Below, in pieces: positions 1-64,000 of a stretch of 64,000 nucleotides of DNA. The stretch lies in contig CM102287.1 of NCBI GenBank assembly GCA_046563655.1, forward strand, positions 124,001 to 188,000, in the 5' to 3' direction. Source of the DNA: Yuukianura sp. NJ FZ-2021 (taxonomy: Eukaryota). The position numbers and the translations under genes are program-made. The number at the start of each line of letters is the position of its first letter. The first letter of the stretch is position 1. The notes beneath the pieces were generated by a model that did not search any database, was not told the DNA's origin, and worked only from the letters and a program-made list of their open reading frames with translations.

Positions 1-161
1 CTGGACCCTGCTTGCGTACCTGAAGCAATTTCCTCCTCTCGATTCTTAGGCGACTTCGACTTGGACCGATTGTCCTTTAACACCGAATCCAATGCAGTGA
101 ATGAAAATTGTGGTGTTCCTCGATCCCTCTTTTTCCCCGATCCGGAATCACCAGTACTCAT
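1..161 (-). CDS. Start of an unknown ORF that runs off the window edge (MSTGDSGSGKKRDRGTPQF...)
   Basis: ATG at 161 with an open frame to position 1. No recognisable domain in the ~53 aa visible. Confidence 0.35.
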   Translation of the reverse strand, partial: MSTGDSGSGKKRDRGTPQFSFTALDSVLKDNRSKSKSPKNREEEIASGTQAGS

Positions 162-251
162 ACCCTTTTGAAACGGGCGTAATACCTTAAGCAAATCATA
201 TACATACAACTTTAAGTATAGATCCAAAACCAGAAAATAAATTCTTGGATT

Positions 252-1629
252 TTATTCATCACAATGGATAGAATTAAAGATAATTGTCACTGCAATCAGT
301 GAGAAAATTATCATGACACCGAAAAATGCCCATGTAAGTGCTCCGATCTCTGCTACCTCAGCAGTCAGATCGCCTGAACTAGGTTCACAGTCAATTCCGA
401 GAAACTTAGCTAGCTTATAGTATCTGTGGAGTCGGAAATTCCAATCGTATTCCATGATAAGACTCCGTTCTAAAGAATAAAAGCCCAGGTGATGCTCATT
501 TATGCTTATAACAGGTGCATGCACCTCACTCAACTGTACAGGGTTATGAACTTTATCTTGAGGAAACAGTTTCCCCTGAGAGTGGTAGTAACCTAGCCAT
601 GTGCCATTCACTTGTAAGTACAATGTACGTCTCTGCGTTATGACTCCAGTAATTGGAGAGGAAATTCCTAGTTCCCTTGTCAGCTGGGTACCCTTTGTCT
701 AAGATGGTGTTGGTGAAGTATTTCCAGTATTTTCCGTTGGCGAAAATGTAGAGATGTCCATCGAATGGGAAGATCCTCTCGATTCGGATATTCTCAGGAA
801 AATATTGAAAATATTGATGATTGATTACGAATCTAGGATAGCTAAGTTTCCCAGTTCTCTCTACTTGATAATGTCCGAATCCTTGGAACAAGAAGTAGAC
901 GCTGCTTAGATGATAGACGTGCTCTATGAGTCTTGAACACACGGCTCGGTACAGCTGCTGTTGGACTTCCTTCTTTTCGGCATCGATTTGTAGGATCAAG
1001 TGAGCCTGCTCGTAGAGTCGCTCAAGAGCTTGTTTGTCTACTATGCTCAAGTTTAGTTGGGGGTCCCTTATCTTGTACCATGGGAACATGATGGAACTGT
1101 TCTCCGAAGTGTGGACAAGCCCCAGGGCATGACCTACTTCGTGTAACATTACGGTGTACAAGTTAATGCCAGAGGCATTGTGACCTGTAGCCCATTTTTC
1201 AGATGCATCTAAATGCACATCTCCTCCTATCCCTTCACTGGGGTAGAAGGCATGGCCTAGGATACCACCCTCAGCATCAAATGGTTTTGAATCGTTATGA
1301 TCGAACTTGGCAAACTTAATTTGGATCTCTGCAGTTGAGTCACCTGGCTTATTCATAAATGTGAAATTTGAAATCTCATTCCATCTCTGGAACGCTAGCT
1401 TAATATCAGTAAGGGCGTCGGCTTTTCGGATCTCCGAGGGTACGTCCTCTAAAGTCCATCCTAGTTGGAACGTTTTCCACATCCTCGGATTGAACACATG
1501 ACGCTTGGTCCTAAGACTATCAAGTGGGTCTTCCTCCCAGCATCGGATGGCTCCATCGTCCTCTCTCGTGAGCACGGATCCTTCAGCCATCAGCGTCAAT
1601 GTAATTAACAGCAAAACGTAGAGAGACAT
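252..1629 (-). CDS. Intronless membrane-type matrix metalloproteinase (matrixin, M10A) with hemopexin-like region and C-terminal TM helix; one frameshift near 625
   Basis: Signal peptide MSLYVLLLITLTLMAEG, degenerate cysteine switch IRCWEED, furin site RTKR, GGILGHAFYP, zinc motif HEVGHALGLVH, Met-turn SIMFPWY, hemopexin-like LYIFANGKYWKY...GYP. The overlapping ORF 252-623 continues to a TM segment (TWAFFGVMIIFSLIAVTIIF). Confidence 0.88.
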
Positions 1630-1967
1630 CCTTCTCTGCTGTTTTCCTCTCCCTGGAAGGTTGCGTACGGAGTTAATACTCCTCCTTCATTTCATGAAGG
1701 TAGAGCCTACTTAATGCTAGACCCTAACACCCTGGCAAGATCTCCTGCAGTAGGTTCAGTCCCCTCCCAGTCCAAAATCTCGAGGTAAATTACAATAATG
1801 CTCCCTTCCTTGAGCATGGGGTGTATTTGTCAACTTGTGTGACATCATCAGTGAGATAGATGGCCTATCGGACTGGCTAGGTCCGGGCATGATGCTCCAT
1901 GGACTGGGATCTAACCTTGAGTTGACGACAACTCTATGAAAATTCTAAAGCCATTCTTCAGAGGGGC

Positions 1968-4445
1968 TGTGGTACCCCGCCCCTTCGCATCGCTAGTGTT
2001 CTAAGGAACAGCTGCAGAGACTTGACCTTCTCCCTGTTCTTAACTATGCTAAGTCCATTGGTCTCAGGCGGAACCTTCGCCACCTCCGGACCTAGCGCGG
2101 TATCCTGTTGTCTAGATTCTAGCTTATGTCCTACCTAATAACAAGTTTCGGCTGGTCGCGACTCCAGCGTCCGCAAGCGTTCGGATTATCCTTCGACTAA
2201 GAGCAGTCATGGGGCATTCTCGCCAAATACCATGACCCCGGTCAAACATACACCAGTTGCTAAGGGTCTACCTCTTGACCCCGACTTGTCCCTAAAGGCG
2301 GGAAGCATCAAGTCCTTACGAGGACTCAGACCTAAAGCTATTGTCCTTAAACAGTACTACATAGTCACGAGGTCTATCCTCCCTCGTGACGAAGTCATTT
2401 CTAAATTTCTGCAATTTGAGCGAAGGCTCCTCCCTTCACTCTACTTAAGTGTCGACTAACTGTGGGAAGGGTTCCCCCCTTCCACTCTACTCATACTCTT
2501 TAATTATGAAGTGAAAGCTTTGAGAAGAAAAGAAACAGAAGAAAGCTAAACGAGTTCTTGTCATTACTTCGGATTCAGTCTTGACGTTACTTAAAAACAA
2601 GTATGAGATCAGTAGATTATTACAATGTAGGAGTATGGTTACTCCTATACAAAAAGCTGCTGAGGTCAAGAGAGGTCATAACGTCAAAAAGCCTTTTTCT
2701 GAATGCGAATTTACGTTAATCCTGTCTATGTTTGAAAAGATACTAAGCGAAAAGATAAATTTTAATTTTCAATTGAAACTTAATTCGAAATTCAAGAATT
2801 TGTCATTTGAAGAAAATTGAAATGTAAGTCCATGCATGAATTCTACTAGTTTGAATTTTGAGTGTTCGCGCCGAAATTCTGTTCAAAATTTTTATACAAT
2901 GAAACTTGTATAGTAGTTAATTAACTTATTATGACTTCTTCAGGGATTAATCAGACGTTATGCAATTGTACTTTGTTGAAATGAATTCAAATCAGCTGAG
3001 AATTTCATGAAATATGAGTTTGCTAAAATTTGCACTATTTTCGGCCTTTTGCAAAAACAGAATTATGAAATGGGAAAAACATTAGATGTAACACATGAAA
3101 CTTTAAAAATTTTGCTTAGAACTGACTACTGAACTGCAAGAAGATAAGACTTGATGTTCATCCATACATCATACTTTAAATTTTCAAAATTTAAATTTTC
3201 GCGCCAAAAGTAATTTTTCAAAAATTCTTCAGAAATGTGAAAGAGGACTTGCCATTTAGGCTGTGGGCTATAGGCCTACCCTTGCAAATAGTAAAAATTT
3301 TCAAATTCGAATTTTCCCGCCAAAAACAAGTTTCAAATTCTAAGAGCTGCTTTCTCCAGACGTTATGTTAAACGTTATTCTAGTTGACCTCGCTTGACCT
3401 TAAGTGAATCTAGGGACTATACAGAAGGATCTCAGTAGAACCTCCATTGAAACAGGGTGATTTTTGATGCTCTTATTTTGCTAATCTAATATTAATGTTC
3501 CCTTTTGATTGTTCTCTGAAAACAATCAAACGGCGGGTCTAACACCCGCCCCACCCCACTTGACCTGAAACTTGACCCTTCTGGGTCCCTGGGACTCATA
3601 TGACCTCAAAATGAACCAATGCCGCAGTTTTACTCTCTACCTTGCCTTCTACCTAGGTGGGGCCGGTCCCACCGGACCCACCTTAAATGACGTATGAAAA
3701 GTGTATGTCTAACTAACCCTTGAACCAAGATAAGAAGGGAAGATTCCCTTACCTCTGTCAGCTACAGTAGTATTCGGTGAAAGTGGCAGCGGCAGATGCG
3801 TGAGCTGTGAAGACGAAGCTGTGGAGATGCGTGGAGCCGTGAAACGTGGAATTGAAGACTGCCGAAAAGATCTTCCCAAGAACAGTGTTTATTTGTAAAA
3901 GACTTAGTGCTTAGACCTTAGACCTTAAGTTGGAGAGAGAGAGAGTACTTGGCCAGAAGCTAATCTAGAAATGACTTAACGCTAACAAGTTGTTACTTAT
4001 ATTTATAACCTTACTCTTGACCCAGCTTGTCCTTCAACTGAGGGACGCTTAGCGACCTGAGTTCAAAGTTGGACGTTAATGACCAGGATCTATGATCCTG
4101 TTCTGTCATTAAAGTCCAAGATTGAACTAAGTTGTGGGACTATGCAAGTTGATTATCTGGGCACTTTGTATGAATGTCAACTTTTGATGAGTTGACATTC
4201 ACATGTCTAACAAGTGTAAAACTTGTTAAACAAGCAACTTTGTTGCTTGCCCTCCCACTGATCCGTCATGTCAAAGATCAATTGTCATAAATCTTTGATA
4301 CTTGATCCTCTTGAGAAAGAGGAAAAGAGCTGAGTCTTTGCTTTCCTACTTGTTCTATTAAAACTAATGTTTATTTTACATTCGTCCGGTTTCGGCCCAC
4401 CGGGAGATTTCAAAATCTCCGGGTGGCTCGAAATCCGACGTTACA
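1968..4445. repeat. Putative long (~2.5 kb) LTR, rich in hairpins
   Basis: TG...CA ends and adjacent PPT-like tract. Minus-strand TATAAATA near 4000 and AATAAA near 3890. Many short inverted repeats. No second copy in the window to confirm the boundaries. Confidence 0.45.
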
Positions 4446-4510
4446 AAATGAATACTGAAACAATCGTCGAGAAATTGTAGGAATTTATATTTTATTTACC
4501 GAAAAAAAAA

Positions 4511-5097
4511 TTATTTGAACCAATCGCAATAAGAAAAGCATGCCTGGGATGACCCTGAGTGACCCCTATTCGTACAGATGCCTAAACTGTTATAAAAATC
4601 ATGTACAATTTTTTCGTTTTTGTTTAAATTTTTAGGACTAAATATACGTAAAGAACTACACAAATCTTTTCCGCTGCTCAACTCTTGAAAGACTTTTAAG
4701 CAGAACATGCCGCACGTTGCACTGTCATCCTTTTGTAGTTTTTTAGTGTTCCATTCTGAGATTGTAGTGCATGGGCCGTAAGCAAGAGATAGGTTGTAAT
4801 CGCTAGGCAATTTCCCAAAACTGTCAAAAAAACCAACCGGCCTTGCTCCAAGTGCGCCCAGAGAACCCAATGGATTCCTAAATTAAAACAAAAAATAAAT
4901 CTCTTGCGTTTCCATATTTTTTTTTACCTCAAGCATTTACCTGGAGAAGAAGTTAAGCCGGTATTTTGTATACAACAGAATGGAGGGCGTGGGTTTAGAA
5001 GGCTAATTCCATCATTAGAACTAACAAAAGTTCGAATTTTCGGGTCAGAGCACTCTTTTATACATGCCATCGCTTCCTCCAGTTCCGCCCCGTTCAT
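4511..5097 (-). CDS. Adenain-like (C5) cysteine maturation protease; 1 intron and a 1-nt frameshift in a T-run
   Basis: ATG at 5097 lies 2 nt after the MCP stop. GT-AG intron 4878-4940 joins NTGLTSSPG to IHWVLW (catalytic His), followed by FDSFG, LQ and TCGMFC. The T7 run at ~4826-4832 (minus strand) needs an eighth T to stay in frame. Confidence 0.85.
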
Positions 5098-5099
5098 CC

Positions 5100-6401
5100 T
5101 CAAGTTTTAAGAACTTGCGCGTTTCTGTTTTTGTCAATTGTTAATACGTTTTGAAAAGTTCCCAGCACAATCAACTCGACTGGCTCGTTCAGGGCTTCAC
5201 CAAAGACTGCAGTTACACGGACGGGTCCTTCGCGAGCAGGAAGGAGGTCATTGTTGGATACAGCAGCTTCAGAAAGTTGGAAAAGGTAGACGGCGTTGCC
5301 AAGTTTGAAATTCTCGCGGGAAATTCCGTTTCCAAAAGAACCGAGTGTATCAAATAGAGCCACGAATGGTTCCATGTACAGGTTTGCAGCGTAATTACAG
5401 ACAAGTTCTCTGTAAAATGGAACAAATTCTTCGGTTCTGACGCTGATTGAAGTTATGCCAAAGTCGGCAAAATTCTGTGGGCTATTCTTGTAGTTTCCTC
5501 GAAACGCTTTTGATTTAACCAAGGCAATTGCAACAATCGTAGGCATCCTGCGAAGAAAAAGTCGATCCGAGGTGAAGCTGACAGTTCCGGAAGCTATCGT
5601 GTTTCTTTCAATTTCAATTTCTCGGTAACTGTAGATTGCTTTTTTTCCATGGTTGAATAGTTGCTGATGGTTAGAGTAGATTCGAGGGCTAATTGTATGT
5701 GCCTTGAGATGAAAGACGGCATCTTCAATGGAATACGTATACTTTGTGTCGGTGGGCGTGTCCAAGCAGAAAGGGGCGGAGTTTTTAGTCAGTGTAAGTT
5801 CAATTTTTAGTCCCGAAGGAATCCATCGTTGGAGTTCACACAATGAACATGAAATTTTTCCAAACAAATCAAAGGTCTTTGACCCGGCACACATTGCTTT
5901 TCGTTTCGTATATCCAGTGTTTGTTGCGTCAAAGACATCCTGTTTGGAATCTGGGTAGTAGGCAATTGATGACAGGAGGCTCGCTTTGAGTTCTTGACTG
6001 TAGCCCAGGAGATGCGACAGAATTCCTCTGTAACTGTAACTTTGTGGGTACTCACTCATTTGGACGCCACCTACCGTGACCGTGCAGGAGTCAAAGATTG
6101 TGTAGAACATCATGTTGCTAATAGCAACGTCGGCAGTATCCGGAAGCGTTTCTCCACTTGCAGTGAGAACTTTACATTTTAGGTATAGGTATGAAGATGA
6201 GAAATCCAAGTAAACGTTTGGCGGAAATTGAAACTGCCCAATGTTGAATGTGATTTGAGGATTTTCTTTTACAGTATTCACAGGAATAATCTTGATGAAC
6301 TCTGTTTGCTGCACACTAATGTCAGTCGGGGGAACTGAAAATAGATCGAGTTGGGAGATGTAGTTGGGTTTTGTCCCCGGAAGCGTGTTTACTGAAGCCA
6401 T
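5100..6401 (-). CDS. Polinton major capsid protein (double jelly-roll, PY/hexon-like), 433 aa, intronless
   Basis: N-terminal SQLDLFSVPPT, YLD..SYLYLKCKV, YSYRG, F.G.Y.NSP.NF and C-terminal IDKNRN are typical of Polinton MCPs. Located between the penton and protease genes. Confidence 0.88.
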   Translation of the reverse strand: MASVNTLPGTKPNYISQLDLFSVPPTDISVQQTEFIKIIPVNTVKENPQITFNIGQFQFPPNVYLDFSSSYLYLKCKVLTASGETLPDTADVAISNMMFYTIFDSCTVTVGGVQMSEYPQSYSYRGILSHLLGYSQELKASLLSSIAYYPDSKQDVFDATNTGYTKRKAMCAGSKTFDLFGKISCSLCELQRWIPSGLKIELTLTKNSAPFCLDTPTDTKYTYSIEDAVFHLKAHTISPRIYSNHQQLFNHGKKAIYSYREIEIERNTIASGTVSFTSDRLFLRRMPTIVAIALVKSKAFRGNYKNSPQNFADFGITSISVRTEEFVPFYRELVCNYAANLYMEPFVALFDTLGSFGNGISRENFKLGNAVYLFQLSEAAVSNNDLLPAREGPVRVTAVFGEALNEPVELIVLGTFQNVLTIDKNRNAQVLKT

Positions 6402-6462
6402 CTTGAGACTGACTACCGACTAACGCTGGACTGAAGACTGAGGAATCTTGTAAATGGTTCTT

Positions 6463-6822
6463 CTATTTAAACGATTTTGGAGGTCTTGCTTGTTTCGTTG
6501 GTCCACAGCCGCTCTTTTTCTTTTTAGGAGTTTTCTTTTTAGAAGCAGAAGTTTCCACCGCGGAGACTTTCTTTTGTGGTGATTTTCCTTTTCTTTTAGC
6601 AGCTCCAGTCTTTTTACGGCCCTTGGATTTTTTTCTTCCTTCTCCTGTCATTTCTGAAGCACCGTTCTTTTTACCCTTTTTAGCTTTTTTCACACTCTGG
6701 AATGGAATTGAATTTGGTAAAACTACAGGAGTCAACGCCCCGTACCCAACCTGGCGAGTCTTTTCTCCGTCCATTCTTTTTAAAAGCTTACAACTTTCAC
6801 CTTCACACACAACTTCAAGCAT
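6463..6822 (-). CDS. Small Lys-rich putative DNA-binding core protein
   Basis: First ATG at 6822 with TATAAATA upstream. Very basic C-terminal half. GxG motifs QVGYG, MTGEG and KSGCG; MTGE/G fits the adenain cleavage consensus. Confidence 0.65.
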   Translation of the reverse strand: MLEVVCEGESCKLLKRMDGEKTRQVGYGALTPVVLPNSIPFQSVKKAKKGKKNGASEMTGEGRKKSKGRKKTGAAKRKGKSPQKKVSAVETSASKKKTPKKKKSGCGPTKQARPPKSFK

Positions 6823-6888
6823 GTGGCCTGTGGATCCGACGAAAGTCAAATGACGACTAACTAATGGAGCAGATTATTTATATTGGTT

Positions 6889-7989
6889 TCACAAAGTTTT
6901 ATTTTGAAAATGAAGTACGACGGCAGAATATAAATCGTTAGCTTGAGGAATTGGTTCCATATTTTCAAAAACGAGATCGATTCCAATTTCACTAATTTCC
7001 CTCCGGTCCATGTCAACAGGAAAGTATAGCAATGGCCGTGGAGTTTCGTGTACAATTCTAACAACTTCCTCTTTTTTCACATCTCGCCTTGGTAAAATGC
7101 TCATATGCCGAACTGCCTTGGATTTGAATTCCTGTGGTTTAACAGCATCGCAGAGCACAATCACATTGTTGTGATGTATATCCAGGTCAATGTTGGCGAT
7201 TGTCGGAGATGAAGTGTTGCTGTAGCTAAACCAAAATGGAGTTTTGAGGCCAAAAGTTTTTTCAAGAAATTCCGAGAGACGAACACGATAGCCACTTCCG
7301 GAGACGCCGTTGACGCTGAGTTTGCTTTCGTCGTAGGAAAATGAAATTTTCATCTGCTTCAAAGCAACGTTAATTTCACTAACTATGCCTTCGACTGTCT
7401 TGTCTTTGGGTTCATTGACCTTTACAGTAGAGCTGACTTCACGAAAAACAGTAAACTTTAGCGGCTCTGAAATGTCAATTGCGTCCAACGCTGCTTGGCT
7501 TGGAGACAACGGCGCACTAGTTTCACCCTGGCCAAACACATTTTTTGTAAATCCGAGAGCACGCGAATAGACTTCTGGAATTTTCACGTCGTAGCCAGCG
7601 TCATTGTTGCGAAATGTTAAAAAGTCATATCCTTCAACTACTTCCAATAGAAATGTCAGCTTGTTGTTGAATATTGCAAAATTCGTATTGCATTTGTTCA
7701 TTGTTTCAATATAACTTTCACTTTCGGCTCGAAATACTTCCATGCTTGATTCGAAGCGCTGAACCAAGGAAACGACATTGTCGTCGGGTTCATGGCCAAA
7801 AATCGTATACTTTCCAGTGTCTGGCGTTGCAGGGTACCACAAATTACAAACTGCAACTTCTAGCGGGAGATTCTTTTGCAAAGGAATATTGTCCAAAAGC
7901 TTATTTCGAAAAGAACTTGTATTATTAGATGGGAAGAATGAGGGAAATGAAGTAGAACCTAGAGTCACGAAGCGCGAAAACGGGTACAT
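6889..7989 (-). CDS. Polinton minor capsid (penton-like) protein, 366 aa, intronless
   Basis: N-terminal TL.S...FFPSNNTSSFRNKL...EVAV and C-terminal LYFPV...ISEIGIDL...VVLHF are typical of Polinton penton. The ATG is 1 nt after the integrase stop. Confidence 0.8.
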   Translation of the reverse strand: MYPFSRFVTLGSTSFPSFFPSNNTSSFRNKLLDNIPLQKNLPLEVAVCNLWYPATPDTGKYTIFGHEPDDNVVSLVQRFESSMEVFRAESESYIETMNKCNTNFAIFNNKLTFLLEVVEGYDFLTFRNNDAGYDVKIPEVYSRALGFTKNVFGQGETSAPLSPSQAALDAIDISEPLKFTVFREVSSTVKVNEPKDKTVEGIVSEINVALKQMKISFSYDESKLSVNGVSGSGYRVRLSEFLEKTFGLKTPFWFSYSNTSSPTIANIDLDIHHNNVIVLCDAVKPQEFKSKAVRHMSILPRRDVKKEEVVRIVHETPRPLLYFPVDMDRREISEIGIDLVFENMEPIPQANDLYSAVVLHFQNKTL

Positions 7990-7990
7990 T

Positions 7991-9155
7991 TTATGCGGTC
8001 ACTGGGGTCAGATCTTCGTTTAAGAAACTCCCTAAAAAAAGAATTGGATGTGGCTTTGTCAACTGGCAAAATCCGTCTAAAATGATTACCTTTAATCTCC
8101 TCCTTTTTTAGCGTCTCAAGATAGTAAAAGGGAGGCACGGCGCTGATTGCCTTTCTAATCCTATAAAAAAAGAAACGCTTGGCATACATTCGAAAACAGG
8201 GCGAATATGCTTCTTTACCTAAAGACTTCCGTAGAGTACGATTGTGACGTTGAAGCTTTTTCAAAAGTTAGCCGCTTTCTAGCGACCCTCACGAGCTGAC
8301 CCACCTGAAGAAAAAGACTATGTTTTAATGAGACAAAGTGAATGTTTAGCATCAACTCAATACCTTGAATTTTGGCTTCTCGGGTTTGGAATTTATCAGT
8401 TTGTCGTACACGTTTATAAAAACCGTGGTTTTGTTTTTTGGGTCAATAGCCTCTGTGGGGGTCATCTTCAGAGTTGAATGCACCGTTTTATTGTAATTTG
8501 AGACAATGTCCGGCCATAGAGTTTTCATAGAAGACTTTGGATTTGCAAATTGAGCCCGGGTCAAGTTTCTTCTTAACGTTTGAATTACACGTTCTACTTG
8601 TGAAACTTTTCTCGCAGTTCTCGGGGAATAGCTGTGAATGTCATTGGCTTCCAAATATTTCAAAAGGCTTTTATTCTTGAATTCTTTGCCAAAATCAGAA
8701 GCCAAGAAATGCGGGAGATGCTGAGAAAAAAAATGATAAACTTTAAATGGACATGAGAGAGAAAAGAAGACATTTACCCCAGCTTTTTTGAAAACTTTCT
8801 TTATGGCTTCTAGAACGACCCGTGCTGTCTTGTTGACACAGAACTCTGTCCACACAAAGCGGCTAAACAAGTCCATGCAGATGAGAATGAAGCCAATCTT
8901 TTCTTTTTTGGCAGACTTTTTGTCCAACTGTAAAAGATCCACTCCAAATGTCATATAAGGAAAAAACGTTAATACTGGCCTGGTCCTTGGCTTTCTTTGC
9001 GGCCTGTGTAAAGAATATGCAGGAACTCCGGACAAAGCTTGCTTGACCTTTTCTTTGTCTAAAAAGCCTGACGACTTTAAGAATGATGGAAAACCTGAAA
9101 AGCTTCCAACTGCTTTTTTATTTAAATAGGCTGACTTTATTTGTCTTTCAGACAT
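7991..9155 (-). CDS. Polinton retroviral-like (DDE) integrase, 5 exons
   Basis: Catalytic motifs GVDL, ASDFGKEF, VERVIQT. GT-AG introns 8721-8777, 8305-8363, 8161-8218 and 8032-8089 restore the typical C-terminus KFKVGQLVRV...FEK...YSTEVFRI...YYL...EEIKGSF. Confidence 0.9.
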
Positions 9156-9286
9156 GCTAAGAACCTACGGAAGAAATTACACAAAACAGTGTATGACGGA
9201 GACTGCCGGATGAGTATGACTTTTTACCAAATTTATTTAAAAAATGACCGAATTTTCGAGAATTATTTAAGCTTAAGACTCAGGGG

Positions 9287-9750
9287 TCAGTTGGTATCCA
9301 TAGCGTCTTCTTCGTTCCAGTCCATTGACTTTACCAAGAAGCACGGATTTTCAAAACACTGTGATCCGGTTCGTCCACAGCCCAAGATACACGGTTCGGA
9401 AAGTACCAAGTGACACTTCATGTCCTTCATGAACTCTTCCAAGTCTCCTTCCCGAACATAGGCCGAGTGATCCGCTGCCAGTTCATTCATTGTCTTGTCC
9501 TTGTTAATTTCTGCATGGTAGACGTAACAGTCACGGTGATCCCAGCGGTTCCAGCAGCCATATTTCAACACAGCGCTGCCAAGTTGGCGTATGACAGGAT
9601 CCACTACGGCAAGCTCGTCCAAAAGTTGAGCCAATGGCTTTTCCTGTCTGTTTGGGCAATCTAGATACAAAAAGAAATTAGTTTCAAAGGTCAAAAACTG
9701 ACAATTTCTAAAATTTTACCCGCCAACGGTGGAGAATCTTTTATCGGCAT
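9287..9750 (-). CDS. Polinton accessory Cys/His-containing protein, 2 exons
   Basis: ATG at 9750, 59-nt GT-AG intron 9661-9719, TATA-like motif near 9805, AATAAA downstream. No family recognised. Confidence 0.6.
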
Positions 9751-10049
9751 TTTGAAAATGATGGCGTTTACTACGGAATGATGGCTTTTACAAACTCCTG
9801 TCGCTTTATATACCCTATCGAACTGAGTAGAAACGTTTTGAAAAGATGTTGACTAGAAATTTCCGAAATTTTCGGTCCATTGAAAATTCCGCTCTGTTGA
9901 ACTCAAAAGGCCCTACGGCATACTAAATGCGATTACTCATGCACACAAAAAAAAAGCCAAGGAAATATATTCTTGTGCACTTTCCTCCTTTGTATTCAGT
10001 CGCACTTTCCTCATCCCCTCCTCAAGTCACACAAAATCTTCAGAAAGCA

Positions 10050-10928
10050 ATGGAAAACACAGAGCCAGCTAACAACCAGTTTCCTAGCCATGAAGAATTG
10101 CCAGAAGAAAGAGATTGGACAGAAGTATACAAAGTGAAAATCAGTCATCCGGACACTTTGGATTGCACTTTAATAACGACAGGCCCTAAGATTTTAAAAG
10201 TACTACGCATTGAACAGCACGGCACGGCAACCACTGTTGATTTCGAAGTGATACCAAAACTCATCGGAAAGCTTTTTCAACTTTATCTTCAGAACGGTGG
10301 GCGAGCGAGCGAGCTGCCGTATGTAACACTTTATCATGAGAGAGGTTCAACATGCCTTATAATTCGACACAAAGACTCCAAGGAGGTTAGGAGCTGGCCG
10401 CAGGATTCTGAAAACGGTCGTAAAACTGATCCAGACCCAATCCGCTGCCCACAAGGAATGTATCCCGCGCCAATTATCGTGTATCAGACGTCTCAAATGG
10501 ACGGGTTTTGGCCTAGGCACGCAGAATCTCGTGATAGCAGTACCGATTGGGCACAATTAGACAAATTGCGCATCAGTCAGCCGGACGCTTGGGATTGTTC
10601 TCTAATTACGGAAGATCTTAAGGTCTCGAAGGTCATCCGCATCGAACAGCACGGCGCGGCAGCCACCGTGGATTTCCAAATGATTCCGAGCCTAATCGGC
10701 AAATTGTTTCAACTCTTTCTTGGAAGCGGCGGGAGAGTGACAGAACTGCCGAGAGTAAAACTTTATCACCAGAAAGGCACTACATACCTTGTGATTCGGG
10801 ACAATGACTCTGTGGACAATTGGAACTGGCCAACTGATTGGGAAACGGGTCCTAGGATTACGCCTCTAGGAAAATTAATCGAGTATCAGACATATCGAAT
10901 CGAAGGAGACGAGGTATTCGTGGCATGA
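10050..10928 (+). CDS. Polinton accessory protein made of two tandem homologous domains
   Basis: The block ISHPDTLDCTLIT...RIEQHG...VDF..IP.LIGKLFQL...GGR..ELP.V.LYH occurs twice. Likely start is MENTEP at 10050. Confidence 0.7.
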   Translation: MENTEPANNQFPSHEELPEERDWTEVYKVKISHPDTLDCTLITTGPKILKVLRIEQHGTATTVDFEVIPKLIGKLFQLYLQNGGRASELPYVTLYHERGSTCLIIRHKDSKEVRSWPQDSENGRKTDPDPIRCPQGMYPAPIIVYQTSQMDGFWPRHAESRDSSTDWAQLDKLRISQPDAWDCSLITEDLKVSKVIRIEQHGAAATVDFQMIPSLIGKLFQLFLGSGGRVTELPRVKLYHQKGTTYLVIRDNDSVDNWNWPTDWETGPRITPLGKLIEYQTYRIEGDEVFVA

Positions 10929-11502
10929 TTGGGCAAAATTTAATGAACCACAGAGACGCCTCACTAGCGTTAGAAACGTAGTATATTGAGTAGCATTACT
11001 CCACTAGCATTTGCATAAAAGAATTTTGTCGTTGTGAAATTTATTTGAATTCTGGTGAAAAATTTGTATTATGTAAAATTTGATAAAAAAAGTAAACTTT
11101 CAATTTTTCTGAAATCCTTTTCCCAAGCCTTCTTCAGTTTACAGAACACACCAAAAGCTGCTCACAAAAAAAAAGAAAAGAAAGAAATCCATTCATTGTC
11201 ATGATGTATTTGAAATAAATTCTCCACTTCCATATTTTTTTTTCAGTTTATTTTTTTTTTGCCTTTGTTCCACTTTCTTTACCTCGAAATCTTTACTCTT
11301 ACTACTAAGACAAGAAAAAAAAATAGAAAGAAACAAAGAAACTTTTGAACATTCAATTTTTTTTATTGAATTTTTCAAGCTAAATTTATGGGTGGAAGAG
11401 GTCAATGCCGTCTGTGTTGCTCAAACTCCTCATCGGGCGCGCTGAACAAAACTAAAAATAAAGAAAAATTAAAATAACTTTCGCAGTAGCGTTGTTTCTT
11501 GA

Positions 11503-11790
11503 TCACTTACTCATTTCCAGTAGCTTCATCTGAGCATGCCGATGCATGCTCCTACAGTGCAGAAAGTTGGCTATGGCGTCCTGCTCTTCCGGCCTGCAGT
11601 ACCTAGGAGTTGCGCCATATCTCCAGTTGTTCCAAGCCGCTCTGAGGCGGTCGTATGTAGCGTAGGCATCCAGAATTAGCCTACGTCGCCAGTTCCCGCC
11701 GGTCCTCTGGTCGTCGCAGATGACCTCCTGGGGGCAGACACAAGTGTCCCAATCGTCGTGTTCGCATGGTCTGGCTACTGCGGATCCCAT
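11503..11790 (-). CDS. Small accessory protein, MGS start, Cys-rich N-terminus
   Basis: ATG at 11790 (MGSAVARPCEHDDWDTCVCP). The upstream part of the track ORF is T-rich and looks non-coding. Confidence 0.55.
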   Translation of the reverse strand: MGSAVARPCEHDDWDTCVCPQEVICDDQRTGGNWRRRLILDAYATYDRLRAAWNNWRYGATPRYCRPEEQDAIANFLHCRSMHRHAQMKLLEMSK

Positions 11791-11982
11791 CTCTATTTTC
11801 TCTTTGAAACTTTTAGACTGTGAAGCAAAAAGTGATCTAAAGCAAAAACTGCAGAAACTACAGAATTTAAATACTGTAGACGACGAGCCAAAAAAATGCA
11901 TCTTAAACATTGAAGAAGAAAAAGTTAGGTAAAAGCTGATAGCCAAACATTTATTCAAAGCTTTTTTTCTTTGAAACCTTCT

Positions 11983-12396
11983 TTACAAATCTTCAGGGTC
12001 AACCTTAGCAGCAATACTCTCCATCGTTTTCACAAAAGCGTCAATGTCTCCACGACAAAACGTTAACTTTGGCCCAAAATACCCATCAAATTTTGAATTG
12101 TCGCTCGGGGAATTGAGATAAAAAAAATATCTGTCCCTCCGGACGTTGATAAAACGCATTCTAAACCGCATAGTTTCGCTGTACCAAGCGTCGTCGTGTG
12201 TCCAGAATGAGAGCTCCTTGGGCTCAATCAGGGTTCCCGTCTCGTACTTGAATAAGGGAGCTCCTGCCTTCACGGACTCGTCAATCTCAGCCAGAGTCGA
12301 TTTGATTTGATCCAGGATTACAGCAACTTCTCGAAACAAGATTCCAAGGATCGTTGGGCTCGCGTTGGAGTTGAGTTTCTGGATGTAAATCTTCAT
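11983..12396 (-). CDS. Hypothetical Polinton protein, 137 aa
   Basis: Clean ORF with a polypyrimidine-CAG acceptor 2 nt before the ATG and AATAAA after the stop. Confidence 0.6.
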   Translation of the reverse strand: MKIYIQKLNSNASPTILGILFREVAVILDQIKSTLAEIDESVKAGAPLFKYETGTLIEPKELSFWTHDDAWYSETMRFRMRFINVRRDRYFFYLNSPSDNSKFDGYFGPKLTFCRGDIDAFVKTMESIAAKVDPEDL

Positions 12397-12472
12397 GGCT
12401 GCAAAAGAAAGAAATGCAATTTGTAAAAAAAAAAGAATACAACCGAAACTTTCATATTTTTCAATTCATATT

Positions 12473-12907
12473 TTAGTTAATCGTACTTTGAGAATACGGG
12501 TCAAACCCGAGCCGAGCGTAGAACGTAGTTGACGTTCCGAACTTTTCCACCAGTCCAGATTCAGAAAAGAATGCTTGCGCATTCTTTGGCCCAAGCTCCA
12601 GTTGCTTTGCCTTTTTCACGTAACTCATCGGTAACCCAGAGAATGCCTCGGTGAAAATAAAAGGAGTGTTCGGCGGTCTTCCCTCCACGACGTCCTGGCC
12701 ACCCGGATTGGCGACGCCGGTCAACAAGTCAATGGCCCGTCGACTCCTGACGGCCGGTGTAGCTTCATCTGCGTCATCAAAGTCCAAGCGTCTTCTAAAC
12801 GCTCCCACCTTTTGCGTTGGAATTTCTGAAAACATTTTAAAAGAATTAGCTCCAAAAAGAAACTTTAGTATCAATTGTAAATACTAACCAGCGCTATTGC
12901 TTCCCAT
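12473..12907 (-). CDS. Small accessory protein, 2 exons, MGSNSA start and RRRLDF motif
   Basis: ATG at 12907 and GT-AG intron 12826-12888 give MGSNSAEIPTQKVGAFRRRLDFDD. Confidence 0.6.
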
Positions 12908-13224
12908 CTTCGAGCTGCGTTACTTTGGATGACGTTCTTGAATTTGTGAAAGTACTGGTGACTGGACCTCGAATCCGGGCCTTTTTAAGGGAAAATTTTA
13001 GCCCCGTGTGACCCCTGAGGTTCATGAACTGGTTAGGTTACTAACCTAGCCAATCCAATGCTGTGCTTGGTCCCCACCCTACCTCCCCCCCAACACCGTT
13101 TCGGCGATAAAATTTTGACCTCGGACGACCGGCGATTTTTTCAGAGAGTTGCGGCAGGGCCAGTGCACTCAGTCGGAGATACGATCATTACCATCTTAAT
13201 ACAATTCAATTGCTCAATTATGTT

Positions 13225-13470
13225 AAATTTCGAATATCACTCAAAACAAATTATCTCCAGGCCGACAAAGCGGCACGTCACGACTCCCTAATCTGGGCAT
13301 TGTGCTCTTTAGGGTTGAAGAATCTTAGCTCCAACAATGATTATCTATTCATGTTATTCTCTCCTTGCAATTTGAATATCACGAAATTATATCTCGGACA
13401 ACAAAGCGGCGCGTCACGACTCTCCAATTTTGCAATTTTGCATTGTCCTCGATAGGGTTGAAGAACTTTG
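13225..13470 (+). repeat. Degenerate two-copy direct repeat in the intergenic region between divergent gene blocks
   Basis: GAATATCAC...ACAAAGCGGC(A/G)CGTCACGACTC...GCATTGT...TAGGGTTGAAGAA appears twice, ~140 bp apart. Confidence 0.7.
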
Positions 13471-13609
13471 GCTGATTACTACCCTCCAGGCTTTTGTGCT
13501 CAGTTCAATGACCGAAGGTAACCCCTAGAGCGTTAGCATCAGAAACAGTCGTATAAAATCCCGCCTTAAAATCGTTTTTAAGTCTGCAAAATTTCTTAAG
13601 CCAGTCAGT

Positions 13610-14014
13610 ATGAATTCATCTACACATCATTGCTGTAAATGTGTAAAAATATTTAGTCCAATCAGAATCAAAGTAATCAAAGACAGACTTACTAAGTCGC
13701 GCTGCCAAGACATTGAGAAAATTGTTCGGGAAGACTACTCGCAGTGCACAAACTGCGACATTGTGTGGGACGGATTTGCGCAGCACGTTTGCCCGTCAAC
13801 AAAGCCTTCGAAGCCCTTGAGTATTGTGGAGATTTTGTGTAGTATTCAGCGTTGGAGCAGCAAAGAGCCATTTACGTTTGGCGGATTTAGATTCAAAATT
13901 GGAAGAGTCACCGCATTGGACGCCGCTTACATTCAAGAAGAAATTTTGAAAAACTTTAACGTTTTCTACTCTTCACGTCTGCCCGTAAAGTCCATCAAGC
14001 GTTGCAGACTGTAA
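13610..14014 (+). CDS. Cys-rich hypothetical protein (CxxC...WDGFAQHxC)
   Basis: TATA at ~13552. The stop lies 2 nt before the helicase ATG. Putative zinc-binding motif CTNCDIVWDGFAQHVC. Confidence 0.6.
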   Translation: MNSSTHHCCKCVKIFSPIRIKVIKDRLTKSRCQDIEKIVREDYSQCTNCDIVWDGFAQHVCPSTKPSKPLSIVEILCSIQRWSSKEPFTFGGFRFKIGRVTALDAAYIQEEILKNFNVFYSSRLPVKSIKRCRL

Positions 14015-14016
14015 AG

Positions 14017-16331
14017 ATGGATAAAAGTTCACTCAAACGAAAGCTGGAGAAAGGAGAAAGCGGAAACGTTGTACACAAGTTGGTTCCGAGTAATCCATTA
14101 ACGTTTTTAGAATACTGCAAAACTCAGCCCGTCAACAGAGTATTTCCGGTCGTTGAACTAGAGCAGCTCAATTCCAAGCAGCGACAAACTGCAAAACTGG
14201 TGACTGAAGCCCTCTCTGCTCGTAACCAGGAATTCATTTTGTGCCACGGCGCGGCTGGGACAGGCAAGCAACAGCCATTTCTTTAGAAATTTCATTTGAA
14301 ATTATTTATTGTTCTCAAAATTTAGGAAAAAGCTTCATAATACACTATTTAAGAGGCTATTTCGAAAAGAGGAAGATTCGTTTCCTTGTCTTTGCATTCA
14401 CTGGTGCAGCGGCATTCAACGCGGGAGGAATAACTGTTCACAGCGGCCTCTCATTAAGTCTGGGTCATCGAAAGCATGACCCGGAAAAATATGTCGAATT
14501 TCCAAGGGAGAGACTGAAGGGAGTACGACTTTTAATAATTGACGAAGTTTTTATGCTTGGGGTTGGCCTTCTGGGATACATGGAGCGAAGACTTCGGGCA
14601 ATTTTCAGGACACAAGAACCATTTGGAGGTCTAACGGTGTTGGCCATGGGTGACCTGGCACAGTAAGCTACACTTTTAAATGTGTAAACCTCATAATCAG
14701 TGTTGGTGGATATCCACTTTTTCGACATTTCGTCCACGGCTGGATATCCAGTGGAAGAAATGGACGAAATGGATGAATCCAAAGGGGCGGAGCTTTGCCC
14801 TCCGAATTTGAATTAATTGGCTACAAAAAACTAAAAAACATGAAAACACAGTGCAAAAACTATGTAAATATAGTTTTTGAATACGTTTTAAATAATATAT
14901 TAGCTATTAATCACGAAAGTAAAGCTCTCTGATATTATTTTGTAAATTTAAATTTGAATTAATTTGAATTTCGCGCAAAATTTGTGATTTCTTCCATCCA
15001 CTTTTAGTTTCGTCCATTTGGGGCGCGTTTCTTCCAGTGGATATCCACTGGAAGTGGCTATTAAGCCACTGGACGTTTAAGCGTCCACCAACACTGCTCA
15101 TAATAATGATGTTTGATGTTTAAGGCTAAGTCCAGTGGCAGATAGACCCTTATACTACAAGTCTGCGCATGCCGAAGGCTTGTGCTTGGATGGGATCAAG
15201 GCGTACGCGCATTTTAACCAATGCATAATACTGACAGAAATTATGCGGCAAGACGAGTCTCAAGCCAAGTTGAAAGAAATTTTGTCGCGCGTACGGTGCG
15301 GAAAACTAGAAGAACAAGACATTGAAGCGCTGCAATTGAGGTCTTTGGAACAACTTTCTTCAGTCCTGACTGCGGAAGAGCTTTCACTTTTCCTCTCCAC
15401 TCCTGTTCTCTTTGCAGAAAATCACAACGTGAATAGTTACAATGAGTAAGTCTTTATAAGATACTGAATTTATGCATACTATTAAAAATGTAAAAAAAAG
15501 AAAACGAATTTCGGAGATGGACGTTGACATTACGGAGGTGGACGCCATCGACATGCGAGATGAGACAAAGACTGGCGACAAATTGAAGCTAGCGGTTGAA
15601 GCCCGCTGCATGTTAACCAAGAATATTTTTGTCGCAGCAGGTATACCATAGTATCCATATTAATTTTAAAAAGACTAATTTCTGATTTTTCTAAACAAGA
15701 CTTTACAACGGAGCACTAGTCGCAGTCACTCAGATTTCAAACGAAGTAGACGAAAACGGATTTCCAAGTTTCGTTTTCGTCCGTCCCGACACATATTGTG
15801 GCGTTCCATACCCACTCAGGAGAGATATTCCTATAGTTCCGCTCGTGATGCCATACTATGACAAGTATGCGGGAAGAACTTACCAAAGAAAGTTATTCCT
15901 ATTGCAACTGGCTTGGGGGATGACATGTCACAAGGCACAGGTAAATTACCTCAAGACTATGCTGAAAACATTTGGTCATTTGTTTTTTCTTTATAGGGCA
16001 AAACTTGCAAACGGGTAGTGGTGGGGAATCCAGCACCCGGTGACACATCAACAATGTTTACTAGTCAGGCGCCTCAGTTGGTTTATGTAGCAATGAGTAA
16101 GAAACAATTTTTTGCATTTTTTTCGTATTTTTCAAGCTTAATAATGAAATTTAAAATTTAGGTCGTGTCACAACTCTGGACGGATTAATGTTCCAGCACC
16201 CATTCAGTCCAAATCTGGTCGTGGGACATAGGAGCCTAGCTATTCGGCAATGGCAGGAGGAATTACAGCGCCTAGAAGCCATGGAAGCCAACACCAACAC
16301 GAATTTCAATTTAATTTTAGATTTAAAATAA
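14017..16331 (+). CDS. PIF1: PIF1-family (SF1B) DNA helicase, 7 exons, possibly inactivated
   Basis: After splicing: HGAAGTGKS, AFTGAAAFNAGGITVHS, IIDEVFM, FGG...GDLAQLSPV, LTEIMRQ, LAWGMTCHKAQGKT, YVAMSRVTT. Introns 14264-14325 (GC-AG), 14663-15124, 15446-15500, 15641-15698 (acceptor reads AA), 15941-15996 and 16097-16161. Confidence 0.88.
14698..15096. mobile_element. hAT-type MITE (399 bp) in helicase intron 2
   Basis: TIRs CAGTGTTGGTGGA / TCCACCAACACTG with an 8-bp TSD CTCATAAT on both sides. Removing it leaves a 55-nt intron. Confidence 0.9.
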
Positions 16332-16427
16332 ATAGTTTTATGGTAGCATTGTGAATTTTGGCTTTACTAGTAAAAGTATTCATAGATTTCCATTCAACTG
16401 TATTCAGTTTGCAAGAATTTTTAACAA

Positions 16428-16512
16428 AGTACAAGTGGTTCAGTGGTATGAGCGTGTTCTGAAAATTTTTGTTGCCTGGGTTCAAATCTCTTGTGGTTCA
16501 ACTTTTTTTTTT
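16428..16512 (+). ncRNA. Degenerate tRNA-like / Pol III-type element
   Basis: A-box-like TGGTTCAGTGG, B-box-like GGTTCAAATC, ACAAG/CTTGT pairing and a long T run. No valid anticodon arm. Confidence 0.35.
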
Positions 16513-16813
16513 ATTCCAAATACTATGTTTTCTTATTGTTGAAACAATTCGTTTTTTAAAAAAAATTATTTTTTATTTTTTGAAAATTTTTAATACAATT
16601 GAAAAGATAAAACAGCATAATTAACTTAAAAACTAAATTCAAGTTAAAATTTGCCCATATGTACTCATCTCAGGTGAGTGGGTACAAAGGTGAATGCAGG
16701 TGTGCATGTGCAGCCGGTTGTAAACAAAAGCACGTGAAAGTGAAAGTTGTAAAAACTCCCACTTCCTCGTGCTTCTGTTTTGTGTTGCTGTGCTGGAAGA
16801 GGATTCCTAGAAA

Positions 16814-18252
16814 ATGGTAAGTTTTTATAATTAAAATTAAACTAAATTAAACTAAAAACTAAAAATTTTTTATTAAAATTTGTTTTTAGGAAAATTTTAG
16901 AATGTTGCTGGGCCATTTGGCAATCGTGGTCTTGTTTGGAGCCACGGGGTTTGGGGATCCCCCAAAATGTGACCTGAACTGGCCCTGTGTTCAGTGTCAG
17001 GGGAGCGATGCGCTTGGTCGAGGCGTGAAGACGGGGTGGGGGTATGCCACCCCATTGGGGAGACCCCCAATGGGCGCTACATCTTCTCTTGGCTGCCCCC
17101 TGACACCCTAAAGTGCCCCCAGCCTGAACAGGCACGAGAGGGGGTCCCTGCTACAGAGTGGGAGACTGCTGCCATCATTTTGGCAGCTTGGCTGGCGTGT
17201 AAGTTTTTTTTTATAAAATTGGAACGATACAGAGTAAGGTTTGTTGACTTTGATTTTCTTTAACAGGTTGAGTAATACCTCATGTTTTTTTAATTTTGCA
17301 AAAATAGTGTCTTTCATTTCATGATATCATAGTCTTAACAATACAGCTGAATTTTTTAATTTTACATTCGATTTTTTTTTTATATTTGTACCAAAATTGG
17401 TACAAAATGTGTTTTTTTTTATTTTTGACAACAATCGAGATAGTACTCAACCTGTTAAAGAAAATTCATTTTTTGTTGTCACATTGCAGACAAATCACTA
17501 ATTCATGATTTGTCTTTGTTTCAGTAGTGACAACTTGTGTCGTGGGTGCAGGGATTCGGTGGTTGATTGGGTGGGTTAGGGAGTGGAGAGAGCCCCACCA
17601 ACATCGGGGATTTAGGCCCCGCCCACCAACACCACATCCAGCTACGCCTGCTGCCCCACGACGTGCCACGACGGCCCCACCACAGTTGCCCCACCGTCCA
17701 GCTCCACCAACTCCTGCAGCAGCAGCGACTGGCTTGGCCCCACCACCGTGGGGTGAGTACCCCAACCTGACCAGCCCCACGATGGTGCAGCACCTGGAGC
17801 CGTTACGGCAGTCGGCCAGACTGGCTGCCAAGCGGCAGCATCCGGAGTATTCCCGGCCAAGGCAAGGTTTGTTTTTGTTTTTATTAAGTAGCGAAAGCTA
17901 CTTTATGCAGAATCTGCAATGCAATTTTATTTGCAAGTAAACAGAATGAGAGTGGAGAGTAGAGTGGAGAGTGCGAACATAGAAGTAACCATCCCGCATC
18001 TCTCTCCATTGTCATTCTGTTTGCTTGCAAAAAACTGCATTGCAGATTTTTGCACCTTTTTTTTTAATCAAATTTTATTTTTTATTTTCAGGTACCGGTA
18101 CTAGGTACCAAGCACCCAGCACCAGCACCAATCCATTTCTTCGCGGGAACATGGTTTCGTTCCCATTTGCGGTTACAAATCCGCAGTATTCAGCACTGGA
18201 TCTAAATCCTACGGGATTAGTTTCCAGTGCTGAAGAAACGTCATTTGTTTAA
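16814..18252 (+). CDS. Spliced type I membrane protein (signal peptide, Cys-rich ectodomain, TM, Pro-rich tail); frameshift in a G-run
   Basis: ATG|GTAAG, introns 16817-16889 and 17199-17524. Signal LLGHLAIVVLFGATGFG; TM AAIILAAWLALVTTCVVGAGI. One extra G near 17040 joins the two frames. The 3' exons are uncertain. Confidence 0.55.
17264..17454. mobile_element. Small TTAA-flanked MITE in an intron
   Basis: TTAA-CAGGTTGAGTA ... TACTCAACCTG-TTAA. The host intron is far longer than the ~60-nt norm here. Confidence 0.65.
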
Positions 18253-18719
18253 TGGCAAATGGGAATGAACCATGTTCATTAGATTAAGTTTTCCTTTTCC
18301 GGTTATTTTCAGTTTCAAATTCAATGTTGTTCAACAGAAGAGCTTAGCCACATAAAGTATAAGGCATAACATTGAATTTGAAACTGAAAAAAGCTGGAAA
18401 ACGATAGTTAGTTTAATCTTTTTGCACAGTTTTTCTTAAAAATTTACACTTTTGCAAAAATAAAATTATATTCGGCCTGCCATTTACTTGTAGTTGTTTT
18501 TTTCACTGACTCTGTCAGAATTGCCACAGTTGCCTGGTGGTGTAGAGCGACAGTAACAAAATAGAGAGACGGAGAGCGACGCGAAGTCGAATCTTTAAAA
18601 GTTTTTTTTTATTTTTTAGATTTTTTTTATTTTTTAGATTTTTTTTTAAATTATAAATAATATTTAAGAATAATTAATAATTTAAATCTGCATATAATAT
18701 TTTACAATTGTTAATTAAT

Positions 18720-18984
18720 TACATTTTTATTAACATGGATTTGAGCGGGGTGAACGGACAGGGGCTGGGGGTGTGGGGAGGGGGGCTTGACCTATTTTCT
18801 TCTGGTAAACAGTTACCACTAACTGATATATAGTGGAGGGGGGGTATGGGGGTGCGGAGGTGGGGGGGGGGTGATGACGTCATATGCAAAACGTTTTTGC
18901 GCATGAGCAAAAAACGTCTTATGCAGATGCAATTGCTGATAAGGACGGCGGCCATTTTGAAAAAAGTCCTTTTCCTCTACCACT
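18720..18984 (-). repeat. Putative Polinton terminal inverted repeat (right end)
   Basis: Minus strand begins AGTGGTAGAG and contains CAAAATGGCCGCC, TGACGTCA and G/C tracts. It abuts BEL sequence 9 nt after the pol stop. The partner TIR is not in the window. Confidence 0.6.
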
Positions 18985-18993
18985 AAGTATAGC

Positions 18994-19287
18994 TCAAATA
19001 CCATAGCGAATCGGTTTCCGAATTGTCCGTCCGCTTCTTGTAGTCTTCTGTTTTGGTTCTGCAGTTATGACCTCGTCTTCGTCCTGACACGGCAGGCACT
19101 CACAATAAGTGTCGCTGTCGCTGTCAACTGCAGATTGTCGATGACGTTGGAGCTCTCGGCTGTCTTGACACTATTGCTCTCGGATGTCTTGACTGGTGGC
19201 TCCGGTATCTCGTCATGTCTCAATTCCATTGGCACGAGTCGTTGGATGGGACGTAGTAGCTCTCCATTCTTCGTCTTCAATTTGGCT
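18994..19287 (-). pseudogene. pol: C-terminal tail of BEL1 pol, separated by the Gypsy insertion; frameshifted
   Basis: GEIRVA (27274) joins KLKTKNGELLRPIQRLVPME across the GGCT TSD. Confidence 0.85.
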
Positions 19288-19693
19288 TGAAGTGCCCTGG
19301 TTTTCCCCCTTTAGGTTAGGGTCAATTGCCCCTTGAGGTTAGGGAGTGGCCTTAGGTTAGGGTAGTTAGGTTAGGGTTTAGTCTTAGCCTGTAGTGAGAT
19401 TTGGTTTAGCGTTTAGCGGGAGTTTTGAGTAGAGTTAGCGTGGTAGAGGAGAGTCAGGAGAGTATTGAGACTAGTTGTGCTAGTCAGTCGGTTTTTGGTG
19501 TTTGGTTCAGCATGAGCTGAGACTTTGTATCATTTTGTACAAATAAATATCTTTTATATTTATTTGTCTCCGTGTCTTTGTGTTGTTTCTTGGTGTCCCT
19601 TTTGGTCCTCAGTTTTGTTGCATGAGTCCGGCAGTGCTCGGATCGTAGTCTGGAGGCCATCTTTGGCAGTTTTGCGTAGCACGAGGTGCTACA
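19288..19693 (+). repeat. Gypsy 5' LTR
   Basis: Near-identical to 26880-27273 apart from a few small indels and substitutions. Contains TTAGG-like motifs and AATAAA. Confidence 0.95.
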
Positions 19694-19695
19694 CA

Positions 19696-19705
19696 TGGCG
19701 ACCGT
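19696..19705 (+). promoter_or_regulatory. Primer-binding site (probably tRNA-Arg type)
   Basis: TGGCGACCGT lies 2 nt after the LTR and resembles the 412/mdg1-type PBS. Confidence 0.7.
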
Positions 19706-19936
19706 TTTGTGAGTGTTACTGCTGAGGTCAAAGGTCACAATGGTGTAACAACACATGGTGAGTGTTTAAAAACTTTTATTCTGTGTCAAGTGGGATCAAG
19801 ACATCATGTAATTGTTCGTGTGTGGACGTTACCCTTGGTCAAAGGGAAGTGGCCATAAATTCAGAAGTGGATCATCGGTAAATTTTGTACATAGAAGGAG
19901 GAAGTTGCCGAAACAACTTCCACTGGATCCACTCCA

Positions 19937-21468
19937 TGTCAGACAGAAAACCTGTAAGTAAAGAATTTAAAAATCTTGAAATTGATCCTACAGTGACATT
20001 TAAGCTACCAGAGCTTAGTCCAACATCAGATTCGGAAGGACCGTTTCTCCGAAGTCAAGAAAGTAAGATTCCGACTCCAAGTACATCCCCAAAAATCATC
20101 GTTAGTGCCCCAGGTTCATCAGTAACCATGGCAACATACACCAAGGATGAAGTGGATAAGTTAGTGGCCGAGGCCGTGGCCCATGCCGTGCGCGGCGTGG
20201 AGCAGAGATTAGTTCAGCGGGTGACCGGTGGAGTCGCTGCGGTGACTCCAGCCCCTGCGGAGGCAGATCCAGTTGGTCAGACCCAAGCATTGATTACAGC
20301 ATTGAAGAGTATCAAGTTCACATCATTATCATCTAAATTGCCTGTGCCGAGTTTTGATCCAAAGAAGATGTCAGCGGCAGGCTACCTTAATGAAGTAGAG
20401 CGGTACTTCACAGCTCAAGGACACGAGCAAAGGCAGTTTCTTTATCTTGTGAAGACGGTCTTGCCTGTAGAATCTCAACCATGGCTCGACCACATCCTAG
20501 TGACAGTGACGGACTGGGATTCATTCAAAGATGCTTTTATCAACAGATATGATAATTGGATGGACGTGGCAGAACGAACGAGGCTTCTGCACACAAGAAG
20601 ACAACAGTTCAACGAGTCTGTTGAATTTTATTTGTATGATGTGGTTCGGTGCTCCAGATTAATTTATCCACATGAGTCAGTGGCTGATGCAGTGTTACGT
20701 GCTAAATTAGGTTTGAATCCGAGGATTCGCACAGCCCTTGGAACTCAACAATTCGACACAGTGGAATCACTTTTTGATGCATGTCGAATTGCACATGCAA
20801 ATTTGACAGCAGAAGACAGAATCACAAAAAACAAATTCGGATTACCTCCAATTGTCAAGGTCGACTCAAAGTCAGAGTCAGTCAAGAAAGATGATAATTC
20901 CTCTAGTTCAAATGCTGGAAGTTCTGCTGGAACTTCCAATGGAAATAATTGGTTTCGTGGGAAGGAAGCCAAAAATAATAGCTTCCGTGGACACTGGAAA
21001 GGCAAGGGAAATGGCTACAAGAATTATTCCAGTGATCAATCCCCGACTAATGGAAGTAATGGAAGTCCGAACAGTGGACATTCTTCATCTCAACCCAATG
21101 ACCAGTCACAAGGTCAAAGTTCAAAATCCAATTATGACAAGAATTCAGTGCAGCCTCAAAATGAATCATCTGCACGTGGGAAGGGCGGTTACCGTGGTAA
21201 TCGTGGTTCTTCAAATGACAATGACCGTGGTGGTGGTCAAGGCAGAGGTCAAGGTCAGACCTCTAGGCAAGATTTGAGTGATGTTCAGTGCTTCAAGTGT
21301 AATGGTTTTGGGCATCGTAAGTTTCAGTGTCCATCAGGTGTTGGTTTGGCCTTGGGGTCATTTCAAGAGGAGGTCCCTCAAGGACCTCCAGTTCCAAAGA
21401 AGAAGAAGGAGCCACCTGAAAAAAATGAAGCGTCGACTTCTAATGAGAAGTTAAACGCGCAGTGGTGA
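19937..21468 (+). CDS. gag: Gypsy Gag
   Basis: Retrotransposon gag-like core (WDSFKDAFINRY...RRQQFNESV) and CCHC knuckle CFKCNGFGHRKFQC. First ATG at 19937. Confidence 0.9.
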
Positions 21469-21495
21469 ATGAGAAGTCGTCCATCATTCACCCTA
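21450..21495 (+). promoter_or_regulatory. -1 ribosomal frameshift signal between gag and pol
   Basis: Heptamer G_TTA_AAC in the short gag/pol overlap, followed by the stem GGTGAATGA/TCATTCACC. pol is in the -1 frame. Confidence 0.75.
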
Positions 21496-24400
21496 CCCTA
21501 GTGCAAGTTTCGGACGATTTAATTCCTTTTGTGACTGTGGCGAATGAAGATTCGAAATTTTTGGCTATTTTCGACACGGGATGTTCGCAGTCACTCATTG
21601 ATGTAAAGTTATGTGAAAAGTTAAAGTCAGTTGTAGTTCCATTAAAAAATAAATCTACAACGATGATGAATAGTCAGAAGCTGAGTCTGATTGGCTTCTG
21701 TTTTGTGTATATAAAAATTGGTGGTCGAACTTTGAAGTCAAAGTTCTATGTGGCGGAAGGTTTGCCAGTTAAGTGTGTGTTGGGTTCTGATTTTTGTTTT
21801 CAGCATGACATTGTAATTAGATCGAGAAGTAAGGAGTTTTGGTTTGGTGACAATGGAAGTCAGAAATTCAAATTGACTTCCACTACAGAAACAACCGGGA
21901 CTGCGTTGTTTTCAGTGGCTTTACCAGAAAGTCACAAGCAAGATAGTGAAGTGCAAGTGAGAGTTCAGCGTGTCCTAGAGAAATTTCCAACGGTCGTCCG
22001 GAGTGATGGGAAGTTGGGAAGGACGGACCTGACTCATCATGTGATAGAAGATGAAGGATATCCGCCGGCAAGGAATCCTTACAGAAGGTCACCAGAAATG
22101 CAAAAGATCATCAATGATCAAATCCAACAAATGTTGAAGGAAGGTCTAATCAGACCTTCAAGGTCACCGTATGCAGCTCCAGTTGTGGTGGTACCAAAGA
22201 AAGACGGCAGTAAGAGACTCTGTGTGGACTATACGTTGCTCAACCAGCAAACGAAGACGAATGCTGCGCCAATGGAAAGTGCTCATTCCATTTTACACAC
22301 AATTCCTGCTGGTTATTGGTACACAGTGATTGATCTTGCGAAAGGATATTGGCAAGTCAAGTTGCATCCGGACAGTGTTGAGAAGTCAGCATTCGTGACT
22401 CAAGATGGTCATTACGAGTTCCTAGTGATGCCATTCGGATTAAAAAACAGTCCAAAGACGTGTCAGCAGTTGATGCGGAAAGTCATCCAAGGATTCTCCA
22501 AGTTTGCAAAGTGCTACATGGACGATATCATTTTGTTCAGTAAGACTCTGGATGAACATTTAGTGCATTTAGAAAAAGTGCTGAGTAGGTTGAAGATGGC
22601 AGGACTCACCATCAGTCCTCAAAAGTTACAGTGTTGTAGGAGAGAGGTTGATGTGTTGGGCCATCGTTTGACAGAACATGGTCTACAAAAGTGTCCTAAA
22701 AAAGTGAGTGCCATAGTGGATTTCCCTACTCCAAAGAACGTCAAAGAAGTGCAAAGTTTCCATGGAATGACTCAGTGGTATGCTCCGTTTATTGAACATT
22801 TTGCTGCAAAGGCAGAGCCACTGTACCGACTTCTAAGAAAAAACCAAATGTGGGTTTGGGGAGAAGAACAGGAGAAGTCGTTCCATTTACTAAAAGAGTC
22901 AATGTGCAACGATGTGATGTTACATGCAGTTGACTACGACCATCCGATTTTGTTAAAGTGCGATGCGTCGAATTATGGGTTAGGTGCGGCCTTAACTCAA
23001 GTGATTAATGGTGTGGAGAGACCAGTGATGTTTATCAGTAAAACACTCCGAAAATCAGAAATTCGGTACCACATTTACGAAAAAGAGTTGTTCGCGATTA
23101 TTTGGGCCTACCGGAAGCTCAGAGAATACATTGAAGGTCAGAAGTTCACAATTATTACTGACAACAAAGCCTTATCATTCCTCAACAAGATGAAGGAGCG
23201 GAAAGCAAAATTGGCTTTGTGGGATACGGAGATCAAGTCATGGGGTGTCGAGATCAAGCATCGCTCCGGGAAGGATAATGTGGAGGCGGACGCGCTTTCA
23301 CGTGCTCCAGTTCCTGTCGATGAAGCGGACCTCGATTTTGAAGATGATTCCCCGGCGTACATGTACTCGCCAATGGCCATGGCGTTACTGTCGTTTGATA
23401 CTCCTACGATCCAGAAGATGAAAGACGAACAACGAAAGGATCTTGATTTAGTGAAAGTGATCAGTGACATCGAAAGTGGTAAAAGTGTTAAAAGTTACGT
23501 CCTAAAAAATGGCGTACTAGGCAGAGAAGTCATGGGATTTGACTTCTATTCCGATAATGGTTTCTGCGGAGACATTATCGAGGGGCGATGTGCGGAAACG
23601 AGGCCTCAATCTTCCGACATCACTCTAGAGGACGGTGCCCAGAAAGAGTGCAGCAGTTCCTCAGCTCGTAAAAGTGAGCTCATTCAGGTGCCAGTGGTAC
23701 CAAGGGTCATGATACCCGAAATAATGAAGTTACTTCATGATGTGCCAGAAGCAGCGCATCTTGGCATCAAAGCCACAAAAGTAAAAATCAAGAGAAGATT
23801 TTTCTGGAAACACATGAATAAGGACATCAGTGATTATGTGAAATCGTGTCCAGTTTGCCAAGCAGTCAAGTCTTGCAACTACAAGCCCTTTGGTTTACTT
23901 CAAGCAGTGGTGCCGCCAACTAAAGTGTTTGAGAAAATCTACATCGATTTTCTAGGGCCCCTGCCGAGATCTTCAAATCAAAACGAGTATTTGTTCGTCG
24001 TAGAGGACGATTTATCCAAGTGGGTGGAGTTATTCCCGATGCGGAAAGCAAAATCGAAAAAAGTTGTGGAAGTGTTAGTGAATGAAATTTTTTGTCGTTA
24101 TGGTACTCCGAAAACAGTTGTGTCGGACAATGGAAGCCAATTTCTTTCCAAAGTGATGATTAAAATGGCTAAGGACTGGAAGATCAACCATGTTCCTGTA
24201 AGTCCGTACCATGCGCAAGCTAACACAGTCGAAAGGGTCAATCGGAACCTTAAGCCTATGCTCCAGGCTTATGTCGACAAGAATCATAGATCATGGGACC
24301 AGCATCTCCAGAAGTTCGCGTTGGCTCTTAGAACTTCTGTACATTCGACTACTAAAGTGACTCCTGCGTTACTAAATTTAGGTCGTGAGATTCCGCTGCC

Positions 24401-24908
24401 CCTTGATAGGAACTTACAAAGTGATGGTGACAGGGAAGTCCGGAAGTTAGGACTTCTGCCTGCTCAATTGGAAGAAATTATTCAGTTCGTGAGGAAGAAC
24501 ATGGAAGAAGCACATGAGCATAATATCAAGCATTATGACTCTAAACATCAAGAAGGAAACTTTCAAGTTGGTGATTTAGTGCTTATTAAAAATCATTCGT
24601 TGTCAGACAAGAAAAAAGGAATTGCCAAAAAATTAGATCCTCGTTACATTGGTCCATACCAAATTAGTGAAGTGTTAACCCCAGTGACCTTCAAACTTGT
24701 GACATTGCCTGAGAAAACTAATTTTGGAAAGCGTCATGTGTCGGAGTTGAAGCCTTATACTGTTCGCACGTCGCAGTTTGCGGTTCCGAAAATTCCCACT
24801 AAGTCAGAGGATTGGTCGGACTCGGAGGAGGAAGCGAACTCTGGAGGAAGAACTTTGAGGAAAAAAGTTCGGCTCAACTATCGCACGCTCGCTGGATACA
24901 GAAACTAA
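21462..24908 (+). CDS. pol: Gypsy Pol (PR-RT-RH-IN), intact
   Basis: Protease FDTG, RT YMDD, RNase H CDAS...EKEL...TDN, integrase HHCC and DDE (IDF, SDNG, ERVN), GPY module. Confidence 0.95.
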   Translation: MVNEKSSIIHPTLVQVSDDLIPFVTVANEDSKFLAIFDTGCSQSLIDVKLCEKLKSVVVPLKNKSTTMMNSQKLSLIGFCFVYIKIGGRTLKSKFYVAEGLPVKCVLGSDFCFQHDIVIRSRSKEFWFGDNGSQKFKLTSTTETTGTALFSVALPESHKQDSEVQVRVQRVLEKFPTVVRSDGKLGRTDLTHHVIEDEGYPPARNPYRRSPEMQKIINDQIQQMLKEGLIRPSRSPYAAPVVVVPKKDGSKRLCVDYTLLNQQTKTNAAPMESAHSILHTIPAGYWYTVIDLAKGYWQVKLHPDSVEKSAFVTQDGHYEFLVMPFGLKNSPKTCQQLMRKVIQGFSKFAKCYMDDIILFSKTLDEHLVHLEKVLSRLKMAGLTISPQKLQCCRREVDVLGHRLTEHGLQKCPKKVSAIVDFPTPKNVKEVQSFHGMTQWYAPFIEHFAAKAEPLYRLLRKNQMWVWGEEQEKSFHLLKESMCNDVMLHAVDYDHPILLKCDASNYGLGAALTQVINGVERPVMFISKTLRKSEIRYHIYEKELFAIIWAYRKLREYIEGQKFTIITDNKALSFLNKMKERKAKLALWDTEIKSWGVEIKHRSGKDNVEADALSRAPVPVDEADLDFEDDSPAYMYSPMAMALLSFDTPTIQKMKDEQRKDLDLVKVISDIESGKSVKSYVLKNGVLGREVMGFDFYSDNGFCGDIIEGRCAETRPQSSDITLEDGAQKECSSSSARKSELIQVPVVPRVMIPEIMKLLHDVPEAAHLGIKATKVKIKRRFFWKHMNKDISDYVKSCPVCQAVKSCNYKPFGLLQAVVPPTKVFEKIYIDFLGPLPRSSNQNEYLFVVEDDLSKWVELFPMRKAKSKKVVEVLVNEIFCRYGTPKTVVSDNGSQFLSKVMIKMAKDWKINHVPVSPYHAQANTVERVNRNLKPMLQAYVDKNHRSWDQHLQKFALALRTSVHSTTKVTPALLNLGREIPLPLDRNLQSDGDREVRKLGLLPAQLEEIIQFVRKNMEEAHEHNIKHYDSKHQEGNFQVGDLVLIKNHSLSDKKKGIAKKLDPRYIGPYQISEVLTPVTFKLVTLPEKTNFGKRHVSELKPYTVRTSQFAVPKIPTKSEDWSDSEEEANSGGRTLRKKVRLNYRTLAGYRN

Positions 24909-24968
24909 AACGTGCTCTGTTCAGTTAGTCTTATTTAGTTATTTGGAAGTCATTTCCTGACTTCCATC

Positions 24969-26868
24969 ATGCCATCATCAATTGTTAGTGATGTGGTTCC
25001 AGTCAGTGGAAAGAAAAAGAAAACTCAAGATTACTGGAAGAAGAGGCGGGAGTGTGAACTGAAGTATGGTACGGCTGATAAGAGTCCACAGGAACGTAAG
25101 GACATGTTTTTATTTGAATCTGCTCAACGAAATGCATGGGATGAATTCCCATACAAATATCATCCTCATGTGTCGTTAGTGAAAGTTTTTCGGTTGTGGG
25201 ACGCAGTGATGGAGCCTTCAAAACAACCGATTATGGATGAGAGACTGCAAGTGCCAATTCGCCTTATCGACACGGAAGCAAAGTTCATGATTTCGACCCA
25301 AGAATCGGATTACATCATTGATCCGTTCGTAGTGCCAATCCAGATGCAAATGCTGAGGGAAATCTTCTCCAATGGCAACTACATCAAGATTCTGCATGGA
25401 AGTGTTAATGACTTACTCATGTTCCAGCTCCATTATCATATCTTCTTTCGTGGGTGAAATTGACACTCAAATTGCGGATTCTGTCTTTGGAGGGACTCAA
25501 GGACGTGGATTGGACAAAGTGATAAGTGAGTATTTGCCTGGTGTGAAAGTGAGCAAGGATTGTCAACTTGCTGACTTCAGGATCCGTCCAATTGAAAACA
25601 TGCATCCAGACATGATCCAGTATGCCAGGAGTGACACACATTTGTTATTACGTGTGTTTGAAGTCATGAAGCAACGTTATGACTTCAAAAGTGAAAGTGT
25701 TAAGTGGAAGGAGGTTGTCAAATTGTGTAATAATTTGTGCTTAAAAGTCTATACGTTTAAGCCTCATCTAAGTGCCCGTGAGATTCTGGCTAAAGTGGAC
25801 ATGCCCTCTTTAAGTGTAAGTGTGATGGAGGAAGTTGTCGGCTGGAGAGACATGGTTGCCAGGGAGATGGACGTTCAACCAAAGGAAGTCATTGCTGATG
25901 TTACTTGTGCTCAATTGGTCAAGCAAGGGCCTAAAAATAAGTTGGACATTGAAAAAGTGATTGGCAAAAATGTTTTGTCATCGGGTCATTTGGATATGCT
26001 ACTTGAAGTTTTTGTGTCTACTAAAATGGTGGGCGGAGTCACAGAAGTTGGTGCTACAACTTCTACGGTGCAAAAAGTGACTTTGGACTTATCGGTGTTT
26101 GATTGGGATACACCAATCACTAAAGAAGATGTAAAAAGAATGGAACAGGAAGTTATTCAATCAACTTCCAAAAGTGTAAATTTTCCTGCTCCAGTGCCAA
26201 AAGTGACATTGGATTTGTCTGTTTTTGACTGGGATACGCCAGTCACCAGAGAAGATATTGCCAGGATGGAGGCGGAAGTTGCACAATCAACTTCCCAAAA
26301 TGTAAATAGTAGTGCTCCAGTGCCTGTCGACATTGACGGTTTATCGGATGTTTCCGATCTGTCAGACGTTTCTGACGAACCATTGGAGGTGGAGGTTGCC
26401 GATTCGGGAGCGGAAGTTGAGTGCAATGTCCAAGAATTCTGTGACAGCGATGACGGTGAGATGCTGATTGTCACCGTCTCTGAGGATGATCTACGTGAAG
26501 TGGTAGGATTACCGCAAGAAGGCGATCCGAATGTGGTTTATGAACCACAAGTACCAGTGGAAGATCCCCAGGAAGTGATGGATGCGATGGAGGAGGAGCC
26601 CCAGGAAGTAGTAGCTGCTGCCGAACGAAGAGATCGGCGAGATCGGCGAAATTGTCCCCACTGTGGAAGCGAGCGGCATACCGATGTCATGTTTTGCCGA
26701 TTTCGTGATCTGCCGGAAGCGGAGGCCAGAAGACGTCATCGACGCCGGCGTCTCAACATGAATCGACGCCGCAATCTTCGTATTCGTGCTGCGGAGGAAC
26801 GTGCAGCCAGAGAAGCGGAGGAAGATGGAGATCGTGTCCCGAGGATTGCCCCGGAACCCGATCTTTAG
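24969..26868 (+). CDS. RRP6: ORF3: Rrp6/EXOSC10-like DEDDy exonuclease plus HRDC, repeats, acidic region and Cys/Arg-rich tail; one frameshift near 25450
   Basis: ISTQESDYIIDP, IFSNGNYIKILHGSVND, DTQIA, QLADFRIRP, MIQYARSDTHLLL and HRDC-like WRDMVAREMD match Rrp6 motifs in order. The ORF ends at the PPT. Confidence 0.85.
26073..26325 (+). repeat. In-frame 126-bp tandem duplication in ORF3
   Basis: KVTLDLSVFDWDTP.T.ED..RME.EV.QSTS..VN..APVP occurs twice. Confidence 0.85.
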
Positions 26869-26879
26869 AAGGAGGAAGG

Positions 26880-27273
26880 TGAAGTGCCCTGGTTTTCCCC
26901 CTTTAGGTTAGGGTCAATTGCCCCTTGAGGTTAGGGAGTGGCCTTAGGTTAGGGTAGTTAGGTTAGGGTTTAGTCTTAGCCTGTAGTGAGATTGGTTTAG
27001 CGTTTTAGCGCGAGTTTTGAGTAGAGTTAGCGTGGTAGAGAGGAGAGAGACTAGTTGTGCTAGTCAGTCGGTTTTTGGTGTTTGGTTCAGCATGAGCTGA
27101 GACTTTGTATCATTTTGTACAAATAAATATCTTTTATATTTATTTGTCTCCGTGTCTTTGTGTTGTTTCTTGGTGTCCCTTTTGGTCCTCAGTTTTGTTG
27201 CATGAGTCCGGCAGTGCTCGGATCGTAGTCTGGAGGCCATCTTTGGCAGTTTTGCGTAGCACGAGGTGCTACA
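26880..27273 (+). repeat. Gypsy 3' LTR
   Basis: Copy of 19288-19693, preceded by the PPT and followed by TSD GGCT. Confidence 0.95.
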
Positions 27274-30200
27274 GGCTACCCGAATTTCTCCATCCTTCCC
27301 AGGAAGCAGCTCCAGAATCCTCCCCATTGGCCAGAAAATCCTCTTCTTATTGTCTACTTCGATGAGCACGATTTCTCCAATGCTGAAAGTCCTGGTCTTC
27401 TGCTCCTTGCCCCGTTGGACTAATTGACCCAAGTACTCAGAACGAAAACGCTGTTTCACTTCTTGTAGTAATTGGTCCAGCCACTTCTTTTCTTGTCCAA
27501 GGGTATTCGGTATGATCAGTTGAGCCTCCGGCACTTCACAATTTGGAAGATTATGGATGAACATGGCCGGGGTCAAAGGTACAAAGTCGTCTTGATCTTC
27601 TGTGACGTACGTCAATGGTCTGTGGTTCACCGCAGCTTCCACTTCACACAGGGCTGTTTCCAATTGAACGTAAGTCAGCTTCTGGAATCCAAGCATCCTA
27701 CGGAGAAGATCCTTGGTGCTCTTGATGAGCCTCTCCCACCATCCTCCCCACCACGGTGCAAAAGGTGGGTTAAAGATCCATTTGATTTTCTGTTTCTGCG
27801 TTTTCTCTTGAACAAGGTCCCAGTCGATCTCCTTGAACAGATTCACTGCTCCGACGAAGTTCGTTCCGTTGTCAAAGTAGACGATCGATGGCCGTTGTTT
27901 AATCTTGCAGAATCTGATAAATGAGAGAAGAAACTCATGAGTTGACAATGATTCGGTCACCTCCAGATGAACACACCGAAACACTGCACAAGTAAACATG
28001 ACAATGTATGCTTTCTTCCTGTTCTTCAGGGTTAAGGGGCCTGCCAGATCCACTCCAGTCACTTCAAATGCACTGGCCTCTCTTACCCGTGGTTCCGGTA
28101 GAGCACTAGCCACAACTTCAACTGTCTTACCATCAAACCTCTTACACACGATGCACTTTGTTATAACTTTCTTGATGGCTCTTCTTCCCTGGATGATCCA
28201 GTACTTTTCTCTTAACTTGGCCATCATCAGCTGTGCTCCTCCGTGTGCGTTGAAGATGTGAGTGTCCCGGATGATGAGATTGACAATGGGATGAGAATGT
28301 GGAAGTAAAATTGGTTTCCTAAAAGTGTCTGTGTCAACTCGATTAGTCACTTTGGTTTTCACTTTTAGTAGTCCATCTGAGTCCACTAGCACTCTCAAAC
28401 CCTGAATGACACTTTTGTCCATGGGAAATGATTCCTCCTGAATGATCTTGACCAACCTTCGTTCTGCCTCTTCCAGTTCTGTGATTGTAGGAATCTCGGA
28501 CTTCTCTGTCGACTCCTTCTTCAAAAGACTCACAAACCGGATGACATAAGCAAAAACACGAAGAGTCTGATGAAACGAATTCTTGGTGACATACCATGGT
28601 GACGAGGCAGGCGCAGGAGTCGTAATGTTCGTGAGTGTCGCGATACTCTTCTTACGCTCCTGATTGACTGCATCTTCGTCCACCGATGATTCTGATCTGG
28701 GCCACATCTCTTTTTCTAATTTCAGCCAATCAGGTCCCTCCCACCATCGCGACAACACGAACCTGGTCGGAGAAGTCCCCCTGGATGGCAGATCTGCCGG
28801 ATTTTCCAAACCCGGAATGTGGTTCCAGTCTTCTACTTTCGTCAGCTTCAGGATCTCCTTGACCCTATTCCCCACGAACGTCCCCCACTCGTCACTTCGG
28901 CGAATCCACGACAAGGCCGTGCTGGAATCCGTCCAAAGGAAAGTCGGAACGTCGTCTTCGAGGTCTAATGCTGACTTAATGGCTGTGACCAGTCTTGCAG
29001 AAATGCAACACGAAAGAAGCTCCAATCTGGGGATTGTGGTTGGTTTCAGTGGTGCCACTCTAGATTTCGCTTGAATAAATCGGATCTTGACACCGTCTTG
29101 AGTTTCAAGGCGAAGAAACACCACCGTTGCGTAAGCCTTCTAACTTGCATCACCAAACACATGAATTTGGATCTTTCGGTTGTCTCTGGGTGTTCCACTG
29201 GTACAGTCTCGAGGTAGTTGAACTTTGTCACTGACTTCTGCGAATTCCTTGGACCAACTGAGGAATTCTGTCTTCATTTCTGTAGATACTTCTTCATCCC
29301 AAGTCTTGTTCTCGTTCCATGCTTGTTGAAGAAGTACTTTCGGTAGAGTGACAACTGGAGTCCAAAGTCCTAGGGGGTCAAAGAGTTTCTGCAATTGAGA
29401 TAAAATAACTCTTTTAGTCACTTTTAATGGAATAACGGTAGGAACCACATCACAAAAGATCGTGTCCGCCTTCTTATCCCACTTCATCCCTAGAACACTG
29501 GTAATGACTTGATCACTCCAAACACCGGTTCTCTCCCACTGTCTAAGGTCCATTGTAGCCTGTGAAAAAATGTCTGAAGAAACTGATTTCACTTTGTCAA
29601 ACTCGGAATCACTGTCCACTGTAAGAGCTACATTGTCCACGTAAAGTGATCTTTCGATCAAACTTACGACCTCGGGATTTTCACACCGATGCTGGTTCAA
29701 ATGATGGAAGACAACTGCACCTAGAAGGAATGGACTACAGTTCATCCCAAAAACGACTCGGTTGTGCCGAAACACTTTCACTTTTTGTCGTTCCTTGTCC
29801 TCCCACCATAGAAATCTCAGGAAATCACGATCACTTTCTTTCACATTGATCATAAGAAAGGCCTTACGGATATCTGCTATGACACCAATCTTCCCCATCC
29901 TGAAACGAAGTAAAATTGAAGGAAGAAGTTCAAGCAGATTCGGTCCTTTCTCCAAACACTCATTAAGTGACGGATTCCTCCCGATCTTACACGAAGCGTC
30001 AAACACTGGACGCACTGGAGTAGTTAAACTGGCCTTGAAAACGGCGCGATGAGGAACATAATGACATGGAACACTCTCACTGTCACCCAAGTCCTCGACC
30101 ACTGAAATTATGCCCTCGGATTCCCATTCTTGAAACACTTTGTCATAATCTGAGAACCGATTCAGAGACACTAACTTCCGAGTGGTGTTTTCCAACCGCT

Positions 30201-32322
30201 TCTGAGCCACTGCACGATTTGTAGGAAGAGACTGAGATCCATTGATCCAAGGTAGAGTGACAGTGTATCTTTCTTCCGGATCTGTAGTAACTGTCCTCAG
30301 AAAATTTTCAATAGCCTCTCTCTCCCGGTCTTCTTGCGTCTTCTTCTCCACGGGGTCACGAATTCCAAGGACATCCAAAGACCAAAGCTGGGCGACTGTC
30401 GAACTAGCGATAGTCATGGAAACCACAGTCATGGCTACGTCTTCAGAATTGCTCTGTCTTCCTGTAGCTCCCATGACCGTCCAACCCAATCTTGTCTCTG
30501 TTGCCGTCAACCCGTTCTTGAGACGAAAGATCTTCCCTGTCAGAAATTGTCCAATGGTGTCTGCACCCAACAAAACTTCAATTTCGACGGGATTCTTCGG
30601 GTCAAAGTCGTTCAACACAATTCCTCTGTCTCTGAGCATCTTCATCCATGGGCCAGGCGTAATTCTCGGAATTGCTCCGCAGATCTGATGTTGGTCCAAG
30701 AGAAGGAGAGGAACTGAAAACTTAGAATAAACACTGCCGATTAGAACCTTGTAGATTGAATGCTTATTCCCTACGACATTTGTCCCTCCAAACAATGAAT
30801 GATTCATGACCACGGTGTCCTTCTGATCCAGATCCAGCTCCTTGGCCGTACAATCTAGGATGTATGACTTTTGACTCCCGCAGTCGAGTAGAACACGAAC
30901 GTTCTTCTTCTTGTGGCTCACTGGGTTTTCCAACTGCACGATCAGCGTCTGGAGTACGACTTCGCTGGTACAGTTGAGACTTGAGAGCACCGTCTGATTT
31001 TTCTTCCCATCATCTTTGTCTTTTCCTTCACTGGAACCTTTGGTTAACGATGAGATCTGGGGGCAGAGTAGAACCAAATGCTTCTTACCGCAGACAAGGC
31101 ACTGAGGAGTACTACGACACTTATTAGCACGATGTCCACTTTTTAAACACGAAAAACAAACACCCTTCTTCTTGATGACCTCTTTCCTGTCTTCTAATGT
31201 CATCTTTTGTGCCTTAAAGCACTTTTTAGAGGGATGCTGTTTCTCACAGAACAAACACTGGCTTCTCTCTTTGTTTTCAAATTGTCCACTAAACAATCCA
31301 GCCGCTGTGGGCACATCTTCTTCTTCATCTCTGTGACTGTTGTGGCTTTTCTTCTTTTGGCTAGGACCAGGTCCGAAACCAATCTGAGTAAGTGCCCGTT
31401 GTTCCTTGTTGCCCGCTTCTCTCTTGAGAAATGCCAGTAGGAAATCAAGTTCACTCTTTGGTGGGTTCTCCTTGGACCCATCACGCCCAAAGTCGGAACT
31501 TCGTTGCCATGCAACCAAAATGTCCTCCGGCAAGCAGGATTCCACCATAGGAAACAACAGTTCAACCATGTTGTCAACACTTACACCAAGGGACTGTAGA
31601 GACTGAAGAGAAGCTTCTAATTTTCCGTACAGGATGTCCAATGGCTTCTTCTCCTTCGCCCAAGTGTCCCACATCAACTTCATTAATTCTCGAACATACA
31701 CTTGTTTTAGCAGTTTCGGATTCCCGAACCTCTCCTTCAGTGCCTCCAAAGCCTTTGGGTAGTTCTCGGCCGACTCTGGGTACCGCTTGACTACCTCTTC
31801 TGCCTTGGATCCTCGCACCATACACTGAACGAGATACCCGAACTTGTCCACAACGTGTATTTCGTCATCGTCGTCAATCTTCTTGAATTGTGACCACCAT
31901 CCAATCCAGTCGACAAGTTCTCCAGAGTACTTACGTAACTCTGTCTTTGGTAACTTCATCTTCCTGTGTCGGCTGGTGGACGATGCGCCATCATCATTCG
32001 ACGAACGATTCTGTGACTTGACTGGCGGATGCAGTGTCCTTTCTGCCTTAATCTTGATCAAAGTGGCTCTTCTTTTGATGTCATTGTTGGCACGACGCTC
32101 CGTATCCAACATCTCGGTCGAAGTCGACTCATCATCCAAAAGAAAAGTCTCCACTTGTTCATTCAGATCCGCCAACGAGTTCATTGCGTCATCTAGCATT
32201 GACACAGCAGCGATGACGTCATCTTCGGAAACCAATTCCCTCTGGAGTTCGGACTCTAAATTTGCTGTAAGTTCCGCAACATCCAGTCTCTTCATGTCTC
32301 GTGCTCTCTTGGCTCGATCCAT
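27274..32322 (-). pseudogene. BEL1 gag-pol polyprotein with a premature TAG at 29140 and the Gypsy insertion
   Basis: Gag (KLPKTEL), multiple Cys knuckles, protease LLDCGS, RT YVDN, RNase H FGDAS*KAYA, integrase GVDLAGP and WGGWWER. Confidence 0.92.
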
Positions 32323-32481
32323 GTCTCAAAACAAGATTCAACAAAATACCAAAATTAGTAAGAGTACTTATAATTAAATGGACTGATCGATTGGACTGTG
32401 GTGGATGTTAGTTTTACTAGTTTATTAGTATTCTTTACCAATTAAATCCAATTATGACAACTTAGAAAACTTTAACTTATA

Positions 32482-32792
32482 TGTTGCCTTCTTCAATGTC
32501 TGAGTCTTGTCTTTTTTCTTATACTTAAACTTATGGGAACACACGCAAAAGGAGGGAGAGGAGAAAACACAGAATAGCCGAAGGCCAGACGCCAGACGCT
32601 AACCGACGCACCCTATCTCCACCCACTACTTACAAACGCGACTTGTGGCGAAGCTATAACTTATAGGGGATACACAAAACACTTAAACCTATAACCACCC
32701 CAAGTCTCATGAAAAACTGACCTTTCGTTTTTAAGGGCGGGAAACTTAAAGTTATGCTTAACTAAAACTAGGAATAACCCAATTATCCTACA
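32482..32792 (-). repeat. Putative 5' LTR of BEL1
   Basis: TGT...AACA ends. The outer edge cuts directly into BEL2 gag. Single copy in the window. Confidence 0.55.
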
Positions 32793-35700
32793 TTCCTGTT
32801 CGTCTTCTGGAAAACGTAAGGTCAACCTACCAAAGCTAGAGCTCCCGACTTTTGATGGGAAATACGAGAACTGGTTGTCTTACCGAGACCTTATCACTAC
32901 ATACATCGTGAACAATCGGGATCTAACTGGAGGAGAGAAGTTAGGTAATCTGAAACCAACACTGAAAGGTGATGCTGAAGGTATTATTAAAAACTTTAAC
33001 AGTACTAACAGCAACTTTCAATAGGCCTGGGATCGTCTTAAGGCCAGATACGAGAACAAGAGGGAGATTGTATTCTCCATTCTTAAAAGACTTCTGAGTC
33101 TCAAAGCACTGCCAAGTGACAATGCTTCACAATTAAGGAAACTAATTGATACTTTTAATGAGTCATACAGGTCATTGGCAGCTCTAAAAGAACCAGTTGA
33201 GTCCTGGAACTCAATTCTGGTTTTTCATCTGGTTGATCGCTTATCACCAGTGGGTGGGTTATTTCTGGTCCTATTGGTTCTTCATCCAGTCAGTTCCCAC
33301 CATGCACGGATTGAGGACGAGACTATTCTCAAGTTTTGGGAAATCGAGAGTGTCCCCAATCGGCCATCATTGACACAAGAGGAGAGAGAGTGTGAACAAC
33401 ATTTTGTGTCACATCATACAGTCACACCGAGCGGAAGGTACCGAGTAAGTCTGCCATTTAAGTCTAATCATGAAACTTTAGGTGCCTCCAGACACATCGC
33501 CTTGAGAAGATTTCATAATCTTGAGAGACGACTGCTGCATATGCCGCAGTACAAAGGCGAATACTACAAGTTCATGAGGGAGTATGAGGAGCTAGGTCCA
33601 TGGAGCCTGTCCCTCAATCTGAGTGTGGTGAGGTAATTGGAAAAACCAATTTTCTACCACATCACTTCGTCCTAAAGGAGACAAGTGAAACCACCAAACT
33701 TCGGGTAGTGTTCGACGGATCCGCCAAGACTTCTACGGGAGTTTCGCTAAATCAGTGTCTACTGGTAGGTCCGACGGTTCAAAGCGATATTTTTGCCCAT
33801 CTTCTTAGTTTCAGGTCCAAGCCAATTGCCCTGAAAGCAGATATCACGAGAATGTATCGGCAGTTTGAAGTATCAAAACCGGATCAAGATTTTCAGAGGA
33901 TCTTGTGGAGATACTCAGACACCGAGCCTGTGAGAGAATTCCGACTAAGGACGATAACCTACGGAACGAGTTCGGCTCCCTTCCAAGCCGTCCGCTGTCT
34001 TCACCAATTGGCGACAGACAAAAGTGAATCATTTCTCGTGGGGGCGGAGGTCCTTCGGAATAACTTTTACGTTGATGATCTTTTAGGAGGAGCAAGTTCA
34101 ACCGAAGAGGCTCTTCAGATCTTCCAGGAATTAACATCTTTACTGCAGAGTGCTGGATTGGAAATACGCCAGTGGGACTCCAATGACAGTAAGATATTAA
34201 GTCACATTCCTAATGAACTGAGGGGTAAGAACTCAAAATTAAACTGTGAGTTCAACGACTTGGTCCGAGCACTGGGTGTATACTGGGACTCGAGAGATGA
34301 TGTATTTCATTTCTCTGGGTACACTCCGTCATCTACTACAGTCACCACCAAAAGATCAATTCTATCAGGATTGAGTCGTGTGTTTGATCCACTAGGTCTT
34401 TTGTCACAATATACTGTGTCTTTTAAGATTTATTTCCAGAAACTTTGGACACCAATTGAGAGAAATGGATCTAAACACACCCTAGACTGGGACGAAGAGA
34501 TTCCAGATGAGCTCAGAGGCCCTTGGATGGACTTTGAGAAAAGTCTCCTGTACATTGAACAAGTCAAAGTTCCGAGATTTCTATTCCCAGGGAGACCAAA
34601 AATCGAGATACATCGCTTTTCGGATGGTGCAGAGACAGCCTACTGCGCAGTAGTCTACGCTCGATGTATCAACGGAAGTCAAATTACTACGAATATCATC
34701 GCCGCAAAGACGAAGGTTGCACCCATCAAAGCTATCAGCATCCCTCGTCTGGAGTTATGTGGAGCGCTCCTTCTAGCCAGACTAATTCCTCAGATCATGG
34801 AGGCCATCAAGATCGATTGTCGCATTTTCACATAGAGTGATAGTGGAATCGTTCTGAGCTGGCTTGGCAACACTTCACGTAAGTACAAAACATTCGTTTC
34901 TAATAGAGTGAGTGAGATTCAAGAGGCGATTCCAAGTAAGTCCTGGAGATTCGTACCGGGGAAACTAAACCCTGCGGATCTGGGTACCCGAGGTATTTCT
35001 GCACTGGAACTTGCACAATCAGACGTGTGGTTTGAGGGACCATCCTTTCTGAGGGAGTCAAAACTACCAATTTTTGAGTCTGAGAAAGTCGTCGATGGTG
35101 AGTTGGAGTTGAAAATTGAGAAAACAGTGAGTAATCTGAGTGTCATTGGATCATCGTTCTTTGAGAGGTTCTCTAATCTTGTCAGGCTCAAGAGAGCTGT
35201 GGCATATGTTTTGCGCTTTGTCCATAATTGTAGGTGGAGCTTGGACTCTGGAAATCGCAGAACTGGAAAATTGACAGTTCAAGATCTACGAGAGGCGCTT
35301 ATCTTTTGTGTCAAGGAGTCACAGAGAGAGTCATTCCACAGAGAAATTGACAAACTTGTCAAAAGTAAGTCGCTACCAAAGGGTAATCAATTGGTGCCTT
35401 CGTACCCACTTTTAGACACTGAGGGAGTTCTACGAGTCGGAGGTAGACTCCAGAACTCGGAAGTTAAAGAAGAAGTGAAGCACCAAATCGTTTTAGCTGG
35501 TCAGCATCACTTCACCAAATTACTAATTTTGAATCGACACATCCAACTTCACCATGCGAGCTACCAACTGTTGTCTTCCGATTTGAGGAGAGAGTACTGG
35601 ATCTTAAGGGCCCGAGTCACCATTCGTCATCAATTGCACCAGTGTCTAGCATGCAAGAGGCTCAAAGCAAAAACCTATGAGCAACTGATATGTAGTCTCC

Positions 35701-37776
35701 CATCAGCCAGAGTGAATCCGTCACCGCCTTTTGAGCACACTGGACTTGACTACGCAGGACCACTTAAGGCCCAGGACACGATTGGAAGAGGCAGAAGACA
35801 ACACAATGTCTATTTTTGCATCTTCATATGCCTTTGCACCAAAGCAGTGCATCTCGAGCCAGTGAACGATCTCACGACTGAGGCCTTCATTGGAGCACTG
35901 AAGAGATTTGTGGCCAGGAGAGGATTGCCTTCAACCATTTATTCTGATAATGGTTCGAACCTGGTCGGAGCATCAAACACAATGGACGAGTGGGTAAAAT
36001 TATTAGAAAAATCTAACAATGAAGTTTCCCAGTTTTTAGGAAACCGAGGAGTTCAGTGGAGATTCAATCCCCCTGAAGCCCCACACATGGGAGGTCTATG
36101 GGAGGCCGGAGTGCGCAGCGTAAAGCACCATTTGAGACGAACTGTCGAAGCCCATACCCTAACGCCTGCTACGGACTTACTGTGCTGCTGCTGTGCTGTT
36201 GCCGTGCCATCCCCGTGCTTTGCATTGTTAGCATCCTAACTTCCCAATTTTTAGCGGAAGCACAACATGCTCTCTGCTTACCGTGCTCATGCTCTGTTCA
36301 AATTTCATCCGGTAAGTTAGGATCGAATCGGTAAGTTTTCTTGCATTTTTGCAAGCAAATCACTGGTTTCCCACTCAAAAGTCATTTTTAAATCACTATT
36401 TAATAAAAAATGTCAGATTTGTGTTCTCCATACACGAATTAGTCTAAAAACTGATTTTCATCAAAATCAAGCAAAAAACAAAGTTTCGAAAAAAAAAAAT
36501 TTCAAAATTTTTTTAAAAGGGGATGGCACAAACTCCATAAGAAAGTTGCCTTGGTGGTATTCAAATGAAATTTTCACCAGTTGTTCAGGCCACCACTGGC
36601 ATCATATTTGCAAATTTTCAGACCCCTAGAAACAATAGGTCAAGGATCACGGGGGGTCAAAGGTCACCATGTCATCCTATGACGACCCCATATAAACTGC
36701 ATATCATTGGAATGGGCTTGACGTCCTAATTCAGAAAATGCATATATGTCAATACTTGGTTAAAATAGTTTTTCTATATTCCAATGTTTCCTTTGATTTC
36801 CCATGAGGTCACTGCGCCGGTGTCAAAGGTCAAAGGTCAGGTCAACATGTGACATTACCTACGCTTTTCGGAGTGATCTGACGAAGAGAAGGACACCTCA
36901 TTTGTTCAAATCGGTCCAGTAGTTTCGGAGGAGTATTCAGAAAATGAACAAAAAAATAATTGTAAAAGCAAATTTGCTCTCGTCGTGCTTCCTCAAAAGT
37001 TGCTTCCGTCCCTACTTTCAAAAGACCACGGTAAGAGCAGGAGCACGGTAAGGTAAACGGTAAGTTAGGATGCTTGCCCTTGCTCTGTCGTTGCCTTGGA
37101 AAAATGAGGCAGCACAGCACGGGGAAGGCACAAGTAAGTTAGGATCGGTAATTTTTAACAAAAACAGCGCAGCAAAGCATCGTCAAGGCAGCAGCACGGT
37201 AAGTCCGTACCGAGCGTAACACTGGAAGAGTTTCATACCATTCTCACAATGGTCGAGTCAGTGCTGAATTCGAGACCGATTTGCGCCATGACAGAGGACC
37301 CAGAAGACTACAGCGTTTTAACACCAGGGCACTTTCTGATTGGAAGACCCTTAACTGCAATTCCCGAGCCAAGTCTTCTGCACCTCAACGGGAACAGATT
37401 GTCACGTTGGCAACGTGTGCAACACATCATGGAGCACTTTTGGAATCGTTGGAGAAACGACTACCTACATTCACTTCAAGAGCGACATAAGTGGAGGAAA
37501 CCGCAGAGCAACATTGAAGTTGGAGAGCTAGTTCTTCTGAAAGAAGACGACATTCCCCCACTCAAATAGAAGATGGCAAGAGTGATCGCAGTCTACCCTG
37601 GGAGCGACAGTCTCATCAGATCTACGGTCGACATCAAGTACAAGACAAGTAAATGTGGAAAGGATGGCAAATTGAAAGAAACGTGCCACATTCTAAAACG
37701 TCCAGTGGTCAAGATCTGCCCCCTCTTACCCCCTCCATCAGCAGAAGATCCTAGAAGTCATCTAAGAGTAACTTAA
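32793..37776 (+). pseudogene. BEL2 gag-pol remnants
   Basis: ORF pieces 33175-33636, 33600-34835, 34908-36162, 37249-37569 and 37573-37776 are collinear parts of one Pao polyprotein. Confidence 0.88.
36163..37216. mobile_element. PIF/Harbinger-type non-autonomous element in BEL2 integrase
   Basis: TAA TSD on both sides and imperfect TIRs CGCCTGCTACGGACTTAC / GTAAGTCCGTACCGAGCG. Removing it restores HTLTLEEFHT. Confidence 0.85.
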
Positions 37777-38438
37777 TAATCTAAACCATAATTTTAACTA
37801 ACTAGTGTACTTAATTCATAATTCAATTGAGTCTTTCGTTTTAAATTTAATTTCATTTATTCATAATTGAGTAGGATAGTAAGAGGCAGAGTGCCAGAAC
37901 CGGACTCCTTCGAGTAGAGTAATCAATTCATTTTCTTTTCCGGATTGGAACACTTTATCTTTTACTTCCCGGAGAAAGTTGGTAGTGTAGGGTCAAGCAA
38001 AGGCCTAATTCCTGTTCCGCTTCGCAGGAGAGAGACATGAGCCACCTCTCAGGTCACCAATTCACTACCAACCTATCCCCTTCCTTTCTCCCCATTTCAA
38101 TCATCTCCAATTCTGAAGAGATTTTCTTTTTAATTTTTATTTTGAGAATTGGGATAAGATCCCAATTGAGAGGCCGGTGTTCTGGCCATTCTGCCAGAAT
38201 AAGAAATAATTTCAATTCTATTTTGGTATTTTCTGAGTTTTCATTAGAGTAGGTGAATAGGAGTGCGGATAGCGTCTTTTAAAAGCCTAAGGGCAGCGTC
38301 TTTCTATTTTAGAGTAAGAAAAAGTGGGACATGAGTAAGCGTACATACAAAAAACCAATAGTCGCATAGAGTCGTCCGTTAGAGTTAGTCGAGTCAACTT
38401 CTCACTTTTTCACTTCAAGTCTCAATTCATTCATTTCC

Positions 38439-39928
38439 GTTTTAGTCTTCTGGAGACGCACGTCTACGACGTGCTGAAGAAGACTATTGATACGACTTTG
38501 TCCGTCTGTCTGTCTGTCTGTCTGTCACGTTTTTTAGGACTCATTGCACTGAAACATTAGCCCCATCGCAGTCGGGGGGTTATGTATGGCTCAAGAGTTT
38601 TCAGTAGGTCTACATTGCACTCAAAGTGTTAAATTAACAACGTAAAAGTTGGCGGCTACTTTACGTACCCGCAGTATCGTGGCTCCGCAAAACAGTTTTG
38701 GTCTCGATTGTACTCAAAATATATTTAAACAACGAAGTTTTGATCTGGTCATTTTCTGACAGTTAGTTTAATTACGTTGTTAAATTAAGCCTAGTTAGAG
38801 GGTAGAAATTACGGCTTGAGTTCGTAATACGTAAACGGTGCTTGGCAGGGTTCTCATTTGCCTTCTTGAGAAATTTTTATAATTTTGATTTTAAAAAAGC
38901 TATATTCGGCGCCTGCCACTCAACGTTTAATTTTGTGCACACTTAAGTAAGATGCACAAATGTCGAATTGGGCAGTTATTTTAACGTTGGGTTGTGGACG
39001 TTAATATTAGCAATTTGTGCATATTTGAGAACAATTGCACATTTATCATAAACAATGTGCATTATAAGCAAACCATTTTACGTAGCAAGTTGCGGAACAG
39101 TTGTGCAACTTGTTTAACCCCATAATTTTAGTGCAGCTATGTTAACACTGTGTTTGCTATATTGTCATGACAACATTGACATTTGTGCATTTTACTCAAC
39201 AAAAAATATTAAGGTTAAAAAAATATAAAAATTAACGACATTTCTTAAATCTCTCAACCTGCCAATAATGGCAGGTGTAAGTTGTAAAATTCATCACAGA
39301 TTTTTTTTTGTGTTTTCATAAAAAGTGTTAAATAAAAAAATATGAACATCATTGAAAATGTTGATTTCCAAAAAACCCCATTGTTTGCATACATGTGAGC
39401 GGTTTCTCAGAAACGAAGTTTTGAAATTTACCAAACTGCTGCTTTAAAAATGAGCGTGTACAGAGGTAATTAGCATTGTGTCCAGATTATAAGCCTTTAT
39501 AGACAACAAGTTATTCTACTACTGCTCTAATTTGTAACCATGCTAACCTGTTGATTTCCAAAAAACCCATTGTTTGCATACATGTGAGCGGTTTCTCAGA
39601 AACGAAGAGTTGAAATTTACCAAACTGCTGCTTTAAAAAATGAGCGTGTACAGAGGTAATTAGCATTGTGTCCAGATTATAAGCCTTTATAGACAACAAG
39701 TTATTCTACTAATGCTCTAATTTGTAAACGAGCAAACCTGTTGATTCCCCAAAAAAACCATTGTTTGCTACATGTGAGCGGTTTCTCAGAAACGAAGTTT
39801 TGAAATTTGCCAAACTGCTGCTTTAAAAAATGAGCTTGTACAGAGGTAATTAGCATTGTGTCCAGATTATAAGCCTTTATAGACAACAAGTTATTCTACT
39901 AATGCTCTAATTTGTAACCGGGCAAACC
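38439..39928 (+). mobile_element. Left arm of the inverted repeat: Helentron/DINE-like 5' end plus ~3 satellite monomers
   Basis: TTTT-AGTCTTC...GAAGACT local inversion followed by a (GTCT)n microsatellite, ~0.9 kb of unique sequence and then 190-bp repeats. Reverse complement of 42211-43577. Confidence 0.7.
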
Positions 39929-41021
39929 AGTAGGTAGCACGTAATGACCCGTAGTCAAAAATACGTCCTTGAACGGTCGTAAAACAATGTTTGTAAACAA
40001 ACGAGATCTCGACCAGAATTTTATGCTGAAGGGTGGTCGTTAAATAGCACTAAAAGTGTCGGTGAATGAGACGGTGACATCATCATACAGTTCGTCACGT
40101 TTCATCACTCTTTCTCTTCAGTGCAGTTGAGTAGGAAGAAACAGTTGGACGTTCTCATCTCCTCCTTGCAGCCATCCCCTTCCTTCCAGTGCAGAGGGGA
40201 GGGAAATGTTTCAAAGCACAACGCAGAACGGCGTCCTCACTCGCACCTCATATTCCTAGTCATTCGTTCCAACAAACAGTGGGGAAAAATGTTGCAAAGC
40301 ATAACCAAATATTTTTCTCATTTTTAGGACGGCTTTTTGTTGATTAATTCGCGCCAATCGTTTCCGTGAACAACTGCAAAATTGATTTTTATTTAAAACC
40401 ATACTTCAGTTCAAATTCACTTGTCACATTTAAAAATGTGATTCCGCTAAAGTAAGATTTGAGGCACTATTATTTGTCTCTTTTTAGAAGGCGAATAGCT
40501 TTCGTTGCTTTTTTCGGTTCCTTGGCGGCACTTTTGGAAAAACTCACTTCTTCAAAAACATTTTCTCCATTAGGTTTGTATACAAAATTTTACAAAGCTG
40601 AGAATATCTATGTTTCCGGTTCATAAGGCTACCGAATTTTTTTTTCAAAATTTGAAAACCGCCTTCTAAGAACAGACGGACTATTACGTGAGTGGTAAAT
40701 TATAAAATTACTTGTAGAATTGAAATTACATTATATCCACTTGACCAACAACCGAATTTATCTTTATACTATAAAAACTGATTCGTTCAACACATTCCCT
40801 GATGTCTAATTAGATCCGCAGACTCACTAAGAATTCTAGTGCCACCACCACCTCCACCACCACCACCACCACACCACCCCATCATACAACAAAGCAAATC
40901 CTACAACCGATCCACATAAAAAAAAAGGAAACGTTTAGTTGCGGATTAGAGGGCATACTGTAAACACGCGTCACGTTAAGTTAATTTTGTATTTCCCCAA
41001 AATAACTGTTAAAATTTCGTC

Positions 41022-41594
41022 ATGAACTTTTCCTGCGAAATTTGTTCTCTGCCATTTTCTCGCTTGGATTCATTAAATCGGCATCGTCGCACAGTGCATT
41101 CGTCTGAGATGTCTGCATATACTTATCAAGATCACACGGAAGATACATCTGGAACGAGTGACGAAGGCAGTAGCTCGGATGATGAGCCTAAAGAGGAAAG
41201 TTCCACGACAAAATTGAGTCAATCCAGCATATCGTTAATTCTACACGCTCTACATAACGCTGATATTGGAGTTCATAGATTAACTTTGACTGCTTTACAA
41301 GAGCTTGTAAATGGAGTTGATGACACGGAAAGTTCGGATGATGACAATGTAGACAAAGGCAGTGATTATGCAGAGGATGATAGCTCCGACTCTGACAGTT
41401 TTTCAGAAGCCGATGAAAATGAGAATGAATCCTATGAGAAAATGCATACGGATTCGTCAGACGAAGACGGCGAAGAAGTCAAATTGAACTCTAATCAGTT
41501 GGAATATTTAATTGCTGTGGTGAAGGCAGCAAAAAGAAACGTTATTTATTTGACTAGGTCAGGGTTTTTGAGTGTGCTTGATAACATGTTATAA
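41022..41594 (+). CDS. C2H2 zinc-finger protein with acidic tracts, 190 aa, intronless
   Basis: CEICSLPFSRLDSLNRHRRTVH, two Asp/Glu/Ser tracts and two similar helical segments. Confidence 0.7.
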   Translation: MNFSCEICSLPFSRLDSLNRHRRTVHSSEMSAYTYQDHTEDTSGTSDEGSSSDDEPKEESSTTKLSQSSISLILHALHNADIGVHRLTLTALQELVNGVDDTESSDDDNVDKGSDYAEDDSSDSDSFSEADENENESYEKMHTDSSDEDGEEVKLNSNQLEYLIAVVKAAKRNVIYLTRSGFLSVLDNML

Positions 41595-42210
41595 GATGAT
41601 CTTCTGTACAAAAAGAAAATTTATTAAAAAAAAAAGAGGTTGAAAAAGTCATCGTTATACTTTGAATTTAGGAAGTAATTATATGGATAAATAAATTGTT
41701 CATGTGCGGATTTTGTCTTTCTTCGGTGAAACAAAAACAAACGTAATTTATTTGACTAATGCAGTTGAAAATTGTACTTATTATATCATAAGCTACTACA
41801 AACACAAACATAATTTCACAAAGTTGTCTCAAAATTAAATCATTGCACTCCTGGTTCATGGGTAGGTAGGATACGAAAAGAATCGAGAACAAGGGGTAAT
41901 AATTGAAATCAAAGATTATATTTTTTAAGGATTGCGTTATGAATATACTTTAAGCCTAACAGGACTTGTTTTACTGCATCCACAAATATATGTAACTTTC
42001 TGAAACACTTTGACCTATGAATCGCACGGTTAAGCAAACGGAACGCCATCACTCCGAAACAATAATTTAGTAATATTCTAAATCCTCGTACGTAGTCTAA
42101 AATGTAGTTACTAATTATGGCAAGTATTACTCCCTCCTACTCAACTCCTTTTATCCTTTCCCTCCCTTCCCCCAAAACCCCCTTTTCAGGGGGAGGGTTA
42201 AACGTCGCCA

Positions 42211-43577
42211 TCAAAACTTCGTTTCTGAGAAACCGCTCACATGTAGCAAACAATGGTTTTTTTTGGGGAATCAACAGGTTTGCTCGGTTACAAATTAGAG
42301 CATTAGTAGAATAACTTGTTGTCTATAAAGGCTTATAATCTGGACACAATGCTAATTACCTCTGTACACGCTCATTTTTTAAAGCAGCAGTTTGGTAAAT
42401 TTCAAAACTTCGTTTCTGAGAAACCGCTCACATATATGCAAACAATGGGGTTTTTTGGAAATCAACAGGTTAGCATGGTTACAAATTAGAGCAGTAGTAG
42501 AATAACTTGTTGTCTATAAAGGCTTATAATCTGGACACAATGCTAATTACCTCTGTACACGCTCATTTTTTAAAGCAGCAGTTTGGTAAATTTCAAAACT
42601 TCGTTTCTGAGAAACCGCTCACATGTATGCAAACAATGGGGTTTTTTGGAAATCAACATTTTCAATGATGTTCATATTTTTTTATTTAACACTTTTTATG
42701 AAAACACAAAAAAGATCTGTGATGAATTTTACAACTTACACCTGCCATTATTGGCAGGTTGAGAGATTTAAGAAATGTCGTTAATTTTTATATTTTTTTA
42801 ACCTTAATATTTTTTGTTGAGTAAAATGCACAAATGTCAATGTTGTCATGACAATATAGCAAACACAGTGTTAACATAGCTGCACTAAAATTATGGGGTT
42901 AAACAAGTTGCACAACTGTTCCGCAACTTGCTACGTAAAATGGTTTGCTTATAATGCACATTGTTTATGATAAATGTGCAATTGTTCTCAAATATGCACA
43001 AATTGCTAATATTAACGTCCACAACCCAACGTTAAAATAACTGCCCAATTCGACATTTGTGCATCTTACTTAAGTGTGCACAAAATTAAACGTTGAGTGG
43101 CAGGCGCCGAATATAGCTTTTTTAAAATCAAAATTATAAAAATTTCTCAAGAAGGCAAATGAGAACCCTGCCAAGCACCGTTTACGTATTACGAACTCAA
43201 GCCGTAATTTCTACCCTCTAACTAGGCTTAATTTAACAACGTAATTAAACTAACTGTCAGAAAATGACCAGATCAAAACTTCGTTGTTTAAATATATTTT
43301 GAGTACAATCGAGACCAAAACTGTTTTGCGGAGCCACGATACTGCGGGTACGTAAAGTAGCCGCCAACTTTTACGTTGTTAATTTAACACTTTGAGTGCA
43401 ATGTAGACCTACTGAAAACTCTTGAGCCATACATAACCCCCCGACTGCGATGGGGCTAATGTTTCAGTGCAATGAGTCCTAAAAAACGTGACAGACAGAC
43501 AGACAGACAGACGGACAAAGTCGTATCAATAGTCTTCTTCAGCACGTCGTAGACGTGCGTCTCCAGAAGACTAAAAC
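42211..43577 (-). mobile_element. Right arm of the inverted repeat (near-identical inverted copy of 38439-39800)
   Basis: Ends ...GTGCGTCTCCAGAAGACTAAAAC, the exact reverse complement of the start of the left arm. Confidence 0.75.
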
Positions 43578-43990
43578 AAATAAAAAAAAATTTAAAAAAA
43601 ATTTAAAAATAAAATCTGGGTTTCGAACTCGCGTCTTTTTCTTTCTGTCTATTTTCTGAACTGTATCTCTGTACCACTTCACAAATAAGGCAGTGTTGTA
43701 AATCTTCAAAAAAAAAAGAACTCATGAACTTCACACTGTAAGTTGAGTTTACATTTTTGCTTGTTGTAAGATTTCAACAAAAAGAATGGGATGGCGCTTG
43801 AGTTGGATTTTACAAAGAACGGGTGACTTCTTCATCTCTGTTTCTTTTCGTCTTTTGTTTCTCAACAATTCAAAAACATTACCACAGCTGTTGCGAACAA
43901 AACAAAAGCAAATCAGTGTTAAAAACATTAAGTTGTTTTTCAAAAAAAAATCAAGACTTCATCGTCCAAAAAAAAATACAACGCATCAAA

Positions 43991-45130
43991 ATGCTGGTAA
44001 GTCCTGATCGCTTATAATTTCATTCGTTCACTCGTACTGAAAGCATTACAAATAACTGTCGGACTTTCAGAATGTATTCGATGACCCTATTCGTGACCCG
44101 GATTTTGACGGAGAAGGAGTCGCGGTCGAATCGGTAAGTTTTTTTTTGTCTCATTTTTTTTTCAATTTTAAATTAAACAGAAAATTTTGAAAATTTAGCC
44201 AAGTGATTATACTTTGCGCCCGGCTCCTGCGGAAGAGACGCCTGGCCCAAGTGGTCGGACAAACGAGTACTGGGCCCTTCTGAAACAACAACGCCACAAA
44301 CTTGACAAGTATCACCTTCTCAACATTACCGCCGTGTTTGCCACCCGCCGGCACTACGAATGCGGGTATCGTGAAGAAGTAGACGAACAAAATGAAAAAA
44401 AAATGAAAAAACAACACGACGAAGAGATGTTCGTAGGTTATGGGGACAAAGACGTCGACTACTATCCGTGAGTGATTAATTTAAAATTATTTTCAGTTTT
44501 CAGAATTCAATTTTGGCTTTCGTTTTCTGTAGATTCAGATGGATTAAAATTCCATCGGACATGCCACCGGAACTGACAGCAAAGTTTAACATGCTACGTC
44601 GGAGAGAGTATGGAACAACTCTTGCGCAGTCGGCCGTTGAAGTGCCAGGGAAACAATTTCAATATATGCAACTTGGGTTCAAAAAGAGAATTGTGGTAAT
44701 ATAAGCCAAAGTTTTTTTTTGGAAATCCTGATTTGAATTTTATGTTTTTTAGCCTCAATTCAGCAACACTTACGTGTGCTCCTCTTGTCGCTGCTGCTTT
44801 GCAACTAAGGACTTATACCGATCGCATCGTTGTTGTTTTACGCAAAGTGTAGCCATCCAAACGGATGCACAAGACGTGCTGGATTCTCAACCCCCACCTA
44901 TTGACTACTCATCTCTGTTCTGCGAGGGATGTCGGATGTCGTTTAAGCGGAAATTTAAGTTCAAGCGACATTGTGAAAACATACACCCCAGGCGGTCTAA
45001 TCCCGCCAAAGAGTACAAGTTTCAATGCCGCTGTCGTGATTACCAAACTGACCGCAATGACAATTATCTCCGCCATGTCAGAAGATGTAAAGTAGTGTTG
45101 GGGGTTCAGTGCCACATTATACTTTACTAA
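43991..45130 (+). CDS. Five-exon zinc-finger protein gene
   Basis: ATG CTG|GTAAG, then short GT-AG introns join NVFDDPIRDPDF, PSDYTLRPAP, FRWIKIP and PQFSNTYVC in frame. Fingers CEGC...HCENIH and CRC...HVRRC. AATAAA follows the stop. Confidence 0.7.
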
Positions 45131-48100
45131 CTTCAATAAAATTTTGGAATTAAATATAATTACTATTTTAAGCTTTTTATTCAATGACATAAAAATTCCA
45201 TTATTGTAAAAATTGTTGTAAAATACAATCTTGAAAAGTAAAAGCACTTTTAAAGCAAAGGAAAGGCTTTAGGGTGTTTTGAATATGAGCTAAAGTGGTT
45301 CTTAGTTGAATTGAAATTGAAACAAGTTATTCTACTAATGCTCTAATTTGTAACCGGGCAAACCTGTTGATTTCCAAAAAAAACCATTGTTTGCTACATG
45401 TGAGCGGTTTCTCAGAAACGAAGTTTTAAATTTGACAAACTGCTGCTTTAAAAAATGAGCTTGTACAGAGGTAATTAGCATTGTGTCCAGATTATAAGCC
45501 TTTATAGACAACAAGTTATTCTACTACTGCTCTAATTTGTAACCATGCTAACCTGTTGATTTCCAAAAAAACCCACTGTTTGCATACATGTGAGCGGTTT
45601 CTCAGAAACGAAGTTTTGAAATTTGCCAAACTGCTGCTTTAAAAAATGAGTTTGTACAGAGGTAATTAGCATTGTGTCCAGATTATAAGCCTTTATAGAC
45701 AACAAGTTATTCTACTAATGCTCTAATTTGTAACCGGGCAAACCTGTTGATTTCCAAAAAAAAAAACCATTGTTTGCTACATGTGAGCGGTTTCTCAGAA
45801 ACGAAGTTTTAAATTTGACAAACTGCTGCTTTAAAAAATGAGCTTGTACAGAGGTAATTAGCAGTGTCCAGATTATAAGCCTTTATAGACAACAAGTTAT
45901 TCTACTACTGCTCTAATTTGTAACCATGCTAACCTGTTGATTTCCAAAAAACCCCATTGTTTGCATACATGTGAGCGGTTTCTCAGAAACGAAGTTTTGA
46001 AAATTACCAAACTGCTGCTTTAAAAAATGAGCGTGTACAGAGGTAATTAGCATTGTGTCCAGATTATAAGCCTTTATAGACAACAAGTTATTCTACTAAT
46101 GCTCTAATTTGTAACCGAGCAAACCTGTTGATTCCCAAAAAAACCATTGTTTGCTACATGTGAGCGGTTTCTCAGAAACGAAGTTTTGAAATTTGCCAAA
46201 CTGCTGCTTTAAAAAATGAGCTTGTACAGAGGTAATTAGCATTGTGTCCAGATTATAAGCCTTTATAGACAACAAGTTATTCTACTAATGCTCTAATTTG
46301 TAACCGGGCAAACCTGTTGATTTCCAAAAAAAAAAACCATTGTTTGCTACATGTGAGCGGTTTCTCAGAAACGAAGTTTTAAATTTGACAAACTGCTGCT
46401 TTAAAAAATGAGCTTGTACAGAGGTAATTAGCAGTGTCCAGATTATAAGCCTTTATAGACAACAAGTTATTCTACTACTGCTCTAATTTGTAACCATGCT
46501 AACCTGTTGATTTCGAAAAAACCCCATTGTTTGCATACATGTGAGCGGTTTCTCAGAAACGAAGTTTTGAAAATTACCAAACTGCTGCTTTAAAAAATGA
46601 GCGTGTACAGAGGTAATTAGCATTGTGTCCAGATTATAAGCCTTTATAGACAACAAGTTATTCTACTAATGCTCTAATTTGTAACCGAGCAAACCTGTTG
46701 ATTCCCAAAAAAACCATTGTTTGCTACATGTGAGCGGTTTCTCAGAAACGAAGTTTTGAAATTTGCCAAACTGCTGCTTTAAAAAATGAGCTTGTACAGA
46801 GGTAATTAGCATTGTGTCCAGATTATAAGCCTTTATAGACAACAAGTTATTCTACTAATGCTCTAATTTGTAACCGGGCAAACCTGTTGATTTCCAAAAA
46901 AAAAAACCATTGTTTGCTACATGTGAGCGGTTTCTCAGAAACGAAGTTTTAAATTTGACAAACTGCTGCTTTAAAAAATGAGCTTGTACAGAGGTAATTA
47001 GCAGTGTCCAGATTATAAGCCTTTATAGACAACAAGTTATTCTACTACTGCTCTAATTTGTAACCATGCTAACCTGTTGATTTCCAAAAAAAACATTGTT
47101 TGCATACATGTGAGCGGTTTCTCAGAAACGAAGTTTTGAAAATTACCAAACTGCTGCTTTAAAAAATGAGCGTGTACAGAGGTAATTAGCATTGTGTCCA
47201 GATTATAAGCCTTTATAGACAACAAGTTATTCTACTACTGCTCTAATTTGTAACCATGCTAACCTGTTGATTTCCAAAAAACCCCATTGTTTGCATACAT
47301 GTGAGCGGTTTCTCAGAAACGAAGTTTTGAAAATTACCAAACTGCTGCTTTAAAAAATGAGCGTGTACAGAGGTAATTAGCATTGTGTCCAGATTATAAG
47401 CCTTTATAGACAACAAGTTATTCTACTAATGCTCTAATTTGTAACCGAGCAAACCTGTTGATTCCCAAAAAAACCATTGTTTGCTACATGTGAGCGGTTT
47501 CTCAGAAACGAAGTTTTGAAATTTGCCAAACTGCTGCTTTAAAAAATGAGCTTGTACAGAGGTAATTAGCATTGTGTCCAGATTATAAGCCTTTATAGAC
47601 AACAAGTTATTCTACTAATGCTCTAATTTGTAACCGGGCAAACCTGTTGATTTCCAAAAAAACCATTGTTTGCTACATGTGAGCGGTTTCTCAGAAACGA
47701 AGTTTTAAATTTGACAAACTGCTGCTTTAAAAAATGAGCTTGTACAGAGGTAATTAGCATTGTGTCCAGATTATAAGCCTTTATAGACAACAAGTTATTC
47801 TACTACTGCTCTAATTTGTAACCAAGCTAACCTGTTGATTTCCAAAAAACCCCACTGTTTGCATACATGTGAGCGGTTTCTCAGAAACGAAGTTTTGAAA
47901 ATTACCAAACTGCTGCTTTAAAAAATGAGCGTGTACAGAGGTAATTAGCATTGTGTCCAGATTATAAGCCTTTATAGACAACAAGTTATTCTACTACTGC
48001 TCTAATTTGTAACCGGGCAACCCTGTTGATTTCCAAAAAACCCCATTGTTTGCATACATGTGAGCGGTTTCTCAGAAACGAAGTTTTGAAATTTACCAAA

Positions 48101-48817
48101 CTGCTGCTTTAAAAAATGAGCGTGTACAGAGGTAATTAGCATTGTGTCCAGATTATAAGCCTTTATAGACAACAAGTTATTCTACTACTGCTCTAATTTG
48201 TAACCATGCTAACCTGTTGATTTCCAAAAAACCCATTGTTTGCATACATGTGAGCGGTTTCTCAGAAACGAAGAGTTGAAATTTACCAAACTGCTGCTTT
48301 AAAAAATGAGCGTGTACAGAGGTAATTAGCATTGTGTCAAGATTATAAGCCTTTATAGACAACAAGTTATCCTACTAATGCTCTAATTTGTAACCGAGCA
48401 AACCTGTTGATTCCCCAAAAAACCATTGTTTGCTACATGTGAGCGGTTTCTCAGAAACGAAGTTTTGAAATTTGCCAAACTGCTGCTTTAAAAAATGAGC
48501 TTGTACAGAGGTAATTAGCATTGTGTCCAGATTATAAGCCTTTATAGACAACAAGTTATTCTACTAATGCTCTAATTTGTAACCGAGCAAACCTGTTGAT
48601 TCCCCAAAAAAACCATTGTTTGCTACATGTGAGCGGTTTCTCAGAAACGAAGTTTTGAAATTTGCCAAACTGCTGCTTTAAAAAATGAGCTTGTACAGAG
48701 GTAATTAGCATTGTGTCCAGATTATAAGCCTTTATAGACAACAAGTTATTCTACTAATGCTCTAATTTGTAACCGGGCAAACCTGTTGATTTCCAAAAAA
48801 AACCATTGTTTGCTACA

Positions 48818-51800
48818 TGTTCAGTAACTTTCAACTGAACTTAAGAAAAAACTGGGTAAAAGCAGACTCTGAAAAGTTCAGGAAAATCTGGGCTTTTAAC
48901 CCTTTGTTTAATTGATGAAAGTTAATTGATAATGAACAATTAATTGTTAATGATAGTGTTAGGTCGAGTACTTAGGCATGGTACTGTGTGTGACAACGTG
49001 CTAAGACTGACTTATGCTAACAGAGTTGAACAGAACAAAAGCCCTAAACTAACTGCGTAGTAGAGGGAGGGGCTAAGAGGCCTGAAATTGTGGGATTTTT
49101 GAATATAAAGTAAGCGGTAGTTTTGAATTGAAAAACCTAGTGGAATTCACGTGGCAATTCCACAAACACTCCCCGGCGTTGGTGGATTTTGGAAATCCAC
49201 CAAGGAAAACTTGAAAATTAAAGTGGAAATGAAACGGGGTTGTTTGTGAAAGCGCGCAGGCGTGAGAAACTTAAGTGTTTAGAAGGGAGTGATGGAGAAT
49301 AAATTTAAATTAAATCTAAATTATAGAAATCTAAGTTTAAAATTAAATCTGACTCTACTCGAAATTTGAAAAGAAATGTTAAGTCTAGTTGATGCTGTAG
49401 ACTGATGCGGTGACGTCTTCATCGGTTGGCAGAGGAGCTAGTCGAGTGAAGGGACGTCGGTAGAGTTTGGTTGAGGAGACTTGAGACTTCGAGAGGGGAC
49501 GGGATGACGAATCCTGAAGTGGAATGCCGACATCTGACGTCTGCTGCCTGCTCGAATTGATGTGATGTTGTCCAAGAAGGGGGAGAGAAAGCGGACGTTT
49601 CCCTTGACCTGCTGCTTCTGGGCACAAAAGTTGATTTCTTCTGGAAAACAGGCTTTCTGGACCACCTTGACGAGTGCAAGTTGGGCCTGATCCAGTTGTT
49701 TTGAAGTGAGCGGTGCAGAGGTCGGCATCGCTTTTGCTTGAGTTGAGGCGAATGTTGACCCTGGGCAAAGTGAGACTGCAGTGGTCACGACTTTTCCAGC
49801 GAAGAGTTGAGGGGGTAGAACTTCAGCCTTGAATGGTTGTGGTGAAGAGTGTTCCAGGTCCCTGTAGCGTTGCTGAGATGCTTCCAAACTTTTGTCGTTT
49901 GGGTCACAAGTGACGTGACACGAGGTGACGCTGAAAGGAGATGTGTGATCTGGGCTTAACGGAGAAGTCCCAGTAAGGAACCAGCCAAAACGAGAGTCTT
50001 GTGCGAGTGGTGTCCCTGGAGGTCCAGTTCTGATTCCGGGCAGGAGTACTTCAGCAGTAGCTTCTGCACCGAGTAAAATGTCAATGGATGACGGAATGTT
50101 GAAGTCAGGGTCAGCCAGTGAGAGACCGTCCAAGTGAGGAAATGACCCTTGACATTTGGAGCGTGGTAGAAGTCCAGTGAGGCGAGGCAAGACCAAGGCT
50201 TTCACTGGAAAAATAAAATTGTCATAACGTGAGTGCAGTTTGAAATTTACCGCACCACGAGTGGAGCCTCCAGATGAACCTCCGATTCCAGTCACACTGA
50301 TGCATGACTTCTGTCGCCTCAAGTTGAATCGGTCGACGAAAGCTTCTGAGACGAAGTTGGATTCGGAGCCGGGGTCCAGGAAGACACGACAAGGTTGACG
50401 TTCACCGTTCTGGTCAACGACTCGAGCGACGACAGTAGCCATCAGAACCACTTTGGTAGTGGGTGTCGTAGATGACGAGTGATGGGACTGGACGTGTTCG
50501 TCAGACGAAGAGGTTGAGTGAGATGCAGAGGGTGGTGACCTTGGTGCTGAATTTGTTGTTGAATTTGAGTCAGAACTTGACTCAGATGATGAGCTCGGAC
50601 TGCGATGACGGACGTGAGCGTCAAAGTGGAGAAGGGTGTTGTGACGTTTTGAGCACTTGGAACACACCCCTTCACTTTTGCAGTCACGAACTTGATGGTT
50701 TGAACGCAAACAATTGGTACAAATTTTCTTCTTGTGGGCGAAAGTAGTTCGGTCGTGGGGACTCAACTTGAGAAAATCCGGACATTTGTAGATCCGGTGG
50801 GTCTGGTCATCACATTGTGGACATGCTGATTTGCCTTTGGTTTGCCCTGTAATCGTGTGATGAGCAGTGGATGATGAAGGGCTTGACTTCCGCTTTGATG
50901 ACGGTGATGATGGTGTTGGAGTGAGGGCATTGGCTCTTTTCTCCAAAAACTCCATGAACGGAGGAAGAGTAGGAAGTTCGTCGTCAGTGGTCAGTAACCA
51001 CTGTCTTCTCGTCTCTGGATCAAGTTTGAGATGGGCCCAGTAGACGATGAAGATATCCCAATCGGTCACGTTGACGTTGAGGATCTTGAGGGAGCGGAGA
51101 CATTGGTTGATTGTGTCGACCAACTTGAGAATCCCCTTGGATGTGTCTGGAACAGACTGAATAGAGAAAAGTTTAGTTAAATGAGAAAAGATGATTTCTC
51201 GTTTCTTGTTGAAACGTTTCTCAACCAATTCCCATGCTTCAGCGAAACTGAGATTGTTGAGTGGGAATGAAGAAGCGATGGACGCAGCTTCACCAGTCAG
51301 CGAGTTCTTGAGATAAACGAGCTTTTGAGCACCGGAAATTCTGGGATTATCGATGACAGCAGCCTGGAACAGATCCGAGAAGTTCTGCCACTCCGTGTAA
51401 TCGCCATTGAAAGTCGGTGGTTTAGTCTTCTCTAACTTAAACTCAGAATCAAAGTTAGAGTGATGTTGAATTCTTGAAGGACCGGGTTGATCCTCATTTG
51501 GTTTACGAATCGTATCTCGAACGGCATAGAGTGTGAATTGTACCTGTTCTAGTAGATCTTCACACTCGATAAGTGTATCGTCTATGTCGTCCAATGATTG
51601 GGAGGAAGTACTGGCACAGATGAGATGACGTTTCCAGTAATTGAACTCAGTTTTGATTTCACTAAGTCGAGTCTCCTTAACGGTGACTTCAGGGACAGTG
51701 GTCGGTTTCCATGTGTCGGAGTCTAATGACGTCTGGAGGCGAACGATCGTCTTCCTAACATGACCGAGTCCAGCTGTTGCCGAACTGAAGCTCACTACGT

Positions 51801-52231
51801 CGGAGGATGCAGTGGAGGCCATGTCACTGATAGAGAGTCACTGATTGATTAAAGTTAATTTTAGATTTCCTGAAAAATTATGTTCAGTAACTTTCCAACT
51901 GAACTTAAGAAAAACTGGGCAAAAGCAGACTCTGAAAAGTTCAGGAAAATCTGGGCTTTTAACCCTTTGTTTAATTGATGAAAGTTAATTGATGATGAAC
52001 AATTAATTGTTAATGATAGTGTTAGGTCGAGTACTTAGGCATGGTACTGTGTGTGACAACGTGCTAAGACTGACTTATGCTAACAGAGTTGAACAGAACA
52101 AAAGCCCTAAACTAACTGCGTAGTAGAGGGAGGGGCTAAGAGGCCTGAAATTGTGGGATTTTTGAATGTAAAGTAAGCGGTAATTTTGAATTGAAAAACC
52201 TAGTGGAATTCACGTGGCAATTCCACAAACA
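48818..52231 (-). mobile_element. Non-autonomous BEL/Pao element 3 (3.4 kb, Gag-protease only)
   Basis: 351-bp LTRs 48818-49168 and 51881-52231 with few differences, 5-bp TSD CTACA, PPT CGCCGGGGAG. Confidence 0.93.
49438..51822 (-). CDS. gag: BEL Gag-protease, 794 aa; RT, RNase H and integrase core deleted
   Basis: PPTFNGDYTEWQNF, triple Cys knuckles, protease FLDPGSE and IDILLGA, then a jump to a pre-integrase fragment (QAQLALVKVVQ). Confidence 0.9.
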   Translation of the reverse strand: MASTASSDVVSFSSATAGLGHVRKTIVRLQTSLDSDTWKPTTVPEVTVKETRLSEIKTEFNYWKRHLICASTSSQSLDDIDDTLIECEDLLEQVQFTLYAVRDTIRKPNEDQPGPSRIQHHSNFDSEFKLEKTKPPTFNGDYTEWQNFSDLFQAAVIDNPRISGAQKLVYLKNSLTGEAASIASSFPLNNLSFAEAWELVEKRFNKKREIIFSHLTKLFSIQSVPDTSKGILKLVDTINQCLRSLKILNVNVTDWDIFIVYWAHLKLDPETRRQWLLTTDDELPTLPPFMEFLEKRANALTPTPSSPSSKRKSSPSSSTAHHTITGQTKGKSACPQCDDQTHRIYKCPDFLKLSPHDRTTFAHKKKICTNCLRSNHQVRDCKSEGVCSKCSKRHNTLLHFDAHVRHRSPSSSSESSSDSNSTTNSAPRSPPSASHSTSSSDEHVQSHHSSSTTPTTKVVLMATVVARVVDQNGERQPCRVFLDPGSESNFVSEAFVDRFNLRRQKSCISVTGIGGSSGGSTRGAVNFKLHSRYDNFIFPVKALVLPRLTGLLPRSKCQGSFPHLDGLSLADPDFNIPSSIDILLGAEATAEVLLPGIRTGPPGTPLAQDSRFGWFLTGTSPLSPDHTSPFSVTSCHVTCDPNDKSLEASQQRYRDLEHSSPQPFKAEVLPPQLFAGKVVTTAVSLCPGSTFASTQAKAMPTSAPLTSKQLDQAQLALVKVVQKACFPEEINFCAQKQQVKGNVRFLSPFLDNITSIRAGSRRQMSAFHFRIRHPVPSRSLKSPQPNSTDVPSLD

Positions 52232-52686
52232 CTACATGTGAGCGGTTTCTCAGAAACGAAGTTTTAAATTTGACAAACTGCTGCTTTAAAAAATGAGCTT
52301 GTACAGAGGTAATTAGCATTGTGTCCAGATTATAAGCCTTTATAGACAACAAGTTATTCTACTACTGCTCTAATTTGTAACCATGCTAACCTGTTGATTT
52401 CCAAAAAACCCCATTGTTTGCATACATGTGAGCGGTTTCTCAGAAACGAAGTTTTGAAAATTACCAAACTGCTGCTTTAAAAAATGAGCGTGTACAGAGG
52501 TAATTAGCATTGTGTCCAGATTATAAGCCTTTATAGACAACAAGTTATTCTACTAATGCTCTAATTTGTAACCGGGCAAACCTGTTGATTTCCAAAAAAC
52601 CCTATTGTTTGTCTACATGTGAGCGGTTTCTCAGAAACGAAGTTTTGAAATTTACCAAACTGCTGCTTTAAAAAATGAGCGTGTAC

Positions 52687-55600
52687 ATGTATGCAAACAA
52701 TGGGGTTTTTTGGAAATCAACAGGTTAGCATGGTTACAAATTAGAGCAGTAGTAGAATAACTTGTTGTCTATAAAGGCTTATAATCTGGACACAATGCTA
52801 ATTACCTCTGTACAAGCTCATTTTTTAAAGCAGCAGTTTGTCAAATTTAAAACTTCGTTTCTGAGAAACCGCTCACATGTAGCAAACAATGGTTTTTTTT
52901 TTGGAAATCAACAGGTTTGCCCGGTTACAAATTAGAGCATTAGTAGAATAACTTGTTGTCTATAAAGGCTTATAATCTGGACACAATGCTAATTACCTCT
53001 GTACAAGCTCATTTTTTAAAGCAGCAGTTTGGCAAATTTCAAAACTTCGTTTCTGAGAAACCGCTCACATGTAGCAAACAATGGTTTTTTTTGGGAATCA
53101 ACAGGTTTGCTCGGTTACAAATTAGAGCATTAGTAGAATAACTTGTTGTCTATAAAGGCTTATAATCTGGACACAATGCTAATTACCTCTGTACACGCTC
53201 ATTTTTTAAAGCAGCAGTTTGGTAATTTTCAAAACTTCGTTTCTGAGAAACCGCTCACATGTAGCAAACAATGGTTTTTTTTGGGAATCAACAGGTTTGC
53301 TCGGTTACAAATTAGAGCATTAGTAGAATAACTTGTTGTCTATAAAGGCTTATAATCTGGACACAATGCTAATTACCTCTGTACACGCTCATTTTTTAAA
53401 GCAGGAGTTTGGTAATTTTCAAAACTTCGTTTCTGAGAAACCGCTCACATGTATGCAAACAATGGGGTTTTTGAAAATCAACAGGTTAGCATGGTTACAA
53501 ATTAGAGCAGTAGTAGAATAACTTGTTGTCTATAAAGGCTTATAATCTGGACACAATGCTAATTACCTCTGTACAAGCTCATTTTTTAAAGCAGCAGTTT
53601 GTCAAATTTAAAACTTCGTTTCTGAGAAACCGCTCACATGTAGCAAACAATGGTTTTTTTTTTGGAAATCAACAGGTTTGCCCGGTTACAAATTAGAGCA
53701 TTAGTAGAATAACTTGTTGTCTATAAAGGCTTATAATCTGGACACAATGCTAATTACCTCTGTACAAGCTCATTTTTTAAAGCAGCAGTTTGGCAAATTT
53801 CAAAACTTCGTTTCTGAGAAACCGCTCACATGTAGCAAACAATGGTTTTTTGGAAATCAACAGGTTTGCCCGGTTACAAATTAGAGCATTAGTAGAATAA
53901 CTTGTTGTCTATAAAGGCTTATAATCTGGACACAATGCTAATTACCTCTGTACAAGCTCATTTTTTAAAGCAGCAGTTTGTCAAATTTCAAACTTCGTTT
54001 CTGAGAAACCGCTCACATGTAGCAAACAATGGTTTTTTGGAAATCAACAGGTTTGCCCGGTTACAAATTAGAGCATTAGTAGAATAACTTGTTGTCTATA
54101 AAGGCTTATAATCTGGACACAATGCTAATTACCTCTGTACAAGCTCATTTTTTAAAGCAGCAGTTTGGCAAATTTCAAAACTTCGTTTCTGAGAAACCGC
54201 TCACATGTAGCAAACAATGGTTTTTTTTTTTGGAAATCAACAGGTTTGCCCGGTTACAAATTAGAGCATTAGTAGAATAACTTGTTGTCTATAAAGGCTT
54301 ATAATCTGGACACAATGCTAATTACCTCTGTACACGCTCATTTTTTATAGCAGCAGTTTGGTAATTTTCAAAACTTCGTTTCTGAGAAACCGCTCACATG
54401 TATGCAAACAATGGGGTTTTTTGAAAATCAACAGGTTAGCATGGTTACAAATTAGAGCAGTAGTAGAATAACTTGTTGTCTATAAAGGCTTATAATCTGG
54501 ACACAATGCTAATTACCTCTGTACAAGCTCATTTTTTAAAGCAGCAGTTTGTCAAATTTAAAACTTCGTTTCTGAGAAACCGCTCACATGTAGCAAACAA
54601 TGGTTTTTTTTGGGAATCAACAGGTTTGCTCGGTTACAAATTAGAGCATTAGTAGAATAACTTGTTGTCTATAAAGGCTTATAATCTGGACACAATGCTA
54701 ATTACCTCTGTACACGCTCATTTTTTAAAGCAGCAGTTTGGTAATTTTCAAAACTTCGTTTCTGAGAAACCGCTCACATGTATGCAAACAATGGGTTTTT
54801 TGGAAATCAACAGGTTAGCATGGTTACAAATTAGAGCAGTAGTAGAATAACTTGTTGTCTATAAAGGCTTATAATCTGGACACAATGCTAATTACCTCTG
54901 TACAAGCTCATTTTTTAAAGCAGCAGTTTGTCAAATTTAAAACTTCGTTTCTGAGAAACCGCTCACATGTAGCAAACGATGGTTTTTTTTTTTGGAAATC
55001 AACAGGTTTGCCAGGTTACAAATTAGAGCATTAGTAGAATAACTTGTTGTCTATAAAGGCTTATAATCTGGACACAATGCTAATTACCTCTGTACAAGCT
55101 CATTTTTTAAAGCAGCAGTTTGGCAAATTTCAAAACTTCGTTTCTGAGAAACCGCTCACATGTAGCAAACAATGGTTTTTTTTGGGAATCAACAGGTTTG
55201 CTCGGTTACAAATTAGAGCATTAGTAGAATAACTTGTTGTCTATAAAGGCTTATAATCTGGACACAATGCTAATTACCTCTGTACAAGCTCATTTTTTAA
55301 AGCAGCAGTTTGTCAAATTTAAAACTTCGTTTCTGAGAAACCGCTCACATGTAGCAAACAATGGTTTTTTTTTGGAAATCAACAGGTTTGCCCGGTTACA
55401 AATTAGAGCATTAGTAGAATAACTTGTTGTCTATAAAGGCTTATAATCTGGACACAATGCTAATTACCTCTGTACAAGCTCATTTTTTAAAGCAGCAGTT
55501 TGGCAAATTTCAAAACTTCGTTTCTGAGAAACCGCTCACATGTAGCAAACAATGGTTTTTTTGGGAATCAACAGGTTTGCTCGGTTACAAATTAGAGCAT

Positions 55601-58600
55601 TAGTAGAATAACTTGTTGTCTATAAATGCTTATAATCTGGACACAATGCTAATTACCTCTGTACACGCTCATTTTTTAAAGCAGCAGTGGTGGTAATTTT
55701 CAAAACTTCGTTTCTGAGAAACCGCTCACATGTATGCAAACAATGGGGTTTTTTGAAAATCAACAGGTTAGCATGGTTACAAATTAGAGCAGTAGTAGAA
55801 TAACTTGTTGTCTATAAAGGCTTATAATCTGGACACAATGCTAATTACCTCTGTACACGCTCATTTTTTAAAGCAGCAGTGGTGGTAATTTTCAAAACTT
55901 CGTTTCTGAGAAACCGCTCACATGTATGCAAACAATGGGGTTTTTTGAAAATCAACAGGTTAGCATGGTTACAAATTAGAGCAGTAGTAGAATAACTTGT
56001 TGTCTATAAAGGCTTATAATCTGGACACAATGCTAATTACCTCTGTACAAGCTCATTTTTTAAAGCAGCAGTTTGTCAAATTTAAAACTTCGTTTCTGAG
56101 AAACCGCTCACATGTAGCAAACAATGGTTTTTTTTTTGGAAATCAACAGGTTTGCCCGGTTACAAATTAGAGCATTAGTAGAATAACTTGTTGTCTATAA
56201 AGGCTTATAATCTGGACACAATGCTAATTACCTCTGTACAAGCTCATTTTTTAAAGCAGCAGTTTGGCAAATTTCAAAACTTCGTTTCTGAGAAACCGCT
56301 CACATGTAGCAAACAATGGTTTTTTGGAAATCAACAGGTTTGCCCGGTTACAAATTAGAGCATTAGTAGAATAACTTGTTGTCTATAAAGGCTTATAATC
56401 TGGACACAATGCTAATTACCTCTGTACAAGCTCATTTTTTAAAGCATCAGTTTGTCAAATTTAAAACTTCGTTTCTGAGAAACCGCTCACATGTAGCAAA
56501 CAATGGTTTTTTTTGGAAATCAACAGGTTTGCCCGGTTACAAATTAGAGCATTAGTAGAATAACTTGTTGTCTATAAAGGCTTATAATCTGGACACAATG
56601 CTAATTACCTCTGTACAAGCTCATTTTTTAAAGCAGCAGTTTGGCAAATTTCAAAACTTCGTTTCTGAGAAACCGCTCACATGTAGCAAACAATGGTTTT
56701 TTTTTTGGAAATCAACAGGTTTGCCCGGTTACAAATTAGAGCATTAGTAGAATAACTTGTTGTCTATAAAGGCTTATAATCTGGACACAATGCTAATTAC
56801 CTCTGTACACGCTCATTTTTTAAAGCAGCAGTTTGGTAATTTTCAAAACTTCGTTTCTGAGAAACCGCTCACATGTATGCAAACAATGGGGTTTTTTGAA
56901 AATCAACAGGTTAGCATGGTTACAAATTAGAGCAGTAGTAGAATAACTTGTTGTCTATAAAGGCTTATAATCTGGACACAATGCTAATTACCTCTGTACA
57001 AGCTCATTTTTTAAAGCAGCAGTTTGTCAAATTTAAAACTTCGTTTCTGAGAAACCGCTCACATGTAGCAAACAATGGGGTTTTTTGGAAATCAACAGGT
57101 TTGCCCGGTTACAAATTAGAGCATTAGTAGAATAACTTGTTGTCTATAAAGGCTTATAATCTGGACACAATGCTAATTACCTCTGTACAAGCTCATTTTT
57201 TAAAGCAGCAGTTTGGCAAATTTCAAAACTTCGTTTCTGAGAAACCGCTCACATGTAGCAAACAATGGTTTTTTTGGAAATCAACAGGTTTGCCCGGTTA
57301 CAAATTAGAGCATTAGTAGAATAACTTGTTGTCTATAAAGGCTTATAATCTGGACACAATGCTAATTACCTCTGTACAAGCTCATTTTTTAAAGCAGCAG
57401 TTTGTCAAATTTAAAACTTCGTTTCTGAGAAACCGCTCACATGTAGCAAACAATGTTTTTTTTGGAAATCAACAGGTTTGCCCGGTTACAAATTAGAGCA
57501 TTAGTAGAATAACTTGTTGTCTATAAAGGCTTATAATCTGGACACAATGCTAATTACCTCTGTACAAGCTCATTTTTTAAAGCAGCAGTTTGGCAAATTT
57601 CAAAACTTCGTTTCTGAGAAACCGCTCACATGTAGCAAACAATGGTTTTTTTGGGAATCAACAGGTTTGCTCGGTTACAAATTAGAGCATTAGTAGAATA
57701 ACTTGTTGTCTATAAATGCTTATAATCTGGACACAATGCTAATTACCTCTGTACACGCTCATTTTTTAAAGCAGCAGTGGTGGTAATTTTCAAAACTTCG
57801 TTTCTGAGAAACCGCTCACATGTATGCAAACAATGGGGTTTTTTGAAAATCAACAGGTTAGCATGGTTACAAATTAGAGCAGTAGTAGAATAACTTGTTG
57901 TCTATAAAGGCTTATAATCTGGACACAATGCTAATTACCTCTGTACAAGCTCATTTTTTAAAGCAGCAGTTTGTCAAATTTAAAACTTCGTTTCTGAGAA
58001 ACCGCTCACATGTAGCAAACAATGGTTTTTGGAAATCAACAGGTTTGCCCGGTTACAAATTAGAGCATTAGTAGAATAACTTGTTGTCTATAAAGGCTTA
58101 TAATCTGGACACAATGCTAATTACCTCTGTACAAGCTCATTTTTTAAAGCAGCAGTTTGGCAAATTTCAAAACTTCGTTTCTGAGAAACCGCTCACATGT
58201 AGCAAACAATGGTTTTTTGGAAATCAACAGGTTTGCCCGGTTACAAATTAGAGCATTAGTAGAATAACTTGTTGTCTATAAAGGCTTATAATCTGGACAC
58301 AATGCTAATTACCTCTGTACAAGCTCATTTTTTAAAGCAGCAGTTTGTCAAATTTAAAACTTCGTTTCTGAGAAACCGCTCACATGTAGCAAACAATGGT
58401 TTTTTTGGAAATCAACAGGTTTGCCCGGTTACAAATTAGAGCATTAGTAGAATAACTTGTTGTCTATAAAGGCTTATAATCTGGACACAATGCTAATTAC
58501 CTCTGTACAAGCTCATTTTTTAAAGCAGCAGTTTGGCAAATTTCAAAACTTCGTTTCTGAGAAACCGCTCACATGTAGCAAACAATGGTTTTTTTTGGAA

Positions 58601-60814
58601 ATCAACAGGTTTGCCCGGTTACAAATTAGAGCATTAGTAGAATAACTTGTTGTCTATAAAGGCTTATAATCTGGACACAATGCTAATTACCTCTGTACAC
58701 GCTCATTTTTTAAAGCAGCAGTTTGGTAATTTTCAAAACTTCGTTTCTGAGAAACCGCTCACATGTATGCAAACAATGGTTTTTTTTTGGAAATCAACAG
58801 GTTTGCCCGGTTACAAATTAGAGCATTAGTAGAATAACTTGTTGTCTATAAAGGCTTATAATCTGGACACAATGCTAATTACCTCTGTACAAGCTCATTT
58901 TTTAAAGCAGCAGTTTGGCAAATTTCAAAACTTCGTTTCTGAGAAACCGCTCACATGTAGCAAACAATGGTTTTTTTTTGGAAATCAACAGGTTTGCCCG
59001 GTTACAAATTAGAGCATTAGTAGAATAACTTGTTGTCTATAAAGGCTTATAATCTGGACACAATGCTAATTACCTCTGTACAAGCTCATTTTTTAAAGCA
59101 GCAGTTTGGCAAATTTCAAAACTTCGTTTCTGAGAAACCGCTCACATGTAGCAAACAATGTTTTTTTTTGGAAATCAACAGGTTTGCCCGGTTACAAATT
59201 AGAGCATTAGTAGAATAACTTGTTGTCTATAAAGGCTTATAATCTGGACACAATGCTAATTACCTCTGTACAAGCTCATTTTTTAAAGCAGCAGTTTGGC
59301 AAATTTCAAAACTTCGTTTCTGAGAAACCGCTCACATGTAGCAAAACAATGGTTTTTTTGAAATCAACAGGTTTGCCCGGTTACAAATTAGAGCATTAGT
59401 AGAATAACTTGTTGGCTATAAATGCTTATAATCTGGACACAATGCTAATTACCTCTGTACAAGCTCATTTTTTAAAGCAGCAGTTTGGCAAATTTCAAAA
59501 CTTCGTTTCTGAGAAACCGCTCACATGTAGCAAACAATGTTTTTTTTTTGGAAATCAACAGGTTTGCCCGGTTACAAATTAGAGCATTAGTAGAATAACT
59601 TGTTGTCTATAAAGGCTTATAATCTGGACACAATGCTAATTACCTCTGTACAAGCTCATTTTTTAAAGCAGCAGTTTGTCAAATTTAAAACTTCGTTTCT
59701 GAGAAACCGCTCACATGTAGCAAACAATGGTTTTTTTTGGAAATCAACAGGTTTGCCCGGTTACAAATTAGAGCATTAGTAGAATAACTTGTTGTCTATA
59801 AAGGCTTATAATCTGGACACAATGCTAATTACCTCTGTACAAGCTCATTTTTTAAAGCAGCAGTTTGGCAAATTTCAAAACTTCGTTTCTGAGAAACCGC
59901 TCACATGTAGCAAACAATGGTTTTTTTTGGAAATCAACAGGTTTGCCCGGTTACAAATTAGAGCATTAGTAGAATAACTTGTTGTCTATAAAGGCTTATA
60001 ATCTGGACACAATGCTAATTACCTCTGTACAAGCTCATTTTTTAAAGCAGCAGTTTGGCAAATTTCAAAACTTCGTTTCTGAGAAACCGCTCACATGTAG
60101 CAAACAATGGTTTTTTTGGGAATCAACAGGTTTGCTCGGTTACAAATTAGAGCATTAGTAGAATAACTTGTTGTCTATAAAGGCTTATAATCTGGACACA
60201 ATGCTAATTACCTCTGTACACGCTCATTTTTTAAAGCAGCAGTTTGGTAATTTTCAAAACTTCGTTTCTGAGAAACCGCTCACATGTATGCAAACAATGG
60301 GGTTTTTTGGAAATCAACAGGTTTGCCCGGTTACAAATTAGAGCATTAGTAGAATAACTTGTTGTCTATAAAGGCTTATAATCTGGACACAATGCTAATT
60401 ACCTCTGTACACGCTCATTTTTTAAAGCAGCAGTTTGGTAAATTTCAAAACTTCGTTTCTGAGAAACCGCTCACATGTATGCAAACAATTTGGTTTTTTG
60501 GAAATCAACAGGTTAGCATGGTTACAAATTAGAGCAGTAGTAGAATAACTTGTTGTCTATAAAGGCTTATAATCTGGACACAATGCTAATTACCTCTGTA
60601 CACGCTCATTTTTTAAAGCAGCAGTTTGGCAAATTTCAAAACTTCGTTTCTGAGAAACCGCTCACATGTAGCAAACAATGGTTTTTTTTTGGAAATCAAC
60701 AGGTTTGCCTGGTTACAAATTAGAGCATTAGTAGAATAACTTGTTGTCTATAAAGGCTTATAATCTGGACACAATGGTTTGCCCGGTTACAAATTAGAGC
60801 ATTAGTAGAATAAC
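52687..60814 (+). repeat. 190-bp satellite array, orientation 2 (~43 monomers)
   Basis: Reverse complement of the monomer in 45320-52686. The spurious MLSIKAYN ORFs recur every ~190 bp. Confidence 0.97.
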
Positions 60815-61430
60815 TATGAGGGATACGGGTAAGGATGCCTTGGACCTTGCCCGTGCTCTCAAATAAACAAAAGAAAAACCGAAAACCGAAACGACGATAT
60901 GTGGGCTACGAATTTATTCGTAGCTCATGACCTTAACACTACAATGGCCCACTAGGGCAAAAACAATGGGCCTGAAGGGCCTAAAACCGAACTAATGAGG
61001 GAAGGGAGGGAAGGAAGCGGGTAACAGGCCAATACCTGGCCTATGACCACTAACTGGTCAGTGACCACTAACTGGTCATGACCACTAACTGGTCAGGGCC
61101 ACTAACTGGCCTCAAGAGGACGTAGAGCGTCCATTTGACCTTACGGTGACCCTTTGGCTGGCGGAAGAAGATGAAGAGGACAGGCACGGCGTGGCAGGAG
61201 GATCTGCTGCTGCTGCTGCTGACTGCATGAGAGCTGGAGTCCGAGTGAGTGCTCGTGCAGCTCGTGCTTCTGCTTCTGCTCTTCTTCTTTTTGAATTCGG
61301 GGAAGCGGGAAGCGGGGAAACACTTATGGGCATTGCCCTAACTTATATTTTTAGTTGTTTTTAACTATTTTATATTTTTAACTTAGCTTATCCTTTTAAT
61401 TAATTGTTAATTGAGGATCATATCCTCACA
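60815..61430 (-). repeat. 3' LTR of Gypsy 2 with four tandem palindromic TGACCACTAACTGGTCA-like units
   Basis: Starts right after the PPT. Short terminal inverted repeat. Tandem units at ~61044-61110. The left end is uncertain by ~2 nt. Confidence 0.75.
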
Positions 61431-61682
61431 TCACCCCCTCCCCGCTTTGTAGCTTTGCTACAAAGAGAGGAAGACAAGGGAAGACAAAAATTTTGGAATG
61501 AAAACAAATAAACAATGAAAATGAAACTTTGACAAAAATTTTGAAAACTAATTACTAGGAAATGGTGACAAGTGTCAAAAAATGAATTGAACTTAAAACT
61601 ACTGTGCTGAAGGCACTTAATACGGGACTCTAGTCCCAACTACTAATCTATCACTAGACTACTGAGCACACAAATCGTCGCT

Positions 61683-62330
61683 TTAGGTTGATTTTGCGTA
61701 ACGAGGGTTACTTTTCTGGTTTGTTTTGAATTGGTTTCTGCGCGGGGCTTTGCAAGTCGACGCATAGTGACCGGGCTGACCGCAACGTAGGCAATGTAGC
61801 TCCTTTTTAAGCGGAATTGGAGCGAATCTACGCGGAAACTGGCTCGTTTTGGATGGTTTCGCCGGAGGAGGAGGAGGAGGTGGCAGATTTTGAATTGGCG
61901 GTGGAGGAGGAGGCGGCGGAGGCAAATTCTGAGGAACCACTGGAGGTGGAGGAGGCGGCGGAGGAGCCGGTTGACACTGGACCGTGACTGTGATGTCGGG
62001 AAGCCTTTCCTCGGGAGATTTAGGAGACGGAGACCTTGGTCGGCTCCAAAAATAAATGGAAGGCGGGAACTTCTCGCGCAGGACAGAATCGAGGTACATG
62101 AGCTTGGAGGTCGTGAGGCCTCTGCCAGTTTTATGCCAGGAGGTAGGAATGGCTTCGATAATCGCAGGATTCAAGTTACGCTTGGCATAGTAAACGATTT
62201 CAGAGTCTGTAGGCTTTCGCTGGAGAGCAGATTCTATCTTAGGGATCAAACGCTTCAGGAAATCAGTGACGATCTCTCCGTCCCACTGAGGAAAATCAAG
62301 TTTAGGTCTGGCTGATCGCTGAGAAGACAT
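61683..62330 (-). CDS. ORF3 of Gypsy 2: Gag-like, Pro-rich protein with CCHC knuckle
   Basis: FPQWDGEIVTDFL N-terminus, poly-Pro tracts, CLRCGQPGHYASTC. Lies between the pol stop and the PPT. Confidence 0.75.
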   Translation of the reverse strand: MSSQRSARPKLDFPQWDGEIVTDFLKRLIPKIESALQRKPTDSEIVYYAKRNLNPAIIEAIPTSWHKTGRGLTTSKLMYLDSVLREKFPPSIYFWSRPRSPSPKSPEERLPDITVTVQCQPAPPPPPPPPVVPQNLPPPPPPPPPIQNLPPPPPPPAKPSKTSQFPRRFAPIPLKKELHCLRCGQPGHYASTCKAPRRNQFKTNQKSNPRYAKST

Positions 62331-62360
62331 GCTAAACCAACAAAAGAACAGAACGAAAAA

Positions 62361-64000
62361 TTAAATGCCTGTTGTACGATTACGTAACTGGTAACTACTC
62401 TGTACAGGTACTGGCTTGGTCTTAACGACTTTAGCATAGGTCATAGGCTCAGGTAATGGTTCTGAAGGGCGGGAAAAATACCTTTTCAAATTGACTATGT
62501 TATGTCTGCCTGCATTTTCCTCGGAACCAAACAACTTTAGGCCGTAAACTAAGGGCGTGACCTTCTCCGAAATGACATAAGGGCCTTCCCACTTAAATGC
62601 AAACTTTTTCATGATTCCCTTAGCCTTGTCTGACTGTATGTGAGTGCGCAGAAGGACTAAATCACCTACTTCAAAGCTGTCTGACCTACGTTTTTGATTG
62701 TAGTACTTGGCCTGAGAGGCTTGAGACTTTTCTAAATGTTCTCTGGCTAATCGATAGACTTTAGAAAGACGCTCTATCAGGGTCAATTGGTAGTCTGTCC
62801 ACTCGGAAAATGCGTCGCTCTGAGAATCTTCTAAGGCCAAATCAAAGGGAGTGGAAAGCTCACGACCGAAATTTAACATAGAGGGACTAAAACCTGTCGA
62901 ATCGCTAATCGCAGTACGCAAAGCCATGGCAACTTCTGGAAGATTCTCATCCCATTTTGAATGTTTACGTGCTACGTAGGCTCTAAGAATGGCTATGACG
63001 TTCCGATTGACACGCTCGGTAATGTTCGCCTGAGGATGATAGGTCGAAATGAATTTTAGCTTAACCTGCCAAGTTTTGCAAAGTTTCTTAAACAACTCAG
63101 AAGTGAATTGAGAACCATTGTCACTAAGTAACGCTCTAGGCCTACCGAAACGACAAAATACTTCCTGCTCGAGCTTTTTTGAACAATCTGAAAGGAGTCG
63201 TAGCTTCTCTAAGAGGAAAAATCTCAACCCATTTCGTAAAATGATCTGTCACGACTAGCAAAAACGTATTTTGACGTTGAGTTTTCGTAAGGGGGCCTAT
63301 CAAATCAAGGGCTAACATATCCCATGGACCTCTAGTCTGAACACTTTGGAGCTCACCTACTGGTTTCGTAGTGGGATTTTTAGTCTTTTGGCAAATGTCA
63401 CAGGACGTAACGAATTTGTAAATGTCCTCGTGCATACCAAACCAGAAAACTCGACGAAGTAAGCGATAAAGGGTCTTTCTGGAAGCCCATGTGACCTGAC
63501 TCTGGACGATCATGAAAATAACTCAGAACTTGGGAACGTAAAGAAGTAAGGAATGAAAGGAAGTTTTCCTGCGTACTTTCCTAATCGATAAAGGATTCCG
63601 TCGTGCACTACGAAATCTTTACCCATGTCAGTTAAAAGCGCTTGGACCTCTAAATCTTTACTTTGTTCCTCTTTGAGCTGATCTAAAGAAATTTCCCTTG
63701 TGAGTGAAAGAAAAATGGCGGGAGAAGAACTATTTAGTGGAAAATGTAAATTTTCGCGATGAACTTCTGCATCCTCACTTTCTCCTACTGGGGCTCTAGA
63801 CAAGGCGTCTGCTACAACGTTAAGTTTCCCTGGACAATGAGTAATAATGGGCTGAAAATCCTGAATTCTAAGGGCCCAACGGGTAAACTTACTGTTGACA
63901 TCTTTCATTTTGTCTAACCAAACTAGAGCTTTGTTGTCTGTCTCGAGGCGAAATCTCTGACCGTCAATGTAATGTTCGAATTTCTTAAGGGCAAACAAAA
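62361..64000 (-). pseudogene. pol: Gypsy 2 pol (RNase H to integrase), frameshifted
   Basis: TDNKAL...RWAL...ADALSR, ALDLIGP, SDNGSQF, TERVNR and GPY are spread over three frames. Confidence 0.9.

Follow-up and report, generated by a model that had tools for sequence, protein, structure and literature searches.

We report a gene for a matrix metalloproteinase (MMP) that almost certainly belongs to the fixed gene set of a clade of errantivirus-like Ty3/gypsy retroelements carrying an F-type env, in which it lies between the primer-binding site and gag. Purifying selection has maintained the gene throughout the split of this clade into four or more families, and it is a real, selected cargo gene that appears not to have been described before.

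The copy in the window (the whole 64,000-nucleotide stretch of DNA analysed here, G000:C5:124001-188000) is a 17,354-bp Ty3/gypsy provirus with an F-type env, which lies on the minus strand and is inserted in a Polinton-like element. Its order is 5′ LTR, leader (1.8 kb), MMP, gag, pol, env, a 267-aa ORF, a dUTPase-like ORF, an exonuclease-like ORF and 3′ LTR. The 5′ LTR (3448..4445, minus strand; 998 bp, TGT...TTCA) is 96% identical (K2P 0.039) to a second LTR beyond the window at G000:C5:112086-111092, which also has the ends TGT...TTCA on the minus strand. The four bases of the target-site duplication (TSD; 4446..4449, AAAT on the plus and ATTT on the minus strand) recur identically past the 3′ LTR, and at the empty site on C8 (G000:C8:~6093879) ATTT occurs once in a 96% identical Polinton-like element that is uninterrupted and lacks the 17-kb insert. 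One nucleotide after the LTR starts an 18-nt primer-binding site for the host tRNA-Gln(CTG) (3429..3446, minus strand), whose 15-nt core has nine exact matches in the genome: eight in element copies and one in a tRNA-Gln gene (ARAGORN). Based on the second LTR, the primer site, the purine tract located before the 3′ LTR outside the window, the ATTT flanks and the empty site on C8, we identified the window LTR as the 5′ LTR of the 17,354-bp provirus. Since the provirus runs on the minus strand in the order LTR–MMP–gag–pol–env, the MMP is its first sense gene.

An earlier, sequence-only reading of this DNA had already proposed the MMP as cargo of an LTR retroelement, and this proposal was borne out by gag, pol and env upstream in window coordinates, the second LTR, the AAAT duplication that it had predicted (4446-4449) and the many copies. 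Its layout had to be redrawn. An LTR-like block had been placed ~340 bp from the MMP, with AGAGGGGC as a possible polypurine tract, in which case the MMP and the ORF at 1-161 would be antisense to the element; the true LTR lies ~1.8 kb from the MMP start, the purine tract sits before the 3′ LTR, and both ORFs are sense, the ORF at 1-161 being gag. The block at 1968-3447 is leader and not LTR, because it occurs only once in the element region. That layout, an antisense MMP beside a plus-strand 3′ LTR (1968-4445) or an MMP owned by the Polinton, retains practically no probability: TTACA followed by AAAT does resemble the end of an LTR, and TGT at 1968 comes directly after a run of purines, but the minus-strand arrangement is fixed by the second LTR with its TSD, by the primer site and the gene order, and by the empty site. 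A plus-strand LTR at 1968-4445 with AGAGGGGC as its purine tract was thus rejected on the unrepeated block and the minus-strand LTR pair with its TSD, and a Polinton origin of the MMP on the C8 Polinton-like copy, which is continuous across the site without the MMP insert.

The long 5′ leader (1630..3428, minus strand) contains 31 upstream ATGs and includes both AGAGGGGC (1960-1967) and the formerly LTR-like block. Over its 3′ ~760 bp, conservation relative to subfamily A2 is 76%. A conserved coding frame was looked for in the leader and none was found, and the window copy has no sense ORF longer than 55 aa there. Antisense to the leader, a 75-codon ORF (window 2232-2459, plus strand) is kept in subfamilies A1 and A3, not in A2, and is probably incidental. 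In the 5′ LTR we identified a candidate TATA box (3999..4007, minus strand) and, downstream of it, a candidate splice donor AG/GTAAG (3748..3755, minus strand), each present in all three family-A LTRs examined.

Behind the MMP, the 5′ end of gag occupies 1..161 of the window (minus strand); the rest of this 505-aa gene lies beyond the window and is followed by pol, a 1337-codon frame with the order PR-RT-RH-IN. Domain matches comprise Retrotrans_gag/Ty3_capsid as well as RVT_1 (421-581), RNase H (644-773) and integrase (879-1050). The paired TG..CA LTRs, the TSD, the primer site and the purine tract, together with an integrase that follows RT and RNase H, place the element in Ty3/gypsy (Metaviridae). 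In families B and D, a slippery heptamer is present where gag and pol overlap; in A it is not clear. The env product of the window copy (718 aa) has no Pfam match and is 43-48% identical to those of the sister families, in which Baculo_F was matched by 4/4 envs (families B, C and D), three of them over the cut-off. Its structural model is of low confidence (pLDDT 53) and has chuvirus-related, baculovirus and paramyxo/pneumovirus fusion proteins as its best matches (Z 8.6, rmsd 14.0 and 332 aligned residues against F proteins). An RxKR-type basic cleavage motif occurs in 7/8 aligned env sequences. As in errantiviruses, the gene after pol is thus an F-type env, and its product has a signal peptide, a TM segment and a basic cleavage site.

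Further cargo of the clade comprises ORFs that resemble dUTPase, exonuclease, F-box and macrodomain proteins. In the window provirus, the dUTPase-like ORF has 303 aa, the exonuclease-like ORF has 475 aa and only weak matches (E 0.026 in Pfam, 0.09 against Rrp6), and the 267-aa ORF gave an F-box-like Atlas lead of 0.86, below the 0.9 mark. All six ORFs after the MMP are without stops. The window provirus is an older insertion in which the MMP alone is frame-broken.

The Polinton/Maverick-like element that hosts the provirus (4450..9848, minus strand) has an integrase-like ORF at 8352-9155, and on C8 it has the uninterrupted counterpart of 96% identity. ORFs resembling family-B polymerases are located past the 3′ LTR, and the rve and DNA_pol_B_2 matches are weak and below cut-off. 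The ORF at 5100-6401, without a Pfam match, is presumably the Polinton capsid gene. Inside the Polinton-like region, a 333-aa ORF at 9927-10928 (plus strand) contains a duplication of ~432 bp and is not matched by Pfam. Elsewhere in the window, a separate Ty3/gypsy element (19288-27273; repeats 19288-19693 and 26880-27273) carries a split 3′-5′ exonuclease/HRDC ORF after pol (24969-26868), which recalls the DEDDy cargo of rotifer elements. At 39288-60776, a ~190-bp satellite forms arrays that run in either orientation and are interrupted by LTR-element fragments and by a 916-bp inverted repeat (38424-39339/42677-43592).

The MMP gene of the window copy is an intronless, membrane-type gene on the minus strand (252..1629; ATG at 1629, stop at 252) with one frame break near 680; open paralogues have 459 aa. 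The minus-strand ORF from 1629 to 553 encodes 358 aa with a Peptidase_M10 match at residues 51-206 (E 1.8e-44), and a second minus-strand frame adds a hemopexin-like stretch and a hydrophobic segment before ending at stop 252. Several features that had been read from the letters were found again in this single exon: the zinc motif (HEVGHALGLVH), the Met-turn (SIMFP), IRCWEED, RTKR and the C-terminal hydrophobic segment. On the minus strand, signal peptide and ~25-residue propeptide occupy 1501..1629 (Cys30 at 1540-1542, furin site RTKR at 1501-1512) and the M10 catalytic domain 1012..1479 (HExxHxxGxxH at 1111-1143, Met-turn at 1087-1089, structural-zinc ligands H111/D113/H126/H139). The hinge, a four-blade hemopexin domain and the hydrophobic anchor (~276-332) follow at 276..1000 on the same strand, out of frame here beyond ~680; they were assigned from an AlphaFold2 model and Foldseek search of an open paralogue, plus hydropathy. 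The alignment with an open paralogue shows 46 mismatches and a single gap site near 680, which moves the apparent frameshift from the ~625 given earlier. Because of this apparent break, which could also be an assembly error, the window copy if expressed would yield 317 native residues plus an off-frame tail and would lose the last hemopexin blades and the anchor. Since the window copy is broken, the biology of the retroelement MMP lies in the open paralogues.

A genome search with PF00413 gave 38 matches among 43 candidates. Half of them (19/38) span most of the domain in one frame and are intronless: 17 lie directly before gag, another is a truncated duplicate within a satellite, and the last belongs to a copy with an internal deletion. 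Twelve of these 19 are fully open and seven, including the window copy, are broken. The remaining 19 matches are four fragments of three further element copies and 15 exons of seven intron-containing host genes, in which the catalytic exons are split and, in four cases, a CG-x-D switch motif is present. Element MMPs have neither the introns nor the single-copy state nor the full prodomain of a host MMP gene, and no synteny with the host MMP genes was found. With 19 intronless copies, 17 of them before gag, and introns in the host MMP genes, a host gene or a single retrocopy was rejected.

The element MMPs form four families, A to D, which are 29-37% identical, while the position of the gene is fixed across families with RTs that are 64-78% identical. 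Each of the 12 near-full-length env matches of at least 47% identity has an MMP match upstream of it; no MMP match is near three partial env matches of 47-51% (C7:5259k, C4:9700k). In a quick RT tree restricted to elements of this genome (14 rows), the MMP clade stands apart from MMP-less env elements (SH-aLRT 99). No MMP precedes gag in three gag-pol-env elements that are more distant (env 21-27%, RT 37% identical), and two further distant loci are too degraded to tell. Because these three related env elements lack an MMP and the errantivirus survey discussed below mentions none, the gene is not needed for env-based spread in general. Four-bp TSDs were found in all seven copies for which both LTRs were recovered. 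LTR identities of 96% in two of them and 99.8-100% in five indicate recent movement of the MMP clade, with the window copy among the older ones.

Some individual copies deserve mention. A 19.9-kb family-B copy (G000:C8:6225950-6245887; L070-L072) with 99.9% identical LTRs is inserted in a ~542-bp satellite and carries ten long ORFs; three of these, located between pol and env, are F-box-like by eye. Another copy (G000:C13:266074-276048; L022-L023), in a ~508-bp satellite and with 99.8% identical LTRs, is 10 kb long and internally deleted, without pol and env; it keeps an open MMP together with F-box-like and dUTPase-like ORFs. Family C has a second ORF ahead of the MMP (L076:5560-6165 = G000:C10:530560-531165; G000:C9:895174-895866) with a macrodomain match (E 1.4e-13 to PDB 5e3b), possibly an ADP-ribose-removing cargo. 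Four MMP-element copies are located in or beside Polinton-like elements (window 4450-9848; G000:C8:6090-6101k; C5:1110-1125k; C5:945-953k), and several others in satellites.

Selection on the MMP was estimated from nine within-family pairs, all of which gave dN/dS values of 0.074-0.141 (Nei-Gojobori); these pairs share history and are not independent, and three have a dS of 1.3-2.0. Three between-family pairs were saturated. For comparison, gag gave 0.10 and 0.20 and env 0.03 and 0.09, whereas pol was saturated. The constraint spans signal peptide and propeptide, catalytic domain and hemopexin region. In 10/10 aligned open copies there is no change in the catalytic His and Glu residues, the Met-turn, the four structural-zinc ligands, the Cys of the propeptide or the final Arg of the basic site; the Gly of HExxHxxGxxH is replaced by Ala in family D.

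All open copies retain the two zinc sites, the furin site, the hemopexin domain and the hydrophobic tail, together with a single invariant Cys in the propeptide. HExxHxxGxxH, Met-turn, structural-zinc ligands, hinge and hemopexin domain identify the protein as an M10A peptidase, with the hemopexin domain truncated in the window copy; the furin site and C-terminal anchor of membrane-type MMPs are present in open copies, the anchor being out of frame in the window. A basic site and a C-terminal hydrophobic segment (mean hydropathy 1.6-2.8) occur in 11/11 open copies, the anchor being of TM or GPI type. Only 0-7 residues follow this segment in families A, B and C, compared with 88-90 in D; the short tail could be a GPI signal, as in the Drosophila MMPs described in PMC5353688. 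In the AlphaFold2 model of an open copy, the hemopexin propeller (residues 221-420) has a pLDDT of mostly 74-91 and the catalytic domain is poor (mean 62). Foldseek ranked full-length MMP-13, MMP-1 and MMP-12 first, with TM scores of 0.60-0.70 to MMP hemopexin domains.

The propeptide sets these proteins apart. A full prodomain with PRCGxPD is not present: the propeptide of ~25 aa keeps the Cys alone in 11/11 open copies, and PF01471 has no match. In the element proteins this Cys is residue 28-44, and the basic site ends 10-14 residues further on. Among database MMPs, 109 that contain PRCGxxD have the Cys at a median residue of 95 and, in the 76 of them with a basic site, at a median of 17 residues before it. 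Since the Cys is early in the protein yet near the basic site, the three-helix prodomain is gone with the Cys spacing kept. A prediction of propeptide, catalytic domain and zinc scored 0.39 against 0.02 for the best control (contacts agreeing to at least 79%, partner pLDDT at least 56), a weak pass in a range (up to 0.60) that held only 5/78 solved cases and all four passing mismatches, low passes being more often wrong than right. Solved pro-MMP structures known to the predictor may also account for this pass. At most, the invariant Cys and this weak pass hint at the weakly latent MMP that had been proposed from the sequence.

We compared this arrangement with known systems. Like errantiviruses (env-carrying Ty3/gypsy elements of metazoans, Metaviridae; PMC13524379), the clade has LTRs, a tRNA primer site, gag, PR-RT-RH-IN, an F-type env after pol and a recent multi-copy spread; unlike them, it has an MMP ahead of gag, a length of 13-20 kb and several extra ORFs. 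In the main text and seven supplementary files of the errantivirus survey of Chary and Hayashi (PMC13524379), the terms metalloprot-, mmp and peptidase are absent; its pipeline covered gag-pol-env regions of up to 10 kb. LTR retrotransposons of bdelloid rotifers (Rodriguez et al., PMC5408684) share an F-like env and dUTPase and DEDDy exonuclease cargo, but their extras are ORF3 types or pol domains, and the available part of that account names no protease and no pre-gag ORF. Cellular MT-MMPs and the GPI-anchored Drosophila Mmp1 and Mmp2 resemble the element MMP in having signal peptide, furin site, catalytic domain, hinge, hemopexin domain and anchor; the element MMP differs in having no introns, no three-helix prodomain and a lone Cys in place of PRCGxPD.

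Database searches gave no close relative and no further genome with this arrangement. The best protein match to the element MMP is 36% identical over 39% of the length, and none of the 67 matches in the search for relatives is close; other genomes may nevertheless have the layout. Among the best 150 matches of a profile search against 50% representatives there were only general MMPs, including P0143 and P0171. These two assembly-derived MMPs have a signal peptide, a very short Cys propeptide and a C-terminal hydrophobic tail, and do not group with the element MMPs. Viral contigs contained 13 MMP loci, none of them retroelement-like among the ten whose ORFs were examined, and a metagenome scan gave two, both bacterial-looking matrixins. 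Three metagenome proteins with 38-52% identity are relatives of the env. A literature search, mostly of non-subscription sources and without Repbase, found no retroelement-borne MMP.

How could such a gene be expressed and used? With 31 leader ATGs and a 1.4-kb ORF before gag, we infer that plain scanning cannot serve both MMP and gag, which would probably be translated from differently spliced or internally initiated RNAs. Families C and D have pyrimidine-rich AG sites just before gag. Based on these sites and the TATA box and AG/GTAAG of family A, splicing is a reasonable guess, with internal initiation as the alternative.

For the MMP of the open copies, we propose with about even confidence that it acts as a furin-activated surface protease that opens the basal lamina for spread from soma to germline, in convergence with the MMPs of granuloviruses. 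The protein would enter the secretory route, be held latent by its miniature Cys propeptide until furin cleavage, and remain fixed by a TM or GPI-type anchor on the producing somatic cell, perhaps also on budding particles. The anchored enzyme could then cut basal lamina or pericellular matrix so that enveloped particles reach germ cells. Infectious insect ERVs are described as being made in somatic gonadal cells and infecting the germline (PMC12992720), and the pores of the basal lamina are given as ~15 nm, far below virion size (PMC11865517). Among DNA viruses, all betabaculoviruses are stated to carry an MMP (PMC4500397, PMC4741009), the MMP of CpGV raised the virulence of AcMNPV (PMC4741009), and a gonad-infecting nudivirus has an MMP with a hemopexin domain (PMC3280521). 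Against matrix opening, two vertebrate MMPs expressed from a baculovirus are reported to have given no gain in virulence (PMC3153225). The young deleted copy on C13 also misfits a role tied to the element's own Env in cis, because it has an open MMP without pol and env. Crossing of basement membranes by a retroelement MMP, as suggested in the sequence-only reading, is plausible.

The clade captures genes readily, and the MMP may therefore serve another purpose. A possible, less than even reading is that the MMP is a cell-surface sheddase which does not act on the basal lamina and instead clips receptors, glypicans, adhesion or immune proteins or trims Env; clipping of such proteins could block superinfection, aid particle release or remodel the niche. 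The conservation of the MMP applies equally here, pericellular substrates suit membrane anchoring, and family D has its tail of 88-90 residues behind the anchor. In the Drosophila ovary, Mmp2 is described as cleaving Dally-like, a glypican (PMC4178971), and the substrates of the two MMPs of Drosophila are described as different (PMC5353688). However, Env needs no MMP for maturation, because a basic cleavage motif is already there (7/8), and the hemopexin domain, which serves substrate recognition including that of matrix, is kept whole.

The origin of the gene bears on a further reading, which is compatible with a matrix-opening protease. In a careful tree of catalytic domains (44 rows), families A, B and D group (99/98), and C joins them in one group in 66% of bootstrap trees. 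None of the families falls within a host gene. A host MMP clusters with Mmp2-like proteins of arthropods (95/89), suggesting that the host is an arthropod. The hemopexin regions of A, B and C match each other with 75-129 bits, compared with at most 47 bits to 226 database proteins, 10 viral ORFs and host pieces; the link of family D is weaker (17-38 bits, best 37 vs 14). The simplest reading of these comparisons is a single capture of the MMP as an intronless copy, and the missing introns would fit capture via mRNA or from a DNA virus. That the gene came from a large insect DNA virus (granulovirus-like), maybe together with the F-type env, and works as a homologue of the viral enzyme is unlikely in our view. 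A quick tree (111 rows) did place retroelement and granulovirus-like MMPs in a weak group (SH-aLRT 86), several granulovirus-like MMPs have no long prodomain, and the env of the elements is F-type. But this grouping is unsupported in the careful tree (28/59), and long-branch attraction is likely. For every family, the five best hemopexin matches outside the elements include no viral ORF. Nor did the viral ORFs examined have an invariant propeptide Cys and C-terminal anchor in the same arrangement, except for one short anchored ORF (L142).

MMPs of insect DNA viruses (betabaculovirus mp-nase, HzNV-2 Hz2V068, ascovirus) share the M10 and hemopexin domains with the element MMP and are its best viral structural matches, and they have been linked to spread or tissue remodelling (PMC4741009, PMC3280521). 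Their identity in structural alignments is 17-22%, a common origin is unsupported in the careful tree, and the element MMP differs in belonging to an element with an RNA intermediate, in its membrane anchor and in its minimal Cys propeptide.

That the MMP is retained for host benefit or as a passenger, and not for spread of the element, we consider very improbable: seven of the 19 copies are broken and copies are located in satellites and other mobile elements, but dN/dS is low between young, recently transposed copies in all families tested, the position of the MMP is fixed across families with RTs of 64-78% identity, and no single domesticated locus is evident in a host that has seven intron-containing MMP genes.

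Taken together, retroelements are able, like large DNA viruses, to take up extracellular enzymes of host type and retain them. The route of enveloped retroelements from soma to germ cells across matrix is poorly known, and the conserved, catalytically complete MMP of several young families offers a concrete, testable answer. The minimal propeptide of the elements is also a natural test of the smallest possible latency switch of an MMP. More tentatively, the clade could be a retrovirus-like lineage with a dedicated tissue-invasion gene, a captured, miniaturised and furin-triggered membrane MMP encoded by the first ORF, with which enveloped particles bound for the germline would breach the basal lamina in parallel to the granulovirus MMP and which would be controlled by a switch of ~25 residues without the three-helix prodomain.

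Follow-up and report, generated by a model that had tools for sequence, protein, structure and literature searches.

Gene content and extent of the element

The window, that is, the whole stretch of 64,000 nucleotides analysed here, contains a virus-like element of about 14 kb, which begins at about 4446 and extends to at least 16331, perhaps to 18400. Coordinate-based gene models placed 11 genes of the element in the interval from about 4446 to 16331, with intact reading frames in nine of the 11 and in the helicase. A morphogenesis and integration block, all on the minus strand, comprises a putative integrase, a putative penton, a core protein, a predicted double jelly-roll major capsid protein (MCP) and a putative adenain-like protease. 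The second module, on the plus strand, carries a PIF1-like helicase.

The MCP (5100..6401, minus strand) is encoded by one ORF without introns (6401-5100, 433 aa). Its AlphaFold2 model (pLDDT 72.7, pTM 0.75) matched the MCPs of Sputnik (3j26_A) and mavirus (6g44) with an E value of 2e-13 in Foldseek. The best structural match in BFVD was a protein of the bracovirus of Cotesia sesamiae, a parasitoid wasp (E 3.7e-20); capsid proteins of adintoviruses, virophages and NCLDVs came next, and the 97 BFVD matches at E<=0.001 are mostly capsid proteins. Only six sequence homologues were found; the predicted fold identifies the protein as a double jelly-roll MCP. The lysine-rich "core" protein (6463..6822, minus strand; ORF 6822-6463, 119 aa, no intron) matched no Pfam family, and a lysine-rich ORF occupies the equivalent place, upstream of the MCP, in the metagenome contig L001, the nearest relative found. 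The putative penton or minor capsid protein (6889..7989, minus strand, 366 aa, no intron) was assigned by position and size only. It matched no Pfam family, its AlphaFold2 single-sequence model reached a pLDDT of 30.4, and in the Atlas all its neighbours (score 0.95) are hypothetical proteins of viruses.

The predicted rve-type integrase (7991..9155, minus strand, 310 aa) consists of five exons separated by four GT-AG introns of 57-59 nt, and its stop codon is 1 nt before the penton ATG. The Pfam rve family was matched at E 3.7e-4 and 21.1 bits, under the cut-off of 32.6 bits, and a D, D, E pattern was seen by eye in the spliced protein; searches of PDB sequences and a word-based protein search gave no match. 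The predicted protease (4511..5097, minus strand) has two exons, 5097-4941 and 4877-4511, and one 63-nt GT-AG intron. It had no Pfam match; the motifs HW and Q...CG were recognised by eye, and a weak match to adenovirus protease (E 0.45) lies around the catalytic Cys.

The PIF1-like SF1 helicase (14017..16331, plus strand, 518 aa) has seven exons and six introns and matches Pfam PF05970 with an E value of 5.8e-13. Its exon 2 retrieved 4692 homologues, and the closest helicase homologues are PIF1-like proteins, often very long. Upstream lies an intronless Cys-rich ORF of 134 aa (13610..14014, plus strand, no Pfam family), the stop codon of which is 2 nt before the helicase ATG. A Helitron was considered and rejected, as the helicase has its own ATG after this ORF and no fusion to a Rep (HUH) nuclease, and the unit includes capsid genes.

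Three accessory genes on the minus strand contain introns, namely g9750 (9287..9750, 134 aa, Cys-rich, one 59-nt intron, no Pfam family), g11790 (11402..11790, 109 aa, one 59-nt intron) and g12907 (11983..12907), which has a 63-nt intron and possibly an 88-nt intron joining two ORFs into a protein of 257 aa. Between g12907 and the helicase module, the divergent intergenic region includes two direct repeats of about 105 nt (13226..13473, no strand assigned), 13226-13330 and 13369-13473 being 72% identical. An intronless ORF at 10050..10928 (plus strand, 292 aa) is made of two repeated halves (10113-10422 and 10545-10854, 71% nucleotide identity) and matched no Pfam family and nothing in the Atlas; depth is lower over 9952-11364 in runs X1-X3, and the ORF is probably variable cargo. 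At 16814..18252 (plus strand) lies a membrane-protein (TM) gene with a signal peptide, a Cys-rich part, a transmembrane segment, a Pro-rich tail and at least three introns, which may be cargo or a flanking gene.

The genes had been described as packed 1-2 nt apart. This spacing holds for integrase and penton (1 nt), MCP and protease (2 nt), and the 13610 ORF and helicase (2 nt), but not for penton and core (66 nt) or core and MCP (61 nt). The start proposed in the earlier note, 4511, had to be moved to about 4446. Copies elsewhere in the genome depart from the window sequence at this point (left end region 4446..4510, no strand assigned), and in two contigs from two runs (X3, X4) the match stops at 4446 while the contigs continue for 673 and 554 nt. 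The right end of the repeated unit was not found. The element is surrounded by retrotransposons and a 190-bp satellite, in a region rich in repeats, and a matrixin gene at the left end of the window shifts frame, as do two genes of the element.

Introns and their splice signals

Fifteen introns were modelled in six of the 11 element genes (integrase four, helicase six, protease one, accessory genes four), and 13 of the 15 measure 55-65 nt, in agreement with the earlier count of at least 15, mostly of that size, and with its numbers per gene (four or more for the accessory genes). On the minus strand they lie at 4940-4878 in the protease (63 nt, GT-AG), at 8777-8721, 8363-8305, 8218-8161 and 8089-8032 in the integrase (57, 59, 58 and 58 nt), at 9719-9661 in g9750 (59 nt), at 11510-11452 in g11790 (59 nt), and at 12888-12826 (63 nt) and, with uncertainty, 12486-12399 (88 nt) in g12907. 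Those of the helicase on the plus strand are 14264-14325, 14663-15124, 15446-15500, 15641-15698, 15941-15996 and 16097-16161 (62, 462, 55, 58, 56 and 65 nt). Three further introns of the TM gene stand outside this count. The 462 nt of helicase intron 2 reduce to 55 nt without the 407 nt contributed by a MITE and its target duplication (399 bp with terminal inverted repeats, and 8 bp), a later insertion according to empty-site joints in other copies.

Intron ends are GT-AG in 13 of the 15, GC-AG in helicase intron 1, and a non-canonical acceptor is found in helicase intron 4 of the window copy. The 15 short introns used for the consensus (all those of the element except helicase intron 2 with its MITE, 14 in number, plus the first of the TM gene) share a 5' GTAA(G/A)T and a T-rich 3' part followed by (T/C)AG, with a GC content of 24.7% compared with 41-56% in exons. 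Donor and acceptor matrices built from seven plus-strand introns were used to score the minus strand from 13000 to 4400, containing 456 GT and 513 AG sites. Pairing of the top-30 donors with the top-30 acceptors at a distance of 50-95 nt recovered six of the nine minus-strand introns with only two extra pairs, the g11790 intron having donor rank 1 and acceptor rank 2. The three introns missed were 8363-8305 (donor rank 198) and both of g12907; because the acceptors of the latter rank only 103 and 83, these introns, the second above all, are uncertain. Similarity of the introns to each other does not exceed chance (best pair score 21, shuffled maximum 19 in 20 shuffles). Judged by sequence, they bear every hallmark of short, AT-rich spliceosomal introns of the U2 type, and they are probably spliced. 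Their narrow range of lengths may be host-like, the window having no clear multi-exon host gene for comparison.

The claim that intron removal restores conserved motifs in the enzymes stood best for the helicase. Its spliced sequence forms one open frame, in which Walker A is rejoined over intron 1, GDxxQL over intron 2, HKxQG over intron 5 and SR over intron 6, and it aligns with 45 homologues nearly free of gaps across all six junctions. The numbers of homologues with an indel within three residues of the junction are 0, 1, 0, 10, 0 and 1 for introns 1 to 6, the ten at intron 4 comprising five with extra and five with missing residues. For the protease, homology to L001 flanks the intron: in tblastn, the L001 protease, encoded by the ORF after the MCP, matched 4837-4565 of the window (E 2.7e-7), and a 7-residue match lies at 4878-4858 in another frame. 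For the integrase the claim is reduced to an open frame, as also obtained for spliced g9750, g11790 and g12907. Integrase intron 1 (57 nt) is in frame and stop-free and could in principle be coding. Exon 1 alone covers rve positions 26-62, and the read-through spans 87 residues for 70 profile positions, which is what one would expect with the 19 residues translated from intron 1 as an insert.

Conservation among copies and relatives

Comparison of intron positions among copies and related species, a check suggested in the earlier note, revealed that they are kept in other genomic copies and in more distant relatives. The other copies are represented by hundreds of contigs in the sequencing runs, with 85% to >99% identity and differing flanks; none of the runs listed with this sequence is an RNA run. 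In a copy about 15% divergent, helicase intron 1 is in place, with 77 unalignable letters compared with 60. Of the best-supported 12 of 161 indels among copies, nine fall in introns or non-coding sequence (lengths 1, 1, 2, 2, 6, 1, 4, 2 and 1), whereas the exonic ones are one of 3 nt and two of 1 nt exactly at the two frame breaks of the window copy. The best-supported 40 of 1466 differences include 25 exonic ones, 13 of them synonymous, with six of seven synonymous in the MCP; these constraint figures, like those for the indels, describe a selected sample.

Among helicase relatives, the database protein P0008 (51% identity) stops precisely at the position of intron 2, and the database proteins P0007 (54%) and P0023 (44%) stop at that of intron 3, P0007 having a 22-residue in-frame insert at intron 2. 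ORF-based callers thus fragment this family, as foreseen in the suggestion that ORF-based screens would miss the lineage. In L001, the MCP gene has a 70-nt GT-AG intron and the protease gene has none at the site of the window's intron. Therefore, introns come and go in the core genes of the family, and intron-free capsid genes are a trait of the lineage and not of the clade.

Damage in the window copy is found at three sites: the protease loses frame in a homopolymer run at about 4825-4832, the TM gene loses frame near 16999, and the helicase intron 4 acceptor is non-canonical. Other copies differ in length at 4825 and at 16999, and other contigs differ at the acceptor; both frame breaks sit in homopolymer runs and could be assembly errors. 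Two frame breaks, a defective splice site and a setting among retrotransposons and satellite might indicate that the "introns" are random insertions or frame-breaking junk in a dead element, and insertions in vertebrate Maverick fossils have been called introns by gene finders, according to the relevant part of PMC8097293. We find such decay scarcely credible, given the narrow range of insert sizes, the consensus ends and 25% GC, the exact homology regained at six of six helicase junctions on insert removal, splice signals of one strand that predict introns on the other, positions that recur in divergent copies and in relatives sharing 44-54% identity, and the lack of likeness among the introns beyond chance.

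Introns of host type, together with the synonymous excess among the best-supported 40 of 1466 differences, would also suit an old viral insertion that was co-opted and acquired introns as host genes do, its copies being a host gene family. This is very unlikely, as the many copies, 85% to >99% identical, have flanks that differ, the viral genes preserve their full order with spacing of the overlapping type, the integrase is retained, MITE insertions occur in copies, and the location is rich in repeats and satellite. The window probably contains one of many copies of an endogenous virus-like element that has recently proliferated in an animal genome, with genuine introns that would be inherited at the DNA level while it multiplies. 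The element is probably active now or was so recently.

Class of the element and its intron-free capsid block

No protein-primed family B DNA polymerase (pPolB) was found in the Pfam matches of 15 ORFs of at least 84 aa or in further ORFs and exons. The gene models leave no unassigned stretch of sufficient size, and a large L001 ORF without assigned identity had no tblastn match in the window. The whole window was searched in six frames for Walker A, a search blind to intron-split motifs such as the helicase's own (split by intron 1); it gave no candidate FtsK/A32-type packaging ATPase in the element, and the spliced accessory proteins have no Walker A. For terminal inverted repeats and target-site duplications, no long inverted repeat framing the element was detected, short-word blastn of the flanks was empty, and local alignment of the left end against 16300-64000 scored 30 compared with a shuffled maximum of 32, a search that a short or displaced repeat could escape. 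As pPolB, packaging ATPase and terminal inverted repeats belong to the Polinton/Maverick core set in the cited part of PMC5718144, the name Polinton-like virus fits loosely: the integrating, virus-like nature, double jelly-roll MCP, putative adenain-like protease and putative rve-type integrase agree with it, but these three features were not found. Therefore, the element is a Polinton-like variant and not a classical Polinton, and the window copy may be non-autonomous.

The element would unite a Polinton/Maverick-type morphogenesis and integration block with a PIF1-like helicase module. With animal Mavericks/Polintons (vertebrate, nematode and adintovirus-type polintoviruses) it shares the double jelly-roll MCP with a neighbouring putative penton, a putative rve-type integrase, a putative adenain-like protease, tight gene packing, many genomic copies and an animal host. 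It differs from them in its 15 introns, in the PIF1-like helicase that replaces pPolB, and in the packaging ATPase and terminal inverted repeats not found. Polinton-like viruses (PLVs) include an SF1-helicase group, Tlr1 and related; they come mostly from protists and metagenomes and normally keep the packaging ATPase. Similar to PLVs with helicase-based replication modules, the element combines a helicase with a morphogenesis block that is centred on the MCP and lacks pPolB, whereas it sits in an animal genome and is intron-rich. The statement that Polinton core genes are described with few or no introns agrees with the cited parts of the literature, where Maverick/Polinton core genes are described or assumed to be intronless (PMC8097293, 10.1101/2022.07.12.499685, PMC10120064, PMC9356565), those of animals being so described in the first two sources and PLVs being treated as intron-free in the last two.

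MCP, penton and core had been reported as intronless, and all three are indeed uninterrupted ORFs, the identity of the penton being putative. The intron density of the intron-bearing genes, 15 per 4523 coding nt, gives an expectation of 9.2 introns for MCP, core and putative penton together (2763 nt). The probability of zero is 1.05e-4, or 7.95e-4 when the two other intronless ORFs are included in the background, and the lack of introns in the capsid block is non-random.

One source of this distribution might be history and not function, if an intronless virus had captured intron-bearing genes, introns included, from host or cellular transposons. The helicase and accessory genes have a GC content of 0.46-0.56 compared with 0.41-0.43 in the capsid block, the closest helicase homologues are the often very long PIF1-like proteins, and the lower depth at 9952-11364 in other copies marks the accessory region as variable; nematode Mavericks have introns in cargo and none in core genes, as stated in the cited part of 10.1101/2022.07.12.499685. 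However, the integrase (four introns) and protease (one) are core genes contiguous with the capsid block, with 1-2 nt spacing and a GC content of 0.41, and L001 has the intron in its MCP and not at the protease site. Such a chimeric origin is unlikely.

As introns occur in the non-capsid genes, these would rely on host RNA polymerase II for transcription in the nucleus and on the host spliceosome for processing, and the intron-free capsid block may reflect a different mode or time of expression. Splicing may, as earlier suggested, separate early from late expression or help to evade silencing. Bipartite intron architecture is shared with punuivirus, an endogenous giant virus of Chlamydomonas, in which, in the cited part of 10.64898/2026.10.09.758095, latent genes of a host-like programme are intron-enriched and virion and virulence genes are not. 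That virus is a 617-kb nucleocytovirus of a green alga with its own viral promoter for late genes and RNA-seq backing, whereas the present element is known from DNA alone. Intron-rich mirusviruses likewise have numerous GT-AG introns of the canonical kind, which are read as evidence of nuclear expression, and introns confined to early genes may tie just the early phase to the nucleus, as the cited part of PMC12768974 puts it; virus realm and hosts differ from those of the element. Intron-type sequences also lie within eupolintoviral proviruses of dinoflagellates, where they are copies of introner transposon families, about 25% of them in coding regions (PMC12166617, cited part), whereas the element's introns are mutually unrelated and all interrupt coding sequence.

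We tentatively propose an architecture of two programmes, a possibility with odds well below even, in which host-like spliced genes would serve chromosomal residence and movement, and the intron-free capsid block would serve a virion-producing phase without splicing. Integrase, helicase and accessory genes would depend on splicing and be protected by it, for example from a host surveillance directed at transcripts that lack introns. The virion phase could be late infection, after genome amplification, or could depend on a cytoplasmic helper virus for its transcription machinery, in a virophage-like manner. The introns in the integrase, helicase, protease and accessory genes are at odds with the common view of such elements as intron-free. 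If the two-programme reading is true, this would be the first such case for an animal Polinton-like element, in parallel with the RNA-seq result on punuivirus.

Gene content and class of the element

Gene models were built from coordinates after both strands had been read. The minus strand carries an integrase (9155-7991), a 366-aa ORF (7989-6889) that sits where the penton usually does and is taken as a putative penton, a lysine-rich "core" ORF of 119 aa (6822-6463), the major capsid protein (MCP, 6401-5100) and a protease (5097-4511), with three accessory genes, g9750, g11790 and g12907, upstream of the integrase. On the plus strand lie an ORF with two repeats (10050-10928), a Cys-rich ORF (13610-14014), a PIF1-like helicase (14017-16331) and a membrane-protein (TM) gene (16814-18252), which may or may not belong to the element. 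The 700-nt spacer between the divergent accessory and helicase modules contains a direct repeat in two copies, each about 105 nt long and 72% identical to the other (13226-13473), which may act as a promoter or origin. The g12907 and g11790 proteins share a Met-Gly-Ser start, which could be an N-myristoylation signal. Short hairpin-forming palindromes were found just past the protease stop (4395-4424, by eye) and just 3' of the TM gene (18292-18404, 37-nt arms).

The identity of the MCP is firm as judged from its predicted fold, since the AlphaFold2 model (pLDDT 72.7) matches the MCPs of Sputnik and mavirus with a Foldseek E-value of 2e-13, and its top BFVD match is a Cotesia sesamiae bracovirus protein (E 3.7e-20). 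Homology makes the helicase assignment firm as well, with a PF05970 match at E 5.8e-13; for exon 2, 4692 homologues score E<=0.001. The assignments of the integrase, with an rve match (E 3.7e-4) under the Pfam cut-off, and of the protease, which resembles the ORF 3' of the MCP in the metagenome contig L001 (E 2.7e-7) and weakly matches adenain (E 0.45), are more tentative. Single-exon Pfam scans were too weak for placing most exons, and neither helicase exon 2 nor the read-through of integrase exons 1-2 gave a match in word-based protein searches. Scans of viral contigs with the MCP alignment and with the helicase-related database protein P0007 returned no matches, and when a second such protein, P0008, was used, the matches were all remote helicases encoded on large viral contigs (L002-L007).

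Neither a polymerase nor a packaging ATPase was found in the element, and terminal inverted repeats were looked for and not found. Judged by the core set given in the available text of PMC5718144, the element falls outside the classical Polintons and is a Polinton-like variant that carries a PIF1-type helicase; it may be non-autonomous. The observation of the earlier note holds, and its interpretation is supported in part. On its left side the repeated unit ends near 4446, where two contigs diverge. Depth is reduced in other copies over 9952-11364, which may indicate that they carry different genes there. The two-repeat ORF, whose depth is also lower in other copies, is intronless, with two 100-aa repeats of 71% nucleotide identity; it belongs to no family found, the Atlas search gave no usable match, and it is probably variable cargo.

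The window copy has three defects: the reading frame is broken in the protease (homopolymer near 4825-4832) and in the TM gene (near 16999), and the acceptor of helicase intron 4 is defective. At each of these sites, other copies have contigs that differ from the window. Errors of assembly may account for the frame breaks, as a frame shift near 700 is also seen in the MMP-like matrixin gene (255-1686), the only clear host gene in the window. No recognisable intron accompanies that shift, and the gene is a pseudogene or carries an indel from the assembly.

The window is eukaryotic, and besides the element and the matrixin gene it contains one Gypsy-type and several BEL/Pao-type retrotransposons and long 190-bp satellite arrays. 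BEL/Pao elements are not known outside animals, and the host is therefore taken to be an animal. The satellite arrays (39359-60776, up to 42.6 copies, with a break at about 49.4-51.8 kb where a BEL/Pao-type element has inserted) make the element a neighbour of satellite DNA, in a region that is rich in repeats and possibly heterochromatic. Right after the Gypsy-type pol ORF is a 503-aa ORF (25357-26868) with DNA_pol_A_exo1 (3'-5' exonuclease) and HRDC domains, an unusual third ORF for a Gypsy-type retrotransposon. A search of 3500-19500 gave no Rfam family, and no tRNA was found.

Introns of the enzyme and accessory genes

The coordinate-based models contain 15 introns across six of the 11 element genes, reproducing the counts of the earlier note, and 13 of the 15 fall in the claimed range of 55-65 nt. 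In g12907, the intron of 88 nt is a doubtful call. Helicase intron 2 is 462 nt long and consists of 55 nt plus a 399-bp MITE (14698-15096) with an 8-bp target duplication. This MITE, presumably hAT-like from the size of its duplication, has 13-nt terminal inverted repeats and a summed contig depth about 100x that of adjoining bins, and other copies lack it, showing an empty site (joints 14692->15100 and 14667->15097). Another short repeat of very high abundance, whose inverted arms measure 52 nt, occupies 17236-17481 within a TM-gene intron. Of the 15 element introns, 13 have GT-AG ends and helicase intron 1 has GC-AG ends; the acceptor of helicase intron 4 is non-canonical in the window copy. 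The GC content is 24.7% in 15 pooled short introns (14 of the 15 element introns and the first TM-gene intron), compared with 41-56% in coding sequences. An introner origin was considered and rejected: mutual likeness among the introns is no greater than chance, so they did not arise by the copying of a single introner.

Three tests, based on helicase splicing and homology, cross-strand matrices and other copies, agree that the introns are more than chance. Splicing of the helicase yields one 518-aa frame, and the joins between exons restore the PIF1 motifs. Against 45 full-span homologues, junctions 1, 3 and 5 are free of indels, and an indel occurs in one homologue at junction 2, one at junction 6 and ten at junction 4.

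Splice-site matrices trained on only the seven plus-strand introns and scored at 456 GT and 513 AG minus-strand sites recovered six of the nine minus-strand introns, missed three and gave two extra pairs. One pair from these matrices would place an extra intron (6861-6801) across the core ATG; it is GC-rich and by eye without a T-rich tract, and was rejected as a chance pair.

Four DNA runs from two studies, the only runs listed as containing 7900-16400 and with none of RNA among them, yielded contigs with many other copies of 85% to >99% identity. Of the 161 indels, 12 were shown. Introns and spacers have indels of arbitrary length; exons have one indel of 3 nt and two 1-nt differences, the latter exactly at the frame breaks of the window copy. 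The 40 substitutions shown of 1466, a sample selected by the tool, include 25 in exons, of which 13 are synonymous (six of seven in the MCP); about a quarter would be synonymous by chance. The proposed comparison of intron positions among copies finds helicase intron 1 in place in a copy about 15% divergent, with 77 unalignable letters against 60.

The intron-free capsid block and its relatives

At 3.3 introns/kb in the intron-bearing genes, 9.2 introns would be expected in the MCP, core and penton genes together. None was seen, as claimed, with a P(0) of 1.05e-4, or 7.95e-4 when the two other intronless ORFs are included in the background. The capsid genes and the intron-bearing integrase and protease share a GC content of 0.41-0.43, so composition gives no sign of a separate arrival of the capsid block. 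An adenovirus-type late unit was considered, and the strong acceptors looked for before each capsid ORF were not found, apart from the one that ends the last integrase intron (8032), 42 nt 5' of the penton ATG; a weak acceptor site lies 29 nt upstream of the MCP ATG. Within 9300-4400, the five annotated acceptors have the five highest scores, by a matrix that includes the annotated sites.

Among the database proteins nearest to the helicase, P0008 stops at the intron 2 codon, with no interruption over intron 1, and P0007 and P0023 stop at intron 3, P0007 having a 22-residue in-frame insert at intron 2. These proteins look like ORF-caller products from intron-bearing genes.

The MCP has only six sequence relatives, and a metagenome scan with alignment A2 returned one locus, the 4797-nt contig L001. 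The gene order in L001 is lysine-rich ORF, MCP and protease, as in the window. Its protease is a single ORF, without an intron at the site of that in the window, and its MCP contains a 70-nt GT-AG intron with TACTAAC. Once this intron is removed, the match with the window MCP reaches residue 427 instead of 397, and the score rises from 201 to 224 bits. Introns therefore occur in this family in more than one host and at lineage-specific places, and judging from this relative the intron-free state of the capsid genes is a property of the window's lineage only. The 3' flank of the L001 protease holds an open-ended 548-aa ORF (3153-4796) with C2H2-type zinc-finger matches at E ~0.01; this ORF belongs to no Pfam family and matches nothing in the window.

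Precedents and significance

In line with the earlier note, which gave core genes few or no introns, such genes are described as intron-free in the available text of PMC8097293 and 10.1101/2022.07.12.499685. The former saw none in vertebrate Mavericks classed as intact, notes that this agrees with Kapitonov and Jurka 2006, and defines "intact" by intronless ORFs; the latter describes nematode Mavericks with intronless core genes and introns only in cargo. Intron absence is also used, in the portions seen of PMC10120064 and PMC9356565, to justify ORF-based or prokaryotic gene calling for Polinton-like viruses and Mavericks. Spliceosomal introns in core genes were not found in the accessible parts of PMC10748475, PMC12220804, PMC4028283, PMC6431247, PMC11296320 and 10.64898/2026.07.28.741278, and a literature search of full texts, as far as available, turned up no animal Polinton-like element reported to have intron-rich core genes. 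Precedents elsewhere, from the accessible text of each source, are the intron-rich mirusviruses (PMC12768974), an endogenous giant virus in which latent-programme genes are enriched in introns and virion genes are not (10.64898/2026.10.09.758095), and introner transposons within Polinton-like proviruses of dinoflagellates (PMC12166617).

We propose that the enzyme and accessory genes would be expressed in the nucleus with splicing, and that the capsid block would be handled differently. With about 3 introns/kb in the enzymes, ORF-based screens would fragment such a proliferating lineage or score it as degraded, and public protein sets already contain truncated and read-through pieces of the element's relatives. 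The introns would link enzyme expression to the host nucleus, and the sharp contrast in introns between enzymes and capsid genes offers a testable handle on the separation of integration and replication from virion formation.

Follow-up and report, generated by a model that had tools for sequence, protein, structure and literature searches.

The Gypsy-type element at 19288–27273 of the 64,000-nt stretch of DNA analysed here (the window) is probably a recent Ty3/Gypsy copy from a lineage in which a third gene, ORF3, has been kept by selection as an Rrp6-type nuclease core, a free-standing RNA 3'-end enzyme that appears to be dead in this particular copy. Judged from its sequence, ORF3 would encode the core of an Rrp6/EXOSC10-type DEDDy 3'-5' exoribonuclease, made up of pre-EXO linker, EXO and HRDC; an acidic linker, a single CCHC knuckle and a basic tail are joined to this core, and PMC2NT, the Rrp47-binding domain, is absent. 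Accessory genes of retrotransposons offer a rare view of the limits to their spread.

LTRs, target duplication, PBS, PPT, gag and pol were all identified in the element, with every feature on the plus strand. The insertion is bounded by the target-site duplication GGCT, whose left copy (19284–19287) is identical to the four letters read behind the 3' LTR (27274–27277). Both LTRs begin with TG and end with CA; they were delimited from repeat families (D1 and D2 for the 5' LTR) and from the LTR alignment and measure 406 nt (5' LTR, 19288–19693) and 394 nt (3' LTR, 26880–27273). The alignment is identical in 341 of its 406 columns, with the differences, including a 12-nt indel, confined to columns 115–179. 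A candidate PBS-like sequence, TGGCGACCG, is found at 19696–19704, 2 nt past the 5' LTR, and the PPT, AGAAGGAGGAAGG, occupies 26867–26879 and adjoins the 3' LTR. The TGG with which the candidate PBS starts suits the CCA end of a tRNA, as is the established rule. The gag frame (19936–21468; first ATG at 19936, frame open from 19882) carries a CCHC zinc knuckle (zf-CCHC, E 7.1e-4) and is followed in the -1 frame by pol (21447–24908), the two overlapping by 22 nt. Both frames are open. Along pol, Pfam placed Asp_protease at 33–116, RVT_1 at 249–408 (E 8.4e-32), RT_RNaseH at 496–596 (2.3e-30), Integrase_H2C2 at 751–809 (1.4e-19), rve at 826–922 (1e-13) and a Tf2-type SH3 domain, SH3_Tf2-1, at 1042–1104 (4.4e-9). 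The order protease-RT-RNase H-integrase, together with the form of the LTRs, the short target duplication, the PBS, the PPT and the knuckle-bearing gag, is that of Ty3/Gypsy elements (Metaviridae).

The preliminary description of this DNA had reported an element with LTRs, target duplication and open gag and pol, and this was confirmed; an empty site, namely a joint from 19283 to 27274 with 4 shared letters, was recovered in one contig in each of the four sequencing runs. The window copy is probably a recent insertion. The element is multi-copy in sequencing runs from two organisms; all matches to the runs are to contigs. Both flanks of the insertion belong to a minus-strand BEL/Pao element, recognised from Peptidase_A17, DUF1759 and RVT_1 in 29140–32322 and from an rve-type ORF at 27064–29139. 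Rfam and tRNA scans of the 64-kb window returned no match.

ORF3 extends from 60 nt past pol exactly to the PPT, which overlaps its stop codon TAG (26866–26868). This extent agrees with the preliminary description, but the single ORF from 24969 to 26868 described there does not exist. Part A, in the frame of the ATG (24969–25457), terminates at a TGA at 25455–25457, and part B (25453–26868) is read in the +1 frame. Part A holds an Rrp6-type pre-EXO linker, RNAWDEFPYKYHP, at 25128–25166 and a 'VDTxxxF'-type motif at 25263–25286, followed by EXO, which here begins with the 'QIST' region and runs through ExoII (VNDLL, 25404–25418). Part B continues with ExoIII (YARSDTH, 25621–25641), HRDC at about 25822–25965, an acidic region in which two FDWD motifs occur, then a C-x2-C-x4-H-x5-C knuckle at 26653–26697 and a basic tail at 26728–26787. 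Within the acidic region a tandem duplication of 126 nt, or 42 codons, spans 26060–26311; the two units are 75% identical and each carries one FDWD motif. Part B was delineated with Pfam, hhalign and MAFFT, and part A with Pfam (DNA_pol_A_exo1 profile positions 44–99) and hhalign (columns 9–186), the two halves being colinear with the family profile at hhalign probabilities of 99.1% (A) and 99.7% (B, through HRDC). The profile check proposed at the outset was positive for DNA_pol_A_exo1, found in both frames above the gathering score (E 1.7e-6 and 1.7e-7), while HRDC (E 3.3e-4) scored 21.0 bits, slightly below the 23.8 cut-off. HRDC directly follows EXO, so that the host order of the Rrp6 motifs claimed earlier was borne out by Pfam. 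The EXO domain itself is incomplete.

What is missing is ExoI. An in-frame gap of 33–34 residues at 25286–25287, relative to all 8 relatives, was located by MAFFT and hhalign and leaves positions 1–43 of the Pfam profile unmatched. The D-x-E segment of ExoI falls in this gap, and of the full DEDDy set (D-E-D-Y-D) the window copy retains ExoII and ExoIII only. The motif 'LIDTE' (25263–25277; 'DTE' at 25269–25277) was considered as ExoI and rejected, as it aligns with the family 'VDTxxxF' upstream of ExoI. With 'LIDTE' equated to 'VDTxxxF', the gap requires a single deletion, which is preferred to an account with two. One contig from run X2 matches the window only from 25289 onward, with 62 unmatched letters before that point. 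The second lesion is the frame break, a one-base length difference at 25443–25456 that moves the reading from frame A to +1; here the Pfam and hhalign matches to the two halves abut at family column 186. All 10 contigs covering the site (from 4 runs) differ from the window letter at 25457, and two contigs from run X3 are one base out of register at the break. Programmed frameshifting was rejected as an explanation, since the reading frame is continuous in each of the 8 relatives. By its sequence, then, ORF3 in the window copy is predicted to be dead, with the ExoI segment lost and the frame shifted. The near-identical LTRs of a copy with a broken ORF3 indicate that ORF3 is not required in cis, and the gene may be dispensable. 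They suggest that the copy moved either without an ORF3 product of its own or on product that came from other copies.

The ancestry of the nuclease was evaluated by searches against the PDB and by tree building. Of the 14 distinct sequences that phmmer matched at E≤1, 13 were Rrp6/EXOSC10 (7e-10 to 1.4e-6). With the family profile, Rrp6/EXOSC10 structures were matched at 2e-61 to 2e-58, followed by E. coli RNase D (2.7e-25), Mut-7 (2.9e-17) and Egalitarian (1.6e-7). The match to human EXOSC10 begins at profile position 12, which means that the N-terminal linker is covered. Matches to Rrp6 structures stop after HRDC, at position 383 of 564, and the C-terminal exosome-anchoring region finds no counterpart beyond this point as judged by alignment rather than by a domain model. 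In the tree, which came from a quick search and has long branches, the element family including the window sequence formed one clade (SH-aLRT 92), and the element proteins together with cellular Rrp6 were set apart from RNase D with a support of 100. The family lies outside all sampled cellular Rrp6, and an animal origin was not rejected (AU p 0.083). In sequence ORF3 is closest to Rrp6/EXOSC10, ahead of RNase D, WRN and Mut-7. The proposal of an Rrp6 ancestry was upheld by the separation from RNase D in the tree and by the profile scores (about 1e-61 against 2.7e-25), and ORF3 is accordingly assigned, on sequence grounds, to descent from a eukaryotic Rrp6/EXOSC10-type enzyme and not from RNase D, with no particular donor indicated.

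Relatives were sought by a HMMER scan of 1.84 billion representative proteins, which resulted in 494 matches at E≤1e-3. The top match was P0002 (2.9e-27), followed by P0003, P0004, P0005, P0006, P0008, P0010 and P0020, and these share one common architecture of 520–704 aa comprising linker, EXO, HRDC, acidic region, CCHC knuckle and basic tail. The C-terminal knuckle is present in at least 9 proteins among the 150 of the 494 matches listed. The 8 full-length family ORFs, drawn from a collection of predicted proteins that favours open frames, are 22–42% identical to each other and only 22–34% identical to ORF3 of the window. D-E-D-Y-D residues are kept in 6 of the 8. The exceptions are P0010, in which the ExoI E is replaced by G, and P0020, which has lost 4 of the 5 catalytic residues; both are still full length, and catalysis may be non-essential in the family or these copies may be decaying. 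Pfam analysis of 5 relatives gave a complete EXO in all five and HRDC above the gathering score in 3. The PMC2NT domain (PF08066), present in most cellular matches of the family-profile search, was found by Pfam neither in the 5 relatives scanned nor in the pieces of window ORF3. The residue after 'DTH' of ExoIII is aliphatic in all 8 family members and aromatic in the 31 other rows of the alignment, without exception in either set. Acidic 'D/E-W-D/E' motifs past HRDC were seen in the window sequence and in 4 of the 8 relatives. They resemble the 'W-acidic' motifs of motor adaptors; this reading was not adopted as the motifs are not universal in the family.

The genomic context of ORF3 recurs in relatives. 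Metagenome searches with 4 closer sequences yielded one locus, L001, where a pol C-terminus 48% identical to that of the window is followed on the same strand by an ORF3 that is 28% identical. Two springtail gene models, both with PF01612, have a comparable order: P0194 of Folsomia candida runs from integrase into the N-terminus of ORF3, ExoI and ExoII (E 2e-12), and P0177 of Orchesella cincta from integrase into ExoIII. These three contexts are the ones inspected for pol followed by ORF3. Further pairs, P0163/P0010 and P0187/P0004, are presumed only from the equal sizes of their contigs (8283 and 4273). Restriction of ORF3 to a single copy, named beforehand as an outcome that would speak against the proposal, was not observed, and the idea that the gene is carried as cargo gains from its recurrence downstream of pol in distant relatives. 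The family-profile search placed P0002 first and cellular Rrp6 next, brought up none of the other family members and added no named transposon members; a scan of viral contigs for the family gave none, and a protein search with part B alone returned a single weak match, EXOSC10 of Pelobates (2.1e-4). From these comparisons ORF3 is read as a conserved and selected feature of the Gypsy lineage. As the relatives are merely 22–34% identical to the window sequence, it also appears to be an old feature of that lineage and not a fresh capture in the window copy.

The ORF3 protein is probably made from a spliced subgenomic RNA, in the manner of errantivirus env. The leader contains two matches to the 5' splice-donor consensus, GTGAGT at 19709–19714 and 19758–19763, and a T-rich stretch at 24910–24938 holds candidate splice acceptors, AG at 24923–24, 24927–28 and 24937–38; all are consensus matches only. 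This candidate acceptor stretch precedes the ORF3 ATG in the window element, and in L001 the sequence ...ttcattcttgtctaaattacag, likewise a consensus match only, is located 1 nt before the ATG. Once made, the protein would be a free-standing enzyme that trims or degrades RNA 3' ends independently of the exosome core, with HRDC, knuckle and basic tail probably bringing it to RNA. Its role would be either in processing the ends of the element's own RNA or cDNA or in acting against RNA-based silencing by the host, and we regard the two as about equally likely.

If ORF3 is directed against the host, the nuclease would attack RNA-based silencing, for instance small-RNA precursors or further surveillance RNAs, which it would trim or destroy. 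This is a tentative reading, for which the retention of the catalytic pentad in most members speaks, as does the loss of PMC2NT and of Rrp6 likeness past HRDC, since a nuclease so freed could choose its own substrates. Mut-7, a DEDD relative with a small-RNA role, is also among the structural matches. Mut-7, Nibbler and EXD1 work in small-RNA pathways, and the exonuclease of the arenavirus NP suppresses sensing; the proposed attack would be akin to the dampening of innate sensing by certain viral DEDD exonucleases. The recent move of a copy with a dead ORF3 counts against such a role, although a suppressor provided in trans by other copies explains it equally well. A further point against it is that Rodriguez et al. 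saw no clear link of DEDDy ORF3s to copy number in rotifers (PMC5408684).

Use of the nuclease in replication is possible, though likewise held with reserve. The protein would then be packaged by means of its knuckle and tail and would trim the 3' ends of genomic RNA, primer or cDNA within the particle, with end-trimming or crude proofreading as the result. The C-terminal CCHC knuckle and basic tail do resemble the nucleocapsid part of gag. Furthermore, the post-pol ORF of a neighbouring related Gypsy element in the window shares the knuckle and tail end but has no nuclease, which suggests that the nuclease joined an ORF3 scaffold associated with RNA or particle. Processing of the 3' ends of element RNAs has also been proposed for the rotifer ORF3s (PMC5408684, PMC6431247). 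Several observations run counter to a role in replication: a PBS that starts with TGG fits a full tRNA 3' end and makes primer trimming unnecessary, the closest kin of ORF3 are RNA enzymes and not DNA proofreaders, most Gypsy lineages dispense with such a gene, and the window copy combines near-identical LTRs with a dead ORF3.

The exosome decoy raised in the preliminary description, in which the protein would vie with the host's Rrp6 for binding to the exosome or to exosome cofactors and thereby protect element RNA from decay, is a poor fit and we consider it very unlikely. It would accord with the Rrp6 ancestry, and the two full-length members with lost catalytic residues are what might be expected of a pure binder. 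However, PMC2NT is missing from the window pieces and from all relatives scanned, the Rrp6 match ends after HRDC with no recognisable exosome-anchoring region beyond, and the catalytic residues, needless for a decoy, are all kept in 6 of 8 members. Less probable still is that ORF3 is passenger debris, a host fragment or nested insertion peculiar to the window copy and devoid of a role. The gene is broken twice here, and its sequence departs from that of other copies in many places (at least 17 'other letter' sites within ORF3 among the 40 rows listed for contigs against window, out of a longer set with 851 more rows). The same gene nonetheless stands in the same place in L001 and in the two springtail models, the family is monophyletic, ORF3 fills the interval between pol and PPT exactly, and contigs cover it in all 4 runs. 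The least credible reading is that ORF3 replaces env and serves the element in leaving or entering cells, to which its position and the candidate acceptors ahead of its ATG might point, given that no transmembrane-like segment occurs in the window pieces or the 8 relatives (maximum 19-residue hydropathy 1.54), that Pfam found no envelope family in the window pieces or the 5 relatives scanned, and that the fold family is that of a soluble nuclease.

The reading preferred here, of a selected Rrp6 core that works apart from the exosome, can be set beside known systems. ORF3 of the family shares with Rrp6/EXOSC10, by far its best sequence match, the pre-EXO linker with its RPQ...HP motifs, EXO with ExoI–III and HRDC in the same order; it differs in being encoded by a retrotransposon and in having acidic linker, CCHC knuckle and basic tail in place of PMC2NT and the parts that follow HRDC. 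Mut-7/EXD3, Nibbler, EXD1 and Egalitarian have the exonuclease fold in common with ORF3 but stand much further from it than Rrp6 does; they are host genes and lack an HRDC arranged likewise. Like ORF3, the env of errantiviruses such as Drosophila gypsy is a third gene past pol that ends at the PPT, with a spliced subgenomic mRNA that for ORF3 is probable; env is a membrane glycoprotein, whereas ORF3 of the window type is predicted to be a soluble nuclease.

The closest published parallel comes from bdelloid rotifers, and the earlier impression that the arrangement had not been described is not sustained, as its general kind was published in 2017. The paper reports the LTR retrotransposons Juno and Vesta, Gypsy-like elements that bear ORF3s for DEDDy 3'-5' exonucleases downstream of pol (Rodriguez, Kenefick and Arkhipova 2017, PMC5408684). 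According to the same text, these ORF3s have no transmembrane domain, carry a Cys/His metal motif in some cases and are of function not known; they are called RNase D-like and are closer to each other than to Rrp6, RNase D, Mut-7 or WRN (PMC5408684). The term 'HRDC' has 0 occurrences in that paper. The rotifer hosts belong to a different phylum, and the comparison with ORF3 of the window is made from the published description alone. In so far as the paper places the rotifer proteins apart from Rrp6 (PMC5408684), it would argue for separate origins of the rotifer and window-type ORF3s. Athena/Terminon Penelope-like elements are described as also carrying a DEDDy exonuclease as accessory gene; they represent another class of retroelement, telomere-associated and without LTRs or integrase, and are reported from rotifers only (PMC5408684, PMC6431247). 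A search of the literature, as distinct from Repbase, Dfam and GyDB, for the arrangement outside rotifers found only papers of the Arkhipova group.

DEDDy-exonuclease ORF3s in LTR elements had been reported only from bdelloid rotifers, where their origin was unclear (PMC5408684). The present family adds a different phylum, an origin from an Rrp6/EXOSC10 core that is unambiguous down to the pre-EXO linker and HRDC, and a defined pattern of loss (PMC2NT and Rrp6 likeness past HRDC) and gain (knuckle and basic tail). These results suggest that DEDDy nucleases were recruited by retroelements more than once. As intact natural members exist, the use of an RNA 3'-5' exonuclease by a retroelement is directly testable. 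A bolder reading, which we think rather unlikely, is that arthropod Gypsy elements took up an exosome-free Rrp6 core independently of the rotifer elements, joined it to an RNA-binding knuckle and tail and use it as a trans-acting suppressor of RNA silencing or surveillance, with dead copies such as that in the window riding along on the product of intact ones. The suppressor would act on 3' ends, either of small-RNA precursors or of transcripts marked for surveillance, and, if this reading were true, two DEDDy acquisitions in two phyla would mark a general and unrecognised counter-defence strategy of retrotransposons. At the level of annotation, springtail gene models that fuse an integrase with a '3'-5' exonuclease' are to be taken as transposon genes and not as host genes.

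The Ty3/Gypsy element is a complete LTR retrotransposon spanning window positions 19288–27273. Its LTRs of 406 and 394 nt start with TG and end with CA and are identical in 341 of 406 alignment columns, with every mismatch and a 12-nt indel confined to columns 115–179. Sequence reading placed the target duplication GGCT at both element ends, the PBS-like TGGCGACCG 2 nt 3' of the 5' LTR and the polypurine tract AGAAGGAGGAAGG next to the 3' LTR. The frames of gag (19882–21468, first ATG at 19936, with a CCHC knuckle) and pol (21447–24908, encoding protease, RT, RNase H, integrase and a Tf2-type SH3 domain) are both open. A BEL/Pao element on the opposite strand encloses the Gypsy element. Each of the four public sequencing runs (X1–X4), which stem from two coded organisms, contains one contig in which 19283 is linked to 27274, four letters being shared at the joint. 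This joint is the uninterrupted target and confirms the element boundaries and the 4-bp duplication. The LTRs, target duplication and intact gag and pol of the preliminary description hold. As the uninterrupted form reaches high depth in every run, the BEL/Pao target is itself a repeat. Three BEL/Pao-type elements or fragments with Peptidase_A17, DUF1759, RVT_1 and rve domains lie in the window, at 27274–32325 (minus), 33025–36239 (plus) and 49438–51837 (minus), the first being the target of the Gypsy insertion.

The third gene, ORF3, starts with an ATG at 24969, 60 bases past the pol stop, and is open to a TGA at 25455–25457. A second, +1 frame extends without a stop from 25357 up to a TAG at 26866–26868 that overlaps the polypurine tract. 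The Pfam domain DNA_pol_A_exo1 is split across these frames (profile positions 44–99 in the first, E 1.7e-6; 101–170 in the second, E 1.7e-7) and is followed directly by HRDC (E 3.3e-4, slightly below the gathering score). A phmmer search of PDB with the second piece returned 14 distinct sequences at E<=1, of which 13 were Rrp6/EXOSC10 and the last an RNase D-like protein. The Rrp6-like content first noticed from the sequence alone was thereby borne out.

A full HMMER scan of the second piece against 1.84 billion representative proteins gave 494 matches at E<=1e-3, nine of them reaching E<=1e-10, headed by P0002 (E 2.9e-27, 34% identity). Eight proteins of 520–704 aa (P0002, P0003, P0004, P0005, P0006, P0008, P0010 and P0020), encoded on short contigs from metagenome, ENA or Logan assemblies and labelled 'ribonuclease D' at source in two cases, have an architecture in common with the window ORF3. 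From N to C terminus this comprises an 'RPQ..N ... RN.W..FP...HP' stretch, a complete EXO domain, HRDC, an acidic region, a C-x2-C-x4-H-x4-C knuckle and a basic tail. Among the best 150 of the 494 matches the knuckle occurred in nine, the eight family members and P0137. Lys and Arg together account for 10–23 of the last 60 residues in the relatives and for 18 in the window copy, and no segment of transmembrane strength was found in the window pieces or the eight relatives (maximum 19-residue hydropathy 1.54). In a Pfam scan of five relatives all had full DNA_pol_A_exo1 (E 1e-14 to 1e-32) and three had HRDC above cut-off. The catalytic D-E-D-Y-D set is kept in six of the eight members; P0010 has an ExoI E->G change and P0020 lacks four of the five residues. 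The residue after 'DTH' is aliphatic in all eight as opposed to aromatic in all 31 other rows compared. On sequence grounds ORF3 is thus a family and not a one-off of the window copy.

The window copy itself is not the single intact ORF originally described, as it carries two lesions. One is a one-base frame change inside 25443–25456, where hhalign placed the end of the first piece and the start of the second in the same family column, 186. The other is the absence of 33–34 residues after 25286, between 'LIDTEAKF' and 'MISTQ'; the absent stretch carries the ExoI D-x-E motif in all eight relatives, and positions 1–43 of Pfam DNA_pol_A_exo1 have no match in the window ORF3. The window 'DTE' was rejected as ExoI since it aligned to a conserved 'VDTxxxF' motif upstream of it. 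ExoII (VNDLL, 25404–25418) and ExoIII (YARSDTH, 25621–25641) are present. The knuckle, C-x2-C-x4-H-x5-C, is one residue longer than in the relatives, and a 126-nt tandem duplication (26060–26311, 75% identical) in the acidic region doubles a 42-residue unit with 'FDWD'. Similar acidic-Trp motifs follow HRDC in four of the eight relatives (P0002, P0004, P0008 and P0010).

All ten contigs covering position 25457 have a different letter there, and the TGA at 25455–25457 is accordingly private to the window copy. In run X3, two contigs are offset from the window by one base at the frame break, which falls in a short stretch of repeated letters and could therefore be an assembly error. One contig of X2 matches from 25289 onward only, its 62 preceding letters being unmatched, which is consistent with loss of the ExoI segment from the window copy in particular. 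At 25761–25881, contigs of X1, X2 and X4 have 15 other letters in place of 119 HRDC-region bases, so that a shorter ORF3 variant circulates among copies.

The gene order recurs in relatives. L001, the 5035-bp metagenome contig encoding P0008, encodes the last 255 residues of a Gypsy pol (1580–2347; 48% identical to window pol, with the same '..NYRTLAGYR' end), followed on the same strand by ORF3 at 2673–4784. The two ORF3s are only 28% identical over ExoIII and HRDC, which indicates that ORF3 evolves faster than pol, yet is retained. Upstream on L001, pol is cut off by a pair of ORFs on the minus strand (57–1145; 125 and 236 codons), which we would guess to be part of another inserted element. 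Equal contig sizes suggest that pol P0163 and ORF3 P0010 (both 8283) share a contig, as do P0187 and P0004 (both 4273). Springtails (Orchesella dallaii, O. cincta and Folsomia candida) supply the closest named relatives of the window pol, and PF01612 follows integrase in two of these gene models. In F. candida P0194, residues 815–974 align to P0002 4–173, a span that begins at the ORF3 N-terminus and takes in ExoI and ExoII (E 2e-12). In O. cincta P0177 the pol end motif precedes an ExoIII stretch, and the model terminates in 'CFKC'. Relatives of this kind suggest a springtail or some other arthropod as host of the element. Judged from these alignments, the pol-then-ORF3 arrangement is conserved.

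The origin of the nuclease was investigated with a family profile. Among PDB sequences it matched Rrp6/EXOSC10 best (13 distinct sequences, 2e-61 to 2e-58), followed by E. coli RNase D (2.7e-25), Mut-7 (2.9e-17), Egalitarian (1.6e-7) and WRN HRDC (1.2e-4). The human EXOSC10 match begins at profile position 12, corresponding to EXOSC10 residue 208, which identifies the family N-terminal stretch as the Rrp6 pre-EXO linker; matches to Rrp6 structures stop at position 383 of 564. A search of 5.8 billion proteins recovered fungal and animal cellular Rrp6, most with PMC2NT, at 1e-60 to 1e-50. A quick maximum-likelihood tree of 47 rows (eight family members, the window piece, 6 animal and 9 fungal Rrp6, 13 unnamed matches and 10 RNase D-like outgroup sequences) set the family and cellular Rrp6 apart from RNase D (support 100) and united the family, window included, in one clade (support 92). 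The family fell, on long branches, outside every sampled cellular Rrp6 (support 92); constraining it with animals was 29.3 log-likelihood units worse and was not rejected (AU p 0.083). Taken together, these results make the gene one of eukaryotic Rrp6 type and the capture an old one. An Rrp6-type gene as third gene of a Gypsy element, as proposed in the preliminary description, is thus supported, while its recent capture is not.

The family shares the catalytic Rrp6 core and HRDC and adds the knuckle and basic tail; nothing beyond HRDC aligns with Rrp6. Its product would be a free-standing 3'-5' exoribonuclease, which its own binding modules may bring to RNA. A spliced subgenomic RNA would probably serve as the template for translation: GTGAGT is matched twice in the leader (19709–19714 and 19758–19763), and T-rich AG sites lie ahead of the ORF3 ATG in both the window and L001, the latter having '...aattacag' up to one base short of the ATG. 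Two roles are about equally likely: the enzyme may act in counter-defence, against RNA-based silencing, or it may process ends as the element itself replicates. The exosome decoy suggested earlier fits poorly, as PMC2NT was found in none of the five relatives scanned, the Rrp6 match stops after HRDC, and catalytic residues needless for a decoy are kept in six of eight members. Near-identical LTRs alongside a dead ORF3 in one copy argue against a need for the product in cis. Function can be tested, as natural intact members exist.

The arrangement had been thought undescribed. Its general kind is known from bdelloid rotifers, where Rodriguez, Kenefick and Arkhipova (2017; PMC5408684) described DEDDy-exonuclease ORF3s in the LTR retrotransposons Juno and Vesta, in passages stating that no such exonucleases had been reported in retrotransposons before. 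Passages of later reviews again give exonuclease ORFs for rotifers only (PMC5718144, PMC6431247). In the 2017 paper the rotifer ORFs are called RNase D-like and cluster together and not with Rrp6 (PMC5408684), whereas the window family groups with Rrp6; that paper nowhere uses the word HRDC, whereas HRDC is present in the window family. Searches of the published literature turned up no description of an Rrp6/HRDC-type ORF3 for Gypsy elements of arthropods. Relative to the rotifer ORFs as described, the different phylum, the clear Rrp6 origin with HRDC and the added knuckle and tail are new.

A second Gypsy element (61683–63998, minus) is cut by the window end, and its pol is 34–41% identical to that of the main element. 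Downstream of pol, separated from it by one stop codon and keeping its frame, comes a proline-rich ORF of 225 codons that had no match in Pfam and ends in a CCHC knuckle (CLRCGQPGHYASTC) and basic tail. This ORF shares its C-terminal module with the nuclease ORF3 family but is without EXO and HRDC, which suggests a modular ORF3 in which the nuclease was either added to or lost from the knuckle-tail module. Elsewhere in the window, a 377-codon open frame at 553–1686 (minus) with a full matrixin domain (Peptidase_M10, E 2e-44) is probably a host metalloprotease gene or exon, and a 193-codon open frame at 41013–41594 (plus) carries a C2H2 zinc finger (E 1.2e-5).
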